In this document: positions 1-64,000 of the stretch, one piece after another
Numbering within the stretch: the stretch's first letter is position 1
How the letters are laid out: each line of letters opens with the position of its first letter
Sequence record: SRR9188677_103
Direction: 5' to 3' (one strand)
DNA: 64,000 nucleotides
Notes under the pieces: model-generated
What the model saw: the letters and a program-made list of their open reading frames with translations, nothing else
What the model was told of the DNA's origin: nothing
Database searches by the model: none
Made by a program: the position numbers and the translations under genes

Positions 1-1268
<1,268 letters not shown>

Positions 1269-1318
1269 TTAAAATGAGCGCTTTTATGCCAGAAAATCCG
1301 GGTTTTCCGACTTGGCGG

Positions 1319-1326
1319 CAAAGGTA
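1319..1326 (-). promoter_or_regulatory. Bacteroidota sigma70 -7 element for atpD (TACCTTTG)
   Basis: Matches TAnnTTTG about 70 nt upstream of the atpD ATG; a TTTG (-33-like) lies at 1349-1352. Confidence 0.6.
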
Positions 1327-1499
1327 AGGGGATGCGCCTGAAAAATGCCAAAAACAGTAACTGAAACTGTAAAATTGTGGGTAAAAAGCGGGGATTTTTG
1401 CATTATCTGAGCAGGAACCAGTAACGCTAAAGGATAGAATCCGGGTTTACAAGGCTAAAATGGGCATTTTGATAGCCGGATAAGTGGGTGCAGGCCGGT

Positions 1500-1859
1500 C
1501 TATTTGCCCTTCCATAACCCAAACAATAATTTCAGGGCTCCAAAGATGCCCAGTTTTTTGGCGCCGCCCAGCAGGTCCGTTTTCCAATCAGCACCCGCAC
1601 CGGCCTGATCGCCGGATTTCCGGCTTTTGATCAGTTCAAAAGCGCCCTTCGCCAGTTTCCAGGCGCCGGAAGCCAGTTCGCCTCCCAGAAAAAGGGGAAC
1701 AATACCCCCTACGGCTGCTTTTAATGCTTCGCCGGGAAGCTGGTGCAGACGTTCCTTTACATCGGCCTCCTTCGCTTTCAGCCTGTTCTTCACCTCGTAC
1801 ATTTCTGTATGAAGGTCGGCCAGTGAGCTGATCTGTTTTGTATTCGTCTGGTTATTCAT
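1500..1859 (-). CDS. Small hypothetical protein, third gene of the YtxH/holin-like operon
   Basis: ORF from MNNQTNTKQ (ATG 1859) overlaps the upstream stop; coiled N-terminus and hydrophobic segments. Confidence 0.65.
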   Translation of the reverse strand: MNNQTNTKQISSLADLHTEMYEVKNRLKAKEADVKERLHQLPGEALKAAVGGIVPLFLGGELASGAWKLAKGAFELIKSRKSGDQAGAGADWKTDLLGGAKKLGIFGALKLLFGLWKGK

Positions 1860-2214
1860 CCTTATCCTGTGTTTTGGCAAAGAAAATCCGGATCATAGTA
1901 TCGATCACTTTCGCTTCTACTTTTTTACGTCCCAGTATGAGTGCAACCAGTAATAAAACATAAAAACCGGTTACAATACCGAAACCGGTAAACAGGCTAC
2001 CTGTAATCTCTGAAAAATAATAGCCCGCCATGATGCTGAGAAACAGCAACACAAAAAAGGCAAGTAGTCCAACCATGATAATCGATACCATGGCTGCCAT
2101 CAGTTGTGCTGTTTTTTCGCCCGCCTGTAACTTCAGCAGCCAGATCCTGTCTCGCACATAAGATTCCACATCTTGTCGCGATGCAGCAAAAAAATCTTCT
2201 TTATGCTCTTCCAT
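1852..2214 (-). CDS. Phage holin family (YqjE/holin-X-like) membrane protein
   Basis: MEEHKEDFF start; YVRDRIWLLKLQAGEKTA followed by two TM helices; typical position after ytxH. Confidence 0.7.
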   Translation of the reverse strand: MEEHKEDFFAASRQDVESYVRDRIWLLKLQAGEKTAQLMAAMVSIIMVGLLAFFVLLFLSIMAGYYFSEITGSLFTGFGIVTGFYVLLLVALILGRKKVEAKVIDTMIRIFFAKTQDKDE

Positions 2215-2224
2215 TGTTTTCTGT

Positions 2225-2479
2225 TTAGGCACCTGTGCCGGTTTGCTGGGCTTTTTGTTCAAGATCGCTGATAAAGGCCTTGCCCTTGCTGAGCAGGTCA
2301 TTCACCGCAGTATCAAATTCATGCAATTTCTCTTTCAGCTCATCCTGCACTTTGTCGGCGCCTTCCTGAACATCACCCAGTATTTCCTGGCCTTTTTCCG
2401 TTTTCATGAACAGGGCCAGTGCTGCACCGGCTACTGCACCCAGCAGTAAACCAGCTATGAATTTTTGATTATTTGTCAT
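2225..2479 (-). CDS. YtxH domain-containing protein
   Basis: KFIAGLLLGAVAGAALALFMKTEKGQE N-terminal motif followed by a charged helical tail. Confidence 0.85.
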   Translation of the reverse strand: MTNNQKFIAGLLLGAVAGAALALFMKTEKGQEILGDVQEGADKVQDELKEKLHEFDTAVNDLLSKGKAFISDLEQKAQQTGTGA

Positions 2480-2626
2480 ATAGAACCGTTTGTTAAAATT
2501 GCGAACGAGGGCAGATATCAGTGGGGTTTTTGGTGAATTCCCGACTGACGTCCGGTATTCTATGAATGAAATCCATTTTTTCTTGTCTATCTTCACAAGA
2601 CATTTAGATTTCACTATACAAGGTAC

Positions 2627-3715
2627 ATGGAAAATCAACAGGATCACAAGATTAATCGTTACATATTTTTAGCAATTATTATCATTTTTGCCGGATTTCT
2701 GCTCTATAGTCTGGTAGAATTTTTTACTGCTTTCCTCGCGGCGATCATGTTTTATGTTTTAAGCAAACATTTTGTGGAGTGGCTGATCAAAAAGAAAAAC
2801 TGGAGTAAGTCCGCAGCGGCGGTACTGGTGATTGTGATCTCCTTTTTTATCATACTGGTACCCGTTTCGCTGATGGCGGCCATGTTATTCAAAAAAGCCC
2901 AGAGCATCGGCACCGACGTACAGGGCATCGTGGTACAACCGCTCCATCACCTGGATGCTGTTCTGCAGGAACATTTTCATGTAAAACTGATCACTGAAAA
3001 AACAATAGCAGAAGCACAGTCATTTGTAACCTCGCTGATATCATCCCTGTTAAGTCAGGGGTTAAACCTGCTGGGTACCATTACCATGATGTATTTCTTT
3101 CTCTACTTCCTGATCGTTAACATTAACCGGATGGAAGCCGCCATTATTTTTTACCTCCCGTTCAACCGGAAAAAAATTGAGCTGTTTGGCCATGAGCTGA
3201 AAGCACAAACCTTCAGTAATGCCGTAGGCGTACCACTGGTAGCCATCGCGCAGGGAACAGTGGCTTATATTTCTTACCTGATAGCCGGTATTGACGAGCC
3301 TGGCTTCTGGGCTGTATTTACCGGTTTTACTTCTATCATACCAATAGTGGGTACCGGTTTGATCTGGGTACCTATGAGTATTATTATACTCGCCAACAAT
3401 CATATCTGGCAGGGTATTTTTCTGTTAAGCTGGGGCTTGATCGTTTTAAGCAGTGTAGACAATGTGGTACGTTTTGTACTGGCCCGGAAAATGGCCGATG
3501 TACATCCTGTCGTAACTATTCTGGGTGTGATTGTGGGAATCCGGTATTTTGGCATAACAGGCCTGATTTTTGGCCCCTTGATCATTTCGTATTTTATTAT
3601 TTTATTACGGATCTATTACCTCGAATACCAGAAACCGCTGCCGCTGATCAGAAAGAAACCTATGCCCAAACCCTATTTCAATATGCCTTTTCTCAGTACC
3701 AAAAAGAAAGGCTGA
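2627..3715 (+). CDS. AI-2E family transporter
   Basis: 362 aa multi-TM; IIPIVGTGLIWVP, DNVVR, VHPVVTILGVIVG..FGITGLIFGP motifs. Confidence 0.9.
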   Translation: MENQQDHKINRYIFLAIIIIFAGFLLYSLVEFFTAFLAAIMFYVLSKHFVEWLIKKKNWSKSAAAVLVIVISFFIILVPVSLMAAMLFKKAQSIGTDVQGIVVQPLHHLDAVLQEHFHVKLITEKTIAEAQSFVTSLISSLLSQGLNLLGTITMMYFFLYFLIVNINRMEAAIIFYLPFNRKKIELFGHELKAQTFSNAVGVPLVAIAQGTVAYISYLIAGIDEPGFWAVFTGFTSIIPIVGTGLIWVPMSIIILANNHIWQGIFLLSWGLIVLSSVDNVVRFVLARKMADVHPVVTILGVIVGIRYFGITGLIFGPLIISYFIILLRIYYLEYQKPLPLIRKKPMPKPYFNMPFLSTKKKG

Positions 3716-3717
3716 GT

Positions 3718-4425
3718 TTAGGCGATCCACTGGTATACTAAAGCAGCCAGCACAGCACCCACCAATGGACTCACTACCGGGTTCCAGCTATACCACCAAT
3801 CGCTTCCGCCTTTGTTTTTAATGGGAAGTAAGGCATGCATGATACGTGGACCCAGATCGCGCGCGGGATTGATCGCATATCCGGTAGTTCCACCCAGGCT
3901 CAGTCCGATCCCCAGTACCAGTAATGATACGGGCAAAGCATCCAGTGCCCCCAACGAGTTCTGCGATTTGGTGATGAACAATATGGCGAGGATGAACACA
4001 AAAGTGCCGATCAGTTCTGAGAGAATATTATCCACCGGATTTTTAATGGCCGGACCGGTACAGAAAACAGCCCTTTTGGTGTCTGCATCTTCTGTAGCAT
4101 TAAAATGCTGGCGGTAAACAATCCAAACAAGTAAAGCTCCCAGCATAGCCCCCAGCAACTGTGCCAGTAGATACCCGGGTACCAGTGCCCAATCAAACTT
4201 TCCGATAGTTGCCAGCGCAATTGTTACGGCCGGATTAAGATGCGCACCACTGATACCGGCCGTAGCATACACACCTACAAATACCGCAATGGCCCAACCG
4301 AAAGTGATGGCAATAAGGCCTCCATTGTTTCCTTTTGTTTTGTTAAGCACCACATTGGCAACAACCCCATCTCCCAGGATAATGAGTAAAGCGGTACCGG
4401 TGAGTTCGGCAACAAAAGCTGTCAT
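3718..4425 (-). CDS. glpF: Glycerol uptake facilitator (MIP aquaglyceroporin)
   Basis: SGAHLNPAVT and AINPARDLGPR NPA boxes with the Asp typical of glycerol channels; downstream of glpK-glpD. Confidence 0.95.
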   Translation of the reverse strand: MTAFVAELTGTALLIILGDGVVANVVLNKTKGNNGGLIAITFGWAIAVFVGVYATAGISGAHLNPAVTIALATIGKFDWALVPGYLLAQLLGAMLGALLVWIVYRQHFNATEDADTKRAVFCTGPAIKNPVDNILSELIGTFVFILAILFITKSQNSLGALDALPVSLLVLGIGLSLGGTTGYAINPARDLGPRIMHALLPIKNKGGSDWWYSWNPVVSPLVGAVLAALVYQWIA

Positions 4426-4458
4426 ACGTCAAATATTTAGAATTAAAAGATAGGAAAA

Positions 4459-5976
4459 TTATACAAGCAAATATTGTTTGGCCAGTGAGGTGAAACCGGT
4501 TACCTGTTCTTCCACCCATGCTTGTTCTTTGCCCAGTTCCTTCCCGATAAAGGCTGCCACTGCGGGTGCCAGTGCCATAGCAGCATGGGCATCCAGGAAT
4601 AACAAACGGGTTCGGCGGGCCAGCAGGTCTTCCGGGGTTTGCGCCATTTCATATCGGATGGCATAGAGGATCTCCGCCCAGGTATACGGATAGGCAGGAT
4701 GTAATTTTTCAGCCAAAGCGGGATCTTCTGCTATCAAAGCAGCCAAGATCTTTTTGCGTCCTGCCGGGTCTCCTATCCGCAGATCGCGGGTAATACATTC
4801 TCTTTTGGCGAGCTTGGCAACAAACACCGCATTATCTACCGCATCTTCCGCCATCTTGCGGTAGGTGGTCCATTTACCACCGGTAACCGTTACCAGTCCG
4901 CTCGCCGCTATCAACAAAGTATGATCGCGCGATAAAAGTGCGGTGCTGCCGGTTCCACTTCTTTTTACCAGCGGGCGCAATCCTACAAACACAGATTTTA
5001 CATCGCTGCGGCGGATGGTAAAACTGCCGTAGCGGTTAATATGCTCGAGTATAAAGTTGATTTCTTCTTCCAGTGGTTTGGGCTCTATCACAGCGGTATC
5101 GATCGGTGTATCGGTGGTACCCAATACTACCTGCTGGTGCCAGGGCACGGCAAATAATACCCGGCCATCATCGGTTTTAGGGATCATCATCGCATCATTT
5201 CCCGGAAAAAAATGTTTATCCACTACCAGGTGTATCCCCTGGGAAGGAGAAACCATATCTTCCCGGCTGCTATCATCCATCTGCAGCAGTACATCAGTAA
5301 AAACACCTGTTGCGTTGATTACCGACCTTGCCGGCACCGTATAGCGGTTACCGGTAAGTGTATCCTCCAGTTGCACAGCCACTATTTTTTCTTTCTCTTT
5401 TTCAAAACCTACCGCTTTGCAATAATTCACAAGAGAAGCTCCGTATTTGATAGCAGTAATAGCAAGATCAGTACAAAGGCGACTATCATCAAATTGCCCA
5501 TCATAATATAAAACACCACCGGAGAGCCCCTTGGTACTGATAGCGGGCAAACGGCTGATCGTTTGTTTGCGGGAGAGAATTTTGGTTTTACCGAGCGACA
5601 GTTTACCAGACAATAGATCGTACATACTTAACCCAATGGCATAGTACGCTTTCTCCCACCAGCGAAAGGCAGGCACGATAAAAGCCTGGATAGACGTAAG
5701 ATGAGGCGCATTTTTAAGGAGATACCCTCTCTCTCGCAGCGCTTCTCTCACCAGTTTGATATTTCCCTGCTGCAGGTAACGTACCCCGCCATGCACCAGT
5801 TTGGTAGAACGGCTGGATGTTCCTTTGGCAAAATCGTACTGCTCCACCAGCAGGGTTTTATATCCCCGCGAAGCAGCATCTACGGCGGCACCCAAACCCG
5901 TGGCTCCTCCCCCGATAATCACCATATCCCATTGCGAACCGGGACTGAGTTGTTGAAGAGTGGAGTGGCGGTGCAT
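4459..5976 (-). CDS. glpD: FAD-dependent glycerol-3-phosphate dehydrogenase
   Basis: IIGGGATGLG, DFAKGTSSRSTKLVHGGVRYL, GGKWTTYRKMAE, LARRTRL motifs. Confidence 0.95.
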   Translation of the reverse strand: MHRHSTLQQLSPGSQWDMVIIGGGATGLGAAVDAASRGYKTLLVEQYDFAKGTSSRSTKLVHGGVRYLQQGNIKLVREALRERGYLLKNAPHLTSIQAFIVPAFRWWEKAYYAIGLSMYDLLSGKLSLGKTKILSRKQTISRLPAISTKGLSGGVLYYDGQFDDSRLCTDLAITAIKYGASLVNYCKAVGFEKEKEKIVAVQLEDTLTGNRYTVPARSVINATGVFTDVLLQMDDSSREDMVSPSQGIHLVVDKHFFPGNDAMMIPKTDDGRVLFAVPWHQQVVLGTTDTPIDTAVIEPKPLEEEINFILEHINRYGSFTIRRSDVKSVFVGLRPLVKRSGTGSTALLSRDHTLLIAASGLVTVTGGKWTTYRKMAEDAVDNAVFVAKLAKRECITRDLRIGDPAGRKKILAALIAEDPALAEKLHPAYPYTWAEILYAIRYEMAQTPEDLLARRTRLLFLDAHAAMALAPAVAAFIGKELGKEQAWVEEQVTGFTSLAKQYLLV

Positions 5977-5981
5977 GGAGT

Positions 5982-6029
5982 AATGAGTGAATGAGTGGGT
6001 GAGAGAATGAGTGAATGATAGAATGATAG
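5982..6029. repeat. Intergenic 8-bp tandem repeat, 6 units, consensus AATGAGTG
   Basis: aatgagtg aatgagtg ggtgagag aatgagtg aatgatag aatgatag fills most of the glpK-glpD spacer. Confidence 0.9.
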
Positions 6030-6036
6030 AATTTTT

Positions 6037-7536
<1,500 letters not shown>

Positions 7537-7580
7537 TCATTTTGTTGAAGTTAGGGATTTTGGAAATTGCGTGGCCAGGG

Positions 7581-7755
7581 GGTGAGTTGGGAATGGTGAA
7601 TAGGCAATAGTCAATGGACACAAAACAATGAGCGAATGAGTGAATGAGTGATTGAGCGAATGCTGAAATCCAATCAGCAAACTACCAAAGACTGTGCGGA
7701 GTGAGTGGTAAATTGTCAATCCGCTAATCCGACATCCGTTAATCCGCTAATTGCC
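7581..7755. repeat. Cluster of three short tandem repeat tracts (7-mers and two kinds of 8-mer)
   Basis: 7-mers ggtgagt/tgggaat/ggtgaat/aggcaat/agtcaat at 7581-7615; AATGAG(C/T)G-like units at 7627-7666; AATCCGCT-like units at 7718-7755. Confidence 0.8.
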
Positions 7756-9102
7756 CTACCGCTTTGGTTTTAGCCAGTTTTCCGGATCCTGCTGAACACT
7801 TTTATCGTTCATGATAGAAAAGAGTAAAATGCCTTCCCCATCAATGGATATGCCGGATTTACCCAGAGCAGTACCGGCTTTCACTTCCTGGTCTCTGCTA
7901 ACGGAAACCGATGACAGATTCTGGTATCCGCAAAAATATTTACCATGCTGTACTACCAGCACCTGCTGCCCGTCTACTTCGCCTGCATAAATCACTTTGC
8001 CATCAGCAACGGATCGTACAGTAGATCCTATCGGAAGTGAAATCTCAATCCCATCTGTTCGGCGACTCAGTTTTGTTCCGGCTATTTTTTCTACACCGTG
8101 ATGTGCGGTAACCAGTCCTGTTGAAACGGGCCAGGGCAGACGACCTTTGTTATTCTCAAAATTGATAGACATTTCGCGTTCCTCCGGAGTAGATTCCAGG
8201 GGAGTGTAGGTCCGGTTCCGCGCCGGGGCTGCCACACCTGTTACCGGCTCGTTACTGAGACTGGTAGAGGGTTTAGCCGGTTTGGCGGCCGTATTATTTT
8301 TGGCAAGTCCGGCTGCGGCCGCTTTTTTCTGGTCTTCCAGTGCTTTTTGCCGGGCCAGTTCCCTTTTCTTCGCTTCTTCTATCTCCCGTCGGATAATGGC
8401 ATTAAAAGCCTGCTGCACACGCTGCCTTTGTTTTTCTTTATCACTAACCTGGCGGGCCAGTTCTTTTTCTTTTCCTTTTAACTGGGCCACTACCTGGTCC
8501 TGCTCTTTTTTATCGGCTTCCAGCACTTTTAATTGCTGGCTCTGGGTTTGCAGAACACCCAATCTTTCTTTTTTGTTAGTGCTGAGCACACTGATCTTTT
8601 CCTGCAGTAATTGATCAGATTTCATGATGGCATTGGCCTGTGTTTCGCGGTTCTGGCGGTAACTTTTAAGATAAGTTACCCGCTTAATGGCATCATTAAA
8701 ACTACTGGCTGAAAACAGAAAGTTCAGGTATTCATAACTACTTCTGTTCTTGTAAGCGAAAACGATACTTTTGGCGTATTTGACTGTTAGGGTGTCCAGT
8801 TCTTTGCGTAAACGATAGATATCCCGCTCATTGGTAAAAATCGTTTCATCCATCTGCCTTACCTGGCGGTTGATACTGTTAACCAGTTCTTCCCGTTTGT
8901 TGATCTTGCTTTTAATGATAGCCAGCTGTTTCAAAGAGATCTTTTTGTTGTTCTGTGTTTCATTGATCATCCGGTTCAGATCGGCGATCTCCTTTTGCAG
9001 CTCCTGTTCCTTTTTCTGCAGTTCTTCCCTTGTATTCTGTGCAAAAGCACAAAAAATTGTCATCATCACAAGAAAGAAAACAGAAAAAAGTCTTTTACGC
9101 AT
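7756..9102 (-). CDS. Murein hydrolase activator EnvC family (coiled coil + degenerate M23/LytM domain)
   Basis: Signal peptide, long coiled coil, KGRLPWPV...GIEI...VADGKV...VQHG..Y; zinc-ligand His residues absent as in EnvC. Confidence 0.85.
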   Translation of the reverse strand: MRKRLFSVFFLVMMTIFCAFAQNTREELQKKEQELQKEIADLNRMINETQNNKKISLKQLAIIKSKINKREELVNSINRQVRQMDETIFTNERDIYRLRKELDTLTVKYAKSIVFAYKNRSSYEYLNFLFSASSFNDAIKRVTYLKSYRQNRETQANAIMKSDQLLQEKISVLSTNKKERLGVLQTQSQQLKVLEADKKEQDQVVAQLKGKEKELARQVSDKEKQRQRVQQAFNAIIRREIEEAKKRELARQKALEDQKKAAAAGLAKNNTAAKPAKPSTSLSNEPVTGVAAPARNRTYTPLESTPEEREMSINFENNKGRLPWPVSTGLVTAHHGVEKIAGTKLSRRTDGIEISLPIGSTVRSVADGKVIYAGEVDGQQVLVVQHGKYFCGYQNLSSVSVSRDQEVKAGTALGKSGISIDGEGILLFSIMNDKSVQQDPENWLKPKR

Positions 9103-9166
9103 AACTACTGAATTTATAGGTAACCCCAGCCCGCGGTCCTGTAAGAACGGCTAAGATGCAGGTAAA

Positions 9167-10006
9167 TTACTTACGCTTGTATTTTTTAGGTGGTTCAAAA
9201 TTGTATTTTAACGGTTCATTTAGGTTAAACTCTTTAAAATCGAGGTAAATATCCAGCTTAGAATTTTCTGCCACTGAAATACTGCGGTAAGTGGCAAAAC
9301 GGTAGGATCCCATTGGCTGATAATTGCCAAAAGTAATATCACAGGTACGGTTTCGCTGCAGATCCACATCGTCCAGTTTGCTGTGGAGAACTTTAAAATC
9401 GGAATTATCGAGTGTCAGCAGGTGTTTGAACACATCTCCCACCATCAGCACCAGCAACTGACTGGCACCGGCCTTATAAGAAACCACATTGTTATCAAGG
9501 AAAATAGGGTTACCAATCAGGATATTCTGGATCGTAGCAAAATCAAAAGGAATCTGCGTTACCTCCTGCAGGTAATTGATAGAGCGGTACATCACATATT
9601 TCTCTCCGGCATGCCTCACTACCGTAACACTGTCTTTTTTGATCTTGGCTTCCAGTCCCAAACCCGGTATGCCCAGAAAGGTACCGGTAACTTTTATGAG
9701 TATGACACTGTCTTTCTTCATACTCAGGTACACGGTATAATTATCACTTTTTTCAGCGCCCTCGTAGGATGCTTTTATTTTGGCGTTAAACGTATTAAAA
9801 TCGATCTTACTGGTAGCTACTTTCCCAAGAATTTCTTTCACAATGGCTTCAGAATCCACCTGCGGCGATTCTTTGATAACAATGGTCTGTGCCGTATCTT
9901 TTTTGGTGATCGCTTCCTGAATCACCTGTGTCTTTTTTACGGTTGTGCAGGATAGTGAGGCAAACACCACACTGAAAAAGACCAGAAATAGCTGTTTCAT
10001 AGACAT
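9167..10006 (-). CDS. DUF4292 family lipoprotein
   Basis: Lipobox SLSC; MKKDSVILI and IPFDFATIQNILIGNP motifs; usual dut-DUF4292-envC synteny. Confidence 0.8.
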   Translation of the reverse strand: MSMKQLFLVFFSVVFASLSCTTVKKTQVIQEAITKKDTAQTIVIKESPQVDSEAIVKEILGKVATSKIDFNTFNAKIKASYEGAEKSDNYTVYLSMKKDSVILIKVTGTFLGIPGLGLEAKIKKDSVTVVRHAGEKYVMYRSINYLQEVTQIPFDFATIQNILIGNPIFLDNNVVSYKAGASQLLVLMVGDVFKHLLTLDNSDFKVLHSKLDDVDLQRNRTCDITFGNYQPMGSYRFATYRSISVAENSKLDIYLDFKEFNLNEPLKYNFEPPKKYKRK

Positions 10007-10012
10007 GGGGGG

Positions 10013-10459
10013 TTATTTTCCGGTGTGCCCGAATCCGCCGGCACCTCTTTCTGTTGCTGAAATTCCGCTGACAGGTTTCCAGTTAATTTTTTCTACTTTC
10101 TGCAATACCATTTGTGCAATACGGTCTCCGGTTCTGATGGTTTGGGGTTCCAGTGAAAGATTAATGAGGATCACTTTGATCTCACCCCTGTAATCAGCAT
10201 CGATAGTGCCTGGTGTATTCAGGCAGGTAATGCCCTGTTTTACAGCAAGTCCGCTGCGTGGCCTGATCTGTACTTCAAACCCATCCGGAATCTCGAGAAA
10301 CAGTCCGGTAGGGATCAAAGCCCTTTGCATCGGCTGCAGTATCAATTCGTTTTCCAGAAAAGCGCTGATATCCATCCCGGATGAACCTCCGGTTGCATAT
10401 GCGGGCAAGGGATTATCCGAGTGGTTAATGATCGGAATAGAGAGACTGTTATCTGGCAT
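10013..10459 (-). CDS. dut: dUTP diphosphatase
   Basis: [49 protein letters not shown] at 10459. Confidence 0.97.
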
Positions 10460-10464
10460 GGCTG

Positions 10465-10472
10465 CAAATGTA
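10465..10472 (-). promoter_or_regulatory. -7 promoter element (TACATTTG) 5 nt before the dut ATG
   Basis: Minus strand reads TACATTTG-CAGCC-ATG. Confidence 0.6.
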
Positions 10473-10597
10473 GGAAATGTATGAGAGTTGTTGGCATACC
10501 CGGCAACCGAAATGAGCGCACATGCCTCCACAACAGGCCATTCTTTGTTCGTTTTGATCAAAAATGGATTCATTGCTGTTTAGACAGCCAGATATCC

Positions 10598-10605
10598 TAT
10601 TTTTG
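10598..10605 (+). promoter_or_regulatory. -7 promoter element (TATTTTTG) for the lipoprotein gene
   Basis: TAnnTTTG match 39 nt upstream of ATG 10645, divergent from dut. Confidence 0.45.
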
Positions 10606-10644
10606 AAAGGTATAACAGCCCGGGCAAGAGGTCCGTATTACGAT

Positions 10645-11307
10645 ATGAGAAAAACTTTCTACTTCCGGTATATGATGGGGGTTTGCCTGACCGGCATGCT
10701 GCTCAGTGCCTGTACCAAAAACCTGACGCGTAAAACCATCCTCTTTGAAAATGATTTCGAAACCAGCCAGTTGAAGGGATTAGAGGCCTATGATATCAAC
10801 GGACCGATCTCCTCCAGCCTGATTGAAGACCTGAATGGCTCACAGGTGTTTGGCCGGTTTAATAACAACACCATCGTACTCACTATTCCCAGTCTGCCAA
10901 CGCATAATGCGGTTCAGATCGAGTTTGACCTGAATATTCATGATAAATGGGACGGTAATTATCTGGGTGCTACCAACAGGCCCGACATCTGGCAGATGAT
11001 GATCGATAACAATCCTGTGATCATTACTTCTTTTTCAAATACCATCTACCAGCAGTCCTACCCGGGTTTTTACAATCCAGGCAATCCCCGTCCGGCAAAA
11101 TCCAACGCCATTGAAACCGGCCTGAATGGTGTTTGCAGTTTAAAAAATGTTGCCGGTGGCAGCAGCCAGTACCGGATTGTAAAAACCGTGGCACATACCA
11201 GCGGCTCACTCACATTCTCCTGCAACGATGCATTACAACCGTTCAACAGCCTGTGTTTGAAAAGCTGGTCGATAGACAACCTTACCGTTACGGCGATAAA
11301 ATATTGA
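10645..11307 (+). CDS. Hypothetical lipoprotein (beta-rich)
   Basis: MRKTFYFRYMMGVCLTGMLLSA-C signal II/lipobox; ENDFE, IHDKWDGN, SWSIDNL suggest a jelly-roll-like fold. Confidence 0.7.
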   Translation: MRKTFYFRYMMGVCLTGMLLSACTKNLTRKTILFENDFETSQLKGLEAYDINGPISSSLIEDLNGSQVFGRFNNNTIVLTIPSLPTHNAVQIEFDLNIHDKWDGNYLGATNRPDIWQMMIDNNPVIITSFSNTIYQQSYPGFYNPGNPRPAKSNAIETGLNGVCSLKNVAGGSSQYRIVKTVAHTSGSLTFSCNDALQPFNSLCLKSWSIDNLTVTAIKY

Positions 11308-11356
11308 ATTTACAACTGAAGATGTTACCTGCATTGATTTAACCTGATTCCTATCC

Positions 11357-12637
11357 ATGGAAGAAAAAGACAGTAAACGCTATTTTAATATAAGGAACCT
11401 TCCTATCGGAACGATCCTCAACTTTTTTCATCTGGGTAGTATACAGATTTCCAATGCAGCATTGCAGATTCTTTTATTTCCAGTAATCATCCGGATAACT
11501 GGTCTGCCTGCTTTTGGTCATGTAATGGTGGCCAACTCTTTTGCCGGCCTGCTGGGCATTTTTATCAACTACGGCACCAACCAATCGGGCATAAAAGATA
11601 TTGCCCTCTGCCGCAATAACCCGGCCGCATTGTCGAAAAAATTCTACCCTGTATTTTTTATCCGGTTGCTTTTGTTCATCGTATGTCTGACGTTGATTCC
11701 CCTATTTAAAATATTCGCTCCGGCTAATTTCATTTTTATTTTATTCGCCGCCCCTCTGGTGCTTGCCGAAGTACTAAACCCGATCTTTTTCTTTATTGGC
11801 ATTGAGAAACTACTGGTTTATAATATCACCAATCTTGTATCAAAACTGACTTCCATTATCCTGATCATATTGTTTATCAGGGGCACCCAAGATGCTCATC
11901 TTGTGAACTTTTACCTGGGCTTATGTACGCTCGGCAGTTATTGTTTACTTTTCATTTTTGCTACTCAGCGCTATAAAATTGCTTTTTATCTTCCCGGCAT
12001 CCGGTCCTTATGGCATTTTATCCGTGAGAATGCCTATCTCACAGGCAATAATCTCTCTGTTCACCTGCAGCAGTCTTTTTTTCTTTTTATTCTTTCTGCT
12101 TCCGGAAACACGATGGTACTGGGCGCTTATGCTTTTTGCGATAAAATCATTTGGGCTTCCCGTTTATTTCTGATCTCTTTCTCAAGTGCTATTTATCCCC
12201 GTTTTACATTACTGTATCATGAGAATCGGAAAAAATGGGGGCGGTACAAACAAAATATCAACCTGATATTTTGTTTTGCGTTCACCGCTTCTGCAATTGT
12301 ATTCCTGTTACTTCCCGCGCAGATTGTTGCCATTTTTACCGGGGAGAAAACCAGTCTCGGAATTACCTATATCCGAGCCATAGCTTTCGCACCACTTATT
12401 ATAGCCCTCAATTCATTAAATCTGCTCGAATTGCTGATCAGAAATGCTTATGCTTCCATTTTCCGGATTTCATTGATTGTTTTTGGATTATCCATGTTGA
12501 CATCATTTTTCCTGATATCGTTGAAAGAACCCATTTATTACGGCTATTATCCGCTTCTGATAGAAACAAGTTGCCTTCTACTTTACCTTTTCTACCTCAG
12601 AAAGAACAGCGGTTCTGTACCTGAACTCACTATTTAG
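11357..12637 (+). CDS. wzx: Oligosaccharide flippase (Wzx)
   Basis: 426 aa multi-TM; FINYGTN..GIKDIA, FFFIGIEK, GAYAFCDKI, AIYPRF motifs of the PST family. Confidence 0.85.
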   Translation: MEEKDSKRYFNIRNLPIGTILNFFHLGSIQISNAALQILLFPVIIRITGLPAFGHVMVANSFAGLLGIFINYGTNQSGIKDIALCRNNPAALSKKFYPVFFIRLLLFIVCLTLIPLFKIFAPANFIFILFAAPLVLAEVLNPIFFFIGIEKLLVYNITNLVSKLTSIILIILFIRGTQDAHLVNFYLGLCTLGSYCLLFIFATQRYKIAFYLPGIRSLWHFIRENAYLTGNNLSVHLQQSFFLFILSASGNTMVLGAYAFCDKIIWASRLFLISFSSAIYPRFTLLYHENRKKWGRYKQNINLIFCFAFTASAIVFLLLPAQIVAIFTGEKTSLGITYIRAIAFAPLIIALNSLNLLELLIRNAYASIFRISLIVFGLSMLTSFFLISLKEPIYYGYYPLLIETSCLLLYLFYLRKNSGSVPELTI

Positions 12638-12654
12638 ATTTATTTTCGCTACCT

Positions 12655-13575
12655 ATGGCTAAAAAAGTAGCTGTCATTCTTGTTAACTGGAACAGTTTTT
12701 CATTAACCTCCGATTGCATCGAATCGCTTAGCGCCATGAGCTTTGCTGATTATGATGTGATAGTAGTTGATAACGGATCGGCCGATGAGTCGGGCTCTTT
12801 GTTAAAAGAAAAGTTCAGAAACATCATTCTCATTCAGTCTGATACGAACCTGGGGTATACGGGCGGCAACAATCTGGGGATGCAACATGCACTTGCACAT
12901 AACTACGAATACCAGCTATTGCTAAACAATGACACTTTCGTAGAACCCGATTTTTTAGAAGTACTCGTTAACTATATGGACGAACATCCGGAAACAGGTG
13001 TCATTCAGCCATTGATCTTCTTTAATCACAATAGATCACTTGTTTGGAACGGAGGCTCCTACTACCAGCAATGGCTGGGTTATGCATACACCCAGAATTA
13101 TAACCAAACGAAACTGCAAAGTAGCAGCCAGATAAAAGAAGTTGGGTGGATAACAGGCTGTGCGTTTTTAACCAGAAGCGCTATTTTATCAGAAACCGGA
13201 CTTTTAGCCAACAACCTGTTTATTTATTACGAAGACGTAGACCTTTCATTCCGGATAAAAAAAACGGGTGCAAAACTGGTTTTTCATCCCGGATCTGTGA
13301 TTTACCATATCGCAGGAATGTCGAACCGGAATAAAACAAAAGGGAAGGAGGGTTTTGTAAACCCCATTGTTCACTACCTGAATGTTAGAAATAAGATATG
13401 GTTTTTAAAAAAATATACTTCCTGGTGGCAACTCCCTACGGTAATATTTTTTAATTTTTTTTATTTGCTGGCACTTATGTCTTATTTCCTGCTACGTTTT
13501 CGTTTTCAAAAACTAAAAACAGTTCTGAAAGCACTTAAAGACGGTTTCACCGGAAAAATTATCAGCACCAATTGA
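12655..13575 (+). CDS. Glycosyltransferase family 2 (WbbL/rhamnosyltransferase-like)
   Basis: VILVNWN, VVDNGSAD, NLGYTGGNN, LLLNND, YYEDVDL. Confidence 0.9.
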   Translation: MAKKVAVILVNWNSFSLTSDCIESLSAMSFADYDVIVVDNGSADESGSLLKEKFRNIILIQSDTNLGYTGGNNLGMQHALAHNYEYQLLLNNDTFVEPDFLEVLVNYMDEHPETGVIQPLIFFNHNRSLVWNGGSYYQQWLGYAYTQNYNQTKLQSSSQIKEVGWITGCAFLTRSAILSETGLLANNLFIYYEDVDLSFRIKKTGAKLVFHPGSVIYHIAGMSNRNKTKGKEGFVNPIVHYLNVRNKIWFLKKYTSWWQLPTVIFFNFFYLLALMSYFLLRFRFQKLKTVLKALKDGFTGKIISTN

Positions 13576-13603
13576 TTAGCTAAAACCTAGCATCATGTGC
13601 GAT

Positions 13604-13664
13604 AAAAAAATCACCCTAATAATCGGGATTTCTTGTCGCTCAAGGTCCCACTATCGACGGGAGC
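13604..13664 (+). repeat. Copy 1 of a diverged ~60-bp intergenic repeat
   Basis: Aligns to 17286-17345 with 11 mismatches and 1 gap over 61 nt (manual count). Confidence 0.8.
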
Positions 13665-13991
13665 CCCGTCCCTGTTCCCGGGCTGCTTTTTCGTCTGTCA
13701 AAATTTACTACACATCATTTTGACAGCCATTGCCTATGCATGGCGCCGAACAAAAAAGGCCATCCGCCCAAGGCCGACTGATTAGATGCTTTTCATCGAT
13801 CTGCCCGAATCGGTGGTTTTTACTTTTTAAACGCAGCACAAATTTCTAACTATAGAACAGGTTAGAAACAAATCTGCCCTTTCTGCTAAAACCGGTGGCC
13901 GCTTTTGCGCATTGGGCCATGGGTTTTCTTACCTTCGTTTGAATTTTGATCCTGTTTTACACATAGGGTTTCATGTAATCTAATTTTGAAA

Positions 13992-14663
13992 ATGACTTTT
14001 CTAAACGCATTATTTAATCATTCCCGGCAGGATTCATTTGTAAACAAGCTGAGAAAAAAGCGTTTTGCGTCATTGCAGAAAGATATCGAGTCGCTTATTC
14101 ATCAGAAAGGCACCTGCAAAATCCTCGACATAGGTGGTGATATTTCTTACTGGAAACACATAGGTTGGCAAAACCAGTATTGTCATGTCTATCTGCTGAA
14201 CCTCTATGAAAACAAAGTAGGCGAAACAGATTCAGCTAATTTTCATTCAGTGATCGGAGATGCATTGCAGATGCCTTTTAAGAAAGGGGATTTTGATCTG
14301 GTTTTCTCAAATTCAGTTATTGAACATGTAGGCAGTACAGAAAACCAGCAGTTATTTGCATTGGAAGTGATGCGGCTTTGCGATAAGTATATCATTCAAA
14401 CGCCCTCATTATGGTTTCCGCTCGAGCCGCATAGTCTGATTCCTTTTTTCCAGTTTATTCCCCATAAAATAAGGGCCTTGCTCATAATGACTTTTCACAT
14501 CAATTACTTTCCGAAAGCTGCTACATACAAGGATGCCGTTACGGTATCTAAAAGTACCATCATGCTAACCAAAAAAAGCTTCCAAAAATTATTTCCGGAA
14601 GCAGAAATTCAGGTTGAAAGATTATTCGGGATTCCTAAATCTTACACAGCAGTGAGACTCTGA
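13992..14663 (+). CDS. Class I SAM-dependent methyltransferase
   Basis: ILDIGGD, GDALQMPF...FDLVFSNSVIEHVG, IQTPSLWFPLEPH; ATG 13992 (TTG 13986 alternative). Confidence 0.85.
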   Translation: MTFLNALFNHSRQDSFVNKLRKKRFASLQKDIESLIHQKGTCKILDIGGDISYWKHIGWQNQYCHVYLLNLYENKVGETDSANFHSVIGDALQMPFKKGDFDLVFSNSVIEHVGSTENQQLFALEVMRLCDKYIIQTPSLWFPLEPHSLIPFFQFIPHKIRALLIMTFHINYFPKAATYKDAVTVSKSTIMLTKKSFQKLFPEAEIQVERLFGIPKSYTAVRL

Positions 14664-14799
14664 TAGTCAGCAAGACACTTGTGACCCGTTTCAGTAATCT
14701 TACCAAGTAGCTCAGTAGGTACTTACCAGCCAATTGCCAAAAACCGTCATGCCTCCCGCAACAGGGATGCATTTTTACCGGGAAAGCGCATGAAAAATA

Positions 14800-14807
14800 T
14801 ATATTTG
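14800..14807 (+). promoter_or_regulatory. -7 promoter element (TATATTTG)
   Basis: TAnnTTTG match in the intergenic region upstream of 14890. Confidence 0.45.
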
Positions 14808-14889
14808 CAAGAACTGTGGCCAGAAGGGGCTTTCTTTTCACAGATCAGTCTGGAGAAACGATCCAGTTCAATTTCAGAATAAACCCTAT

Positions 14890-16248
14890 ATGCTGTTTAT
14901 TTTCCCGATTATATACTTTCTTTCATTTTTACTGACGCTGGTAAATCTTATCAGAAAAAAAATAGAAAATTTCCTCATTTTTTTTGCATTCGGTCTCCCA
15001 ATCTATACCACATCCCTATCTCTTACATATTTATATGGATGGGGGTTTCTGATTCCACTAATGCAGTCTTTCAAAGAAATTTCAGTGCTTGCTGGGCTTA
15101 TTTATGTACTATACCATTGGAAGCGAAAAATACAATTGCACCTGATTGACAAATTAGTACTGATTTTCTTTGTCTATACATTGCTGTATGTTTTTCTACC
15201 AATTGGTCAATACGGTTTTTTTCAAAAACTCATCGCCTTCAAAAGCCTTTCTTTCTTTATCCTTGTGTATGGTTTAGGTCGTTTTTTTGACCTGCGAAAG
15301 ATTTTAGTATACAGGTTTTTTCTCTATATCTTTTTGGTATCAGTAGCAGCTTCAATTTTATTGCTTGTAGAAGTTTATTATTATACCCATTTCCAGACTA
15401 TGACCGGGTATGCAGATTACAATTATTATTTTTTCGACCAGGTGGCCAGTGGCAATTACGGGCTATCCTGGACCTTTGAAATTGAAAACGGCGCCAAACG
15501 TTTTGCCAGTTTTTTTTCCAACCCTTTGGAATATTCTGCCACCAGTGTTATGACCATGTGTTTACTCTCAGCTTTGTATACAAAAAACGATCACAAAATA
15601 AAAATAGACAACACAGGCATTATCATATTTACCAGTACCCTGATTGCCATTTTCTTTTCACTTTCCAGAGCATCATTCGCAAGCTACTTTCTCATTATTT
15701 ACACGTATGCACTATTAACGGGAAAGAAAATGATTACCCGTTTTGTGTACTATACCTTGTTTGCCGCTGCCGCGTATGTTCTGTTTCTGGCCAGTAAGGA
15801 TTTTCAGGAATTTATTGTAAACACCATCACATTTAACAATGGTTCCAGTCTCGGGCATATTATCGAATGGCTTGCCGGAATCAATTCAATGATAGCTCAC
15901 CCTTTGGGTATCGGACTTGGCGAGTCTGGAAGAATTGCTGCTTTTTTAGGAGATAATACCGGTGGAGAAAATCAATTTATCATCATTGGCGTGCAGGCAG
16001 GTGTTATCGCTTTCGCCATTTACATAGTCATTTATGTATGGCTGATTAAAATTGCATTCCAGTGGTTCTACAAATTAAAAGGGAAAGAAAAAAAGATATG
16101 CCTTGCTATCCTCCTAATGAAAGTCGGATTTATCATTCCGGCCATGACGGCCAACTTTGAATCGTATATCTATATCAGTTATGTTAGCTGGTTTCTGACA
16201 GGCCTGTTAATTAATATCATTTCTTCCAAACAGGCAATAGAAAGTTAA
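14890..16248 (+). CDS. O-antigen ligase/polymerase family membrane protein
   Basis: 452 aa multi-TM; RFASFFSNP, SLSRAS, HPLGIGLG, ENQF..IGVQAG motifs of Wzy_C. Confidence 0.75.
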   Translation: MLFIFPIIYFLSFLLTLVNLIRKKIENFLIFFAFGLPIYTTSLSLTYLYGWGFLIPLMQSFKEISVLAGLIYVLYHWKRKIQLHLIDKLVLIFFVYTLLYVFLPIGQYGFFQKLIAFKSLSFFILVYGLGRFFDLRKILVYRFFLYIFLVSVAASILLLVEVYYYTHFQTMTGYADYNYYFFDQVASGNYGLSWTFEIENGAKRFASFFSNPLEYSATSVMTMCLLSALYTKNDHKIKIDNTGIIIFTSTLIAIFFSLSRASFASYFLIIYTYALLTGKKMITRFVYYTLFAAAAYVLFLASKDFQEFIVNTITFNNGSSLGHIIEWLAGINSMIAHPLGIGLGESGRIAAFLGDNTGGENQFIIIGVQAGVIAFAIYIVIYVWLIKIAFQWFYKLKGKEKKICLAILLMKVGFIIPAMTANFESYIYISYVSWFLTGLLINIISSKQAIES

Positions 16249-16270
16249 CCAGAGAATCCAGTAACCTTTC

Positions 16271-17245
16271 CTACCGGTTTTGCTGAGAGAGCTTTTCCAT
16301 TTCAGATTGAATCATTTCGGTTACAACCTCTTCAAGGGAATGCGTAGCTTTCCAACCCAGTTCAATAGCCGCTTTGGAAGGATTTGCTCTGCCAACCAGC
16401 AGGTCTGTAGGCCTTAATAAGGCATTATTAGCAATAACATGATCTTGCCAGTTCAGGCCAAGATGGCGGAAAACCAATTCAATAAAATATTTCAGCGTAT
16501 GTGTTGTGCCCGTAGCAATCACATAATCATCGGGCGAGTCCTGTTGCAGCATCCGCCACATTGCATCTACATAATCGGGGGCCCAGCCCCAATCACGCTG
16601 AATATCAATATTACCGAGCTGTAATTTTTCTTTACTGCCACTGGCAATCCTGCAGGCCGTTGATACAATTTTCATCGTCACAAATCTACTGGGGCGTAAG
16701 GGCGATTCATGATTGAATAAGATACCCGTACAGGCAAAAATATGATAGGCTTCCCTGTAATTAGCCACTTTCCAATAAGCTGTGGCTTTTGCAATCGCAT
16801 ACGGACTCCTAGGCTTAAAACTGGTTTGTTCATCCGCAGCTAGATTTCCTGTTTCCCCGAAACATTCACTGGACCCCGAGTTGTACAATTTTATGGGAAG
16901 ATCACTAAAGCGGATTGCTTCAAGCAGATTCAAAGTACCAATACTGATGCTTTCAAAGGTTTCTACAGGTTGTTCAAAAGATAAACCTACAGAACTTTGA
17001 CCGGACAAATTATAGATCTCATCGGGCTTGATTTTCATGATGGTCTGCAGAGTGCTTCTGAAATCACAGATGTTAATGGAAACCAATTGCATTTTCTCTT
17101 TGATCTGTAACTGGCTCAGGTTGGAAAACGAATGGGTAGATGCATCACGTGACCCACCATACACTTCATATCCTTTTGACAACAATAACCGGGAAAGATA
17201 GGCTCCATCCTGACCAGACACCCCGCATATTAAAGCTTTTCGCAT
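16271..17245 (-). CDS. gmd: GDP-mannose 4,6-dehydratase
   Basis: KALICGVSGQDGAYL, PDEIYNLSGQSSV, SSECFG, PRSPYAIAK, GILFNHESPLR..FVT.KI, RDWGWA.DYV; ATG 17245. Confidence 0.92.
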   Translation of the reverse strand: MRKALICGVSGQDGAYLSRLLLSKGYEVYGGSRDASTHSFSNLSQLQIKEKMQLVSINICDFRSTLQTIMKIKPDEIYNLSGQSSVGLSFEQPVETFESISIGTLNLLEAIRFSDLPIKLYNSGSSECFGETGNLAADEQTSFKPRSPYAIAKATAYWKVANYREAYHIFACTGILFNHESPLRPSRFVTMKIVSTACRIASGSKEKLQLGNIDIQRDWGWAPDYVDAMWRMLQQDSPDDYVIATGTTHTLKYFIELVFRHLGLNWQDHVIANNALLRPTDLLVGRANPSKAAIELGWKATHSLEEVVTEMIQSEMEKLSQQNR

Positions 17246-17285
17246 ATTAAAACGATATTTATGTAAGGCTAACCTGTTTGCTATT

Positions 17286-17345
17286 AAAAAAATCACCCTG
17301 ATAGTTGGAATTTCTGGTCGCTTAGGGTACTGCTATCGGCGGAGC
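17286..17345 (+). repeat. Copy 2 of the diverged ~60-bp intergenic repeat
   Basis: aaaaaaatcaccctgatagttggaatttctggtcgcttagggtactgctatcggcggagc; see 13604-13664. Confidence 0.8.
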
Positions 17346-17625
17346 TGATTGGGATTTTTTTACCTAACACCCTCAAGTAGCAGTTTTTTCAACTTATATA
17401 ATTTTGAATTCTCTGTTAGCAATACAGGTTAAAAATAGTAAATCTAATGCATAGCACCTGTACTGATTCAGACAGATTTTTCGCCAGCAGACCATACCAC
17501 CGCAATGTAAAGGTCACCAGCTTTTCCAAACATGCGTATTTTAGTGCCGAATACCTATTTTTGAAACCTGGTGTCCTTCGTGCTATCATCGGACGAGATC
17601 AATCCAATTGTTCATTATCTCCCAT

Positions 17626-18783
17626 ATGACAAAAAAAATTATAATAGGTGTTGACATCAGGGATCTCAGAATTGCCAAAACCGGTGCCCGTACCTATCTT
17701 GAAGAAATAAGCAGGGAATTTAAAAAAGGGGATGCACATTTTGAATTTGTCTTTATAGACAGTAACTTCCCTGTGTACACAGGAAAAAACAAATTCCTCA
17801 AACTGCTGGAGCATATTCGTTTTCAATTATGGAAACAAGTAGTGCTGCCCCTGAAGGCAAAACAGAAAAAATGCCATATCCTTTTCTGTACAGATTATTT
17901 TGTTCCCTATTTCAGGATGGGGCTGATTACTATCCCTGTTTTCCACGACACTTTTTTCTGGGAGTATCCTTCGCATTATAATAAATACTGGTTATACCTG
18001 TTTCATTCGTTGGGTGTAAGGGCTGCCAAAAAATCTTTTTGCATTGTTACTCCTAGTTTTTATGTAAAAAAACAGGTATCCTATTATACTGCCCTGCCAG
18101 ATAGTAAAATAATTCCCGTTTACGAAGCGCCTAAATCTGTTCTTCATTTTGAACAGCACCGGGCTACAGATAATAATGACCTGAATATAACTTTATCGTT
18201 TCCCTATCTATTGCATGTTGGCACATTTGAAAAAAGGAAGAATCTGTCTATCCTGATTGAAGCATTTGAACAGATCCACCAAAAACAGCCAGCGCTGAAA
18301 TTAATACTGATCGGACAGGCAAGTCCCAAGGAATCCATTGATGATTATGCCCATATCACACAAATGATCAAAGAAAAAAACCTGGTTTCCAGTGTTCAAT
18401 TACCCGGATATGTAAGCGATGATCAGCTGCACTATTACTATAAAAATGCGCTCCTGTATGTATTTCCTTCCCGTAATGAAGGATTTGGCATTCCGGTATT
18501 AGAAGCTTTCGCATATGGCCTGCCGGTAATCATTGCCAATAATTCCTGCTTGCCTGAAATCGGGGGTAAAGCTGCGGTAAGTTTTGATGTAGACAGTAAA
18601 GAGATGCTTTGCGAAGTGATTGAGACATTTTATAATAACCCATCTCTGCGGGAATCTTTCGGGATAAAAGGGAAAAAACGCCTGGAGGAGTTTTCCTGGG
18701 AGAAAACTGCCACCGAACTCAAACATATTTTCCGCAAAGCCTTTGATCAGAAGTATTTTTCAGACGAGGCCCCCAGCCAATAA
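17626..18783 (+). CDS. Glycosyltransferase family 4 (mannosyl/rhamnosyltransferase-like)
   Basis: HVGTFEKRKNL, YVFPSRNEGFGIPVLEAF; ATG 17626; TATTTTTG box at 17556-17563. Confidence 0.9.
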   Translation: MTKKIIIGVDIRDLRIAKTGARTYLEEISREFKKGDAHFEFVFIDSNFPVYTGKNKFLKLLEHIRFQLWKQVVLPLKAKQKKCHILFCTDYFVPYFRMGLITIPVFHDTFFWEYPSHYNKYWLYLFHSLGVRAAKKSFCIVTPSFYVKKQVSYYTALPDSKIIPVYEAPKSVLHFEQHRATDNNDLNITLSFPYLLHVGTFEKRKNLSILIEAFEQIHQKQPALKLILIGQASPKESIDDYAHITQMIKEKNLVSSVQLPGYVSDDQLHYYYKNALLYVFPSRNEGFGIPVLEAFAYGLPVIIANNSCLPEIGGKAAVSFDVDSKEMLCEVIETFYNNPSLRESFGIKGKKRLEEFSWEKTATELKHIFRKAFDQKYFSDEAPSQ

Positions 18784-18943
18784 GATTGTATGCTTTTAGA
18801 AAGCTAATTCCCTGTTAATTCGAAAATCTTTATCGCCCACGTATCCCCGCTGTATGGGATGCTACGCATCCTTTTATCTACTGATCCACCTTAGGCGGTC
18901 TGATTAGAAATCTTGCATTCACTAATAGCAAAATAGGTTACAC

Positions 18944-19900
18944 TTATTTTACTTTCCGCATCCAGAAAGATGCAGGTTCTGATTCGGGTGTCACATGCAT
19001 CAGCTTTTGTACACAGGCTGCATAAGCATCATTTTTGAGTTGATTAATCACATACATCACCTCAAAACTATCATTATAATAAAGAAAAGCTTCCAGCAGA
19101 TACTGCTCATTCCAGAAACGAAATTCATCTTTCAGCCATTCTGCTCTGTAATGCCGGGGCGAAAAAATATCGTGTATATGTATGATTACCCCTTTATTCA
19201 ATTCCGGCAATAGTTCCAGGTATTCAAACAATACGTCATTCTCAGGTCGGATGATATGCGAAGAATCAATAAAAAGAATATCTCCTTCCTGCAGTGTTTT
19301 AAAAACAGACATACTTACTTTCTCTACAGTCTCTCTAACCACTTTGATTTCCGCTTTTTTTTCCAGCCATTCCATTTCATATGGCTCAATACAGGTTATT
19401 TCAGTAATATGTCCTTCCGCTGCATTTTTTTTCATTGCATCAATAGCAACCAAGGTAGAATAGCCCGAACCTATTTCAATAATTCTCTTCGGTTTATGAT
19501 TGCGGACCATTAAATAATACATATCACAATCACCAGGACCAAAAGAAGGATTACTGATATAAAAAGTAAAGTCCTTAACATTGCCATCCAGCGGAAAAGC
19601 TGCCAATTCTTCCGTATACTGTAATCCCGCTAATGCCTTTAGTTGTTTGGGCAGGTTAAAATCTATATGAAGTTTTCTGGGCTTTTTGGCATCAAAACCG
19701 GCCGAATAATGCAATTGCGGTTCATAATAATGATCCCGTATAGGAAATACACCCACTTTCAAAAAGATTTTTCGGTTTAAAGGGAAATTTTGAACACCAT
19801 ATTTCCTGATTATTTTCAGAACCGGCAAGAAAATAAAAACAAAAGGAGCTGAAAGCAGATCAAATATCCTGAAAAGAGGTTTTTTAACTGAATTTCTCAT
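18944..19900 (-). CDS. Class I SAM-dependent methyltransferase (Methyltransf_24-like)
   Basis: IIEIGSGYST, CIEPY, DILFIDSSH, IHIHDIF, WNEQYL. Confidence 0.85.
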   Translation of the reverse strand: MRNSVKKPLFRIFDLLSAPFVFIFLPVLKIIRKYGVQNFPLNRKIFLKVGVFPIRDHYYEPQLHYSAGFDAKKPRKLHIDFNLPKQLKALAGLQYTEELAAFPLDGNVKDFTFYISNPSFGPGDCDMYYLMVRNHKPKRIIEIGSGYSTLVAIDAMKKNAAEGHITEITCIEPYEMEWLEKKAEIKVVRETVEKVSMSVFKTLQEGDILFIDSSHIIRPENDVLFEYLELLPELNKGVIIHIHDIFSPRHYRAEWLKDEFRFWNEQYLLEAFLYYNDSFEVMYVINQLKNDAYAACVQKLMHVTPESEPASFWMRKVK

Positions 19901-20676
19901 TGATTGTTAATTCAAAAATAGAATATTTGCAAATATTACAATATTTCTGTGTATTCTGGTTTAGAAGCTTTATTAACCCTTTAACTACGCTTATCAAAGC
20001 ATTTCAATTAATACAGTCCCGATTCAAAGGACAATGGTCCGGCTCCGACAGGCTCATTACCCTTCTCAGACTTGCTATGTATTTTTTCAGGGGATGTTTT
20101 CAACGGTTCTTTTTTTCCAAATCATCCGGCCTCGTATTAATCGGCAAAGGTGTTTCCATCCGTTATGCAAAATACCTGGAAGCAGGAAGAGACCTGATTA
20201 TTGAAGATTATGCAGAAGTGAATTGTCTGGCCACCCAAAAGATACAGATCGGCAACCGGGTCAGTATCGGCAAATTTGCCATTATCCGCCCTTCCAACGG
20301 TTATGGGGGTGAAATAGGTGAAGGATTGAAAATTGGCAATAACTCAAACATAGGCCCCTATTCTTATATCGGTTGCTCAGGTTATATTGAAATAGGTGAC
20401 AATGTCATGATTTCACCCCGCGTCAGCATTTATGCAGAGAATCATGTGTTTGATCGGACTGATATTCCCATGAAAGAACAGGGGGTAAAAAAACAGTTCG
20501 TTAAAATTGAAGACGATTGCTGGATTGCTGCCAACAGCATTATTCTGGCAGGTGTTACCATTGGCAAAGGCTCTGTTGTATCGGCGGGCAGTGTGGTTAC
20601 CAAAGATGTACCTCCTTATAGCATAGTGGCGGGTGTACCAGCCAGGATCATTAAACAGCGTATCACAGGCTTATGA
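19900..20676 (+). CDS. Hexapeptide-repeat O-acyltransferase (true start probably downstream of 19900)
   Basis: IGNNSNIG, IEIGDNVMI, AENHVF, IEDDCWI, GSVVTKDVPPYSIVAGVPAR. Confidence 0.88.
   Translation: MIVNSKIEYLQILQYFCVFWFRSFINPLTTLIKAFQLIQSRFKGQWSGSDRLITLLRLAMYFFRGCFQRFFFSKSSGLVLIGKGVSIRYAKYLEAGRDLIIEDYAEVNCLATQKIQIGNRVSIGKFAIIRPSNGYGGEIGEGLKIGNNSNIGPYSYIGCSGYIEIGDNVMISPRVSIYAENHVFDRTDIPMKEQGVKKQFVKIEDDCWIAANSIILAGVTIGKGSVVSAGSVVTKDVPPYSIVAGVPARIIKQRITGL
19922..19937. promoter_or_regulatory. Perfect 16-bp palindrome AATATTTGCAAATATT between divergent genes
   Basis: Self reverse-complementary; 21 nt upstream of the ATG at 19900 (-). Confidence 0.4.
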
Positions 20677-21803
20677 ACCTACTTATCCTGCATGGTTCTT
20701 CTGATCTCTATGGCGCCAGTAAGATCTTACTGGTAACCGTACAATTCCTCCTGAAAAAAGGGTATCGGCCACTGGTGGTATTAGGCCATCACGGACCACT
20801 TGCCGATAAACTGGTAGAAGCCGGTGCCGAAGTAACTTATCTACGACTAGGTATTCTTCGCAGAAAATACAAAACACCTCTCGGAATCCTGAACCGTTTA
20901 ACTGTACTGCTAAAAGCTTACCGTACAGTTAAACGGTTAATCAGAGAACGGGAGATAGACACCGTATATTCCAATACCACCGCGGTGCTGGCCGGTGCTT
21001 TTGCCGCCAGGGCAATGGGGGTAAAACATATATGGCATCTACATGAAATCATCGAATCGCCTAAATGGCTTTCGCGGTTGCTGGGCATGCTGGTGAACAG
21101 GTACAGCCACATTGTCATTGTGGTATCAGCAGCTGTGAAACAGCACTGGGGGCAATATGTAAAGGCCGAAAAACTGCATCTGGTGCACAATGGCATCGAC
21201 TATTCTCCTTACCAGCAGCCATCCGGCAAGCTGCGCAGAGAACTGGGTGTTACGGAAGATACCGTTGTGATAGGGATGGTAGCACGCGTGCACTACTGGA
21301 AGGGCCAGGCATATTTTTTACAGATTGCTTCTCTATTGCATAAGCAGTTTCCGCATCTTCATTTTGTCATGATCGGGGATGCATTTCCGGGTTACGAATA
21401 CCTGTATGAGCAGCTTTCTGCCATCATTACCCGTGAGAACCTGCACGAGAAAACAACCAATCTGGGCTACCGCACCGATGTGGCCGAATTGCTGCAGGGT
21501 TTTGATATCTTAGTTTTACCTTCCATTCTGCCAGACCCCTTTCCTACTGTGATACTGGAAGCCATGGCTGCAGGCAAACCGGTAGTAGCCACCCAGCAGG
21601 GCGGTGCTTTGGAAATGGTAGAAAATGGGCATACCGGCCTATGGATTCCTGTGAATAATGCCACACTTGCCGCAGCTGCCATGGGACCACTGGTTACTGA
21701 CGAAGCGTTGCGAAAACAAATGGGAGAGAAAGGCAGACAAAAAGTGCTGACCCAATTTTCACTGGAAGCATTTGAAAACAAGCTGATAAACGTATTTGAA
21801 TGA
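20673..21803 (+). CDS. Glycosyltransferase family 4
   Basis: SDLYGASK, WHLHE, HNGID, RVHYWKGQ, PDPFPTVILEAMAAGKPVV. Confidence 0.9.
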   Translation: MNLLILHGSSDLYGASKILLVTVQFLLKKGYRPLVVLGHHGPLADKLVEAGAEVTYLRLGILRRKYKTPLGILNRLTVLLKAYRTVKRLIREREIDTVYSNTTAVLAGAFAARAMGVKHIWHLHEIIESPKWLSRLLGMLVNRYSHIVIVVSAAVKQHWGQYVKAEKLHLVHNGIDYSPYQQPSGKLRRELGVTEDTVVIGMVARVHYWKGQAYFLQIASLLHKQFPHLHFVMIGDAFPGYEYLYEQLSAIITRENLHEKTTNLGYRTDVAELLQGFDILVLPSILPDPFPTVILEAMAAGKPVVATQQGGALEMVENGHTGLWIPVNNATLAAAAMGPLVTDEALRKQMGEKGRQKVLTQFSLEAFENKLINVFE

Positions 21804-22909
21804 CAGTTGCCATTATTGGATCCAGGGGTTACCCTTATGTATATAGCGGTTATGAAACTTTTGTAAAAGAGCTGTCAGAGCGGCTGGTGCAGCGCGGAAT
21901 CCGTGTGAAAGTTTATTGTCATAAAAACCTTTTCACCGAACACCCTGCCATCGTAAACGGGATTGAACTGGTGTATATTCCCACTATCGAAACCAAAAGC
22001 CTGAGCCAGCTGATCCATTCTTTTTTCTCCATGTTCCATGCCTGCACTTTCGGCAAAGCCGATGTGATACTGGCCGTTAATGCTGCCAACGGTCCCTGGG
22101 GACTGATCGCGCGTATTTTTGGCAAACCCACCTGTATTAATGTAGACGGTCTGGAATGGTTACGGCCCAAATGGAAGGGGCTGGGTGCAAAATATTTCCG
22201 TTTTGCTGCCTGGTTGGCCACCAAATGGTACGACCGCATTATCACTGATGCAGAAGAAATGCGCAGGGTATACCAGGAAATGTTTCAAACCGAGTCTACC
22301 GTGATTGCTTATGGTGCCACGCCACGTTATTCTAATGATGTGAAGCTGGTAACTGACTTAGGGTTACAACCGCAGGAATATTACCTGATTGTGGGCCGGC
22401 TGATTCCCGATAACAATGCGGATCTTTTACTGGAGGGCTTTCTGGCGGCCGGGTCGGGTAAAAAACTGGTGATTATCGGCGATGTACCTTATAAGGATGC
22501 GTATGCCGATGCCATCAAATCCAGGGCCGCAGAAAATGTGGTGTTTTTGGGATATATTAAAAATAGTGAGATATTAGCAGAGTTATACCACCATTGTTTT
22601 GCTTATTTGCATGGACATGAGTTTGGGGGCACCAACCCCACCATGCTGAAAGCAATGGCTTATGGCTGTGCTATCCTGGCGCTGAACACCCCCTTTAACC
22701 AGGAAATGCTTGATCAGGGTCGGTTTGGGTTATTTTTCGATAAAAACCCGGCCTCGGTTGCCACCCTCATGCAACAGATGGAAAGTCGTAATGATCTTCC
22801 CTTAGCATTACGGGCCAAATCGCGGGAAGGGTTAACGGATAAATACGATTGGGATCATATAACGGATGCTTATATTGCGCTGCTAAATAATCTGAGAGCC
22901 AGGGGGTAA
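21800..22909 (+). CDS. Glycosyltransferase family 4 with DUF1972-like N-terminus
   Basis: IIGSRGYP..YSGYETF, NVDGLEW.R.KW, VGRLIPDNN, HGHEFGGTNP. Confidence 0.88.
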   Translation: MTVAIIGSRGYPYVYSGYETFVKELSERLVQRGIRVKVYCHKNLFTEHPAIVNGIELVYIPTIETKSLSQLIHSFFSMFHACTFGKADVILAVNAANGPWGLIARIFGKPTCINVDGLEWLRPKWKGLGAKYFRFAAWLATKWYDRIITDAEEMRRVYQEMFQTESTVIAYGATPRYSNDVKLVTDLGLQPQEYYLIVGRLIPDNNADLLLEGFLAAGSGKKLVIIGDVPYKDAYADAIKSRAAENVVFLGYIKNSEILAELYHHCFAYLHGHEFGGTNPTMLKAMAYGCAILALNTPFNQEMLDQGRFGLFFDKNPASVATLMQQMESRNDLPLALRAKSREGLTDKYDWDHITDAYIALLNNLRARG

Positions 22910-22923
22910 GAATTTCTGTCATT

Positions 22924-24327
22924 ATGGCCAAAGCCTATAATCGTTATACAACCTTAAGATATATTATTGATGCACCCATCGTGTGCATTTCATATCTGGC
23001 AGCCATCCGTATGAGCAATAGTGACTCTACCACAAACGCCAGTGTGCGGATTTACCTCTTTGCATTGATCGCGCTGGCGGTATGGTATATTGCCTCTTCT
23101 TTTTCCCGTTTATATGCCGACAGGCGCTCTAACAAATATTCTGAAGAGATTGTATTCATTGTTTATACCATCATCCTTTTCACCATCCTTTTATCATCCG
23201 CTTCCTTCTTCCTGCGGAATACTTTTCAGTTCAATCCTAATTTTTTTACCTTTTTCCTTTCCCTGTTGTTTTTCCTGATGACACTGACCAAGTATGTTAT
23301 CAGAAAATACCTCCACTCAGCCATATACCAGGGAAAACTCTTCGATAATATCCTGATTGTGGGGTCAACCCCTTCGGCACTGGACTTTTACGAAACCATC
23401 AATAAATATTATTACTACGGTTATAAATGCATGGGCTTTCTGGACAATGACAATACCAAACTGAATGGTTGTACCTACCAGGGAAAGATCAACAACCTGC
23501 AAACCATCCTGAAGCTGCATCATATAGATGAAGTGGTGATAGCACTGCCCAATACCCAGAACGATGAGATACAGCAATGCATCGAACTCTGCGATTTCTA
23601 CAGAACCAAAGCAAGAATCATCCCCGATCTTTACCAGTATGCTTCATCTACTGTACAGGTAAATAATATCGGTTTGATGCCGGTAATCAGTATCCGCTCC
23701 CTTCCGCTGGATAAATCCGAGAATAAATTTCTCAAAAGAGCCTTCGACATCATTTTTTCAGCCCTGTTCTTCCTTTTGCTGGGGTGGTGGTTATTACCGC
23801 TGATCGCCTTCGCTATCAAATTCACTTCCCGCGGACCCATCATTTTTAAACAGGAAAGATGGGGGCTCAATAACCAGAAAATTATCTGCTATAAGTTCAG
23901 GAGCATGGTATCAGACAGTTCGGATATAGACCAGAACGGTTATTACCACCAGGCCAGCAAAGATGACCCCAGGGTAACCCGTTTAGGCGCTTTTCTCCGA
24001 AGAACCAATATGGATGAATTACCCCAGTTCTGGAATGTACTCCTGGGTAATATGTCTGTGGTGGGTCCCAGGCCCCATCCAACCCCCCTTAACCTGGAAT
24101 CCATGCATACGGTAGAAAATTATATGCTGCGCCATGTGGTAAAACCCGGCATTACCGGTTGGGCACAGGTAAATGGTTGCCGGGGCGAAACAAGGATACC
24201 CGGTTCTATGCAGCGAAGAGTTAATTTTGATCTGTATTACATCCATCGCTGGACATTCTGGCTGGATGGACAGATTATACTTCAAACGGCCATTAATGTT
24301 ATCAGGGGAGACCAGAATGCCTATTAA
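22924..24327 (+). CDS. Undecaprenyl-phosphate glucose phosphotransferase (WcaJ/WbaP type)
   Basis: N-terminal TMs, [53 protein letters not shown]. Confidence 0.92.
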
Positions 24328-25978
24328 GCCTTTACGCAAACTGTTTGTTGCAGCAGCATGTATATTCTGTTACTGTATGGTACACCAAACGGCACAGGCA
24401 CAGGTAGTTTGGGAAGACCATACCAGAGAAGTGTATGGTTTCCTTTCCCGCTTTGCACAGAAGGGATTGATCCGCTTTGATGACAATATCCGGCCACTCA
24501 GCCGTAAATACCTGGCAAACTGTCTGGATTCCCTCCACCTGAAAAAAGAACAACTCAGCGCAGTTGAAAAAGCGGAACTGGCTTTTCACAGCAGGGAATA
24601 TGGTAACGAAATGACCACCCTCAGTACCGCTACCGAGAAAGTCCGTTTTTTCAAATCCGATCCTTATAAAAGATGGCGCAGTTTTTCTGCAACAGGTAAC
24701 CAGTTGCTTTTACAGGCAGATCCGGTTTTTACGGCAGCTACCATCAATGGCTCGGGCAGGGCTGAAACCAGATCCAGTTCCGGACTCAGCTTTTGGGGTT
24801 ATGCCGGCAAACATTGGGGGTTTCATTTTTACTATAATGATATCACCGAAGCCGGAAAAGGCTTTGACTCTACCCGTCAGAACACGCCCGAAACCGGGAT
24901 CATCCGCAAAGACACTTCTCTGTACAAAAGCCAGAACTTTTCCCGCTTCCGCGGAAGTATTTCTTATAGCTGGAAAAACGGTTCGGTAAGTTTTGGACAG
25001 GATCACCTGCTGTGGGGATATGGAGAGAACGGTAAAATCGTACTTTCTGATAAAGCTCCCGCTTTCCCTTTCATCCGTTTGGATTACCAACCTTTTACCT
25101 GGCTGCGTTTTAACTACACCCATACCTGGCTGAATTCTGCGATCATTGATTCGGGCAGAACCTATCCCACCGGAAATCCTGTGTATGGCGGACAGCGTGA
25201 ATTGTTTATTCCCAAATACATGGCCACACACAGTGTACAGATCCAGGCAATGAAAGGTTTGGCACTCTCTGTGGGAGAATCAATCGTGTACAGCGACCGG
25301 ATGGAGATAGGCTATCTTTTCCCGCTGATGTTTTTTAAAGTGTACGACAATATTGCCAACAACAGTAATATCAGGGCAGGTTCTAACGGACAGTTGTTTC
25401 TGCAGCTCAGTTCACGAAACCAGTTACGCAAAACACATCTGTACAGTACCCTTTTCATTGACGAAATCAGGGTGGGTACCCTATTCGACCGGAACAAAAG
25501 CCGCAACCAACTGGGTTATACACTAGGTGCTACAGTTACAGATGTACTGCTGCCCTATCTCACCCTGGGTATTGAATACACAAGAGTGAATCCATTTGTA
25601 TACCGTAACCTGCAGCCAGCACAGAATTACAGCAGTTACAACTATTCACTGGGCGACTGGATGGGTAATAATTTTGACAGGTTAACCTATACACTCAGGT
25701 ATACTCCTTTTCCCAGGTTTAAATGCCTGCTTAGCTACCAAACCAGCCGCAAGGGCGGGGCGGGAACCCTGGCACAGCAATATTTTCAACAACCCCAACC
25801 GGGATTTTTATTTGACCTGCAGAACAAACAACAGGCATTCAGGGCCAGTGTTGCGTATGAACTGATCAATAACCTGCGCCTGGATGCCTGGTTCAGTTCA
25901 TTGAATACAGAAGACAGGACTATCCTGAAAACCGTAAAAACGGACCAGTTTGGTCTGGGTTTCAGTTTTGGATTATAA
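24317..25978 (+). CDS. Outer-membrane beta-barrel, capsule assembly Wzi-like
   Basis: Signal peptide from MPIKP (ATG 24317); GQDHLLWGYG...VLSDKAP motif; C-terminal beta-signal FGLGFSFGL. Confidence 0.65.
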   Translation: MPIKPLRKLFVAAACIFCYCMVHQTAQAQVVWEDHTREVYGFLSRFAQKGLIRFDDNIRPLSRKYLANCLDSLHLKKEQLSAVEKAELAFHSREYGNEMTTLSTATEKVRFFKSDPYKRWRSFSATGNQLLLQADPVFTAATINGSGRAETRSSSGLSFWGYAGKHWGFHFYYNDITEAGKGFDSTRQNTPETGIIRKDTSLYKSQNFSRFRGSISYSWKNGSVSFGQDHLLWGYGENGKIVLSDKAPAFPFIRLDYQPFTWLRFNYTHTWLNSAIIDSGRTYPTGNPVYGGQRELFIPKYMATHSVQIQAMKGLALSVGESIVYSDRMEIGYLFPLMFFKVYDNIANNSNIRAGSNGQLFLQLSSRNQLRKTHLYSTLFIDEIRVGTLFDRNKSRNQLGYTLGATVTDVLLPYLTLGIEYTRVNPFVYRNLQPAQNYSSYNYSLGDWMGNNFDRLTYTLRYTPFPRFKCLLSYQTSRKGGAGTLAQQYFQQPQPGFLFDLQNKQQAFRASVAYELINNLRLDAWFSSLNTEDRTILKTVKTDQFGLGFSFGL

Positions 25979-26056
25979 TCCGGTTTTATTTTACTTATTG
26001 CAGAATAAACCCCTGATAATGCGGTTGCATACAGGTTTTTTATATATCTCATAGAT

Positions 26057-26079
26057 GGCAAATATTTTCGATATTTGCC
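26057..26079. promoter_or_regulatory. 9-bp inverted repeat GGCAAATAT-N5-ATATTTGCC just upstream of the wza-like gene
   Basis: Perfect arms; ends 16 nt before ATG 26096. Confidence 0.4.
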
Positions 26080-26095
26080 GGAACCATTGAACCCG

Positions 26096-28423
26096 ATGAA
26101 ATTGACCCTGTTAAGAAATACCATCTATTGCCTGTGTAGCCTGGCTTTTTGTCTGGCAATGAAAGAAACAGCGGCCCAGAGTGGGTCGGCACCTGCTTTG
26201 TCTTCGATCAAAACATCCCAGTTATCCGACCAGCAGATCATGATGTTGTGGCAACAGGCCCAGCAAACTGGTATGTCGGAGAACGATGCCATGAATGCCC
26301 TGATGAAAAGAGGTCTGGACCCATCAGAAATCACCGGTTTCCGCAAACGGATTTCACAGATTCAGAACGGTGGCGCCAAAACCGGAAAAGCAACCAGTTC
26401 TATTCCAAAAGACACGGTGATCTATATACGCGACAGCAGCTGGATCAAAGAAACGCCGCTGGCAAGAAAAAAACTGGATGTGTATGGGTTTGATTTTTTC
26501 AATAATCCCAACATGTCTTTTCAACCCAATATCCGGGTTACTACCCCTAAAAATTATGTGTTAGGTGCCGATGATGAACTGAGCATTTCAGTAACGGGTA
26601 TTAACGAAGCCACTTTTGATGTACGCATCAATCCGGAGGGCATCATTCAGATGCCTTATATCGGCAGAACCAGTCTGCAGGGCCTCACCATTGAGCAGGC
26701 TACCGAAAGATTACGCAGCCAGTTATCTGCCAAAGTGTACCCGGCCCTCAAAACGGGTGCTTCCAAACTATTTCTTACCCTAACCAAGGTAAGAAGCATC
26801 CGCATTACATTGGTAGGCGAGGCGCAAAAACCCGGCACTTATGTGGTTTCGCCGCTGGCCAGTTTCTTCAATGTATTGTATGCCTGCAATGGCCCATCGC
26901 CCCTGGCTTCTCTGAGAAAAATTGAACTGATCAGAAACAACAAAATAATTGAAACCATTGATTTCTACAGTTTCCTGCAAAATGGAACGATGGATAAAAA
27001 CATCCGTCTCGAAGACCAGGATGTGATCCGTTTTCCGCTGTACCAGAAAAGGGTACACCTGAATGGCGAAGTGAAAAGAGCGGCTACCTACGAACTGCTG
27101 GACAAAGAGACCATTACCGACCTGTTACGATACAGTGGTGGTTTCTCTGATTATGCGTTGAAAGATGTGGCAAAAATTGAGCAGACCAATGAAAGAGAAA
27201 GGCAGGTACGCGATATCCTGGCCATGGATTTTGGCAATTTTATCCTGAAGAATGCAGACTCAGTTTATTTTAACCGGATTGCAGAAAGGTTTACCAACCG
27301 CGTCATCATAACAGGTGCCATTAACCGGCCGGGTAATTACGAACTTACCCGCCAGATGAGCCTGTCGCAACTGATCAAAAAAGCAGATGGCCTTACGGAA
27401 GGCGCATTCCCCAACAGGGGTTATATCAAACGATTGAATAAGCAGGCCGAGCGCGAATTACTCTCTTTCAATACACGTGATATTATATCCGGTACCGAAA
27501 AAGACATACTGCTGGAAAAAGAAGACTCCGTCATGATTTTTGCCAAATCCGGTTTAGAAGATGTGCCTACCATAACCATTGGCGGCGATGTACGCAATCC
27601 GGTAACCATTCAATTCCGAGAAGGCCTTTCTGTAGAAGATGCCATTGCCATGGCTGGCGGTTTTACCATTGACGCGGCCAATCACAAAGTGGAGATTTCA
27701 CGTTTGGAAAAAAATACCGCAGATACACTGGCCAATAAACTGATCGATGTGCTGAGAGTGGATGTAAATGCCAACCTCGAAAACGGAAAAAACAAAACAC
27801 TGCTGCAACCACTGGATTATGTGTTTGTTCCCAAATTGCTGAATTACCGCAGTCTGGGTAATGTAAAAATCAGGGGCGAAGTGTTGTATGATGGCGATTA
27901 TGCACTGGAGAGAAGAAACGAAACCGTACAGGAACTGATCCGCCGTGCAGGTGGCATTTCACCGCTGGCATCGATGAGTGATGTGCAGGTGTACAGAAAC
28001 GGTTTGCGCGTAGGCACTACCCTATTGGCCAATGAAGAGAATACGCAGGACAAATTCCTGTTATTACCCGACGACAGTATCTATGTTCCCAAAAAAGAAC
28101 CCTTTGTAGAAGTAAAAGGAGAAGTATTTAATCCGCAGATCCTGAGTTATGAATCATCCAGGTTTAAATCGTATATCTCTGATGCAGGTGGCACTACCGA
28201 TAAAGGCAATTTGAAGAAAGCTTACATACAATACAGCAATGGCATCAACCGGAAAATCCATCATTTTCTTTTCTTCAGAATTTATCCGAAAGTGTTACCG
28301 GGCAGTAAGATCATAGTGCCTGAGAAAAGTGAAGGTGTAAGAAGAGGTATCTCTTTTCTCGAGATCGCATCATTAACAGGTTCCTTATCTGCGCTGGTAG
28401 GTCTGATCAGCGTATTAAAATAA
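26096..28423 (+). CDS. Polysaccharide export protein (Wza/KpsD-like, multiple SLBB domains)
   Basis: TPKNYVLGADDEL poly_export motif, repeated G(E/A)V..PG.Y SLBB units, PGSKIIVP tail. Confidence 0.9.
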   Translation: MKLTLLRNTIYCLCSLAFCLAMKETAAQSGSAPALSSIKTSQLSDQQIMMLWQQAQQTGMSENDAMNALMKRGLDPSEITGFRKRISQIQNGGAKTGKATSSIPKDTVIYIRDSSWIKETPLARKKLDVYGFDFFNNPNMSFQPNIRVTTPKNYVLGADDELSISVTGINEATFDVRINPEGIIQMPYIGRTSLQGLTIEQATERLRSQLSAKVYPALKTGASKLFLTLTKVRSIRITLVGEAQKPGTYVVSPLASFFNVLYACNGPSPLASLRKIELIRNNKIIETIDFYSFLQNGTMDKNIRLEDQDVIRFPLYQKRVHLNGEVKRAATYELLDKETITDLLRYSGGFSDYALKDVAKIEQTNERERQVRDILAMDFGNFILKNADSVYFNRIAERFTNRVIITGAINRPGNYELTRQMSLSQLIKKADGLTEGAFPNRGYIKRLNKQAERELLSFNTRDIISGTEKDILLEKEDSVMIFAKSGLEDVPTITIGGDVRNPVTIQFREGLSVEDAIAMAGGFTIDAANHKVEISRLEKNTADTLANKLIDVLRVDVNANLENGKNKTLLQPLDYVFVPKLLNYRSLGNVKIRGEVLYDGDYALERRNETVQELIRRAGGISPLASMSDVQVYRNGLRVGTTLLANEENTQDKFLLLPDDSIYVPKKEPFVEVKGEVFNPQILSYESSRFKSYISDAGGTTDKGNLKKAYIQYSNGINRKIHHFLFFRIYPKVLPGSKIIVPEKSEGVRRGISFLEIASLTGSLSALVGLISVLK

Positions 28424-28442
28424 TCAAACTCCTGGGCACTTT

Positions 28443-29525
28443 ATGCAAGAGAAACAAACAGATTCGCATACAGAAGAAGAATTCTATTTCAGAGCACTCT
28501 TTAGCCGATGGGTAAATGCGTTACGGTATACGTTGGGCTTCTGGAAAACACTTTTACTAGCGGGTTTGCTGGGGGTGATCGGTGGTATTATTACTTCGCT
28601 GCTGACTCCTGTTACGTATACAGCCCGGCTTTCGTTTGTGGTGGAAGATAGCAAACAGGGGGGCGGATCACTGGTATCGGCACTGGCCGGACAAATCGGA
28701 CTGGATATGGGCAGTCTCGGCAGTACCAGCGGCATGCTGGCCGGAGATAATGTACTTGAGTTGCTGAAAAGCCGTTCGCTGGTAAAAAAGACCTTATTAA
28801 CACCTTATACTGATTCCGCTTCCACCTACTCGCTGGCCGACCGTTTTGCAGAAGCTTATGAATGGAAAGAGAAATGGAAAAAGAGCCCCAAAGTTGGCAA
28901 AGACATCAGCTTCGCGCTTAACAAAAAAGAATTTACAAGGCTGGAGGACAGCTTGCTGCAACGCATTATCAAAAAAGTAACCGAAGACCAGTTATCCATT
29001 GCCAAACCAGATAAAAAACTGAATTTTTTTGAACTTACCTATGTAAACCGTGATGAAAAATTAAGTCAGCTGTTCTGCGAAAGACTACTAAAAACCAGTG
29101 CCGATTTTTATATAGAAACAAAAACGCGCAGGCTCCGTGGTAATATTGCGCGTTTACAAAGGAATCTGGATAGTCTGGGAGCTGTGCTGGATCAAAAAAC
29201 CTATTCTGCCGCACAGGCTTCTGAGGGCCTCATCGACATCAATCCGGCCTATACTACCCAAGCGGTATCGGCTGAAATTTCATCCCGCAATAAGTTTATA
29301 CAGGGAACTATTTATGGAGAGTTGGTAAAACAACTGGAGGTAAGTAAAACTTCACTCATACAGGAAACGCCCACCGTTCAAACGGTAGATTATCCGGAAA
29401 TGCCTTTAAAAAGGAACAGGCTAAGGTGGTATGTAGGTGCCATTGCAGGTGGTTTTATCGCCTTATTTGTAACAGGCATCCTAATACTTTTTACCTGGAA
29501 AGAGGAAGAGTATGCAACTGCATAA
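28443..29525 (+). CDS. Polysaccharide co-polymerase / chain-length determinant (Wzz-like)
   Basis: Two terminal TMs, PVTYTA, ELLKSR, coiled coil, QETPTVQTVDYPEMP; no kinase domain. Confidence 0.8.
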   Translation: MQEKQTDSHTEEEFYFRALFSRWVNALRYTLGFWKTLLLAGLLGVIGGIITSLLTPVTYTARLSFVVEDSKQGGGSLVSALAGQIGLDMGSLGSTSGMLAGDNVLELLKSRSLVKKTLLTPYTDSASTYSLADRFAEAYEWKEKWKKSPKVGKDISFALNKKEFTRLEDSLLQRIIKKVTEDQLSIAKPDKKLNFFELTYVNRDEKLSQLFCERLLKTSADFYIETKTRRLRGNIARLQRNLDSLGAVLDQKTYSAAQASEGLIDINPAYTTQAVSAEISSRNKFIQGTIYGELVKQLEVSKTSLIQETPTVQTVDYPEMPLKRNRLRWYVGAIAGGFIALFVTGILILFTWKEEEYATA

Positions 29526-29615
29526 AGGGATGCGCTGATTTCATTTATTCAGTCTATAAGCTCTCCTCTTATCCTTATCTGCATCTTCCTGTTGCCATCT
29601 TCCAAACAGGATCGG

Positions 29616-31283
29616 TTATAACCTGTAAGAGAAGGACACTTTCGCCTGAAAGTTTAACACATCATATCCATTCCTGAAATAATTGGTAGGGGAAGTGAGT
29701 GGTAAATAATCAAAATACCACCATTGATAATTCAGCGAACGGGTAAGGCTCATCTGTGCAGAGAGGAGGAACCGACGATATAACCAATCGGCAGAAACCG
29801 CAGTAGAAATATCTACCCAGTGCCTGCGGAAATCTTTGGATTCTGCAAATGCATTATTATAAAAGTCCTCATTTCGAACGATCCGCTCAAAACCAAGTGC
29901 TACTTTTCTGATGCCTTTTACCCAGGCTATTCCTACCATCTGGCTATTGCTGCCTGGTCCGATTCCTGCACCTAATACCTGTCCATGGTGTGTGTACCCC
30001 TGCCTTACATGATCATTCAGATACCAGCTTTGTGCGTTCTGAATCAATCCTTTAACTGCCGGCAACTGCATTTGTGTTACTTCTGAGGAAAACTCGATAA
30101 AAGAGCTGTTTCTGGCTGGAAACAACTTTCTGAATCCGGCTATATAGGCACGCGGGTAAGAATTGTCACCAATAATATTGATCAGGTTCGGAGACTTATC
30201 ATTACGGCCAAATTCAATATAAAATTCTGCTCTTTCTTCCGGCATTACATATCTCGCAAACAAAGAACCCAGAGAGGCTTTTTTTCCCTGCTGCTGACTA
30301 TTCGAGCGGAAAATGCCTTCCAATGGAAGTATATCAGCCATCCCTGAAATGTCTGAATTGTATAAATAGGAAGCTTTTGCAAAGCCGATATGCAAGCCTT
30401 TGATCCATTTGGGCTGCCAGCTTACGACCATACCAGTGAGATAACGTCCCGTTTCATTTTTAGGTTGGTACAAGTAAGCGCCGGCATTGGCATAAACCCG
30501 GTTGGTTTCCGGAGGCAGGATCCCGGAATTACTTAACTGCCCGGCCACCAACTGCCATTCAAAACTACCCACTCTGGTTTGCAAAGGGGCAGTTGAATTA
30601 AAGGTGAAATGAAAAAAGCCGGGTGCGTTGTTACTCATAATAAGCGCATTCCGTGTGCCTGGGCCCCACCAAATATTTTCTGTTGAAAGACCAAGGGAAA
30701 ATCCATTGGTATTATAGCGTATACTGGATTGTCCGCCGAATATTTTCTGGTAAGCGGTTTTACCAAACCGTTCTGGAATATCAGATTTATTCAGCCATTG
30801 GTAATAACGGCTCCAGGTAGTATCATAGTTCTGTGTAAAGAAAGTTTCGAAAGGATTGTTTTGTGAAACGACCAGTTCGGGCTGAAGGGTTACGATCCAT
30901 TTCCGGTAGCGAAGCTGAATACCACCCGAAATTTTGGCAGATACGCCTCTGGCAGGGATTAACGAGCCATCATTGCCCCCAAAAGGATGATGGGTATTAT
31001 AAACCTGTTGCATACCGAATGGCATAACTGCCAGCAAGATTTTCGTGTTGGGGTTAGTCCGGATTCCGGATTGCCAGCCGTTGATAGTATCTGCTATAGC
31101 CAATTCTTTCAGGTAAGACCGTACCATAAAACTGTTATTGGTACCATCTTTCCCAAGTAACTGGCTCCTTCTGGCAAATTCGTAGATTCCGCCCCCGGAC
31201 AAAAAACCAGTTTGAGCATTAGTGTCTGAGAAAAACACCAACATAAGCATCAACCCTATTACTCTAGATAAACTCCCGACCAT
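29616..31283 (-). CDS. Capsule assembly Wzi family outer-membrane protein
   Basis: GQSSIR, STENIWWGPGTRNALIMSNNAPGF, GYTHHGQVLGAGIGPGSNSQ; aromatic beta-signal at C-terminus. Confidence 0.75.
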   Translation of the reverse strand: MVGSLSRVIGLMLMLVFFSDTNAQTGFLSGGGIYEFARRSQLLGKDGTNNSFMVRSYLKELAIADTINGWQSGIRTNPNTKILLAVMPFGMQQVYNTHHPFGGNDGSLIPARGVSAKISGGIQLRYRKWIVTLQPELVVSQNNPFETFFTQNYDTTWSRYYQWLNKSDIPERFGKTAYQKIFGGQSSIRYNTNGFSLGLSTENIWWGPGTRNALIMSNNAPGFFHFTFNSTAPLQTRVGSFEWQLVAGQLSNSGILPPETNRVYANAGAYLYQPKNETGRYLTGMVVSWQPKWIKGLHIGFAKASYLYNSDISGMADILPLEGIFRSNSQQQGKKASLGSLFARYVMPEERAEFYIEFGRNDKSPNLINIIGDNSYPRAYIAGFRKLFPARNSSFIEFSSEVTQMQLPAVKGLIQNAQSWYLNDHVRQGYTHHGQVLGAGIGPGSNSQMVGIAWVKGIRKVALGFERIVRNEDFYNNAFAESKDFRRHWVDISTAVSADWLYRRFLLSAQMSLTRSLNYQWWYFDYLPLTSPTNYFRNGYDVLNFQAKVSFSYRL

Positions 31284-31309
31284 TATATTTCTTTTGATAA
31301 AAGATGATA

Positions 31310-32908
31310 CTATAACAAATATTGAATACTCAGCCTGCTATGCAGATTGAACCGTTTACTGTCTTTATCCCATGCATAATTCTTACTGTTAATGAACTGC
31401 ATTTTTCCGGTTAGTACCATGTTCTTAATTCTGTATTGCGGCAGTAATCCAATACTGATGTCTATCCATTTTTCGTCATGGTACAGAGGGTCTCGTTCTA
31501 CTCTTTCAATCATGAGCCCTAAACGGCTCCAACCCTTTACCCAGGAAGCCTGCAGAGTTTGCACATTACTGCCGAAGCCGGCACCGGCTCCCAAGATCTG
31601 GTTATTGTGTGTATAACCCTGTGATATCTGTCCATGCACATACCAATTACCGGCCTCCCTTATCAGATAGTCGGGAGACTGGGTCATCTGAGTTGTTTCC
31701 AAACCCAGGTCCAGGTAAGTATCATTGGTTAAAGAAAGTATTTTTTTTACCCCGAAAAGATAGGCTCTGGAATGTGATGGAGTCATGACATAATCACGGA
31801 CATTCACACCGTAATCATTGAATCCGTATTCAACATATAGTTCTGTTTTCGCTTTTGGCAACATCCACCGTAGAAAAAAAGATGCCAACTGGTCTGTCCG
31901 TAAAGCATCATCATCTAAAGCATTCTTTTTCTGGAATGGTTTGAGAAGAATAGGCAGGTATTTGTTAAAAGCTGATCTACCCGACAATGAAAGGTCTTCT
32001 GTATACTGTTGTATGGCCCTTGTCATACCCATAAATAACCCGCTTACCCATTTGGGCTGGTAACTAATGACAAATGCATTCAGATACCTGCTGCTATTCA
32101 GAAGAGAAGCCTGTTTCAGATGATAATTTTCATAGGCATAACGATCATCAGAATTTAGCTGCCCGCCGATCAATTGCCACTCAAGTGTGCCGATCCCGAT
32201 ATTTACCGGAGCTTTGCTGCTGATGAATCCATGCAGGAAGCCCTGGGCATTGTTACTCATCAACAGGGAACTATGTCTGCCTGGTCCCCACCAGAGATTT
32301 TGGGTAGAAACTCCGGCTGAAAATTTGCCAACCGATAACCGGATACTTGACTGGCCCGCAAGCAGCCGATTAGATTGAATACCAGTATTCGCGCCGTAAC
32401 TGATGTTTGTTTCGTAGGGGCTGTTAGCAGCAAAATGCCATTCAGGCTGCAATTGCATTTCAAGCGGACCAAGGGCAAGATAAGCACCCACAGAAACAAG
32501 CGACTGGTAGCCTTTTGCAGCAATCATGGCACCATCGTTCCAACCATAGGGATGATGGGAATTGTATTGTTGCACGATATTGACAGGAAGAAAACCCAGC
32601 TTTCCTTTGTTACCTGCAAAGGAAAGATTTTGCTGGTACTGATGGGAAGCTGTCTGGCTCTGAAAACTGTATAGCTGATCCCATGAACGTTGATCAGCTG
32701 CGGTTAAGGGCCTCACGGCAAAAGAGAGTGAGGAATCAATTTTTCCCATCAACTGCATGGTTCTGAAAATCTCATCGGCAGCAGAACCCACAGCAACTAA
32801 CTGACCCAGCGAGAGAAAAGGAAAAAAAAGACAGGTAATAACAGCGAGTGAAAACCTGTCAGTAAAGAATCGGAATAAGCTGCTAGTCAAGAATATAGTT
32901 TTAAACAT
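31310..32908 (-). CDS. Capsule assembly Wzi family outer-membrane protein (paralog of 29616-31283)
   Basis: GQSSIR, STQNLWWGPGRHSSLLMSNNAQGF, GYTHNNQILGAGAGFGSN. Confidence 0.75.
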   Translation of the reverse strand: MFKTIFLTSSLFRFFTDRFSLAVITCLFFPFLSLGQLVAVGSAADEIFRTMQLMGKIDSSLSFAVRPLTAADQRSWDQLYSFQSQTASHQYQQNLSFAGNKGKLGFLPVNIVQQYNSHHPYGWNDGAMIAAKGYQSLVSVGAYLALGPLEMQLQPEWHFAANSPYETNISYGANTGIQSNRLLAGQSSIRLSVGKFSAGVSTQNLWWGPGRHSSLLMSNNAQGFLHGFISSKAPVNIGIGTLEWQLIGGQLNSDDRYAYENYHLKQASLLNSSRYLNAFVISYQPKWVSGLFMGMTRAIQQYTEDLSLSGRSAFNKYLPILLKPFQKKNALDDDALRTDQLASFFLRWMLPKAKTELYVEYGFNDYGVNVRDYVMTPSHSRAYLFGVKKILSLTNDTYLDLGLETTQMTQSPDYLIREAGNWYVHGQISQGYTHNNQILGAGAGFGSNVQTLQASWVKGWSRLGLMIERVERDPLYHDEKWIDISIGLLPQYRIKNMVLTGKMQFINSKNYAWDKDSKRFNLHSRLSIQYLL

Positions 32909-33126
32909 CTAAAATAAACTATTATTTAAGAACCTGAGATGAAAGAACCAGACCCACACCAGGTGAAAAAGCACTGTTCCGGAAAATAATTACTGATAGG
33001 CCCGCCGGGTTAACAATATCCAATGTTTAAACAACTAAAGAAACCTTTAAATATACAGGGTAGACATCGTAATGAACTGATTTCCAAAGAATGTGCAATA
33101 AATTTCGATTCTTTCACATTTTTTTA

Positions 33127-33134
33127 TACTTTTG
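33127..33134 (+). promoter_or_regulatory. -7 promoter element (TACTTTTG)
   Basis: TAnnTTTG match 66 nt upstream of ATG 33201. Confidence 0.5.
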
Positions 33135-33200
33135 ACAGTACATCGTTTACCCCCAAAAAATTGATGTTTAAGAAGACAAATAAATATAACCGTAATATTT

Positions 33201-34301
33201 ATGCTGCTCATTGCTGTAACACTATTTGTATCTGCACTGTTGGGGACCATGATTTGTATACGTTCTGTCATTTCTGTTGCCAGGATTAAACACTTATTTG
33301 ACGAGCCCTCTGAAGAAAGAAAAATACATATTTACAAAACGCCCAATCTTGGTGGCGTAGGAATTTATTGTGCCTTCCTTTTTGCGGTAACGCTTGTTAT
33401 TCCTGTTCAGACATTACCTTATTTCAACAGTTTTGTAGCCGCCAGCCTCATCATTTTTGCCATTGGTTTGAAAGACGACCTCGTAGGCATGGGCCCTACC
33501 AAGAAATTCCTTGCCCAAACAGCCGCCGCATGTATTATGGCTATTTTAGGCGATGTACGACTAACCAGTTTTCATGGTCTGTTTGGTATTGGCGAGATCA
33601 GTTATCCTTTAAGTATACTACTAACCATCCTGATCTATATTTTCATCTACAATGCCTATAACCTGATTGATGGAATTGATGGGTTAGCGGGTGGTCTCGG
33701 ATTATTGGGCAGTCTGGTTTATGCAGTATGTTTTTATCTGCAGGGTAGCCTGGGCGATTGTATGCTGGCCATTGCATTTTCAGGAACTTTGGTGGGGTTC
33801 CTGTACTATAATATTTCTCCGGCAAAAACCTTTATGGGCGATACGGGATCCTTGTTTACGGGCTTTATGCTTTCCGTATTCTGTGTCCGTTTTATTGAGC
33901 TGAACAAGGCCGGAGATGGCTTTTTTCAGGCAGCGCCTGCGTTTGCCTTTGCCACCATTATCATTCCGATTGTAGATACAGTGCGTGTATTTATGTTACG
34001 GATTCTCCGTGGGCGCTCTCCTTTTATTGCAGATAATAACCACCTGCACCACCGTTTTCTGACCATGGGTTTTGCTCATATGCAAACAACCGGTATTCTG
34101 ATTGCTTCCAATGCGGTTTTTATTGCTGCCGGCGTTTTATTGCAGGAAATCGGGAATGCCCAATTAATCAGTTTTCTCCTGTTTCTTGCTATTATGATCA
34201 ACTTCTTCTTCTGGAACCTTTCCAAAAAAGAGAAAAAACAAGCTGATATACTTCCTTTAAAAGAAGCACAGAACGACATTCCGCTGGAAAAGAAAGGATA
34301 G
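33201..34301 (+). CDS. MraY/WecA-family undecaprenyl-phosphate GlcNAc-1-phosphate transferase
   Basis: RKIH..TPNLGG, GLKDD, NAYNLIDGIDGLA, FMGDTGS, D.NHLHH. Confidence 0.92.
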   Translation: MLLIAVTLFVSALLGTMICIRSVISVARIKHLFDEPSEERKIHIYKTPNLGGVGIYCAFLFAVTLVIPVQTLPYFNSFVAASLIIFAIGLKDDLVGMGPTKKFLAQTAAACIMAILGDVRLTSFHGLFGIGEISYPLSILLTILIYIFIYNAYNLIDGIDGLAGGLGLLGSLVYAVCFYLQGSLGDCMLAIAFSGTLVGFLYYNISPAKTFMGDTGSLFTGFMLSVFCVRFIELNKAGDGFFQAAPAFAFATIIIPIVDTVRVFMLRILRGRSPFIADNNHLHHRFLTMGFAHMQTTGILIASNAVFIAAGVLLQEIGNAQLISFLLFLAIMINFFFWNLSKKEKKQADILPLKEAQNDIPLEKKG

Positions 34302-34339
34302 GCATGGCTGATTCTCTCCGAAAAAAATACTTACTTCTG

Positions 34340-35014
34340 TCAGTGTTCTAATGCAGCCGGTCTGGGAGGTAGCGATGGGAATATTTTACTGACCAGTTTT
34401 GAATCAGTGAAAAAAATCTGCCATACCGTTAAAAAAAGTATCAGAAAATCTGTACCAAAAGATTGATGTTGCTGGTACCACATTTCCAATTCGCCCTTAT
34501 ACGGCGAAATAACCGTATCATAAAAATGCTTGGGGTCACTTTTATGTTCAGACATCATCTTTTCTTCATCCCTGAATACAATTGATCCGATACCGGTAAT
34601 GCCGGGGATCACATTGTATATATTCGCCTTTACATACTCAGAATAAGGTTCAAAAGTTTTATCAACAAGTGGCCTGGGTCCAACAAAGCTCATATCTCCT
34701 TTGATTACGTTCAATAATTGCGGCAATTCATTCAGCTTGGTAGGTCGTAGAAATTTACCCATGGGGGTAACCCTTGCATCGCCCCGTAAAGTGATCAGAC
34801 CGGTACCGATATTGGGACTGTTTTTCAACATGGTCGCAAACTTGATAATAGCAAAAGGCCTGTTTTTGAACCCGATTCTTTGCTGGTAATAGAAAAGATA
34901 ACCTTCGCCGGTTAACTTCATCAAAGGTATCAGCACTACCAGGAGCGGCAACAATACAATGATGACTAAGGATGCGAAAAAAATATCAAAAAACCGTTTT
35001 ACATACAGGTACAT
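34340..35014 (-). CDS. Small monotopic phosphoglycosyltransferase (PglC-like sugar transferase)
   Basis: VKRFFDI, KFATM, KLNELPQLLNV.KGDMSFVGPRP, PGITG. Confidence 0.88.
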   Translation of the reverse strand: MYLYVKRFFDIFFASLVIIVLLPLLVVLIPLMKLTGEGYLFYYQQRIGFKNRPFAIIKFATMLKNSPNIGTGLITLRGDARVTPMGKFLRPTKLNELPQLLNVIKGDMSFVGPRPLVDKTFEPYSEYVKANIYNVIPGITGIGSIVFRDEEKMMSEHKSDPKHFYDTVISPYKGELEMWYQQHQSFGTDFLILFLTVWQIFFTDSKLVSKIFPSLPPRPAALEH

Positions 35015-35019
35015 AGCGG

Positions 35020-36219
35020 CTACATTTTTTTGTCTAAACCCAATCCTGTTTCAATATGTTCGAACTCCGGAATATACTTTTTAAGCCAGTCAACAATAGA
35101 TGCTTTAGATGTATTATCTGCCAGCAGCAGTGTTTGTAACTCCGCAATGATCACACCAAAACTTTCGATGGTATGGGAACTTTGTTTTGAAATCACACCC
35201 AGGCTGTTGTACCTGTTCAGCGAGTATTGCTCATCATCGGTATAAAATTCTTCATACAATTTCTCGCCGGAGGTATCAGTGGTAAACAGATATACCGGGT
35301 ACATTTTTTCTTTCAGCAGATGCATCTTATCTCTGGCCTCAGCTTCTGACTGGCAGATATAGGGAGTAAACCCTTTATCCTTTAATAAAACCGGAAAGAT
35401 ATCTGCAAAGCGGATTAGATCCTGTTTCATATCCAGTTTAGGGAAAAATATTTCTGCCGTTTTACCCAGCACACAGGCCAGCAAACAAATTTCTCCTGAT
35501 TCCTGTGGAGATACAAAGAAACGGGTAACATCTTCCGGGCAGGACAGGGGTTGCTCTTTTTCTATCCGGTTAAGGAAACCTTCGAGCAGACTGCCATTTG
35601 AAAAAGCCACATTCGCAAATCTGGCAGTGGTGATCTTAAAATGTGATGAATAAGCCAGAATCAGCTCTTCCATCATCTTTTTACTGGCGCCCATGATATT
35701 TACCGGATTGGCCGCCTTATCAGTAGATACACAGAAAAAATGATCGGGTGGATACTGGATCAGCAGGTCCAGTAATCCTTTGGCTTTGATCAGGTTATTC
35801 TCCAGCAAAGCCTCAATGGAAAAAATATCTTTCTCACTTCTCACATGTTTGTGCGCCGCAAAATTGGCCACAATATGGAAGGGCCCATGCGCTTTAAACA
35901 GTTTGAAAAAAGCCGGATTATCGAATGAAAGAGGGTAGGTATAAAACTCGTTAGGGATATACTGATCTTTTGTACTGCGCAGGTCTCTCACCAGTTCCGT
36001 TAAGCCATTTTCATTGATATCAACCACCACCAGTTTGGCAGGCCTGAACCGCAAAGCTGCTTTGATAAAAGAAGACCCGATAGTACCCGCTCCGCCAATG
36101 ACCAATAGTTGTTTACCGGTGATATTAGCTGATAAAGTAGCTTCATTTGCTGCGATGTCTTTTGTGAAGAGGCTCTCTGACCTTTGCAGAAACTGAAGTA
36201 TAAAAGCGTTTGTATCCAT
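35020..36219 (-). CDS. UDP-GlcNAc 4,6-dehydratase (CapD/Polysacc_synt_2, soluble short form)
   Basis: GGAGTIGS, AAHKHVRSE, STDKAANPVNIMGASK, ARFANVAFSNGS. Confidence 0.85.
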   Translation of the reverse strand: MDTNAFILQFLQRSESLFTKDIAANEATLSANITGKQLLVIGGAGTIGSSFIKAALRFRPAKLVVVDINENGLTELVRDLRSTKDQYIPNEFYTYPLSFDNPAFFKLFKAHGPFHIVANFAAHKHVRSEKDIFSIEALLENNLIKAKGLLDLLIQYPPDHFFCVSTDKAANPVNIMGASKKMMEELILAYSSHFKITTARFANVAFSNGSLLEGFLNRIEKEQPLSCPEDVTRFFVSPQESGEICLLACVLGKTAEIFFPKLDMKQDLIRFADIFPVLLKDKGFTPYICQSEAEARDKMHLLKEKMYPVYLFTTDTSGEKLYEEFYTDDEQYSLNRYNSLGVISKQSSHTIESFGVIIAELQTLLLADNTSKASIVDWLKKYIPEFEHIETGLGLDKKM

Positions 36220-36227
36220 TTTCGAAT

Positions 36228-37142
36228 TTAAGGCTGTTTTACAAAAGATCCGATGGTTTGCCGGATCCCTTCTTCACTGCTTAGTGGCAGTTGTTTGCCC
36301 AAAGCAGTTAGTATTTTATGATTGCTGACTACATAACTCTCTGTGAGCTTCTGTAGTTTTTCCGTGGTCAACGGCAAATGTAATATATCGCCTGCTTTGG
36401 CAAGCATCTTTACCCATTTTACAGGAACTTTCCACATCACAGCCGTTTTACCCATTACCGAAGCAATGAGGGTAACCAGCTGGTTGGTAGAAAGAGGGGT
36501 ATCATCTGCCACCTGATAGATTCCCGATGGTACCTGGTTGTTTTTAAGTAAAGAATCTATGACAAAACAAAGATTACTGATACCCAGAAAAGAACGCTGG
36601 TTCTGAAAAGCCCCCAGTGGCCAGGGAATCCCTTTCTGCAGTAATTGATAGAGTAAGGTAAGGTTGCCTTTATTACCCGGCCCATGAATCATACAGGGCC
36701 TGAGGATAAAATATTGTTTACCGGCGGTCTGTGGCCTGGATTGAATATATGCTTCTGCCATCAGCTTGGATTTACCATAATCTGTCTGGGGAGTGGCGGG
36801 CATTTCTTCAGTCAAAACTCCTTCTACCCTATCGGCCGCCGCTTTTACAGAACTCATAAAAATAAAACAGGAAGCTTCTGATACCAGAAAGGCATCATAC
36901 AATTTCCGGGTAAGTTCATAATTGATCTGGTAATAACTATCCGGCTCCTGTACCCGGCGCAGGTCATGTGCTTTTCCGGCCAGATGCAGTATAGCCGAGC
37001 CCGGTATCCACTGATCGGCTGCCAGCGGCTTGCGGAGATCAAGTGCTACGCATTCAATGCCAGAATCTGAGGCAAAATAACTGCCTACATTCTGACCTAC
37101 GAATCCGGAAAATCCGGTAACATATAGCACGCGTTTTTGCAT
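36228..37142 (-). CDS. NAD-dependent epimerase/4-reductase (WbpV/WbpK-like)
   Basis: TGFSGFVG, HLAGKAHD, MSSVKA, YGKSK, LRPCMIHGPGNKGNL. Confidence 0.8.
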   Translation of the reverse strand: MQKRVLYVTGFSGFVGQNVGSYFASDSGIECVALDLRKPLAADQWIPGSAILHLAGKAHDLRRVQEPDSYYQINYELTRKLYDAFLVSEASCFIFMSSVKAAADRVEGVLTEEMPATPQTDYGKSKLMAEAYIQSRPQTAGKQYFILRPCMIHGPGNKGNLTLLYQLLQKGIPWPLGAFQNQRSFLGISNLCFVIDSLLKNNQVPSGIYQVADDTPLSTNQLVTLIASVMGKTAVMWKVPVKWVKMLAKAGDILHLPLTTEKLQKLTESYVVSNHKILTALGKQLPLSSEEGIRQTIGSFVKQP

Positions 37143-37267
37143 CCACTAAAGATTGACATGATAATGGGCGGGAAAATAAGAAAAAACTGCGGGAGAAAAT
37201 CAAATGGGCAGCCTATTCAGGGCTACGCCGGCAGAAAGGATCATAAAAGCAGCGGAAAAAGAAAGTA

Positions 37268-38050
37268 CTATGCTTTCTTGCGGGAGAAGATATTCAGGAT
37301 AAAAGGTTGTATATACTCAGTAGATTTTTTAAAGTATTTCAGAGACAGTAATAAATAGCCGGTTCTGACTCCGTTTTCGTTACAGGCCCTGATGATTTCT
37401 TTGTTAAGCAGAAAACGGCTATAAAGGGTCTGGTTACTTACACCGCCGGGACGCATATATACCAATTCCCTGGGTATATAACTGTAACTGATCCGGTGGG
37501 TATACAAAAACCGCATGATTAACTCATAATCGGAAGCAATTACATAGTCTTCCTGGTATAACCCAAATGTTTGGTAACAACTACGTTTTACATAAAAAGT
37601 AGGATGCGGAGGCATAAACCCGTATTGAAAAGACTTTATGCTGAATGAACGCGAAGAATAGTGACGTATTTTTTTTTGCAGGTCGGTGGGGCTTACAAAA
37701 GCGATATCACCGAAAACTGCCTCACTGTTATTCTCTTCAAAGGCGCTCACTATGTCTGCAACAGAAGTATCCGACGAAAAGAAATCATCTGAATTCAGGA
37801 TGCCCACAATATCGCCAGTGGCCAATGTTATCCCTTTGTTCATGGCATTGTACATGCCTTTGTCTTTTTCAGAAACCAGGATGCTGATGCCTTCCCTGTA
37901 TTGCTCGATAATCTGAAGCGTTTGATCGCTGGAAAGACCGTCTATGATAATATATTCAATGTCGGGATGGGTTTGTGAGATCACAGATTGTATGGTCTTC
38001 TCAATTGTTTTAGCGGAATTATAACAAACGGTTATGATGGATACTTTCAT
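37268..38050 (-). CDS. Glycosyltransferase family 2 (WcaE-like)
   Basis: MKVSIITVCYN, IIDGLSSD, SEKDKGMYNAMNKG, LNSDD, MPPHP, ASDYE. Confidence 0.92.
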   Translation of the reverse strand: MKVSIITVCYNSAKTIEKTIQSVISQTHPDIEYIIIDGLSSDQTLQIIEQYREGISILVSEKDKGMYNAMNKGITLATGDIVGILNSDDFFSSDTSVADIVSAFEENNSEAVFGDIAFVSPTDLQKKIRHYSSRSFSIKSFQYGFMPPHPTFYVKRSCYQTFGLYQEDYVIASDYELIMRFLYTHRISYSYIPRELVYMRPGGVSNQTLYSRFLLNKEIIRACNENGVRTGYLLLSLKYFKKSTEYIQPFILNIFSRKKA

Positions 38051-38108
38051 TTTACAGGCTATCAATATTCATTAAACTACAAGACTTTAGGTGCTATACA
38101 AGGCAATT

Positions 38109-39140
38109 TTATATACTGACATATTTCCTGTAAACATCAATAATCTTATCAGCGGCGATGTCCCATGAATACTTTGCAGCATTCACAAATCCATTCTCAA
38201 TATACCTGCTTCTTAATTGCGGGTTATATAAACTATTTATAGCTTCAACAATATTGTCGGGAGCTATATCAGCCAATAAAATTGCTGCATTGCCTGATAT
38301 TTCTGAAATAGAGGAACCAGAAAAAGCGATAACAGGGCATCCGGCTTTCATTGCCTCAATAACCGGGATGCCAAAACCTTCGTAGAGAGACGGATATACC
38401 AAACAAAATGCATTATTATATGCGAGATTTAATTCCTCGCCTGATAAATAACCCAGGAACATGAATCTACCCGGGATTAACCTATTCAGGAAAATGAGTT
38501 CCTCCTTGCTAAATTCTCCACCACCTACACAATATAACTTGAAATCTGATAAATGCTGTAAAGCGATAGCCACACTCTTAAAATTTTTGTAACCACTTCG
38601 CTGTCCAACAAAAAGTATATACTTATTGGCTTCTAATGAACTATTTTTAATTGGATAAAAGTGATCACTTACACCATTATAAATAACAACTATCTTCGAT
38701 TCATCTATTTTATGACAATAATTTAATAAATCATTTTTTGTATTATTTGAGACACAAATTATAGTATCGGCATTTTTTATAGCATGTTGCTTTTGTGCTG
38801 AATGAACCCATTTTCGAGGTCCGGAAACAAATTTTTCATAGGTAAAATCATGAACAGTTGTTACTACTGGAATATTTTTCTTTTGCGGAAGTCTGTAATA
38901 ACTTGAATGAAAAACCCTCGCATTTTTTGAAATCTGGCAACTTCTATATCGCTCAAGGTATCTTGGTTCAAGTTCAATAAAATCTTCGGGTTGTAAAAAA
39001 TCGTTACTTTTCCTGTTTTTATAGACAACCAATTCAGCCGGTATTTTTCTTTCACGCAACCGCCTTAACAATTCAGTAAAATATACACTTACACCTCCAT
39101 TTTTTTGAAGCGAATAAATAATGCCATCAATAGAAATCAT
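38109..39140 (-). CDS. Glycosyltransferase family 4
   Basis: GGVSVYF, HSSYYR, TTVHDF, VGQRSGYKNF, YPSLYEGFGIPVIEAM. Confidence 0.92.
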   Translation of the reverse strand: MISIDGIIYSLQKNGGVSVYFTELLRRLRERKIPAELVVYKNRKSNDFLQPEDFIELEPRYLERYRSCQISKNARVFHSSYYRLPQKKNIPVVTTVHDFTYEKFVSGPRKWVHSAQKQHAIKNADTIICVSNNTKNDLLNYCHKIDESKIVVIYNGVSDHFYPIKNSSLEANKYILFVGQRSGYKNFKSVAIALQHLSDFKLYCVGGGEFSKEELIFLNRLIPGRFMFLGYLSGEELNLAYNNAFCLVYPSLYEGFGIPVIEAMKAGCPVIAFSGSSISEISGNAAILLADIAPDNIVEAINSLYNPQLRSRYIENGFVNAAKYSWDIAADKIIDVYRKYVSI

Positions 39141-39286
39141 TATAAATATGATTAAATTCAGGTGTCGTAATGAAGAAATGAGATACTATTCACAAACTAC
39201 TTCAAAGAGGATATCTTTATTACAGGAAAATTTGGAAATTGATTTAGAGAGAAAAATAATTCTTGAAGTAATTAGATGACACTTGT

Positions 39287-40465
39287 CTATTTTTCTGAAG
39301 CAATATTTTTACGCAATGTTGCAAAAACCAATGACCAAATTACCAGGTTAAAGAAATTTCCGGAAGAAAACATGCCGGCATCAAAAAAACAATAAGCCAG
39401 AAAAGAAATAAACAGCGCATTTACATGAATGCCATTCAGTTTCTTCTTGCCTGTTTTATATACGATAATGGATAAGGAAATAATAAGAATAACAAAAAAA
39501 ACAATCCCGTTCTCCAGCAGATATTGCAGGTAAAAATTATCGCTTTGCGAAGTTGAAAAGTTTTTTACCACACCATAATCGCCGATCTTTGACCCACCCC
39601 CGAAAAGACTGAAATTAAACTGCTTGATCCAGAATTCCAGGCGACTGCTGCTGAGTTGGTTGATCTGTTCATAAAACATAATCAAAGACATAGCAATGAG
39701 TATGAAAGGCAGCACAAAATAGGTTCCGATGATAGCAGCAACGCTTACCCTTGCCAGCAAAACGTTGATCAGAGAGAAATTCAGAAAAAACAGGAAAGAA
39801 TTACGTGACTGAACAAAATAGAGAAGAATAAGCCCTGCAAAGGTAAAAAACTGGTTGAATTTGGGTTGTAAAGTATGGCTGATATAGAACCTGAAAAGTA
39901 AAATTACGGTGAGTATACTGATAGCAGCTTCTTTGGGATGAAAAAAACCAAGTAATAGCCTGTCCCGACCATAATACGAATTAAAGATAAAAGTGCCGCC
40001 TTGCAGAAAAATATCCATGACTGCCGGAATAGAGAGAATAGCTGCGAAAACAAAAAAATCTTTTTTGGTAAACGCATTGTCCTTCATGAAAAGCTGATCT
40101 GCATAAAAATAGCAGGAACAAAGAAATAGTGAGAACTGGAAAAACACCAAAATATCAGCTAAACTGCTTCCTGCTCCTCTTAGTAAATATACAATGATTA
40201 CGAGAGAGAGAGTGAGTGGCACTGCAGCCAGATCCCGTTTAATTAAAATATCACCCCGCACTAAAAAGATAAAAAAAGCGACACTGGATGGGAGTAGAAT
40301 AACGATATGTTTTATAAAATAAAAAAAATTCGTTTCCTGCGTAACCATAAACCTTGATATAGATAGTACATACAGGAAAAAAGAGAAGAAAAAGAAATAT
40401 TTCGCCACCCGGAATTTCGATATCCGCATTGATCCAACATTCGAAACCGCTAGCATGTCATTCAT
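39287..40465 (-). CDS. Probable O-antigen polymerase (Wzy)
   Basis: 392 aa, about 10 TM, Phe-rich; R.LLGFFHP, QSRN, SSRLEFW, DNFY...ENGI; lies among GT genes. Confidence 0.7.
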   Translation of the reverse strand: MNDMLAVSNVGSMRISKFRVAKYFFFFSFFLYVLSISRFMVTQETNFFYFIKHIVILLPSSVAFFIFLVRGDILIKRDLAAVPLTLSLVIIVYLLRGAGSSLADILVFFQFSLFLCSCYFYADQLFMKDNAFTKKDFFVFAAILSIPAVMDIFLQGGTFIFNSYYGRDRLLLGFFHPKEAAISILTVILLFRFYISHTLQPKFNQFFTFAGLILLYFVQSRNSFLFFLNFSLINVLLARVSVAAIIGTYFVLPFILIAMSLIMFYEQINQLSSSRLEFWIKQFNFSLFGGGSKIGDYGVVKNFSTSQSDNFYLQYLLENGIVFFVILIISLSIIVYKTGKKKLNGIHVNALFISFLAYCFFDAGMFSSGNFFNLVIWSLVFATLRKNIASEK

Positions 40466-40477
40466 TGATTGATTTGT

Positions 40478-41542
40478 TTAGGCTTTGAGCCAATTTAGTT
40501 GATACACACTTACCTGTGTGTTGTAAAATTCTTCAAAATCCAATGATTTGATAGCAGCACAAAAAGTATGATAGTGATCCGGTATAGTCATATATCTAAC
40601 CGCATGCAAAAGTGATTCTTCAGAATCTGGGATAAATTCCAATCCTACCCCGTATCTGCGTACAAGATCAATATGACATCCCACGTGGTCAGATACAATG
40701 ACCGGTAGCCCGTTTTGTAAGGCTTCCTCTACCACTAAACCCCAGGGTTCAGAAACGGAAGGAAGTATCATTACCTGTTGCTCTATAAACAAAGAAATCA
40801 GGGCCATATTGGGTACATACCCAAGGAAGCTGATGTTGCTACTTGCAATTTGCTTTAACTCGGTTTCAAGTGTGCCTGTTCCTGCTATGGTAAGCTGGTA
40901 TTCGGTATGCCGGTTAAAAAAATTAATCAAAAAATGGAGATTTTTTTCGGCAACCAGTCTGCCGATAAAGAGAAACCGTTTAATTTCCCGGCTTTCAGTA
41001 TGATAGTTTCTGCTGATCAGGGAAGGAATGCCTACGCCACCTACTTTTTGAAAATGACCCTTAAAACCTAATGCCTGTAAAAGTGCCAACTGCGGTTCAC
41101 CAGAAGGGAGAGCAAAATTTGTAAGAGAGAGAAACAGACGTTTACTAAGGCCTTTTATACCACGGGTGTTACTTTCATATACAGAAGACTCTACCGCAAC
41201 ACCTTTCAACGACCTTCTACTCCAGATCAGTGAAATCCAGAATTCAGGAAGATCCCAGCCATTAACAATGATATGCTTATAACGGATAGCTTTCAGACAC
41301 AAGAGAAGTCTGGCACAGGATTTCCATTTACTTCTTTCCTGAAAATTCACATTGTTCAGAATCTGATACGGAAAATTGACTTCGTTTTGTGTAAAATCCT
41401 TTTCCCTGTCGGCCGAAGAAGAAGCAATGAAAATGACAAATATTTTTTTAGTGCCCGCAAGACGGTTATACAGCCGGGTCTTGTAAAAAGAAGGCAAATG
41501 TGTCACAATAACTATATCTGCTTCCATTTTTGTTTTTATCAA
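40478..41542 (-). CDS. Glycosyltransferase family 4
   Basis: FIGRLVAEKNL, ILPSVSEPWGLVVEEAL. Confidence 0.88.
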   Translation of the reverse strand: MIKTKMEADIVIVTHLPSFYKTRLYNRLAGTKKIFVIFIASSSADREKDFTQNEVNFPYQILNNVNFQERSKWKSCARLLLCLKAIRYKHIIVNGWDLPEFWISLIWSRRSLKGVAVESSVYESNTRGIKGLSKRLFLSLTNFALPSGEPQLALLQALGFKGHFQKVGGVGIPSLISRNYHTESREIKRFLFIGRLVAEKNLHFLINFFNRHTEYQLTIAGTGTLETELKQIASSNISFLGYVPNMALISLFIEQQVMILPSVSEPWGLVVEEALQNGLPVIVSDHVGCHIDLVRRYGVGLEFIPDSEESLLHAVRYMTIPDHYHTFCAAIKSLDFEEFYNTQVSVYQLNWLKA

Positions 41543-41662
41543 TGTCGGCTCCTGTTTATAAAGACCGTAAAAAAAAGGTTATCCAGCCATTTTTCATCAA
41601 AGAATCCGGAATACGGGTTTTATACTGCTATCAGGCTGCCTATATAGCACAGAAAGCTGATT

Positions 41663-42481
41663 TTATCTTTTGATATAAGGTTTCCAGAAATTCAAATCAT
41701 TTTTCACCCACGCATGGCACCCAAAAGGAATTTTTCTTTCATTCATTTCAAAACAAAGCGCCGGATTTGCATCAAAAGAAAACTGTAATGCATTGCATTT
41801 ATCTGCAATTCTAAAAGCCGGAAAAATTTCAGGGATGAATATTGACCAAAAAACATCTTCATGTGTATACTCATGGGTAAGATGCGCCCTGACTATTCTT
41901 ACCCTGTACAAAAACCGATCCGGTAAAACAGCTGTAAACATGAACAAAGCTCTCAGCATAAATCCAGCTTTCATCCTATCAAAGGCAGTTGCCAAACCTG
42001 TATATGTCTTCAGCGCAGCCAATACCTGAAGGCAACTCTGGATGTTCCTGAGTGAAAAACCGGAATTGCCAACACCGGTGATCTGGTTACCTGACAGTTC
42101 TTTCACTTTATGATCCTTATTAAAGAATGGGGCACCTATATAATCAAATTCTTTCCCGCACCAGAAAGCTAATTCATCTCTGAAAACATAGGCATCAGGT
42201 TCATAGGTTAGCATGTACCTGTAATCGCTGAACAGCGCATAAAAAGAAGGGTTGATTTTCATTTTATTGTAGGCTTTGATACTGCAAAGCCATTCAGCAG
42301 GAACTGTTTTTACAGCAAATGAAGGAACTGCCTCGCGGTAGGCTGTCAGATCAAGATGGGCAGGGGCCACTACATATATATCGTGGGTCCCAAGTATGGT
42401 AAAACATCTCCGGAAAGAGACCAATTCATGGATGGATGGTGTAGCAGAATGAACAGGGATAATAACACAACTCTGCTTCAA
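41663..42481 (-). CDS. DUF5672-like protein (putative glycosyltransferase)
   Basis: Likely TTG start at 42481 just after the upstream stop; DYIGAP, VGNSGFSLR, EDVFW, FSF, PFGCHAW motifs. Confidence 0.75.
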   Translation of the reverse strand: MKQSCVIIPVHSATPSIHELVSFRRCFTILGTHDIYVVAPAHLDLTAYREAVPSFAVKTVPAEWLCSIKAYNKMKINPSFYALFSDYRYMLTYEPDAYVFRDELAFWCGKEFDYIGAPFFNKDHKVKELSGNQITGVGNSGFSLRNIQSCLQVLAALKTYTGLATAFDRMKAGFMLRALFMFTAVLPDRFLYRVRIVRAHLTHEYTHEDVFWSIFIPEIFPAFRIADKCNALQFSFDANPALCFEMNERKIPFGCHAWVKNDLNFWKPYIKR

Positions 42482-42488
42482 CTGGCCT

Positions 42489-43244
42489 TTATTTTGTGAT
42501 AAAGAAATTATTTTCACTACATCTTTCAAAAACCGTGAAACCGGCACTTGCCAGTATGGGAAATACTTCTTCCGTATGAAAACATTCCAGTATGATCCCT
42601 TTGATGCGGTAAGTTGAGAGGAACCGGTGGGCTCCTTCCAGTACGTTTTTCTCAAATCCTTCTACATCAATTTTCAACAGGTATCCTCTGTCTGGCAGCA
42701 GGTCTTTTCTGCTTAGCATATATGCATCCAGTGTAAGCATATCCACACTGATGCCGGAAGGGTCGTTAGTAATGGAATTTACTGTTGAACTGTGACCCAT
42801 ATCAGAAAAAAAGGTTTTCCCGGATTGGTTGGAAAGTGCCACCTGTACCACAGAGTCGGCAGACCTGCCATTCAGCAGAAAATTCATCTTACACCGTCTT
42901 GCCGTAAACGGGTGTGGTTCAAACGCAATCTGTTCATCGCAAACATCCATCATACACACACTGTAAGAGCCTACATTGGCCCCGATATCCAGAAACACAT
43001 CTTCTTTACTGATCAGCGATCGCAGTTTAGCGATCTCTTTCCTGTCGGGAATATCCGTATACACATAAAAGGTAGATACATTACAATTAGGGTAGAGAAA
43101 CAGCTTTTTCCCGTTGAAAATCTTTTTGGAAACCGTTGAACCCGTCAGTCGCTTAAACAACTGAAAAAGAACGGCCAATACTGAGTACCGGATCGCTTTC
43201 AGGAAAGGGTTGGCAGTAAATATATAGCTGAATACTCTGATCAT
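42489..43244 (-). CDS. FkbM family methyltransferase
   Basis: FLDIGANVGSYS, AFEP, VALS, LLKIDVEGFE..VLEGA. Confidence 0.92.
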   Translation of the reverse strand: MIRVFSYIFTANPFLKAIRYSVLAVLFQLFKRLTGSTVSKKIFNGKKLFLYPNCNVSTFYVYTDIPDRKEIAKLRSLISKEDVFLDIGANVGSYSVCMMDVCDEQIAFEPHPFTARRCKMNFLLNGRSADSVVQVALSNQSGKTFFSDMGHSSTVNSITNDPSGISVDMLTLDAYMLSRKDLLPDRGYLLKIDVEGFEKNVLEGAHRFLSTYRIKGIILECFHTEEVFPILASAGFTVFERCSENNFFITK

Positions 43245-44068
43245 GCAATAATTTGTTTTATTCTGAACTTAGCAATTGTCCATAGGTTGACGAATGTTAA
43301 CACGAAGCCGGGTGCAATCCGGTTACGCCTTTTGATCAGATCATATTCGCGGAATATTTCAAGATCCCTGTTCTGGCCTACACCATCCGCCCGCCAGCGG
43401 GAGATAATCATGTCTGCCAGAAATACATCCGGAAATTTGCTATAAGCCCGTAACAGGTGTTCATAATCCATACTGAACCGGAGGTCTTCGTCAAAGTAGC
43501 CGTACTTATCAAAAAAAGACCTGTGTGTGAACAGGCCCTGGTGGTACAATGACATTTTCCAAAGAAGGGATCCCGGATCAAATTTCCCTGAACGCGGCTG
43601 AGGCGAAATCCACAGTGTTTGATGAATATCTTTTTCATGCACCCGCCGGATTCTACCTGATATGAGTGATGGCCTGGCTGGACCCAGTTGTTTCACCATT
43701 TCACTGATTACCGCATCTGATTCCATTACATCACCTGCCCCCTGGAAATTGATATACCCCCCCTGCGCCAATCTTACACCCTTGTTAAACGCATCACCGA
43801 TGCCGTTATCGGGCTCACTGATCCAGTAATCAATGCGGCTATCATATCTCTGTATAATAGCCAGGGACCCATCTGTAGAACCTCCATCAATAATCAATAA
43901 TTCTTTATTCGGGTAGGTTTGACCGAGTATACTCAGCAGGGTGGTTTCGAGTGTTTCGGCAGCATTGTAAATAGCTACCACGAATGAAATTACGGGTAAT
44001 GAATCCTGCCATTCCTGCTGTTGTCCCAAACATCTTTTGCCTCCCTGCTTACGTAAATCCTCACTCAT
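43241..44068 (-). CDS. Glycosyltransferase family 2
   Basis: IIDGGSTDGS, WISEPDNGIGDAFNKG, HQG, MDYE. Confidence 0.9.
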   Translation of the reverse strand: MSEDLRKQGGKRCLGQQQEWQDSLPVISFVVAIYNAAETLETTLLSILGQTYPNKELLIIDGGSTDGSLAIIQRYDSRIDYWISEPDNGIGDAFNKGVRLAQGGYINFQGAGDVMESDAVISEMVKQLGPARPSLISGRIRRVHEKDIHQTLWISPQPRSGKFDPGSLLWKMSLYHQGLFTHRSFFDKYGYFDEDLRFSMDYEHLLRAYSKFPDVFLADMIISRWRADGVGQNRDLEIFREYDLIKRRNRIAPGFVLTFVNLWTIAKFRIKQIIA

Positions 44069-44107
44069 ATATCAGTTTTTATCCCTGCTGCCTGTGTCTG
44101 GATTGGC

Positions 44108-45067
44108 TTATTTTGAAAGCGTTTTCCGGATCACCCGGTATACCCTGTTGATGAGAGAATATAGTTTGGCGCCAAAAAAAAGCAAACCTGCCAGCAACCA
44201 CCTGCAGTTTTTAAATAACGGGATTTGGGCAATAACTCTGTTCTGAAAAAGCAGAATAAGGTCATCATAACGGTTACTCAGAAAATCAGCATACAAAATA
44301 ATGTAGTAAAACGCATTCAGCTTCTTTGTATGTTGGTTTGAAATAAAGAAACCAAATCCGAATTTACTGATCAACTCATTCAGAATAGCCTGATACTCTA
44401 CCACATTTACCTCCTGCACATCTTTACGGTTAAAGGTATTATCATGTTCCCGCCTGAGAGAAAGTGCATTTTCATTAAATGCAATATGTGCAAAATGCAG
44501 AATGTAGAAAATATAAGACACATCCTGACTAATCCTGTATTTCTGTTCGAATTGATAATATTTTTTAAAAAAATCTTTGTGCACCATGATCGAACATGCA
44601 TAAAACCAATAGAGGAAGTGAGTAACCGGTGCAGCGTGTTTAGGAAAGATGGAGTATTTATCTCTTCTTTCTTCTATTGTGTTTGAAAACTGAAAAAACA
44701 AACGTGTATTGGAAACAGCACAGTCTGCACCCGGCAGGGTGTTAAGTGCAGCCACCTGTGTTTCAATGTGCTTAGGCTGGTAAATATCATCGTGGCTGAG
44801 CCAGGAAAAATACTCGCCCTTCATATGCATGATACCGGTATGCAACGCAGTAGAAACTCCTCCGTTCTCTTGTTCGATATAACGGATCTTATCCCCATAA
44901 CCCAGGGCAACTTCCCTTGTGGCTCCATTATCTTTTGATCCATCATTTACAACCAGTATCTCAATTGGCTGATAAGTTTGAGCCAACGCACAATCGATAG
45001 CTTCCGCTAAATAGTTAGAACCGTTATATACAGGTATCACAATAGAAACCAATGGGCTATTACTCAT
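44108..45067 (-). CDS. Glycosyltransferase family 2
   Basis: VSIVIPVYNG, VVNDGSKD, NGGVSTAL, SWLSHDD. Confidence 0.9.
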   Translation of the reverse strand: MSNSPLVSIVIPVYNGSNYLAEAIDCALAQTYQPIEILVVNDGSKDNGATREVALGYGDKIRYIEQENGGVSTALHTGIMHMKGEYFSWLSHDDIYQPKHIETQVAALNTLPGADCAVSNTRLFFQFSNTIEERRDKYSIFPKHAAPVTHFLYWFYACSIMVHKDFFKKYYQFEQKYRISQDVSYIFYILHFAHIAFNENALSLRREHDNTFNRKDVQEVNVVEYQAILNELISKFGFGFFISNQHTKKLNAFYYIILYADFLSNRYDDLILLFQNRVIAQIPLFKNCRWLLAGLLFFGAKLYSLINRVYRVIRKTLSK

Positions 45068-45121
45068 ACTACAATTTTCTTTAAACAGTTTGTCAACCTA
45101 TTCAACAGGCATATGCCGGTT

Positions 45122-45982
45122 CTACTTCAGATAATGGGCATATTGTCCGGGTCTTGTATGCATAAAGGCAAACATATCTTTGATCATTTCCTCATAAGAA
45201 GGAATGACATAGTCAAATTCTTTTCGTGTATCTACCAGACTTTTATCAGAAACCACCCCATCTACTGCGATAATTTCAACAGGATGATGGCTGTATTTTT
45301 TAAACAGTTTCAACAACTCATACTTACTGATTGGGGTACCATTGGTAATATGATACAAACCGGTAGTGCCCTGATGGATGGCTCTCTTCACCGCTTTGGC
45401 CAGTTCAAGGGTAGTTACTCCCGACCAGATACTTTTTGTGTATCCATTAATCACACCTGTTCTGCACATAAACCAATGAAACAATTCCTCTCCTCCCGGT
45501 GCCAATTCAGGTCCAACCACAGAAGTACGCAAGGTAAGGTGGGTATCATTGATGACTTCACCCAATGCCTTTGTTCTTGCATAAACACCTGATCCGTCTT
45601 TTTCGTCGTTTTCTCTATAATATCCCTTCTTTCCCGAAAAAACGCAATCTGTTGAGATATGAATCAGTTTTGCATGAATACTGTTTGCCAGTTTTGCCAG
45701 GTGGTTAGGCAGGTAGGCATTCAGGAAAATAGCATTTTCAGGATCTGATGCAGACCCCTCGATAAGTATACCGGCGCAATTGATGATATAATCGGGATGC
45801 AAGCGCTGAACCAGCTGGTCCAGTTCTTTCTCCTTACGCAAATCGAGCAGGATTGAGGAATCTGACACTTTTCTGGTACGGGCAAGATCATGGATCTCGA
45901 ATTCCTGAGAAGCAGCAAGGGTATTGTACACCTGGTGCCCGATTAAGCCGCTTGAACCCAGGAGTAATATCTTTTTCTGCAT
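45122..45982 (-). CDS. RmlD-like SDR, probable UDP-4-keto-6-deoxy-HexNAc 4-reductase (QnlA/WbvR type)
   Basis: LGSSGLIG, INCAG, HISTDCVFSG, YARTKALGE; 286 aa with no C-terminal cupin; downstream of fnlA and a 2-epimerase. Confidence 0.75.
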   Translation of the reverse strand: MQKKILLLGSSGLIGHQVYNTLAASQEFEIHDLARTRKVSDSSILLDLRKEKELDQLVQRLHPDYIINCAGILIEGSASDPENAIFLNAYLPNHLAKLANSIHAKLIHISTDCVFSGKKGYYRENDEKDGSGVYARTKALGEVINDTHLTLRTSVVGPELAPGGEELFHWFMCRTGVINGYTKSIWSGVTTLELAKAVKRAIHQGTTGLYHITNGTPISKYELLKLFKKYSHHPVEIIAVDGVVSDKSLVDTRKEFDYVIPSYEEMIKDMFAFMHTRPGQYAHYLK

Positions 45983-45991
45983 AGATATTTA

Positions 45992-47119
45992 TCAGGGTAT
46001 TTTATGCCAAACCGTACGGTTAATATAATCTGTATAGGAAAGAATGATTCTTAATACTTTTTTAGAAACATTATCAACATCATAATCCTTCACCACTTTC
46101 ATGGCTCTTTTTTCACTGTGCTGTTTGGTAACCACATTGATAGCTTCGATTACCCTGTCTTTTTTCAGGCCAGACATGATAAGTGTGCCCTCATCCATCC
46201 CCTCAGGGCGCTCATGTGCCTGGCGAATGGTAACTGCCGGTAAATTCATGAGCGATCCTTCTTCCGAAATGGTACCACTATCCGATATCACACAAAAAGC
46301 TTTCAATTGAAGATGATTGTATTCGTGAAAACCATAGGGTTTTGAAAACCTGATCAGTTTGTTGGTATGCTGGTAACCGATCTCTTCCAGCTTTTTTCTT
46401 GTTCTTGGATGCGTTGAAATAATAACATGTTTCTTATACACATTGGTAATCTCTTCTATCGTTTCAAGCAGGTCGTCAAAATTTTGTTTTGAATCCACAT
46501 TTTCTTCTCTGTGAATGCTCATCAGGATATACTCGCCTGCCTTCAAATCTTCTTTTACAAGAATATCCGATTGAAGAATCTTTTCCATATTAGCATTTAA
46601 TACTTCCAACATGGGAGAACCTGTTTTGATGATCGTTTCAGGTTTGATGCCTTCGTTAATGAGGTACTGACGTGCATGTTCAGACAAGGGCATATTGATA
46701 TCACTCAGGTGATCAACTATTTTTCTGTTCACCTCTTCTGGTACACGTTGATCAAAACAACGGTTTCCGGCTTCCATGTGAAAAATGGGTACTTTTCTCT
46801 TTTTGGCAGGAATGACTGATAGACAACTGTTGGTATCGCCATACACCAGAATGGCATCGGGATTAATCTTTGTGATAATAGCATCTGCTTTGGCAATGAT
46901 ATCACCTATGGTTTCAGAAACAGTGCCTTTTACTGCCTCCAGAAAATAATCGGGTTTGCGGATAGCCAGTTGTTCAAAAAAAAGTTCATTCAGTTCATAA
47001 TCATAATTCTGTCCTGTATGAACCAACACATGCTCAGTATTTCTATCCAGTTCTTTGATCACTTCACTTAATTTGATGATCTCGGGCCTGGTTCCCACTA
47101 TGGTCATTACTTTAATCAT
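45992..47119 (-). CDS. UDP-6-deoxy-HexNAc 2-epimerase (FnlC/WbjD/QnlB family)
   Basis: VGTRPEIIKL, HTGQNYDYEL, GDTNS, HMEAGNRCFD..VPEE.NR, SDSGT, ERPEG. Confidence 0.9.
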   Translation of the reverse strand: MIKVMTIVGTRPEIIKLSEVIKELDRNTEHVLVHTGQNYDYELNELFFEQLAIRKPDYFLEAVKGTVSETIGDIIAKADAIITKINPDAILVYGDTNSCLSVIPAKKRKVPIFHMEAGNRCFDQRVPEEVNRKIVDHLSDINMPLSEHARQYLINEGIKPETIIKTGSPMLEVLNANMEKILQSDILVKEDLKAGEYILMSIHREENVDSKQNFDDLLETIEEITNVYKKHVIISTHPRTRKKLEEIGYQHTNKLIRFSKPYGFHEYNHLQLKAFCVISDSGTISEEGSLMNLPAVTIRQAHERPEGMDEGTLIMSGLKKDRVIEAINVVTKQHSEKRAMKVVKDYDVDNVSKKVLRIILSYTDYINRTVWHKIP

Positions 47120-47122
47120 AAC

Positions 47123-48142
47123 TTATTTTTTAAGCTCGTTTTGAATGAACTCCAGCTTTAACAGGAGGGCTTCCATTTGCGCTACTGTTAACCGCTCTGT
47201 ATTTTCTGATGTATAATCATCTATTTTGGAAAGGTTCTGTTCTCCTTCTTCAAAATATTTTGCATAGTTGAGATCGCGTGTATCTGCTTTGATGCGGTAG
47301 TAATCGCCCATATCTTCCGATTGGAGGAACTCTTCTTTACTCAGGAGTGCTTCATGCATTTTTTCGCCATGTCTTGTACCGATAACCCGAACTTCATTAT
47401 TTGAATTAAATATTTTCTGCAAAGCTTCTACCAGCGTAAGAATAGTGGCACCGGGTGCTTTCTGCACAAAAGTATCGCCCTGGTTGCCATTATTGAAAGC
47501 AAACTGCACCAATTCAACAGCATCAGGAAGCGACATCATAAACCTTGTCATTTCAGGGTCTGTGATCGTAATCGGCAATCCTTTTTTAATTAATTCTGTG
47601 AATAGCGGAATTACAGAACCCCTTGATGCCATTACATTTCCATAACGGGTAGCAGATAATACCGTTTTATCTGCGGGAAGGTTTCTCGATTTGGCTACCA
47701 TCACTTTTTCCATCATGGCTTTCGACATCCCCATCGCGTTAATTGGGTATACCGCTTTATCGGTACTTAACACAATAACCCTCTCTACACCGTTACTGAT
47801 AGCAGCATCGATGGTATTGGCAGTACCATATACGTTTGTCTTAACAGCTTCCAACGGATAAAACTCGCAGGAGGGCACCTGTTTTAATGCAGCAGCTGAA
47901 AAAACATAATCCACACCACGCATCGCAGATTGAAGGGAATCAATATCCCGTACATCTCCTATATAGAATTTGATCTTATCATTTCTATACTGGTGCCGCA
48001 TATCATCCTGTTTTTTTTCATCGCGGCTGAATATCCTGATCTCACTGATATCCGTATCCAGAAACTTATCCAGCACAGCATTACCAAAAGAACCTGTGCC
48101 GCCTGTAATCAACAGGGTTTTATTTTTAAAAGAATAGCTCAT
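47123..48142 (-). CDS. fnlA: UDP-GlcNAc 4,6-dehydratase/5-epimerase (FnlA/WbjB/CapE)
   Basis: ITGGTGSFG, FSRDEKKQDDMR, AALKQVPSCEF, STDKAVYPINAMGMSKA, RYGNVMASRGSV. Confidence 0.92.
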   Translation of the reverse strand: MSYSFKNKTLLITGGTGSFGNAVLDKFLDTDISEIRIFSRDEKKQDDMRHQYRNDKIKFYIGDVRDIDSLQSAMRGVDYVFSAAALKQVPSCEFYPLEAVKTNVYGTANTIDAAISNGVERVIVLSTDKAVYPINAMGMSKAMMEKVMVAKSRNLPADKTVLSATRYGNVMASRGSVIPLFTELIKKGLPITITDPEMTRFMMSLPDAVELVQFAFNNGNQGDTFVQKAPGATILTLVEALQKIFNSNNEVRVIGTRHGEKMHEALLSKEEFLQSEDMGDYYRIKADTRDLNYAKYFEEGEQNLSKIDDYTSENTERLTVAQMEALLLKLEFIQNELKK

Positions 48143-49347
48143 AATGTGATTTGCTTATAAATAGTTTGGTAGGACTGTATGGTTATTTTTTTCAATTTTT
48201 CAAAATTAGCGTCTTCCTGAATTTTAAGCATATTTATTTGGGCCGCCGAATTCACCATTTCATCATCAGCCAACGCTTTGCGGATGGCCATTTCAACTGT
48301 TTCCGGATCTTCGGGCGGTACAATCAATCCGGAAATACCGTCCCGGATCCAGTCTGATGCGCAGGCAGTGCAGGATTGAATAGGAAAAGAACCCATCGAC
48401 ATGGCTTCCAGCAGCGAAGTGCTGATCGCATCCCCGATACTCAAACCGATCGAAATGCGGGCCATCCCATGATGTCGGAGTATTTCCTTATGCGGGGTAT
48501 TGCCGGGTAAAAGCTGTACCGGTATATTAATTTCCTGTGATAACAGTGTGGAAGCAATCCTGATGTCTTCTGCATCGGTATTGGTGTAAATCACAATGGT
48601 ATACCCATTCAATACATCTTTACAACGGGCAAGTGCCCGTATGCCCACCAGTGCTCTTCCGGCCCATCCCTGGTAACCTTTCAGCATAATCAGTTTTCGG
48701 CGGGAAGTTTCCGCTAAACCCATGCGGCAGGATTCTATGAACCCTGCATCAAAGCCGCCTGAATTGGGGTAAACCGGGAAACTTGTTTTGCTGTATCCAA
48801 AATCGCGGGCCAGCTGTATATCCCTGTTACATTCGCATGAATAGTAATCACAATTGGCCAATACACTTTTTATCCGGGATATATGTGCCGGCATCCGGCC
48901 AAAAATAAAAATATCACTACCCCAGTTGGCATGCCACCATTTGGGGAAGGGCCGGTTGGTAAAAAAGTCTCTCTTAACACTGTCTACCAGGTATCCCGCA
49001 CCCTGGGTTTCCATTGAATGGATGATATCGGGTTTAATGCTATGGATGTATCCGGCTAACCGTTTTTCATAGTAACGGGGGTTCCACTTTTTGCTGAGTA
49101 TTTCAAAAATTTTGTAAAGCAGTACAAATTGTCTTGTCAGTCCTTTTTTCCGGGCCCATTTATACAAACCAAAGAAAGGTATGCATTGGGTTATTTTAGT
49201 AAGATCTATATTGATCCATAAATGGTCGTAAGATGGAAAAAGGTAGATATCCCAGCCTTCCTCTTCAATCTGACTGATCCACCTGGCCGTATGAACACTA
49301 CCTGAAAGCGCAACAATCAAAATTTTCATCTTCTTTTCTGAATACAT
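48139..49347 (-). CDS. Glycosyltransferase family 4
   Basis: SVHTARW, WGSDI, STSLLEAMSMG. Confidence 0.8.
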   Translation of the reverse strand: MYSEKKMKILIVALSGSVHTARWISQIEEEGWDIYLFPSYDHLWINIDLTKITQCIPFFGLYKWARKKGLTRQFVLLYKIFEILSKKWNPRYYEKRLAGYIHSIKPDIIHSMETQGAGYLVDSVKRDFFTNRPFPKWWHANWGSDIFIFGRMPAHISRIKSVLANCDYYSCECNRDIQLARDFGYSKTSFPVYPNSGGFDAGFIESCRMGLAETSRRKLIMLKGYQGWAGRALVGIRALARCKDVLNGYTIVIYTNTDAEDIRIASTLLSQEINIPVQLLPGNTPHKEILRHHGMARISIGLSIGDAISTSLLEAMSMGSFPIQSCTACASDWIRDGISGLIVPPEDPETVEMAIRKALADDEMVNSAAQINMLKIQEDANFEKLKKITIQSYQTIYKQITL

Positions 49348-49368
49348 TATAGGAGTTACTATCCGGCT

Positions 49369-50391
49369 TTATTTGCGCCTGCCCATCAAAAGCTTTAACA
49401 CCACAAATATAGGGTATCCAGCCAAAAAGGGATACAATACCAAACCCTTACGTGGAGTGGCTTCAAGAGTCGGATGCGTATACTTTTTTACTTCAGATCT
49501 TGTATACAGTGTCCCATAAAACCTTAATAGATTTTTTACGGCATCTTTTATCCTGAATTGCGCTATTAATTTTACGATGATGGTCCCGTAAATAGTCTGG
49601 ATCTGTCCGAAAGTCAGAAAATGCCGGGGCAACAGAATATTCGCAATACTGGCGCTACCGTTAATTTTCTGAAAGTAATGTATCCCCCATAAAATATATC
49701 CAAGATTTACCTGGTTAAATTCATTGATATTTCTCTCCTGGTTATTCCGTCCGAAACTCTGAACAGTAAAATTAAATTTAACCAATGCTTCCTGCAGGTT
49801 ATGCATCAGTAACCCCATTTCTGCAAACCGAACCCATAATTCATAATCTGCTGCCACATGGTATTTTGTATTATACTCTCCCACCTGCAGCAGTTTTTCT
49901 TTATTCATCAATACACTTACATGAATGATGGATGAGTGAGAAAACAAGCCTGTCAGTATCTGGTTATTATTTTCAGGGAACCTGATTTCAGAATCAACGC
50001 CGGTATCTGAATCAGCGCAGATGGCATTTGTGCCGCACAAAGCTATTTCGGGGTGTGCGAGCATGAATTGAACCTGTGCCTCCAGTTTACCCGGGAAAAA
50101 AACATCGTCCGCATCTATTCTGGCTATATATTCTCCGGCTGAATAGCCGATACCAGCATTCAAGGAGGCTGTTTGGCCCATGTTCTTCTCATTATTAAAC
50201 AGCTTTATCCTTTTATCAGCTAAGGCATACTGTTCAATAATCTGCACGGTCTGATCCTTACTTCCATCATTCACAAGAATAAGCTCCCAGTTAGTATATG
50301 TCTGAGCGATTACGCTCTCAACAGAGTTACGTAATGTTGCTTCGCCATTATATACTGCACAAACAACAGAAACCAGAGGCTTTTTTACCAT
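49369..50391 (-). CDS. Glycosyltransferase family 2
   Basis: VSVVCAVYNG, VNDGSKD, ARIDADD, ADYELW; ATG 50391 (TTG 50457 alternative). Confidence 0.9.
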   Translation of the reverse strand: MVKKPLVSVVCAVYNGEATLRNSVESVIAQTYTNWELILVNDGSKDQTVQIIEQYALADKRIKLFNNEKNMGQTASLNAGIGYSAGEYIARIDADDVFFPGKLEAQVQFMLAHPEIALCGTNAICADSDTGVDSEIRFPENNNQILTGLFSHSSIIHVSVLMNKEKLLQVGEYNTKYHVAADYELWVRFAEMGLLMHNLQEALVKFNFTVQSFGRNNQERNINEFNQVNLGYILWGIHYFQKINGSASIANILLPRHFLTFGQIQTIYGTIIVKLIAQFRIKDAVKNLLRFYGTLYTRSEVKKYTHPTLEATPRKGLVLYPFLAGYPIFVVLKLLMGRRK

Positions 50392-50468
50392 AAGACCGGA
50401 TAAATATTTAGTATAAAGATGGGTAGATTGGTTTGTTCTTAAAGTGATCGGATCCAATAAATTTCACA

Positions 50469-51335
50469 TTACGCGATCCTTTCAACCCAGAATGAGCTTA
50501 ACTGTTCATCGGGGTTTGCAGGATCAAAGAATGAAAATCCAATTTTCATTTCATCAGCGGCAGTTACCTGCATATATTTTGAGGGCCAGATGATACGGAA
50601 CGATTTATTGAACATCATAAATGTCTGTACCAGATAGGATTCATTCCAGTACATATTACCATTGATGATCCATTCTTTGGGATAATCAACAGGGATCATA
50701 ATATCATGCCAATGGATCAATGCACCCACTTTCATCCTAGGCACTATTTCCAACATCTCATAATTCACATCCGAATCGATCTTGGATACATGCGAAGAAT
50801 CGATAAAAAGAATATCTGCATCTGTAAATATATCCAAAGGCACTTCCTGTACCTTTTTAGTGATCAAGCTGAAATGGTCATTATCCATTGTTTTTAAATA
50901 ATCTCTTGGATAAGGTTCTATCGCTGTCATGGAATAACTAAAACCTTCCTGGGAATTTTTCTCCAGAGCACTTAATGCAATCTTTGTTGATTCGCCCGAT
51001 CCGATCTCTATCATTTTCAAGGGTTTTCTTTCCCTGATCAGTGTATACAAAACAAAAGCGTCTACCTGTGCAAGCCCGCCATTGGCATATGGTTTGTATT
51101 CCTCGAGGTACTTTTTACAGGTATCTTTTATAAAATCTGTATACGCCACACTTTGAAAATCCAGTCCCGGGCATTCTCCTATACGGTCAAATACAGCAGG
51201 ATTAACTTCGTTCATATCCGGTATGGGTGAATAATAATGTACCGGGGTAATATGGACATTCAGTTTTCTCTCAAGAAATTTTATATTCTTTGGCCGCTTA
51301 ACATAGTTGATTATTTTCTGAACTAAATTGAACAT
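50469..51335 (-). CDS. Class I SAM-dependent methyltransferase (paralog of 18944-19900)
   Basis: HYYSP, IEIGSGEST, AIEPY, DILFIDSSH, IHWHDI, WNESYL. Confidence 0.85.
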   Translation of the reverse strand: MFNLVQKIINYVKRPKNIKFLERKLNVHITPVHYYSPIPDMNEVNPAVFDRIGECPGLDFQSVAYTDFIKDTCKKYLEEYKPYANGGLAQVDAFVLYTLIRERKPLKMIEIGSGESTKIALSALEKNSQEGFSYSMTAIEPYPRDYLKTMDNDHFSLITKKVQEVPLDIFTDADILFIDSSHVSKIDSDVNYEMLEIVPRMKVGALIHWHDIMIPVDYPKEWIINGNMYWNESYLVQTFMMFNKSFRIIWPSKYMQVTAADEMKIGFSFFDPANPDEQLSSFWVERIA

Positions 51336-51341
51336 AAGTAT

Positions 51342-52850
51342 TTATGTTTTTGAGATCTTCGCAATGAGTGAGGTGTAGCTGACAGGTGCAAAAAAGTTGT
51401 TTACATACAAACGGATGCGTTCCAATTGCTTAAGCTTGGTTTCAGAAATATCACGTTCATTTACAATCCGGGAAAAATCATCAACTGTACTTATTGAAAA
51501 TATTTTGTCATTTACTTCGTACAAAGGGTCAATGACCATTTCATTTGTATAAAGATATAAGGGTATCAGCCCTGCATTAACAGATTGAATAATGGCTGTT
51601 GAACCTCGGTATAATGCCCATACAGAACAATTAATATCTTCTTCCAGTAATGACGTGGATAACCTGATATTAGAAGGAAGATTCTTTTTCGGCCCTACAT
51701 GATGTAATATTTCTTCAAAAGATATTACCGGGTGTACCCGCCAGATAAAATAGATATCCGGAAACTGTTTGGCGCAGGCAATTGAAAAATTGAATAACAG
51801 TAAACATTCAGAAAGTAACCCTTCCGGAATAACCAGACAGGCAGGTTGTTTACGTAATCCGGAAGATGAAACCAAATGGTTTTGTACAGAAGCCCTGTCG
51901 GAACCCAGTACATCCAGACTGATACCACCTAAACGGGATGATTTCCCCAATTGTTGCAGCCCTACTTTTCCGGCTGTAAATATGTGGTCTGGGTTATACT
52001 GTTCAGACAGGTTCCGGCGAATGGCATGTTGTAAACGGAAGATGGCAGCATGCTGGTATCCAAAACAACGAATATCCGGGTTACCCTTTCTTGCGGAAGC
52101 AAATACCACACGCTCCCATGCGTGCCCTTCGTAAGTAGTTATCACAAATTTAGGGCGCAGGTTCTTTACGAGTCTTTGCACCTGCCTTCCGATCCTCAGA
52201 TTATGAATGGCCTTTCCCGAACTGGCTTCATGTGCCGCTTTAAAGGCAACTTTTTTCAGCAGCCCATCCCCCGTTCTTTTACCATATGATGAAAGATGCA
52301 GAGATTCTCTAAGACAGTTAAGGTACAATCCCAATTCGCTAAAAAAACCCAAAACATCTGCCAATATAAAGCGTGGCACATTTGCTCTTTTCCATGTAGC
52401 AGACAATACTCTGCCTGGCTGCCTTGTATGATTAATTAAAACAAAAGCACTCTGTATCCCCTGTTCATATAATTTGTCTGCAAGGATGCCAAAATAAAAA
52501 TCAGCATCCTTACCGGCCTGTGTTACATTCAATAAATGAGAAACAAAGATAACCTCTGTTCTTTCTGTTTGTTTATGAGAACTGCTCCACCAACGGCTTT
52601 TGGCCAGTATCAGTTTTGACAGGTGTGCGAGTTGTTTTACCAGCAATCTGAACAGGTAGGACATTCCCCCTGTGCGGGTTAACTGATCCTTTTCTTCCCG
52701 GAAGAGGCTTGCATATGTTTCGAGGAAAACCGGGTGTTCCCGTATTACATGTAACCAGGGTAAGGCCACACGTTCTATACTGCTTCCTGGCTCCATCAAC
52801 AGTTGGTCGCAGGCATCACAAAGCGAATGATATTGCTGTTCAGAGATCAA
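51342..52850 (-). CDS. Hypothetical surface-carbohydrate biosynthesis protein, possible ulosonate transferase (GT-B-like)
   Basis: TTYEGHAWER, GYQHA, WRVHP, GSTA motifs; directly downstream of the CMP-transferase. Confidence 0.5.
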   Translation of the reverse strand: MISEQQYHSLCDACDQLLMEPGSSIERVALPWLHVIREHPVFLETYASLFREEKDQLTRTGGMSYLFRLLVKQLAHLSKLILAKSRWWSSSHKQTERTEVIFVSHLLNVTQAGKDADFYFGILADKLYEQGIQSAFVLINHTRQPGRVLSATWKRANVPRFILADVLGFFSELGLYLNCLRESLHLSSYGKRTGDGLLKKVAFKAAHEASSGKAIHNLRIGRQVQRLVKNLRPKFVITTYEGHAWERVVFASARKGNPDIRCFGYQHAAIFRLQHAIRRNLSEQYNPDHIFTAGKVGLQQLGKSSRLGGISLDVLGSDRASVQNHLVSSSGLRKQPACLVIPEGLLSECLLLFNFSIACAKQFPDIYFIWRVHPVISFEEILHHVGPKKNLPSNIRLSTSLLEEDINCSVWALYRGSTAIIQSVNAGLIPLYLYTNEMVIDPLYEVNDKIFSISTVDDFSRIVNERDISETKLKQLERIRLYVNNFFAPVSYTSLIAKISKT

Positions 52851-52865
52851 ATAAAGAAATTTGTT

Positions 52866-53645
52866 TTATTGAACAGGTGATTGCTTCAGGATGGTTTTCA
52901 GCAGTTCGGCCTGCTCCGCATTGTTTTCGATATAATCGAGTACGATGTGCGCTTCTGCCGGTTCGTTAACCGATGGCAAACTTGGATTAACCGGAACAGA
53001 GTGCAAGGCAAATCCATTTTCAATGATCCGCATCTGTTCAATGAATTCAACGGTTTCTATCGGTGCTGCGGGCATCTCGGTAAGTGCCATAAGGAACTCT
53101 TTCCGGTAGGCGATCAATCCCAATATTTTTCTCGTGAATGCCTGTTGTTTGGCCAGTTCACTATAAAAAGGGGATCGCCTGAAACAGAACATAACCCGGT
53201 CTTTGCGATCAACTGCGCATTTAACAAATGAATGGCGGTCCAGTTCCTCCGCTTGCTCAATAGGACCGGTGGCATTCCAGGCATCGCCTGATGGATTGGC
53301 TTCCATGGCTTTTGCCAGTGTTTGCAGGTGCCTGGGGAGCAAAAGAGGCTCATCACCCTGGAGTAAGATAACATGGGTGCAATCAATATTCTTTACCGCT
53401 TCGGCGATCCGGCTGGTTCCATTTGTATGTGTATTGGCTGTCATGATCACTTTTCCGCCAAAACCAGTGATCGCAGCTGCAATTTCTTCATCACAGGTAG
53501 CCACATATACATCAGCTACCGCACCCGATAACAAGGCCCTTCTGCGCACATGTTCGATCATGGGCAATCCATGAAACTGGAAAAGTATTTTCCGCGGAAA
53601 GCGCACCGAAGCCAGGTGCGCCGGGATTACAGCAACTATTTTCAT
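52866..53645 (-). CDS. KdsB-family CMP-ulosonate cytidylyltransferase (divergent)
   Basis: VIPAHLASVRFPRKIL, PMIEHV, VAT, GTSRIAEA, QGDEP, EQMR; ATG 53645. Confidence 0.85.
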   Translation of the reverse strand: MKIVAVIPAHLASVRFPRKILFQFHGLPMIEHVRRRALLSGAVADVYVATCDEEIAAAITGFGGKVIMTANTHTNGTSRIAEAVKNIDCTHVILLQGDEPLLLPRHLQTLAKAMEANPSGDAWNATGPIEQAEELDRHSFVKCAVDRKDRVMFCFRRSPFYSELAKQQAFTRKILGLIAYRKEFLMALTEMPAAPIETVEFIEQMRIIENGFALHSVPVNPSLPSVNEPAEAHIVLDYIENNAEQAELLKTILKQSPVQ

Positions 53646-53659
53646 AAACAGGTTTTCTA

Positions 53660-54412
53660 TTATTGAGGAAATACCCCACAGTCTACGTTGATACACTGCC
53701 CAGTGATAGCAGATGATGCCGGCGAAGCCAGAAATACGCACATGGCTCCTACTTCGGCTCCGGTGGGTAACCGTTTCAACGCAGCATTCTCTGCGGCAAA
53801 TTTTGAAATGAACGCGTACGGATCAGTGTTTGCTGCAGGTGCAAAAGGTTCTTTCAATGCTTCAATGAGGCCATCAGTAGTAATCAGTACCGGACAGAGC
53901 GCGTTCACGCGGATGCCTCTCGGACCTATCTCTTTGGCCAACGATTGGGTTAATCCGTTCATGCCGAACTTTGACGCACAATACATCGTATTATTTGCAC
54001 TGCCTCTTTTACCGGCGATACTGGAAATATTGATGATAACAGCTCCATCCTGCATAACCGCTGAGGCCGCTTTACAGCCCCAGAAAGCCCCTTTCAGGTT
54101 GGTACCGATCAGTTCATCAAAAAAGGATTCGTCAATATTGGCAATGGGACGCCATTCTGAAAAGCCGGCGTTATTGATAAAACAATCAAGCCGGCCTGTT
54201 TTTTCCATCGCTATTTGTACCAGTTTTACATGGTCGGATTCTTTCCTGACATCGATTTGCAGGAAGGTGATTTTATCGCCAAAACGTTCTTTGAGTCCCA
54301 TTTCCTTACGGGCGCCTACGATTACATGATACCCTGCATTTACAAAGGCTTCGGTTATGCTCAGTCCGATACCCCGGTTACCACCTGTAACCACTACCGT
54401 TTTTTGTTCCAT
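53660..54412 (-). CDS. SDR family oxidoreductase
   Basis: TGGNRGIG, NNAG, NISS, YCASKFG, ITGQCINVDCG. Confidence 0.92.
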   Translation of the reverse strand: MEQKTVVVTGGNRGIGLSITEAFVNAGYHVIVGARKEMGLKERFGDKITFLQIDVRKESDHVKLVQIAMEKTGRLDCFINNAGFSEWRPIANIDESFFDELIGTNLKGAFWGCKAASAVMQDGAVIINISSIAGKRGSANNTMYCASKFGMNGLTQSLAKEIGPRGIRVNALCPVLITTDGLIEALKEPFAPAANTDPYAFISKFAAENAALKRLPTGAEVGAMCVFLASPASSAITGQCINVDCGVFPQ

Positions 54413-54450
54413 AATTTTTTTATTTATTGGGGCCCTGATCCCACTTTACC

Positions 54451-55233
54451 TTAAATGGTCATACAGGAATATCCGCCATCCACTTCGATTTCTGCGCCGG
54501 TTACAAAACTGGCCGCATCAGAAGCCAGCCATAACATGGCACCCACCAGTTCTACCGGTTCACCAAATCTGGCCATGGGCGTATGGCCCAGGATAGCGGC
54601 TTCGCGTTCGGGCGTGATAAAATTCTTTCTGTTCCATTCTGTAGGGAGAAATCCCGGACGGATCGCATTTACCCGAACCCCCTTGGTTCCCCATTCCCTT
54701 CCCAGGTTCTGGGTCAGGTTTTTAATACCAGCCTTTGCTACTGAGTACGTAAATGCTTTTGACAATGGGGGACCTGCCGAAGCAGATGAGATATTGATGA
54801 TAGATCCGCTTCCTCTCTTTACCATATACTCTCCAAATACCTGACAACCGAGGAAGGTACCTGTAATCTGTGAGTCAATGATAGCATACCATTCTTTCAG
54901 ATCAATATCAAAGAAAGGAGTAGACCCGTTGATACCTGCGCCATTTACCAATATGTCTATTTTTCCGAACGCAGCCAGTACATCGTTCAATGCTTTCACG
55001 TGATCTTCTTTTTTAGCAACATCGATCGCCAATGAGATCACTTTATCGTTTCCGGCTGCACGTATTTCTGCTTCCACTGCCTGCGCTTTTTCGAGACGCA
55101 GATCAAGCACAGCAACAGCACAACCGGCACGGGCATACCCTCTTGCCATTTCGCCACATAAATGTCCGCCTGCACCGGTAACCACGGCCACTTTACCTTC
55201 CAGGTTAAATAGTTGATTGAGGTAAGTATTCAT
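54451..55233 (-). CDS. SDR family oxidoreductase (gluconate 5-dehydrogenase/mannonate oxidoreductase-like)
   Basis: LFNLEGKVAVVTGAGG, NISS, YSVAKAG, VNAIRPGF, HTPMARFGEP.ELVG. Confidence 0.88.
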   Translation of the reverse strand: MNTYLNQLFNLEGKVAVVTGAGGHLCGEMARGYARAGCAVAVLDLRLEKAQAVEAEIRAAGNDKVISLAIDVAKKEDHVKALNDVLAAFGKIDILVNGAGINGSTPFFDIDLKEWYAIIDSQITGTFLGCQVFGEYMVKRGSGSIINISSASAGPPLSKAFTYSVAKAGIKNLTQNLGREWGTKGVRVNAIRPGFLPTEWNRKNFITPEREAAILGHTPMARFGEPVELVGAMLWLASDAASFVTGAEIEVDGGYSCMTI

Positions 55234-55247
55234 ACTATAGGTTTATA

Positions 55248-56036
55248 TTATTTACGCATGTTATTGATCAGGCCCTGCATTTTTTCCGCCCATTTCCACA
55301 ACACAAAAAGATCTGATCCGAGAATGGCATAAGTGTGACCCAGATCAAAGAGCGCTTGTACACTTTCGGGAGTAGAGTCAGCTACCTGTGTGCCACAGCT
55401 TTTACCGTATTTTTCACAGGCTGCAATCACTTTACGGGAAGCTTCCAGTACCAACGGGTGAGTAGTTTGTCCGGGAACACCCAGCGAACCTGAAATGTCC
55501 AATGGACCAATCATCACGGCATCCACTTCATCAAAAGCGAGTAATTGCTCTATATTTTCTACTGCCTGTATGGTTTCTACCTGGATCATGAATATGGACT
55601 CTTTGTTCCAGTTATTGATATAGGTATCAAAGTCGAACCCGTATGCCTGGGCCCGATTCACACCATAACTTCTTTTACCAACCGGCGGGTATTTGATATC
55701 ATTGATCAATGCACGTACCTGTTCGGGCGTATTCACCATCTGTATCAGCATACCATCGGCACCAGACTCAATCAAGGGTTTGATCCAGTCGTTGGAGTGA
55801 GATACCGGGCGTGGCAGACAGGGAACGCCTTCACTCTGGCTGGCTGCGATAATGCGTTGTGCTTCTGCAAGTGAGATAGTGGAATGTTCCATATCAATGG
55901 CCATGAAATCGAAACCGGCCCTTGCAAAGGTTTCTGTGATGGACGGGTGTGCATAAGAAACCCAACCGGCAAACATTCTTTCTCTGTTACGGAGTTTTTG
56001 TTTGAGCGCGGCTCTTTTTTCAGCTATCGTATTCAT
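55248..56036 (-). CDS. HpcH/HpaI class II pyruvate aldolase
   Basis: GW, GFDF..IDMEHS, PRP, YPP.GKR, IQVET, IGPLDIS.SLG. Confidence 0.9.
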   Translation of the reverse strand: MNTIAEKRAALKQKLRNRERMFAGWVSYAHPSITETFARAGFDFMAIDMEHSTISLAEAQRIIAASQSEGVPCLPRPVSHSNDWIKPLIESGADGMLIQMVNTPEQVRALINDIKYPPVGKRSYGVNRAQAYGFDFDTYINNWNKESIFMIQVETIQAVENIEQLLAFDEVDAVMIGPLDISGSLGVPGQTTHPLVLEASRKVIAACEKYGKSCGTQVADSTPESVQALFDLGHTYAILGSDLFVLWKWAEKMQGLINNMRK

Positions 56037-56054
56037 TTGGTATTATTTTATTGA

Positions 56055-57014
56055 TCAATGATCAAGCATGCTTCTCAACTGGTGGCGTATCGGTCCGTCG
56101 TATGGCCTGTAAAAAGGAGGATTCAAGAGGTAGTATTGCTGGTGCCATGGACACAGTTCATTAACCAGCACCTTATCGTTGGGTTCCCATGGGTAGTCTG
56201 CGATCCGGGTGATGGTGCCGTCGGGTAAGGATTTCTCTTCCCTGTTGCAGCAATAAAAATGAACCGGCCTTTTAGTGGCGGCCGAATGTATGTTGGCAAA
56301 GTAGCCTGCAATAACCGGAGGATCCATTTCCTGCATGGATACGATATTGATTACAATATCCGCCGGTAGTTCATTCAACAGGTCATGATCAGTCGCCTGG
56401 ATCGCTATTATGCGAATCCCCGGTTTATCCACTGAAATATCTTCCGATATGGCACGTGCCTCTTCGATTCCGGTAATCAGTTCTACGGAATGATCAAATA
56501 CTTCCTCTCCCAGCCATTGTTTCAGGTACCAAAGATCTACCAGTAAGGTTTTGGTAAGGTTTACCAGTACAATGGTACGCACCGATTGGCTGGCATGCAG
56601 CAAACAGGTCATTGATGCAAAGCCATCCCCAATTACCCATGCGATGCCATTTCCCGCAACCTTTACAGGGATATGTTGTTTGAGGAAAGCTAGTGTCAGT
56701 GTTTGCCTGAGAACATCCAACGAATACGCTTTTTTCTGTTTACGTGCGATATGGGCATTCAATGCATCCAACTTCGCAAAGCTGGGGTAAGCTGCACCCA
56801 TTTTTCTGAACCGGGCCTGCAGTATCCTGTGGCCGATCCAGTTAAACCCTCTGTAAGGTTTTTCCAGGCTGCCGAATCCCTGTAGTCCGTTGAAATCATC
56901 TCCGGTGAAATGAAACCCGGTATGGTATTTTTTCCAGTGAGAACTGGCAGCAGTATCTTCCTTGCGTACCTCGCCCGCCAGAAAAGCAATGGCTGATTGG
57001 CCTTTATAACCCAT
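56055..57014 (-). CDS. Putative sugar O-methyltransferase
   Basis: SSHW near N-terminus, VIGDGFA SAM-like loop, NIVSMQEM..I..YF, FYCCNREEK. Confidence 0.6.
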   Translation of the reverse strand: MGYKGQSAIAFLAGEVRKEDTAASSHWKKYHTGFHFTGDDFNGLQGFGSLEKPYRGFNWIGHRILQARFRKMGAAYPSFAKLDALNAHIARKQKKAYSLDVLRQTLTLAFLKQHIPVKVAGNGIAWVIGDGFASMTCLLHASQSVRTIVLVNLTKTLLVDLWYLKQWLGEEVFDHSVELITGIEEARAISEDISVDKPGIRIIAIQATDHDLLNELPADIVINIVSMQEMDPPVIAGYFANIHSAATKRPVHFYCCNREEKSLPDGTITRIADYPWEPNDKVLVNELCPWHQQYYLLNPPFYRPYDGPIRHQLRSMLDH

Positions 57015-57412
57015 TATTTATTTTTTAATAGTGCATCCACCACCGGATGCAAATGCAATAAACCAACCAGGATACCCTTATCATCCACCACTGGCAGATC
57101 CCAGATCTTTTTAGATTCCATCACCTCGATCACATGGGTAAGGGTATCTTTCGGATCAGTAGTTACGGGAGAAACAATGGCATGATCCAGTGCATCATCC
57201 ACAAAGAATGCGGAAAGAGGTTTTTGTACTTTCAATAATTTCCTGCGGATATCCCCATCAGTAAGGATCCCCAATAATTTATGGTTACTATCTACGATAC
57301 AGGCAATTCCAAGGCGAAGACGGTTCATTTCCTCCAGTGCTTCTTTCATGATAACCGTTTCTGCAATTACCGGGAACTTTATCAGCGGCAACATAACCTC
57401 ATTAACAAGCAT
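57014..57412 (-). CDS. Stand-alone CBS-pair protein (resembles the KdsD/KpsF C-terminal domain)
   Basis: V.EVM, LGILTDGDIRR, KKIWDLPVVD..G.LVGLLHLH; no SIS domain. Confidence 0.85.
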   Translation of the reverse strand: MLVNEVMLPLIKFPVIAETVIMKEALEEMNRLRLGIACIVDSNHKLLGILTDGDIRRKLLKVQKPLSAFFVDDALDHAIVSPVTTDPKDTLTHVIEVMESKKIWDLPVVDDKGILVGLLHLHPVVDALLKNK

Positions 57413-57416
57413 ACTA

Positions 57417-58298
57417 TTATTTTTTGGGGTGAATATTATCTGGACCATATTTTGCCAGTAATTCAAGACGGGTTTCGTGCATCACTTTTGCCTGGATAAG
57501 GATATTTTCCAGGTATTTGATATCCAGTACAGTATTGGCATCAGACAATGCATTATCCGGATCATCATGCACTTCCATGAACAGGAGGTTGATCCCGTTT
57601 GCAACAGCAGCCCTTACCAGATGTGGTATAAATTCGCGCTGTCCGCCGGATATATTACCCATCGAAGTTGGTAACTGAATGGAGTGGGTAGCATCAAAAC
57701 AAACCGGATAACCGGTTGAAGCCATGATGGGGAAACAGGTCATATCGTTTACCAGCATGTTATATCCGAAAAAAGTACCACGGTCTGCCAGGATAATCTG
57801 GCTGTTACCATTGGCTTCCAGTTTCCGGCAGGAGTTCTTCATGTTCCACGGACTCATGAACTGTCCTTTTTTCAGGAGTACGGGGCGGTTGGTCTTGGCG
57901 GCAGCTCTTAAGATAGAAGTCTGGCGGCATAAATAAGCCGGCACCTGTACCATATCGCAAACCTCACCGGTGGCGGCACCCCAGGCTGGATCTGAAAAAT
58001 CAGACACAACCGGTACACCAAACTCTTTCCGGATATCAGACAGTATCTGTAAACCTTCGTGGATCCCCATACCATGAAAGCTGGTAGGAGAAGAGCGACA
58101 ATCCTTGTCATAACAGGATTTGTAGATCCATTCGATACCTACCCTGCGGCAGATATCACCGGTAAGTTCAGCCATTCTGAAGGCATGATCACGGTTCTCT
58201 ATGGCGCAAGGTCCACCAACAAATACCAATGGAAGGTCTGCACCGATCTGTACAGGCTTCACATCACCATACCCAACTGAGATTATTTTATTTTTCAT
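57417..58298 (-). CDS. KdsA-family (KDO8P-synthase-like) PEP-dependent synthase, divergent
   Basis: GGPCAIE, QVPAYLCRQT, KKGQF, RGTFFGY, FDATHS, FMEVH..P..ALSD; KANRS replaced by KDCRS. Confidence 0.9.
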   Translation of the reverse strand: MKNKIISVGYGDVKPVQIGADLPLVFVGGPCAIENRDHAFRMAELTGDICRRVGIEWIYKSCYDKDCRSSPTSFHGMGIHEGLQILSDIRKEFGVPVVSDFSDPAWGAATGEVCDMVQVPAYLCRQTSILRAAAKTNRPVLLKKGQFMSPWNMKNSCRKLEANGNSQIILADRGTFFGYNMLVNDMTCFPIMASTGYPVCFDATHSIQLPTSMGNISGGQREFIPHLVRAAVANGINLLFMEVHDDPDNALSDANTVLDIKYLENILIQAKVMHETRLELLAKYGPDNIHPKK

Positions 58299-58339
58299 AT
58301 TTCGTATCTGGTTAAAAAGAATTTTTAAATCCTGCGTAG

Positions 58340-59407
58340 TTAGTAAATTATTTCAAAATAGGAAGAAGAGGTGTTCCGGAAAAAGTTTCGTCCGTATAAT
58401 TCTCTTCTCACGATCTGGTAATGGTTGATGGGGAAAATATCAAAATGACGGGTGGGTTTGCCATGAATCATATAGTCCCGGATAGTGATATCCGTATCAT
58501 AGGTCTTCTCAAAGAAGGGACTGCTCACAAACCGGTTAACCAGGTAAATATGTTTTGAAGTCTGGAAAAGTGGGCTGTCGAAATAATTCGAGAAATGATC
58601 TTTCCGCATTTCACCCAGGCTGAAGAAGTTGGACATAAGCGCTGCCTTATGGCCTGCGATCTTATGGAAATCATTGACTGGCACATACAGGAATGAACCT
58701 TCCGGCATATCTGACAGGTTCTTGAACTGATCAACTTCTGAAGGCAGGTAATGGTTGCTGTTGGGATACTGGGTACTGAGGTACAGATAACTGCGTAACA
58801 GCTGGTGATGAAAGTCTACCAGTACGATCCTTGATGTAGGATAATATTTTTTAACCAACCCCTGCAGGCCACCGTAAAAAGATCCGATATCCACCCATAC
58901 ATCTCCGGGAGCTAGTAATTGCTGGTTCCTGATCTGGGCCAGCAGGTAGATATATCTTAACCAGCGGTGAGACACCGAATAACCATTCACCAAGGGGAAT
59001 TGGGAAGCACCGGGGGTATCAATCTGCGGGTTATCTGTTAAGAGGTCTTTGCCGCCAATTGATTCAACGATGCTGATATCATCGAGCATCATGGAATGAC
59101 TGAACAGTCCCTGGATCCTGAAGTTGATCCTGTTGGCAATGTTTCCCAGGATCCTTGCAAGAAAGGAAGAATTATCACGAACCCCGATGGCAGCTTTTGA
59201 AAAAATATTCAGGCCATGGTTCACTCCCATATCCGACTGGCCGGCCCAATTACGAAGGCTATCAATGGTAAAACCCGAATGCAGCAGTTCATACGCACTA
59301 CTGATAATCTTCTGGTGTTTTGTATCTATCTCTGAGATGGATCCATCCTTAAAAAAATCCGGTGACTTTGAAATGAAATATTCTAACTGAGACTGAAACT
59401 TATCCAT
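58340..59407 (-). CDS. Putative sugar O-methyltransferase
   Basis: LRYIY, VDIGSFYGG, LVDF, NFFSLGEM...YF, VNR. Confidence 0.7.
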   Translation of the reverse strand: MDKFQSQLEYFISKSPDFFKDGSISEIDTKHQKIISSAYELLHSGFTIDSLRNWAGQSDMGVNHGLNIFSKAAIGVRDNSSFLARILGNIANRINFRIQGLFSHSMMLDDISIVESIGGKDLLTDNPQIDTPGASQFPLVNGYSVSHRWLRYIYLLAQIRNQQLLAPGDVWVDIGSFYGGLQGLVKKYYPTSRIVLVDFHHQLLRSYLYLSTQYPNSNHYLPSEVDQFKNLSDMPEGSFLYVPVNDFHKIAGHKAALMSNFFSLGEMRKDHFSNYFDSPLFQTSKHIYLVNRFVSSPFFEKTYDTDITIRDYMIHGKPTRHFDIFPINHYQIVRRELYGRNFFRNTSSSYFEIIY

Positions 59408-59416
59408 ACTGAGAAA

Positions 59417-60142
59417 TTATTTTATCGCCAGGAACCCTTCAAATGCCAGGTATTTCTGAACGGTGCAAATATCAAGAAATCCTGCCCTTTTCAACATATC
59501 AACGTTGCCATTGGTAGAAAATGGTTCCAATATCCCTTTCAGGCTTCTTGTTTTTCCAATGATCTCTTCACAGGAATACCCCTGGGAAAGTTTGTAATCA
59601 TTATATAAGGTAGTGATGATATCCTGGAAACGGGCATCCGGGTAACGCACTTTCTCAAAGAGTATGAATGCACCTCCCCAGTTGAGTGATTCATAGATAC
59701 GGTTGATCAGGTTCTGTCTTTCTTTCGGATGAACAAACTGGATCGTATAATAACAAACCACCAGATCACAGGGTTCGAATTCGATACGGGTGATATCGGA
59801 GTCAAAGAACTGGATCTTTCCCGGCAGGGCGTTGAATTTACCCAGTTTCTCATTGGCTTTACCGATCATATCTGATTCGATATCGTATCCATAGAACTGT
59901 GCACCTTCCTTATTCCTGTTATGATTGTACAAATTGAACGTAAGTGTTCCGGTTGAACAACCCAGCTCATATACCACGGAATCCTTCTTCACAAAATAAT
60001 CGCTGAGCTGACAGATCAGGTTATGCCCTTCTTTGTAGAAAGGAACCGATTTGGACACATGATCATCAAAGCTGTCTACCATCTCACCTGAAAATTTCCA
60101 ATCGGCATTGCTGGCACTGATGTTATCACCAACTGTTTTCAT
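59417..60142 (-). CDS. CmoA (carboxy-SAM synthase)-family protein
   Basis: WKF...FDDHVSKSVPFY, VYELGCSTG, YTIQF, GGAFILFEK, DYK..QGYS..EI..K..SL, L..AGF match the CmoA layout. Confidence 0.8.
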   Translation of the reverse strand: MKTVGDNISASNADWKFSGEMVDSFDDHVSKSVPFYKEGHNLICQLSDYFVKKDSVVYELGCSTGTLTFNLYNHNRNKEGAQFYGYDIESDMIGKANEKLGKFNALPGKIQFFDSDITRIEFEPCDLVVCYYTIQFVHPKERQNLINRIYESLNWGGAFILFEKVRYPDARFQDIITTLYNDYKLSQGYSCEEIIGKTRSLKGILEPFSTNGNVDMLKRAGFLDICTVQKYLAFEGFLAIK

Positions 60143-60164
60143 AAATTACTATTTAGAGTGTAGG

Positions 60165-61835
60165 TTAAAGATCTTTGAAAATATCCTCGAGTGCATCCCT
60201 TCCTAAGATCAGTTTGCCCTCCAGATCTTTCCCGAATTCAGCCCCGTAGGTATCCGGAACAAAAAACACCGATTTTTTGCAAATATCGGCCATAGAATAA
60301 TAGGTTGAAGTATAAGGGAAATTAATCACTAGATCGACCGGATTGCCTGCGATGCGGATATTACTATAGGGGTTAATCAACGAAAATAACGGACCCAATT
60401 CCTTTTGTATGGAGCCAATCATCGATTTGTAATCTTCTGGCAGTTCCGGCGAGGAAAGTGAGTACTTGGGTTTCAAAAAAATCTTACAGTTATATTTCCG
60501 CGAAAGATACACTATATCAGTAAAAAATGACCCCAAAAAATCCGGTTTGGCCGTTTTGTCGCCAATTATACTCCTGCCAAGGTCCTTATTGTCACTTTCG
60601 GTAGGTACATCAAAAACAAGGATCGCTTTCTCCTGATCGGTGAGGGTAAGTGTACAGTAAGTTTCGTACCCAAGGTTTACCGGTATGGCTTCGCTGATAT
60701 CGTAGCTGGCCAGTGGCAATCTTAATCCAAATCTCCCGTTTACATATTCCTTACAGCAATTGATCAATACAGAATGAAATGCGAACCCGATGGGATTACG
60801 CGCATAAAAGGAAAACACCGGCAGATCACATTCTTCCAGTAAGGCATCTCCTTCGAAAACCGTTTGCTGGTTCAGCATATTCCTGGAAACCTCTTTTGAC
60901 GGAGGTACAAAAAAATTCTGGCTATAAGAATATACTTCTATCAGTTTATCATATGCCGAACCGTATTTCAGTAAACCCAGTTCATGAAAAGCCAGTATAT
61001 AGATACGGGAGATACTGACATTTTTTGAGGTAAGTGCCTCCAGCATGGAAAGATAGCGGCGGGCAGTAAGCGACTGCCGAATATAGGCTACCAGTAAAAA
61101 AAGACCAGGTTTTTTGGTTCTCTGCCAATAGTTGCTGCACTCCCTGAAAAAAAGCCGGATAGCAGTGCCCCAACCCATTATTTCCGTAACAGCTGCCAGT
61201 TTTGTATGTGCGAACTCCATGGGCAGAAAAGCCTCTGCCTCCGTGTTGCCGGCTGTTTCGTGTTTCTTACTTGGCCGCTGGTATTCATCAATGGTCAGAA
61301 ATTGCTCCCCGCTGCCGGCCAGGTTTTTTTTTGAGATCAGGTATTCAACAAATGATTTCGGATATTTCATTTCATGCGGGTCATAGGAAAACGCATGTTC
61401 CGGGAACCCGATACAAACCGCGACCTTCCCCGATACCCCTGTATAGTCAATACCAAAACGGCACCTGAAACCCCGCAGTGAAACAAACAGGTCTTTCAAT
61501 ACATCTGTACCTGCATGCCACAAACTAAGCCACATAAAAAGCTCTTTCTTCAGGAAGGGCATTTTATGGCAGGTCTGGTAGGTAGCATACCGATGCCGGA
61601 AATGTTTTTTCAGCTGTCCACTGAACACATCCAGACAAAACTGCTGGGAGAACGCAGCTGTTGAAGCAGTGCCGGTAGCAAACGCCTTTCCGATATAGGT
61701 AAAAACCTCGGTATTGATCCCCAGGTTGATTCGCTTTCTTTCAGATACCCACTCTCCAAAACCCAGGTCTTTCCGCCCATAAATACACATGGCTTCATAC
61801 GAGTATCCATATATCTTTAATAAGGGTCTAACCAT
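60165..61835 (-). CDS. Hypothetical polysaccharide biosynthesis protein with C-terminal P(F/Y)TS motif
   Basis: 556 aa; VFDV, LKPKY and INFPYTST in the C-terminal region recall the PFTS-motif polysaccharide proteins. Confidence 0.5.
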   Translation of the reverse strand: MVRPLLKIYGYSYEAMCIYGRKDLGFGEWVSERKRINLGINTEVFTYIGKAFATGTASTAAFSQQFCLDVFSGQLKKHFRHRYATYQTCHKMPFLKKELFMWLSLWHAGTDVLKDLFVSLRGFRCRFGIDYTGVSGKVAVCIGFPEHAFSYDPHEMKYPKSFVEYLISKKNLAGSGEQFLTIDEYQRPSKKHETAGNTEAEAFLPMEFAHTKLAAVTEIMGWGTAIRLFFRECSNYWQRTKKPGLFLLVAYIRQSLTARRYLSMLEALTSKNVSISRIYILAFHELGLLKYGSAYDKLIEVYSYSQNFFVPPSKEVSRNMLNQQTVFEGDALLEECDLPVFSFYARNPIGFAFHSVLINCCKEYVNGRFGLRLPLASYDISEAIPVNLGYETYCTLTLTDQEKAILVFDVPTESDNKDLGRSIIGDKTAKPDFLGSFFTDIVYLSRKYNCKIFLKPKYSLSSPELPEDYKSMIGSIQKELGPLFSLINPYSNIRIAGNPVDLVINFPYTSTYYSMADICKKSVFFVPDTYGAEFGKDLEGKLILGRDALEDIFKDL

Positions 61836-61880
61836 GCAAACTGGGCTTCTTTAATTGGGCACGCATACACGTCTACAGGA

Positions 61881-62924
61881 TCAATTAATCAGGTCCCATT
61901 GTAAAGGGGTTCCCTTGGCAATATCCTGCCTTACCGTTTTACCCAATACCTGTTCAAAATATTTGGGTGCCAGTCCCTGGCCCGGTCTTACACAACGCAG
62001 ATTATCCCGAGTAAGTGTTTCGCCCGCTTTGATGTTCTCGGATATATAGAGGGACCTGCGGAACTGCAGGGATTTTTTTTCAGCTTCTGTTGGGCCATAG
62101 GTAATTTTACCCAGCGCCTGCCAGGCCCTTTCTGTTTCCGTTACCAGGCTTGCAAACTCTTCGGGTTCCAGTGAAAATGCGCTGTCCACTCCCCCATCCG
62201 CTCTTCGCAGTGTAAAATGTTTTTCAATCACACAAACGCCCAATGCTACTGCAGCAACTGCCACACCGATACCCATGGTATGATCCGATAATCCGATCTC
62301 GCAATTGAAGAGCTGACGCATATGCGGTATGGTTTGCAGGTTGCTGTTTGCAGGGATCGCGGGATAGGTGCTGGTACATTTTAACAGGATGAGGTCCCGG
62401 CAACCAGCCTCCCTTGCCGCTGTAACCGCATCTGTCAGTTCAGCAAGAGAAGCCATGCCTGTAGAAATGATCATGGGTTTGCCGGTTGCTGCTACCTTCC
62501 GGATCAATGGCAGGTGATTATTTTCAAAAGAAGCAATCTTATATGCGGGAACGTTGAGTGTTTCCAGAAAATCAACTGCAGTCTCATCAAAGGGACTGCT
62601 GAAACAAACCATACCCAGTTCATTGGCCCTTTTCATAATAGGTTCGTGCCATTCCCATGGTGTATAGGCTTCCTTGTACAGCTTATGCAGGGTTTTACCG
62701 TTCCATAAACTATTGTTATCCTCAATCTGGAAATCTTTGGTAGACACATCAAGTGTAATCGTATCAGCCGTATAGGTCTGTAATTTCAAGGCATGAGCAC
62801 CTGCTTTGGCAGCCGCTTCCACAATTTCCATTGCCCTGTCGAGTGAGTTATTATGATTCCCCGACATTTCCGCAATCAGAAATGGTTTGTAGCTGGCTCC
62901 TATATCAATATTACTTATTCGCAT
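61881..62924 (-). CDS. pseI: Pseudaminic acid synthase
   Basis: IAEMSGNHN, KLQTYTADT, YTPWEWH, KIASFE, LKCTSTYP, GLSDHT, IEKHFTL..GGVDSAFSLEP, C-terminal SAF domain; ATG 62924. Confidence 0.9.
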   Translation of the reverse strand: MRISNIDIGASYKPFLIAEMSGNHNNSLDRAMEIVEAAAKAGAHALKLQTYTADTITLDVSTKDFQIEDNNSLWNGKTLHKLYKEAYTPWEWHEPIMKRANELGMVCFSSPFDETAVDFLETLNVPAYKIASFENNHLPLIRKVAATGKPMIISTGMASLAELTDAVTAAREAGCRDLILLKCTSTYPAIPANSNLQTIPHMRQLFNCEIGLSDHTMGIGVAVAAVALGVCVIEKHFTLRRADGGVDSAFSLEPEEFASLVTETERAWQALGKITYGPTEAEKKSLQFRRSLYISENIKAGETLTRDNLRCVRPGQGLAPKYFEQVLGKTVRQDIAKGTPLQWDLIN

Positions 62925-62931
62925 GCTGCTT

Positions 62932-63381
62932 TTATTTATTATCCAGTGTAAACTTAATGAGTTGAATCCCGTTTTCCTCTGTGATGCCAGTGTTGATAAA
63001 TCCGACCCGTTCAAAAATTTTCACGGAAGCCAGATTGGCCGGTTTCACATAGGCAGCTATCTTTGCCTGGCCGATGGCCGCTAATCCAAGCCGGATTATT
63101 TTCTCGCCATATCCTTTTCCCCTTTGTGCAGCTGAAACAGAGTAACCGATCACCCATTCATCCGCTGCCTGCTCAAAACGGATCAATCCGATATTTTCCG
63201 AATCATCCACCAATATATACATCCGGGTATGGTCACTTTTCAGTTTTCTTTCAAACCATTTTATATGATCTTCCTGTGAGATGGCTGCACTGTTCACAGA
63301 CATTTCCCTCACAGCCGGATCATTTGCCCACCGGAACAGGAGTTCACTGTCGTTCATATCTACTGTTCTAAGTCTGATCAT
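62932..63381 (-). CDS. GNAT N-acetyltransferase (PseH-like)
   Basis: WAND..VR..S, EDHIKWF, IGLIRF, RGKGYG, N.AS..IF..GF; lies between pseG and pseI. Confidence 0.8.
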   Translation of the reverse strand: MIRLRTVDMNDSELLFRWANDPAVREMSVNSAAISQEDHIKWFERKLKSDHTRMYILVDDSENIGLIRFEQAADEWVIGYSVSAAQRGKGYGEKIIRLGLAAIGQAKIAAYVKPANLASVKIFERVGFINTGITEENGIQLIKFTLDNK

Positions 63382-64000
63382 CTGACAAGTTCCCTGAATA
63401 GCTGCCTGAAATGACTTTCAGACGCCAATGGATTTTCGAGTATACTGACCGGGTTTTCTACACGTGCAACCGTATCCGTCACTGTTTGCGCCGTTAGTTC
63501 TTCATGATTTCCTAGACCTACAGCTAAGTTATTATCCACGAAACCATCATATAAGCGTTGCTGGTTTTGTGCGGTAAGTACAGTAAAGCAATACAAACCG
63601 CGTGCGTAAGCTTCTATCAAAACTGTACTCGCAGAAACAAAAGCAAAACGGCACCGGTCCATGACAGCTACAATTGAGTCAGCCGAAAGATTCTGGTAAA
63701 GCGTGGTGCCACCTTCTTCTTCCATGCTCCGAAGTTCACTAAGAAGTTCATTGCTGAAATGGCTGGTACCTAAAACGTGTATATGGCTGAACCTTTTTGA
63801 GGCTTTCAGCCAACGACATACGGAGCGTGTGATGCCGTTTGTATCCGAACCACCCATGCTTACATAGATATCTGCACCGCTTTTTTCATCGGGGAACACC
63901 CTGAAGAAGGCTCTCCGCAAAATAGCATAGTCAAGCCCAATACAAAGCCTTGCCCTTGTAGGCTGATAGCAGGCGGGTGAAAGTCCAGGTGCATGGTTGA
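63378..64000 (-). CDS. pseG: PseG-family UDP-sugar hydrolase (5' end beyond window)
   Basis: Frame is open to the window edge: NHAPG...IGLDYAILRRAF...SMGGSD...SASTV.IEA...AQNQ. Confidence 0.8.
   Translation of the reverse strand, partial: NHAPGLSPACYQPTRARLCIGLDYAILRRAFFRVFPDEKSGADIYVSMGGSDTNGITRSVCRWLKASKRFSHIHVLGTSHFSNELLSELRSMEEEGGTTLYQNLSADSIVAVMDRCRFAFVSASTVLIEAYARGLYCFTVLTAQNQQRLYDGFVDNNLAVGLGNHEELTAQTVTDTVARVENPVSILENPLASESHFRQLFRELVR

Follow-up and report, generated by a model that had tools for sequence, protein, structure and literature searches.

The locus raises the question of whether a set of genes packed into a surface-glycan operon supplies ordinary CMP-Kdo or a different sugar acid. 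The original prediction, made from the letters of the window (the whole stretch of 64,000 nucleotides that was analysed), had proposed a module for an ulosonic acid other than Kdo. Most likely, the enzymes of the cassette described here build a surface sugar acid that resembles Kdo without being ordinary Kdo, activate it with CMP and transfer it.

Gene content and extent of the locus

The interval 51342-61835 is filled by 11 ORFs, all on the minus strand and separated by intergenic gaps of -1 to 45 nt (Table 1), which bears out the predicted tight, co-oriented packing. The interval had been taken as the module; its genes are indeed there, but the co-oriented block outruns it, starting at 63998 or beyond and reaching to near 34340. 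The 11 genes are embedded in a surface-glycan operon of at least 30 kb, in which PseG/H/I precede them and FnlA/WecB and glycosyltransferases follow. The domain assignments made at the outset hold in family searches of all 11 ORFs, with g11 remaining free of any family match. The most likely start of g05 is at 57412, 4 nt past the stop of the KdsA-like gene, and that of g10 is M33 (53645). As predicted, neither an SIS domain nor a KdsC-like HAD was found by tblastn across the whole 64-kb window.

Table 1. Genes of the interval, in order of transcription.
Gene	Coordinates	Strand	Length (aa)	Assignment	Family or structural match
g01	60165..61835	-	556	PYTS-motif protein; PFTS/LIC12162-like putative ulosonic or nonulosonic acid transferase	
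g02	59417..60142	-		CmoA-fold SAM methyltransferase	TIGR00740; E. coli CmoA 4GEK
g03	58340..59407	-		NanM-like putative sugar O-methyltransferase	TIGR04371
g04	57417..58298	-		KDO8P-synthase paralogue, metal-dependent type, K-D-C-R-S	PF00793
g05	57014..57412	-	132	Stand-alone CBS pair, KpsF C-terminus-like	PF00571
g06	56055..57014	-		Second NanM-like O-methyltransferase	TIGR04371
g07	55248..56036	-		HpcH/HpaI class II pyruvate aldolase	PF03328
g08	54451..55233	-		NAD-type SDR; kin of mannonate oxidoreductase, gluconate 5-dehydrogenase and KduD	
g09	53660..54412	-		NADP-type SDR; kin of FabG and glucose 1-dehydrogenase	
g10	52866..53645	-		CMP-Kdo-synthetase paralogue, P-A-H for P-A-R	PF02348
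g11	51342..52850	-	502	Predicted GT-B-fold putative glycosyltransferase, invariant R-x-H-P	

The PYTS motif of g01 lies at residue 507. Against TIGR04417 (PFTS-motif polysaccharide protein) the protein scores 24.7 bits over its C-terminal 120 residues only (cut-off 100), and an Atlas lead (0.93) points to LIC12162/PFTS clusters. Because true TIGR04417 proteins and their LIC12162-like kin follow NeuB and GNAT genes in other loci, g01 probably serves the adjacent upstream pseudaminic-acid genes PseG/H/I rather than the Kdo-like core, which weakens the earlier inclusion of this orphan in the module.

The predicted O-alkylation was also weakened. The best solved match of g02 is E. coli CmoA (4GEK), and its TIGR00740 (CmoA) score of 162 bits falls under the cut-off of 193. 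It carries Y-K-L-S-Q-G-Y-S instead of the F-K-R-A-N-G-Y-S of the CmoA proteins from E. coli and H. influenzae; the Arg of the latter motif reportedly has a role in CmoA with carboxy-SAM (Cx-SAM). With its sub-threshold score and Leu at the Cx-SAM Arg position, g02 is probably not a carboxy-SAM synthase; judged by this residue, plain methylation appears more likely than carboxymethylation. The two NanM-like proteins pass TIGR04371 (cut-off 44) with 115.7 bits (g03) and 48.8 bits (g06). The pairing of g03 with g02 recurs in four further loci (L052, L096, L146, L156), and g06 is found between CBS and HpcH in 16 of the 54 loci whose downstream flank reaches 7 kb or more. In the flanks, the complement of methyltransferases, acetyltransferases and glycosyltransferases changes freely from locus to locus.

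Conservation of the cassette

A genome search seeded with the KdsA-like protein yielded 234 relatives, of which the best 80 were used; synteny was counted in the 54 related genome loci whose sequence continues for 7 kb or more downstream. The five partners CBS, HpcH, the two SDRs and KdsB occur together in 40/54, and 38 of these 40 are colinear. In the reverse direction, metagenome loci seeded with HpcH contain the KdsA-like gene in 40 of 43 cases with upstream room and both SDRs in 43 of 44 with downstream room. The co-occurrence across genomes that had been anticipated is thus present in both directions, and since the order is colinear in 38/54 genome loci and recurs in the HpcH-seeded metagenome loci, the arrangement is far beyond chance. 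The conserved core consists of the KdsA-like synthase, the stand-alone CBS pair, HpcH, the NAD-type SDR, the NADP-type SDR, the KdsB-like protein and the GT-B-fold HP protein. The cassette is real, tightly conserved and horizontally spread, and often lies beside PseI.

HpcH and the two SDRs form an optional insert, because four of the 54 loci run KdsA-like, CBS and KdsB without them. In three of the 43 HpcH-seeded loci, HpcH is accompanied by the two SDRs, KdsB and the HP protein, and the 8 kb upstream contain neither a KdsA-like nor a CBS gene; 10/54 loci carry KdsA-like and CBS without a module-type KdsB. The parts are thus able to function in different sets.

The CBS pair is the constant partner of the synthase; the two adjoin in 79/80 loci (the best 80 of 234 relatives), the exception, L064, stopping at a contig edge. 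The g05 protein is a PF00571 CBS pair whose TIGR00393 match spans only profile positions 165-268; the SIS catalytic domain of KpsF/KdsD type is absent from it. The CBS motifs are conserved (alignment A3). The pair is encoded apart from the synthase, and no fused CBS-synthase protein was seen among the proteins listed.

The last core member, g11, follows KdsB in 31/54 loci and matches no Pfam or NCBIfam family, Capsule_synth included. Its HP lies at residue 373 within an invariant R-x-H-P (alignment A1). The AlphaFold model (pLDDT 90.4, pTM 0.91) comprises two Rossmann-like domains, with UDP-GlcNAc 2-epimerases, MurG, OtsA and glycogen synthase as top Foldseek matches (E about 1e-9, target-normalised TM-score 0.45-0.60); Atlas points to Glyphos_transf and Capsule_synth clusters, as leads only. 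By its predicted structure, g11 is a putative glycosyltransferase of GT-B fold, and a candidate for the transferase of the CMP-sugar.

Synthase, cytidylyltransferase and ordinary Kdo synthesis

The locus might simply provide extra CMP-Kdo, as KpsF/KpsU do for group 2 capsules of E. coli, to a capsule or O-antigen that contains Kdo, with motif changes that are neutral or regulatory and with HpcH, SDRs and methyltransferases acting on other sugars of the glycan. We consider this unlikely, and weigh it here against the properties of the two Kdo-type enzymes. Members of the KdsA-like clade are labelled as ordinary KDO8P synthases in databases. Among the corresponding models, g04 passes NF003543 (329 bits, cut-off 242), misses TIGR01362 by 2 bits (311.8, cut-off 314) and stays below NF009109 (247, cut-off 457). 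In alignment with A. aeolicus KDO8PS, Cys31, His205, Glu242 and Asp253 of g04 correspond to Cys11, His185, Glu222 and Asp233, the metal ligands of the metal-dependent class; the phosphate-binding Arg and Ser are kept as well. The pass in NF003543 supports a supply of ordinary Kdo, and in view of it, the near miss and the retained residues the enzyme may still make ordinary Kdo8P; the lack of a phosphatase gene in the window likewise counts against a different product.

Against ordinary Kdo stands the substrate side of the enzyme. In g04, K-D-C-R-S replaces KANRS and SDFS replaces TDIH, with Cys67 in place of Asn48 and Ser102 in place of His83 of the A. aeolicus enzyme; the K-A-N-R-S/T motif is said to act at the arabinose 5-phosphate site. 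K-D-C-R-S is found in 80 of 81 sequences (the window and 80 loci, the best 80 of 234 relatives), L066 having Gly for Cys, so that the Asn is replaced in all 81; the predicted alteration of the KdsA motif is thus a clade-wide feature, accompanied by the change of the second segment. Canonical KdsA from carrier genomes has K-A-N-R-S/T in 5/5 cases. In a library of 1.8 billion proteins, the best 150 representatives include one full-length match at 80% identity (545 bits), the next being at 50% (281 bits); among the 122 of these 150 in which the motif was found, 104 have A-N-R-T/S and four D-C-R-S. In the tree its members form one monophyletic group (SH-aLRT 100), whose stem measures 1.14 changes per column; identity within the group is 71-88% over ten phyla.

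The cytidylyltransferase g10 passes PF02348 (123 bits) and NF003952 (197.3, cut-off 193) and stays below TIGR00466 (123, cut-off 155) and NF009905 (209, cut-off 255). Its N-terminal nucleotide-binding motif, P-A-H-L-A-S-V-R-F-P-R-K, has His for the Arg of P-A-R, and Q-G-D-E-P is retained; this predicted substitution proved real and clade-wide in a module KdsB clade with SH-aLRT 100. Among solved structures, g10 is closest to KpsU (1GQ9), a capsule enzyme of E. coli, a similarity that favours ordinary Kdo supply, as do the resemblance of the CBS pair to a KpsF remnant and the KdsC-like HAD encoded in nine loci. Opposed to it are the 38 colinear loci that place HpcH and the SDRs between CBS and KdsB. 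At the P-A-R position, 43/46 loci with HpcH and SDRs have His and 13/14 without them have Arg, a raw count that carries no statistical weight, because supported branches provide only 1 independent pair and all branches at most 5; in this raw form, the tracking of HpcH/SDR presence by the KdsB active site also argues against ordinary Kdo.

Genomic context points the same way. Of the 10 carrier genomes searched, 7 have a canonical kdsA at another site. In the other three, Devosia G003, Prochlorococcus G046 and Planktophila G047, only the module type was found, with no canonical KdsA, full-length KdsD or WaaA; a fourth genome, G051, searched for KdsD and WaaA only, yielded neither, and this KdsD-absence set comprises one draft isolate and single-cell or metagenome assemblies of unreported completeness. 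With no KdsD or WaaA seen in the first three, the module therefore cannot feed an ordinary lipid A core there. Within the genus Devosia, 37/41 genomes are without KDO8P synthase and the other four have only module-type scores. KdsD is present in 9/15 carrier genomes, a point for ordinary Kdo supply; carriers without it may have another route to arabinose 5-phosphate. As judged from gene content, the predicted separation of the module from housekeeping Kdo synthesis is supported.

Proposed pathway and comparison with known systems

The aldolase g07 (PF03328, 102 bits) keeps the D-M-E-H, R-P, Q-V-E and G-P-L-D segments in alignment with 7V8T and 3QZ6; these hold the catalytic His/Arg and metal-binding Glu/Asp of HpcH/HpaI class II aldolases. 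The best solved match of g08 is gluconate 5-dehydrogenase (1VL8); it scores 255.6 bits against NF006132, under the cut-off of 281, and has an Asp after strand beta-2 (V-L-D-L-R), an NAD-type signature. T-G-G-N-R-G-I-G and G-A-R-K give g09 an NADP-type signature. These opposite cofactor signatures, the long KdsB branches of loci without HpcH and SDRs, and the raw His/Arg count at the P-A-R position were taken in favour of tailoring before activation.

Two products from one locus, an ulosonic acid made by KdsA-like, CBS and KdsB and a separate small hydroxy-acid made by HpcH and the SDRs from pyruvate and an aldehyde to decorate the glycan, seem improbable to us. HpcH enzymes usually couple pyruvate with small aldehydes, the nearest solved relatives of g07 are HpaI, YfaU and GarL, the minimal loci lack the trio, and L106 and L114 have it without KdsA-like or CBS; yet these same two loci retain KdsB and the HP protein directly after it, the HpcH/SDR genes have no conserved neighbour of the CoA ligase, carrier protein or acyltransferase type, and the correlated KdsB His/Arg state fits better with one shared substrate. 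That the adjacency is functionally meaningless, with unrelated genes merely sharing a glycan island, is hardly credible: glycan islands are mosaic and their flanking genes vary freely, but the synteny counts already contradict this, as the core has the same order in ten phyla, whether the search is seeded with KdsA-like or with HpcH.

We thus favour, with somewhat better than even confidence, the reading that g04-g11 form a self-contained, horizontally mobile cassette for a CMP-activated 3-deoxy-2-ulosonic acid of Kdo type, destined for a surface polysaccharide and apart from housekeeping Kdo. In this pathway, the K-D-C-R-S synthase would join PEP with a phosphorylated aldose, which may have a source other than KdsD and is probably treated differently from arabinose 5-phosphate, and the stand-alone CBS pair would act as its regulatory partner. 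Phosphate would be removed by a KdsC-type phosphatase, encoded in some loci and here supplied from elsewhere. The NAD-type SDR, HpcH and the NADP-type SDR could then rework the free acid in three reactions, an oxidation, one catalysed by the aldolase and a reduction, giving an epimer or an altered carbon chain. O-methylation by the NanM-like methyltransferases may follow, before the P-A-H-type KdsB paralogue would form the CMP-sugar and the GT-B HP protein would move it onto the glycan. As a widespread cassette variant of a CMP-ulosonic-acid pathway, the locus merits biochemical follow-up.

With the canonical CMP-Kdo pathway (KdsD, KdsA, KdsC, KdsB) the cassette shares a PEP-condensing synthase of DAHP_synth_1 fold that has the four metal ligands, and a cytidylyltransferase of the CTP_transf_3 type; some loci also encode a KdsC-type HAD. 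It differs in lacking the SIS isomerase, in K-D-C-R-S for KANRS and P-A-H for P-A-R, and in having an aldolase, two SDRs and a constant CBS partner in addition. The E. coli group 2 capsule system (KpsF, KpsU, KpsC/KpsS transferases) likewise has a second, capsule-dedicated Kdo gene set, with KpsU as the nearest solved relative of g10 and a KpsF C-terminus resembling the CBS pair, but the cassette lacks the catalytic SIS half of KpsF and has its own synthase, and g11 has no match to Pfam Capsule_synth. Nonulosonic acid pathways (Pse, Leg, Neu), with a NeuB-type synthase and a CMP synthetase, likewise condense PEP, activate the sugar with CMP, use a dedicated transferase, tailor heavily and spread horizontally, whereas the synthase of the cassette belongs to the KdsA/DAH7PS family, not to NeuB, and would need a phosphorylated aldose. 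Some DAH7P synthases carry extra regulatory domains (ACT, chorismate mutase) and may be analogous, as cases in which a small ligand-binding module accompanies this fold, although the CBS pair of the cassette forms its own polypeptide. Non-phosphorylative L-rhamnose/L-fucose catabolism uses a sugar 1-dehydrogenase SDR, a 2-keto-3-deoxy-acid 4-dehydrogenase SDR and a YfaU-type HpcH aldolase; the same three enzyme types, which act there on 2-keto-3-deoxy sugar acids, lie in the cassette within a biosynthetic glycan operon, between synthase and cytidylyltransferase.

The gene block and its surroundings

The block comprises eleven tightly spaced ORFs (-1 to 45 nt apart), and the domain assignments of the original prediction are borne out by Pfam and NCBIfam (see table).

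Features of the block, its surroundings and related loci (L, loci in related genomes or metagenomes)
Feature	Position	Strand	Length (aa)	Description
Block	51342-61835	-		g01-g11 in transcription order
g01		-	556	PYTS at residue 507; weak TIGR04417 match
g02		-	241	CmoA-like methyltransferase
g03		-	355	NanM-like sugar O-methyltransferase
g04		-	293	KDO8P-synthase-like (KdsA-like)
g05		-	132	CBS pair; start most likely 57412, 4 nt past the g04 stop
g06		-	319	NanM-like methyltransferase, weaker match
g07		-	262	HpcH/HpaI aldolase
g08		-	260	classical SDR
g09		-	250	classical SDR
g10		-	259	KdsB-like cytidylyltransferase; start most likely 53645
g11		-	502	no family match
Pse genes	61881-63998	-		PseI (TIGR03586, 515 bits), PseH-like GNAT, C-terminal part of PseG-like protein; directly 5' of block
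FnlA-like dehydratase, WecB-type 2-epimerase, RmlD-like reductase	45122-48142	-		
Upstream pair	L005:8426-10008			example
Upstream pair	L106:5493-7726			example
L106, L114 cassettes	~6900-12600			HpcH, both SDRs, KdsB, HP protein
L042 integrase	L042:14329-15144			IS-type (rve), Leptospira noguchii serovar Panama
L016 CBS gene	G005:C1:1696795-1697160			in-frame TAA, Arcticimaribacter

The block is a portion of a far longer co-oriented glycan operon. The PseG-, PseH- and PseI-like genes upstream, of which the PseG-like one is partial, imply that a pseudaminic-acid operon continuing into the cassette (the conserved core g04-g11) is truncated by the window edge; downstream lie a methyltransferase, GT2, GT4, FnlA, WecB, an RmlD-like gene and more glycosyltransferases. 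The FnlA/WecB/RmlD-like trio resembles a UDP-L-FucNAc-type set and has GT2, GT4 and FkbM methyltransferase genes around it. As had been claimed, neither a SIS domain nor a KdsC-type HAD was detectable across the entire 64-kb window. A promoter and terminator scan returned fewer sites than shuffles and was uninformative.

In the Atlas, g01 lies closest to LIC12162 and PFTS clusters, and its true-family cousins, including a true PFTS protein (TIGR04417, 373 bits), recur in other loci after NeuB and GNAT genes. Since, moreover, one study describes sialic-acid genes with a LIC12162-family transferase beside them (PMC6679464), g01 probably belongs with the neighbouring pseudaminic-acid genes.

Recurrence of the gene order

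Gene neighbourhoods were collected with two seeds, and the arrangement proved conserved with either. Seeding with g04 on contigs, with one genome per species, yielded 234 relatives, and the locus set comprises the best 80 of them (71-86% identity). The CBS gene directly follows the g04-type gene in 79 of these 80, the sole exception stopping at a contig edge. Gene content was counted in the 54 loci with at least 7 kb of downstream sequence: CBS, HpcH, both SDRs and KdsB occur together in 40 (38 colinear), four have KdsA-like, CBS and KdsB genes without HpcH or SDRs, and ten lack the module-type KdsB. Genes of g06 type were present in 16 and of g11 type in 31 of the 54.

Seeding with HpcH on metagenome contigs gave 99 relatives, of which the best 80 were kept. 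Of the 43 loci whose upstream flank reaches 2.6 kb or more, 40 have a KdsA-like gene (at least 65% identity), and of the 44 with 2.5 kb or more downstream, 43 have both SDRs. The KdsA-like gene is missing from L101, L106 and L114; in the latter two, a pair of conserved genes without family assignment leads directly to HpcH, and no KdsA-like or CBS gene lies within 8 kb upstream. Among 301 genomes of the class of genome G001, the HpcH orthologue was confined to the seed genome (84% identity; six others at 35-38%), and with a single orthologue-bearing genome this sample is uninformative on co-occurrence.

Recurring neighbours also include FkbM and other methyltransferases, acetyltransferases, a GT2 and, in nine loci, a KdsC-like HAD. 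Directly 5' of the KdsA-like gene, 17-19 loci carry a pair of proteins of unknown family (~265 and ~275 aa) that is absent from the window. The second protein of this pair contains invariant His, Asp and Glu, and its confident all-beta model matches no fold in the PDB. For c8, a conserved protein encoded upstream of the KdsA-like gene in other loci but absent from the window, no sequence match was found in Pfam, NCBIfam or the PDB; in a fold search its confident all-beta model (pLDDT 89) reached a TM-score of at most 0.30, too low to be meaningful. The conserved protein c9 likewise had no sequence match in these three databases.

In the variant loci L066, L068 and L075 a radical-SAM/SPASM protein and a ~500-aa protein follow the KdsA-like and CBS genes in place of HpcH, SDRs and KdsB. 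In L042 an integrase gene separates the cassette's two SDR genes. L016, where the CBS gene carries an in-frame stop and only short ORF fragments follow the KdsA-like gene, looks like a copy in decay.

The synthase clade and housekeeping Kdo synthesis

Among solved structures, the nearest to the g04 protein are canonical KDO8P synthases of the metal-dependent type, and all four metal ligands known from the A. aeolicus enzyme are conserved in it. Every clade member differs from canonical copies at fixed places: K-S-C-Y-D-K-D-C-R-S-S for canonical K-S-S-F-D-K-A-N-R-S/T, S-D-F-S for T-D-I-H, P-A-Y-L-C-R-Q-T for P-A-F-L-C-R-Q-T, P-W-N-M for P-W-D-M, and R-G-T-F-F-G-Y-N for R-G-x-S-F-G-Y. D-C-R-S is found in 80 of 81 clade sequences, L066 having a Gly, and A-N-R-S/T in all five canonical copies drawn from the same loci and genomes. 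Mutagenesis by Allison and co-workers in Biochemistry in 2011 reportedly described the KANRS motif as absolutely conserved and as belonging to the arabinose 5-phosphate site, and changing its Asn is said to have lowered substrate selectivity.

An HMMER search covering all 1.84 billion representatives returned one full-length clade representative (80% identity, 545 bits), followed by a match at 50% identity and 281 bits. The motif could be located in 122 of 150 proteins among the matches listed; it reads A-N-R-T/S in 104 of the 122 and D-C-R-S in four, all of them clade members or fragments. Rarer variants among KDO8PS-like representatives (D-W-R-S, D-N-R-S/T and G-N-R-G/T) may be further specificity variants. 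The window synthase has matches at E <= 1e-100 in at least 2001 protein clusters (90% identity). The best 120 near-length matches all measure 289-296 aa and carry PF00793 alone; among matches of at least 514 aa no fused KdsA-like form was found, the single match being a 1387-aa eukaryotic protein of 46% identity. A complex prediction of the KdsA-like protein with the CBS protein scored 0.02, giving no verdict.

Tree-building placed the clade among metal-type KDO8P synthases, as a monophyletic group (SH-aLRT 100). Its end branches are 0.10-0.36, against a whole-tree median of 0.97, on a stem of 1.14 changes per column. It spans Actinomycetota, Cyanobacteriota, Spirochaetota, Bacteroidota and Pseudomonadota, and the KdsB tree adds Nitrospirota, Thermodesulfobacteriota, Myxococcota, Calditrichota and Balneolota. 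Little divergence between members from different phyla speaks for horizontal transfer of a strongly constrained sequence.

The relation to housekeeping Kdo synthesis was examined in genomes of relatives carrying the cassette. Seven of ten have a second, canonical kdsA of higher score (347-409 bits) at another locus; in Devosia (G003), Prochlorococcus (G046) and Planktophila (G047) no canonical kdsA was found, only module-type copies (324-330 bits). Full-length KdsD was found in 9 of 15 genomes searched and not in G003, G046, G047, G049, G050 or G051; WaaA was found in 6 of 10 and not in G003, G046, G047 or G051. Of these genomes, G046, G047, G049 and G051 were assembled from single cells or metagenomes, and completeness figures are not given for the searched genomes. 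From the canonical kdsA elsewhere and these gaps it follows that the cassette is an accessory trait, and it would seem to work also in lineages without a detected Kdo core pathway or known arabinose 5-phosphate source. No KDO8P synthase was found in 37 of 41 sampled Devosia genomes (G003 and 40 others), and the remaining four gave scores of module type only. Because G003 has LpxC but neither WaaA nor KdsD was found in it, the data suggest that lipid A in this genus lacks Kdo. In Leptospira noguchii, the genome's only KdsC match sits at the end of the module locus (L042); a paper on this species reports that KdsC follows serogroup (PMC9736851).

Downstream enzymes and the putative product

The module KdsB proteins form one clade (55 rows, SH-aLRT 100), apart from five canonical-like KdsB of some loci. 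Loci without HpcH and SDRs fall at at least four places on this clade, on long branches. HpcH and the two SDRs are optional. The arginine of the N-terminal P-A-R motif is replaced by His in 43 of 46 loci having HpcH and SDRs, versus Arg in 13 of 14 loci without them, a raw count of no statistical weight with one independent pair on supported branches and at most five on any. The three enzymes appear to act ahead of CMP activation.

Classical SDRs that prefer NAD are marked by an Asp after strand beta-2, and those that prefer NADP by an Arg-rich signature. The former residue is present in g08, whose closest relatives are of the gluconate 5-dehydrogenase, mannonate oxidoreductase and KduD types, and the latter signature in g09 (T-G-G-N-R-G-I-G and G-A-R-K); g07 retains the catalytic segments of HpaI and YfaU. 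With these features, the simplest reading would be that the free 2-keto-3-deoxy acid undergoes oxidation, an aldolase-type step and reduction. The outcome could be epimerisation, an altered chain or branching, and sequence does not tell these apart.

The best solved match of g02 is E. coli CmoA, at a score under the equivalog cut-off. It has Leu in place of the Arg of F-K-R-A-N-G-Y-S, which is present in both solved CmoA sequences and holds the carboxy-SAM carboxylate. With this replacement, O-carboxymethylation was rejected as the likelier reading, and ordinary methylation would be the more economical activity. The g02-g03 pair also occurs in L052, L096, L146 and L156.

In g11 and 27 relatives, E241, E246, Y265, H267, R371, H373 and D405 are invariant. 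Foldseek neighbours of its model (pLDDT 90.4, pTM 0.91) are GT-B enzymes (UDP-GlcNAc 2-epimerases, MurG, OtsA, glycogen synthase), and language-model neighbours bearing names, which serve as leads only, are Glyphos_transf, Capsule_synth or LIC12162. It is distantly related to 550-620-aa proteins that occupy its position in other loci, and through these to the PFTS family. On the predicted fold, g11 is the best candidate for the transferase of the cassette, with a CMP-sugar as putative donor; its type would then be a candidate transferase family outside current classification.

The eleven-gene block had thus been described correctly, as the ORFs, the Pfam and NCBIfam matches and its recurrence in other loci attest. 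Its interpretation as a module for a non-Kdo acid is partly supported: what stands is a conserved, mobile, non-housekeeping cassette with a changed synthase substrate site, probably for a CMP-activated Kdo-type acid, and that acid may still be plain Kdo. We consider it possible, if short of probable, that the synthase joins PEP to a sugar phosphate other than arabinose 5-phosphate and yields an undescribed 3-deoxy-ulosonic acid rebuilt by HpcH and the SDRs, giving new surface sugars in at least ten phyla, with the CBS protein as regulatory subunit. The K-D-C-R-S synthase might, for example, make a Kdo stereoisomer from ribose 5-phosphate or an acid of other chain length. Where HpcH and SDRs are present, the succession of NAD-SDR, aldolase and NADPH-SDR would rebuild it and might introduce carbons from pyruvate or a second carboxylate.

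If so, its products would form a new family of surface sugars in bacteria, distributed by gene transfer also to Prochlorococcus, Devosia and Planktophila, in which the Kdo pathway was not found, and the K-D-C-R-S synthase with its CBS neighbour would serve as a sequence marker for it. In abundant aquatic bacteria, variable surface sugars bear on recognition by phages and grazers. Among the best 120 database matches, every source name given is plain KDO 8-P synthase, so metabolic reconstructions would wrongly credit organisms like Prochlorococcus and Devosia with Kdo synthesis and overlook a distinct surface sugar. No description of the module was found in the searchable literature; supplementary Leptospira rfb gene tables, outside that scope, may list its genes. 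With the stand-alone CBS protein, a KDO8PS-type enzyme would for the first time have a dedicated regulatory subunit, and the change at the KANRS motif would make the cassette a natural experiment in how the KDO8PS/DAH7PS fold selects its substrate.

Follow-up and report, generated by a model that had tools for sequence, protein, structure and literature searches.

A clade of KDO8P synthase homologues with a conserved KDCRS loop, encoded in mobile glycan cassettes and probably altered in sugar specificity

Introduction

Which sugar is used by a KDO8P synthase homologue whose specificity loop has been rewritten? The DAH7PS and KDO8PS enzymes are the textbook case of a single loop setting sugar-phosphate specificity, and, to my knowledge, studies have covered no motif classes beyond KPRS and KANRS. 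A DNA stretch of 64,000 nucleotides from sequence record SRR9188677_103 (the window, hereafter) encodes a KdsA homologue, here called KdsA*, in which the loop reads KDCRS. A sequence-only reading of the window had proposed a third specificity class, condensing PEP with an aldehyde other than arabinose 5-phosphate (A5P), with non-phosphorylated and acidic aldehydes among the candidates. If the substrate does differ, both the acidic sugar and its CMP-sugar pathway would be new, thousands of 'kdsA' and 'kdsB' annotations would be wrong, and the product would be a surface-glycan determinant, likely relevant to phage and grazer recognition. A full-text search of the literature found no description of the KDCRS motif or of the gene cassette that carries it. 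The features of the locus are listed in Table 1.

Table 1. Features of the window around the KDCRS motif
Feature	Position	Strand	Basis and occurrence
PseI, PseH, PseG, pseudaminic acid genes (PseG cut by the window edge)	61881..63998	-	context, not core
Distant PFTS-motif-like protein	60165..61835	-	TIGR04417 24.7, below cut-off 100
CmoA-like class I SAM methyltransferase, window-specific accessory	59417..60142	-	TIGR00740 162.2, below cut-off 193.3; 2/80 loci
NanM-like putative sugar O-methyltransferase 1, upstream neighbour	58340..59407	-	TIGR04371 115.7, above cut-off 44; 3/80 loci
KdsA*, KDO8PS-family PEP aldol-type synthase of the KDCRS clade, 293 aa	57417..58298	-	Pfam, NCBIfam, tree
KDCRS motif	58092..58106	-	beta2-alpha2 loop, replaces KANR(S/T); 190/190 in the clade, KAN in 73/73 canonical sequences
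CBS-pair-only protein, 132 aa from the ATG at 57412	57014..57412	-	KdsD/KpsF C-terminal domain without SIS
NanM-like putative sugar O-methyltransferase 2	56055..57014	-	TIGR04371 48.8, above cut-off 44; optional, 23/80 loci
HpcH/HpaI-type class II pyruvate aldolase	55248..56036	-	Pfam HpcH_HpaI 102 bits; optional, 51/80 loci
SDR1	54451..55233	-	NF006132 255.6, below cut-off 281; optional, 54/80 loci
SDR2, glucose-1-dehydrogenase-like short-chain dehydrogenase	53660..54412	-	Pfam/NCBIfam; optional, 54/80 loci
KdsB-like cytidylyltransferase	52866..53741	-	CTP_transf_3 123 bits; 59/80 loci
502-aa protein of an unnamed family, invariant R-x-H-P	51342..52850	-	38/80 loci

Results

The KDCRS motif defines a clade within KDO8PS

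The codons AAG GAT TGT CGC TCT lie at 58106..58092 on the minus strand, as had been read, and encode residues 65-69 of KdsA* in the context WIYKSCYD-KDCRS-SPTSFHG. In phmmer alignments with solved KDO8P synthases, the motif aligns gap-free with KANRT (3fs2) and KANRS (6mdy and 1fwn). Is it a singleton or a sequencing error? It is neither: KDCRS was found in all of the 120 best database homologues (79-88% identity) and in 190 of 190 clade sequences, and a close relative is encoded in each of the 80 genome loci collected. On the other hand, calling the canonical KANRS invariant was an overstatement. When the query was aligned with its 150 best 50%-identity representatives, the motif column contained KANRT in 66 of the 151 rows, KANRS in 40, and KDCRS in five (the query itself, the cluster it belongs to, and fragments); the remaining rows held, among others, KDNRS/T (3), KDWRS, KGNRT, and KSNRS/T, or did not cover this part. 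Given the existing KDNRS/T variants, the A-to-D change alone may be compatible with A5P.

KdsA* is a full-length family member. It matches PF00793 (DAHP_synth_1) over residues 15-275 with 214.9 bits, and is collinear over its full length with the TIM barrel of metal-dependent KdsA (EC 2.5.1.55; the Aquifex aeolicus 1fwn series and Brucella 3fs2) at about 50% identity (257 bits to 3fs2 in phmmer). Its score lies above the cut-off of the KDO8PS equivalog NF003543 (329 against 242), two bits short of TIGR01362 (311.8 against 314), and below NF009109 (247 against 457); the copy in another locus (L053) reaches 313.0 on TIGR01362, and its canonical KdsA neighbour 403.8. Type I-beta DAH7PS shares the superfamily and the chemistry, and the same loop separates the two known specificity classes, but KdsA* falls far below the DAH7PS models (NF006421, 136.6 against 335; TIGR01361, 124.9 against 267.75). 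In the tree, the KDCRS clade is monophyletic (SH-aLRT 99) and nested inside KDO8PS, not between KDO8PS and DAH7PS. It has a stem of 0.49 and tips of 0.05-0.33, where the median end branch of the whole tree is 0.83, and the branching inside it ignores taxonomy. Clustering at 50% gave a single cluster at 545 bits, with the next one down at 281 bits and 50% identity.

These scores suit the simplest alternative, that KdsA* is an ordinary KDO8PS, a second capsule-type KdsA using A5P, whose altered residues adjust its regulation, its handling of metal, or its pairing with a CBS protein rather than its substrate choice, and that the cassette makes CMP-Kdo or a Kdo tailored later. The passed and the nearly passed equivalog models both speak for it. 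Taken with the evidence presented below, I consider it rather unlikely.

The gene is under very strong purifying selection; among the 25 closest pairs listed, dN/dS was 0.011-0.052 in all nine with finite dS, dS being saturated in the remaining 16. The clade extends across at least 10 phyla, and its carriers include abundant freshwater and marine bacteria (Pelagibacteraceae, SAR116, Prochlorococcus, Flavobacteriaceae, Methylobacter, and Ca. Planktophila) as well as Leptospira and Legionella. Searches of plasmids and phages gave no KDCRS-type copy, every match being below 60% identity. An Enterobacteriaceae copy of kdsA* had no match in complete E. coli genomes, and so does not tie the cassette to an O-antigen of known structure. 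A search for longer proteins found no fused form of KdsA*: the lone match was a 1387-aa eukaryotic protein with 46% identity, and none of the best 120 near-length matches exceeds 296 aa.

The sugar side of the active site is rebuilt

The 190 clade sequences were compared with 73 canonical KdsA sequences. Four changes, S62C (in KSS), A66D and N67C (in the motif), and H102S (in TDxH), are present in 100% of the clade, and the ancestral residue is present in 100% of the canonical sequences. Near-fixed in the clade are R75H, F122Y (in PAFL), D128S (in RQTD), and E172D (in ERG); the replacement of PAFLxR by PAYLCR and of ERG by DRG, noticed earlier, holds. The L7 lid (P210-R221), variable in canonical enzymes, is invariant in the clade as PTSMGNISGGQR, and the clade has an extra conserved C-terminal tail, GxDNVH. 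N48, H83, and L7 (A. aeolicus numbering) presumably take part in A5P binding.

The other half of the site is retained. The PEP-side residues K60, K65, Q118, K143, R173, and H205, the phosphate-site residues R68, S69, and R125, and the metal ligands C31, H205, E242, and D253, already seen to be intact, are each conserved in 190/190 sequences; I take the roles of the PEP-side residues and metal ligands to be those given in the KDO8PS literature. The beta2-alpha2 loop has the KDO8PS length, one residue longer than the KPR(S/T) loop of DAH7PS. As far as this comparison tells, the aldose-side pocket of KdsA* is remodelled as a whole, with the PEP and metal residues intact. Having gained Asp and Tyr and lost His and Asn, the pocket is also more negative. 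As for the individual residues, modelling statements in a docking/MD study (PMC6650799) assign the Asn and Arg of the motif and the Phe of PAFL to the pocket that holds A5P, and PMC3052366 covers none of the residues whose roles were sought there.

How do these residues bear on the substrate? Since all catalytic and phosphate-binding residues of KDO8PS are kept, KdsA* could in principle still turn over A5P, and the unchanged loop length agrees with this. Against an ordinary A5P enzyme stand the four positions (S, A, N, and H), which are canonical in 73/73 sequences and replaced in 190/190. At the opposite extreme, Asp66 would pair with an amine or neutralise the phosphate site, and the substrate would be an amino, acidic, or unphosphorylated aldehyde. 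The more negative pocket could suit a cationic group, and most cassettes, including that of the window, are without a phosphatase of their own. However, R68, S69, and R125 are invariant in the clade, and no aminotransferase is among the recurrent cassette members in the neighbourhoods of the 80 loci; such a substrate is highly improbable. A phosphorylated, probably five-carbon aldose appears far more likely than a non-phosphorylated or acidic aldehyde, because the phosphate-site residues are invariant, the loop has the KDO8PS length, and a KdsC-type phosphatase is present in 13/80 loci.

An adjoining protein resembles KdsD without its isomerase domain

The next ORF begins 4 nt after the kdsA* stop codon, and its homologues adjoin kdsA* in 79/80 loci. 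It encodes a CBS-only protein, matched by Pfam CBS, whose best NCBIfam matches are KpsF, GutQ, and KdsD, but the match to TIGR00393 is limited to model positions 165-268 of 268 (69.1 against a cut-off of 203.7). In hhalign, it aligns with residues 203-319 only of the full KdsD (probability 98.7%, E 2.2e-16), and its best PDB match is the CBS pair of an A5P isomerase (4o9k, 83.8 bits). The SIS isomerase domain is absent from the protein, and no cassette member carries one in the 80 loci. As judged from these alignments, the CBS-only protein is a KdsD stripped of its isomerase domain. It is translationally coupled to KdsA* and would most likely act as its ligand-sensing partner. The loss of exactly the domain that would make A5P is difficult to reconcile with a second, ordinary A5P-using KdsA.

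The cassette resembles, and departs from, the CMP-Kdo pathway

It was revealed that kdsA* is the best-conserved member of its cassette, a glycan locus that moves horizontally, and is not encoded alongside LPS core genes. The earlier reading is supported in that the clade is monophyletic, tightly conserved, and situated in glycan loci. Like the KdsD-KdsA-KdsC-KdsB pathway, including its capsule copies KpsF/KpsU, the cassette combines a synthase, a cytidylyltransferase, and, in 13/80 loci, a KdsC-type phosphatase in one operon. It differs in that the isomerase is reduced to a CBS pair, about two-thirds of the loci have an inserted HpcH aldolase with two SDRs, and the cytidylyltransferase falls below the KdsB equivalogs.

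The aldolase has HpaI/YfaU/GarL as PDB relatives. The best NCBIfam models for SDR1 are mannonate oxidoreductase and gluconate 5-dehydrogenase, and in the PDB it matches gluconate 5-dehydrogenase (1vl8), with glucose-1- and 7alpha-hydroxysteroid dehydrogenases scoring nearly equally. The KdsB-like protein probably starts at the ATG near 53645; the family match begins at residue 33-36. The window copy passes only the subfamily model NF003952 (197.3 against 193), and is below TIGR00466 (123.3 against 155.2) and NF003948 (123 against 281). Its best PDB match is the CMP-Kdo synthetase 1gq9, which I take to be the E. coli capsule enzyme. All seven other cassette KdsB-likes analysed are below both KdsB equivalog cut-offs, while the adjoining canonical KdsB of one of them passes. 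The KdsB-like and KdsC-like nature of the partners is in line with an ordinary Kdo pathway, but the missed cut-offs argue against it. The KdsB-like lineages follow the presence of the aldolase-SDR module (2 changes against 12.9 when shuffled).

Is the cassette always headed by kdsA*? In the reverse search with HpcH, kdsA* was found upstream in 40/43 metagenome loci. The other three have HpcH, the SDRs, and the KdsB-like gene without kdsA*-CBS, indicating that the downstream module can be fed another way; for an A5P-using KdsA*, such cassettes could draw on host Kdo.

The 502-aa protein is a candidate CMP-sugar transferase. It has no Pfam or NCBIfam match, the family profile gave nothing below E 0.02 against the PDB, and E241, E246, Y265, H267, R371, H373, and P374 are invariant in the family. 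Its neighbours in the Atlas carry Glyphos_transf/Capsule_synth, a relation that is a lead only. In contrast to the transferases of CMP-Kdo systems, the protein is neither WaaA nor recognisable as KpsS/KpsC. Two other families (c8 and c10) have no Pfam or NCBIfam match, and hhalign shows no relation to NanM or FkbM. Upstream of kdsA*, bona fide PFTS proteins (TIGR04417, 295-338 bits) are found in 21 other loci. In the window, PseI scores 515.5 on TIGR03586 (cut-off 340), PseH and PseG give partial scores, and PseI lies within 10 kb of kdsA* in 23/80 loci.

KdsA* coexists with canonical KdsA and occurs in hosts without KdsD

A canonical KANRS/T KdsA accompanies KdsA* in six of 10 host genomes, and in L053, kdsA-kdsB-kdsD and kdsA*-CBS-kdsB'-kdsC stand in a single array. 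Such retention speaks against two enzymes of the same specificity. The DAH7PS enzymes of the hosts carry KPRT. A KdsD over the cut-off is present in 32/50 hosts and absent from 18/50. Nine LpxC-positive genomes with KdsA* have neither KdsD nor WaaA, including four Devosia and one Prochlorococcus, which also lack a canonical KdsA; an absence from a MAG or SAG counts for little as evidence, and the strong part is the Devosia isolate together with the consistency over the four Devosia genomes. An A5P-using KdsA* would be out of place in these hosts. In its favour are the 32 hosts with KdsD, the full KdsD within about 4 kb of kdsA* in L053 and L054, and an Asaia MAG (G054), possibly incomplete, which has KdsD and the KDCRS enzyme as its only KdsA. 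It was also considered whether the HpcH/SDR module substitutes for KdsD; this was rejected, as full cassettes occur in hosts with KdsD (Leptospira and Aquirufa).

KdsC-type genes lie within 10 kb of kdsA* in the 13 loci mentioned above, and none is present in the window (best tblastn E 0.47). In Devosia, Prochlorococcus, and Leptospira, the cassette gene is the sole KdsC-family match over the cut-off. A KdsC-type gene joining the cassette exactly where the host has no other further weakens the case for a non-phosphorylated substrate.

Does the phosphatase tell the chain length? The cassette enzyme scores nearly equally on the KDN-9-P phosphatase and KdsC models (122 and 127 bits; elsewhere 122 and 145-148). 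This would be compatible with an aldose phosphate that is not a pentose, whether glyceraldehyde 3-phosphate, erythrose 4-phosphate, or, as when Kdn-9-P is made, a hexose 6-phosphate; the product would then be a hex-, hept-, or nonulosonate. Nonulosonic acid genes often adjoin, as shown by PseI, and universal metabolites as substrates would fit the missing isomerase. However, the loop has the KDO8PS and not the DAH7PS length, the DAH7PS models are far from reached, the cytidylyltransferase is of the KdsB and not the NeuA/PseF type (35.6 against 205.7 for PseF), and the KDN-9-P phosphatase cut-off of 180 is missed. I regard a different chain length as quite improbable.

Discussion

What does KdsA* make? 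The monophyly of the clade, the glycan loci, the coexistence with canonical KdsA, the hosts without an A5P isomerase, and the remodelled aldose pocket all fit a distinct specificity class. This part of the earlier proposal stands, whereas its non-phosphorylated and acidic aldehydes are disfavoured. KDCRS is a third, strictly conserved loop, the sugar pocket has been rebuilt in concert with it, and KdsA* probably takes a starting sugar different from that of canonical KDO8PS. The best reading of the sequence data is that its product would be a Kdo-like sugar phosphate, formed from a pentose phosphate that is not A5P made by KdsD.

With moderate confidence, I favour the view that KdsA* is a functional metal-dependent PEP aldol-type synthase derived from KDO8PS, with its sugar-phosphate half rebuilt, and that it acts in the following pathway. 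KdsA* would condense PEP with a phosphorylated, probably C5 aldose made by the host without the KdsD isomerase; the strongest candidate is ribose 5-phosphate. This would give a 3-deoxy-oct-2-ulosonate 8-phosphate that is not Kdo8P, and the KdsC-type phosphatase, encoded in some cassettes, would dephosphorylate it. Where present, the HpcH aldolase and the two SDRs may remodel the free acid. The KdsB-like enzyme would then form the CMP-sugar, as its family membership suggests, and the 502-aa protein with the adjoining glycosyltransferases and methyltransferases may install the sugar in a capsule- or O-antigen-type polymer. The CBS-only protein would sense a ligand on behalf of KdsA*.

The logic recalls the Kdn-9-phosphate pathway of Bacteroides, which consists of a synthase, a HAD phosphatase, and a CMP-Kdn synthetase. 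In both, PEP and a sugar phosphate of central metabolism would lead, via a KdsC-family phosphatase, to CMP activation. The Kdn-9-P synthase is a NeuB-family enzyme, not a KdsA-family one.

A more complete scenario can be imagined, although as a whole it is speculative and I hold it to be doubtful. KDCRS would be the third DAH7PS/KDO8PS class, and ribose 5-phosphate, taken directly from the pentose phosphate pathway, would yield a 5-epi-Kdo-type (D-altro) octulosonate 8-phosphate with no need of an isomerase. The CBS partner would be a KdsD fossil that senses the CMP-sugar end product and gates the synthase, and the sugar might replace envelope Kdo in Kdo-less hosts such as Devosia and Prochlorococcus.

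Abundant freshwater and marine bacteria are among the carriers of the cassette.

The KDCRS clade in the KDO8P synthase family

The ORF that encodes the KDCRS motif specifies a 293-aa protein, here termed KdsA*. Re-reading of the codons (AAG GAT TGT CGC TCT for K65-D-C-R-S69) confirmed the motif on the minus strand. KdsA* is a full-length match to Pfam DAHP_synth_1 (214.9 bits) and shares about 50% identity with solved KDO8P synthases (KDO8PS), with KDCRS lying opposite KANRT/KANRS without gaps. It reaches the cut-off of NF003543 (329 vs 242), misses those of TIGR01362 by 2 bits (311.8 vs 314) and NF009109 (247 vs 457), and scores far under the cut-offs of DAH7PS models. Reaching one KDO8PS equivalog cut-off favors an ordinary KdsA that still uses arabinose 5-phosphate (A5P), a reading which I consider rather unlikely.

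Coordinates of the features (w, window; other prefixes, compared loci or genomes)
Feature	Coordinates	Strand	Remark
kdsA*	w 57417..58298	-	293 aa
KDCRS motif	w 58106..58092	-	
CBS-only gene	w 57014..57412	-	132 aa
KdsB-like ORF	w 52866-53741	-	listed GTG start
Wzi-like paralogues (Caps_assemb_Wzi)	w 24173-25978; 29616-31283; 31310-32908	+; -; -	flank the Wza-like exporter
Wza-like exporter	w 26075-28423		
Metatranscriptome contig, kdsA*/CBS junction	w 57290-57440		151 nt, 100%
Metatranscriptome contig, kdsA* 3' part	w 57487-57637		151 nt, 2 differences
c8 and c10 (example)	L001:7402-8208 and L001:8681-9640		
Two-pathway array	L053:5373-12522	+	
Canonical kdsA with internal TAA	G057:C39:6527-7330		locus L098
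Cassettes without kdsA*-CBS	L115:2335-12611; L123:563-12606		

The sequence-only reading called KANRS invariant, which was too strong; KDNRS/T, KDWRS, KGNRT, and KSNRS/T also occur among KDO8PS-family representatives. These are P0174, P0202, P0205, P0217, P0230, P0180, and P0257. In the motif column of the query and its 150 best representatives (151 rows), KANRT occurs 66 times and KANRS 40 times, and KDCRS is confined to the query, the cluster to which it belongs, and fragments. The motif is no singleton: all 120 best matches among 5.8 billion clustered proteins (79-88% identity, 289-296 aa) have it. An exhaustive HMMER search of 1.84 billion representatives at 50% identity gave a single full-length cluster at 545 bits, and the next match had 281 bits (50% identity). 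Because of this fall, there are no intermediates between the KDCRS cluster and other KDO8PS. In a quick ML tree (124 rows, rooted with two host DAH7PS enzymes), all 16 KDCRS proteins sampled group together with an SH-aLRT of 99. This single clade, whose sister relations the tree does not settle, is nested inside the KDO8PS diversity. It has a stem of 0.49 and tips of 0.05-0.33, compared with a median of 0.83 for the end branches of the whole tree. Among the 25 closest pairs listed, dN/dS is 0.011-0.052 at dS 0.8-2.5 for all nine with finite dS, and dS is saturated in the remaining 16; one pair has a dS of 1.9 yet 97% protein identity. Therefore, the tightness of the clade reflects extreme constraint and not only recent transfer.

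When one genome was scanned for each species, 234 relatives came up, the best 80 of which are 71-86% identical. The hosts of these 80 are Bacteroidota, Alpha-, Beta-, and Gammaproteobacteria, Thermodesulfobacteriota, Myxococcota, SAR324, Nitrospirota, Calditrichota, Balneolota, Leptospira, Prochlorococcus, and the actinobacterium Ca. Planktophila. Branching within the clade is independent of taxonomy; Methylobacter, for example, groups with Nitrospirota. Plasmids, phages, and 5,426 E. coli genomes yielded no KDCRS-type copy. Synechococcus phage S-SCSM2R (PQ898602.1) has annotated KdsA and KdsB, and this KdsA is 35% identical to the query and not of the KDCRS type.

A rebuilt sugar-side pocket

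KdsA* is a real paralogue, constrained and mobile, whose sugar-side pocket has been rebuilt. I compared 190 KDCRS-clade sequences with 73 canonical KANR(S/T) sequences. The clade-specific changes map by strand and loop position to loops L2, L3, L4, and L7, which I take to be the aldose-phosphate half of the KDO8PS site. The L7 lid is invariant in the clade (P-T-S-M-G-N-I-S-G-G-Q-R), whereas that of canonical KDO8PS is glycine-rich and variable. An extra C-terminal tail, G-x-D-N-V-H, is also specific to the clade. K60, K65, Q118, K143, R173, and H205 are unchanged in 190/190 sequences, and R68, S69, and R125 are likewise present in all. PAYLCR, DRG, and the intact Cys/His/Glu/Asp metal ligands of the sequence-only reading were all found again, and the ligands (C31, H205, E242, D253) are kept in 190/190. 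In a docking and MD study of the N. meningitidis enzyme, the motif Asn and Arg lie at a hydroxylated A5P-like linker and the Pro-x-Phe-Leu of PAFL lies in the A5P pocket (PMC6650799). The residue numbering of that study would seem to be transferable onto KdsA*.

Residues at clade-specific positions
Position	Canonical	KDCRS clade
62	S 73/73	C 190/190
66	A 73/73	D 190/190
67	N 73/73	C 190/190
75	R 67/73	H 189/190
102	H 73/73	S 190/190
122	F 62/73	Y 190/190
128	D 67/73	S 181/190
172	E 64/73	D 183/190

Relation to the ordinary Kdo pathway

KdsA* does not duplicate KdsA, nor does it depend on a dedicated isomerase. In ten host genomes, matches to PF00793 were collected and their motifs read. Six (L. 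noguchii, Aquirufa, G049, G055, G056, and G057) have a canonical KANRS/T KdsA together with the KDCRS enzyme, and four (a Planktophila SAG, Prochlorococcus, a Devosia isolate with two copies, and an Asaia MAG) have the KDCRS type only. The canonical KANRS kdsA of G057 has an internal TAA. G057 is a small (0.8 Mb) gammaproteobacterial MAG with a partial second KDCRS-type fragment on another contig (L104). The Acetobacteraceae MAG G049 has both ulosonate pathways in one co-directional array (locus L053): canonical kdsA (TIGR01362 403.8), canonical kdsB (NF003948 372), full kdsD, an unknown 592-aa gene, KDCRS kdsA* (313.0), CBS, kdsB' (under both KdsB cut-offs), and kdsC.

The A5P isomerase KdsD is above cut-off in 32/50 hosts. 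It is not a cassette member, and nearby copies were seen only in two Acetobacteraceae loci. The occurrence of KdsD in most hosts, its proximity to kdsA* in those Acetobacteraceae loci, and one MAG that has KdsD and the KDCRS type as its only KdsA all speak for continued use of A5P. Nine genomes (Devosia G005, G029, G050, and G051; G013, G017, G026, and G027; Prochlorococcus G002) have LpxC and lack both KdsD (over cut-off) and WaaA (PF04413); G005 and G002 also lack canonical KdsA. These nine look like Kdo-less LPS makers which still have the KDCRS cassette, with the proviso that absences from MAGs and SAGs are weak evidence, a further point on the side of A5P use. A KdsC-type phosphatase gene lies within 10 kb of kdsA* in 13/80 loci and is the sole over-cut-off KdsC-family match in the Devosia, Prochlorococcus, and L. 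noguchii genomes. None was found in the window.

The cassette and its CBS-only partner

Neighbors were counted by querying the 80 loci with window genes (tblastn, query cover of at least 50%). Since many loci lie on cut contigs, the counts are lower bounds: 79/80 for the CBS-only protein, 59 for KdsB-like, 54 each for SDR1 and SDR2, 51 for HpcH aldolase, 38 for the 502-aa protein, and 23 each for NanM-like methyltransferase 2 (NanM2) and PseI. In an unbiased clustering of 1,328 ORFs, the genes usually stand in this order: PFTS-motif protein (TIGR04417, 335 bits), FkbM methyltransferase, c8, c10, KdsA*, CBS, (NanM2), HpcH, SDR1, SDR2, KdsB-like, 502-aa protein, and GT2-like. The families c8 and c10 (~270 and 270-320 aa) lie directly upstream of kdsA* in 22-23/80 loci and are absent from the window; they had no match in Pfam/NCBIfam, and neither is related to NanM or FkbM.

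There are four architectures including the full form. The minimal one is KdsA*-CBS-KdsB' without HpcH/SDRs (e.g., L003, L019, L077, L059, L068), and in L014, L026, and L061 KdsA*-CBS stands by itself next to pseudaminic acid genes. In a reverse search from HpcH, KdsA*-CBS was present in 40/43 metagenome loci and absent from 3/43, which have the fourth architecture, and SDR1 and KdsB-like were present in 39/39 loci with downstream room. The existence of cassettes without kdsA* also counts toward an ordinary KdsA. In L115 and L123, kdsA*-CBS is cleanly missing from an otherwise same cassette of PFTS, methyltransferases, acetyltransferase, c8, c10, HpcH, two SDRs, KdsB-like, and a ~497-aa protein; L115 has an inserted FMN-reductase-like gene.

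The KdsB-like lineages follow the presence of the HpcH/SDR module (2 label changes vs a shuffled mean of 12.9), and KdsA* identity is 71-86% across all architectures. A shared KdsA* product that undergoes tailoring before it is activated would be consistent with this, with kinship confounding the KdsB-lineage comparison. HpcH is an unremarkable relative of class II pyruvate aldolases. The best NCBIfam models for SDR1 are mannonate oxidoreductase and gluconate 5-dehydrogenase, and its PDB matches are near-tied among gluconate-5-, glucose-1-, and 7alpha-hydroxysteroid dehydrogenases. From these family matches, the free keto-deoxy acid is the probable substrate of the module. Seven of seven further cassette KdsB-likes tested are under both KdsB equivalog cut-offs. 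The listed start of the window KdsB-like overlaps the SDR2 end by ~80 nt; because similarity to the family starts only at residue 33-36 (MKIVAV...), the true start is probably near 53645. R-x-H-P is invariant in the 502-aa protein, whose Atlas neighbors carry Glyphos_transf and Capsule_synth. An HP motif is typical of CMP-sugar transferases; this is only a lead to a candidate CMP-sugar transferase.

The CBS-only protein, a CBS pair, best matches the last 100 residues of the KpsF, GutQ, and KdsD families. Its family profile matches residues 203-319 of full KdsD (probability 98.7%, E 2e-16, 32% identity). The closest solved relative is 4o9k, the isolated CBS pair of arabinose-5-phosphate isomerase, presumably solved with CMP-Kdo bound; a putative role as end-product sensor would fit for this reason. 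In the window, the CBS gene starts 4 nt past the kdsA* stop, and the gap is 1-7 nt in 39/46 loci with an assignable start. No KdsA*-CBS fusion was found.

Substrate of KdsA*

Since KdsA* keeps its phosphate site and a KdsC partner, it should still bind a sugar phosphate, and the unaltered loop length points to a sugar about five carbons long. A universal metabolite would account for the lost SIS domain and the portability of the cassette. The obvious candidate is ribose 5-phosphate (R5P), which differs from A5P only as its C2 epimer. Canonical KDO8PS binds R5P and is not known to turn it over; thus, a pocket rebuild would be necessary. The claim of a new specificity is testable. A full-text literature search found no description of the KDCRS motif or the cassette. 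The text of a Leptospira comparative paper lists only kdsB1 and kdsB2, and its S6 Table may include the cassette genes (PMC4758666).

Possible transcription and surroundings

Two contigs of a freshwater metatranscriptomic library match the kdsA* region. Since DNA carry-over is possible, they give only a weak hint that the region is transcribed in nature. As a whole, the window is a large region of the capsule or O-antigen type, with a Wzx-like flippase, numerous GT2 and GT4 enzymes, FnlA-like, WecB-like, RmlD-like, and Bac_transf genes, a Wza-like exporter, three Wzi-like genes, and PseG/H/I at its edge.
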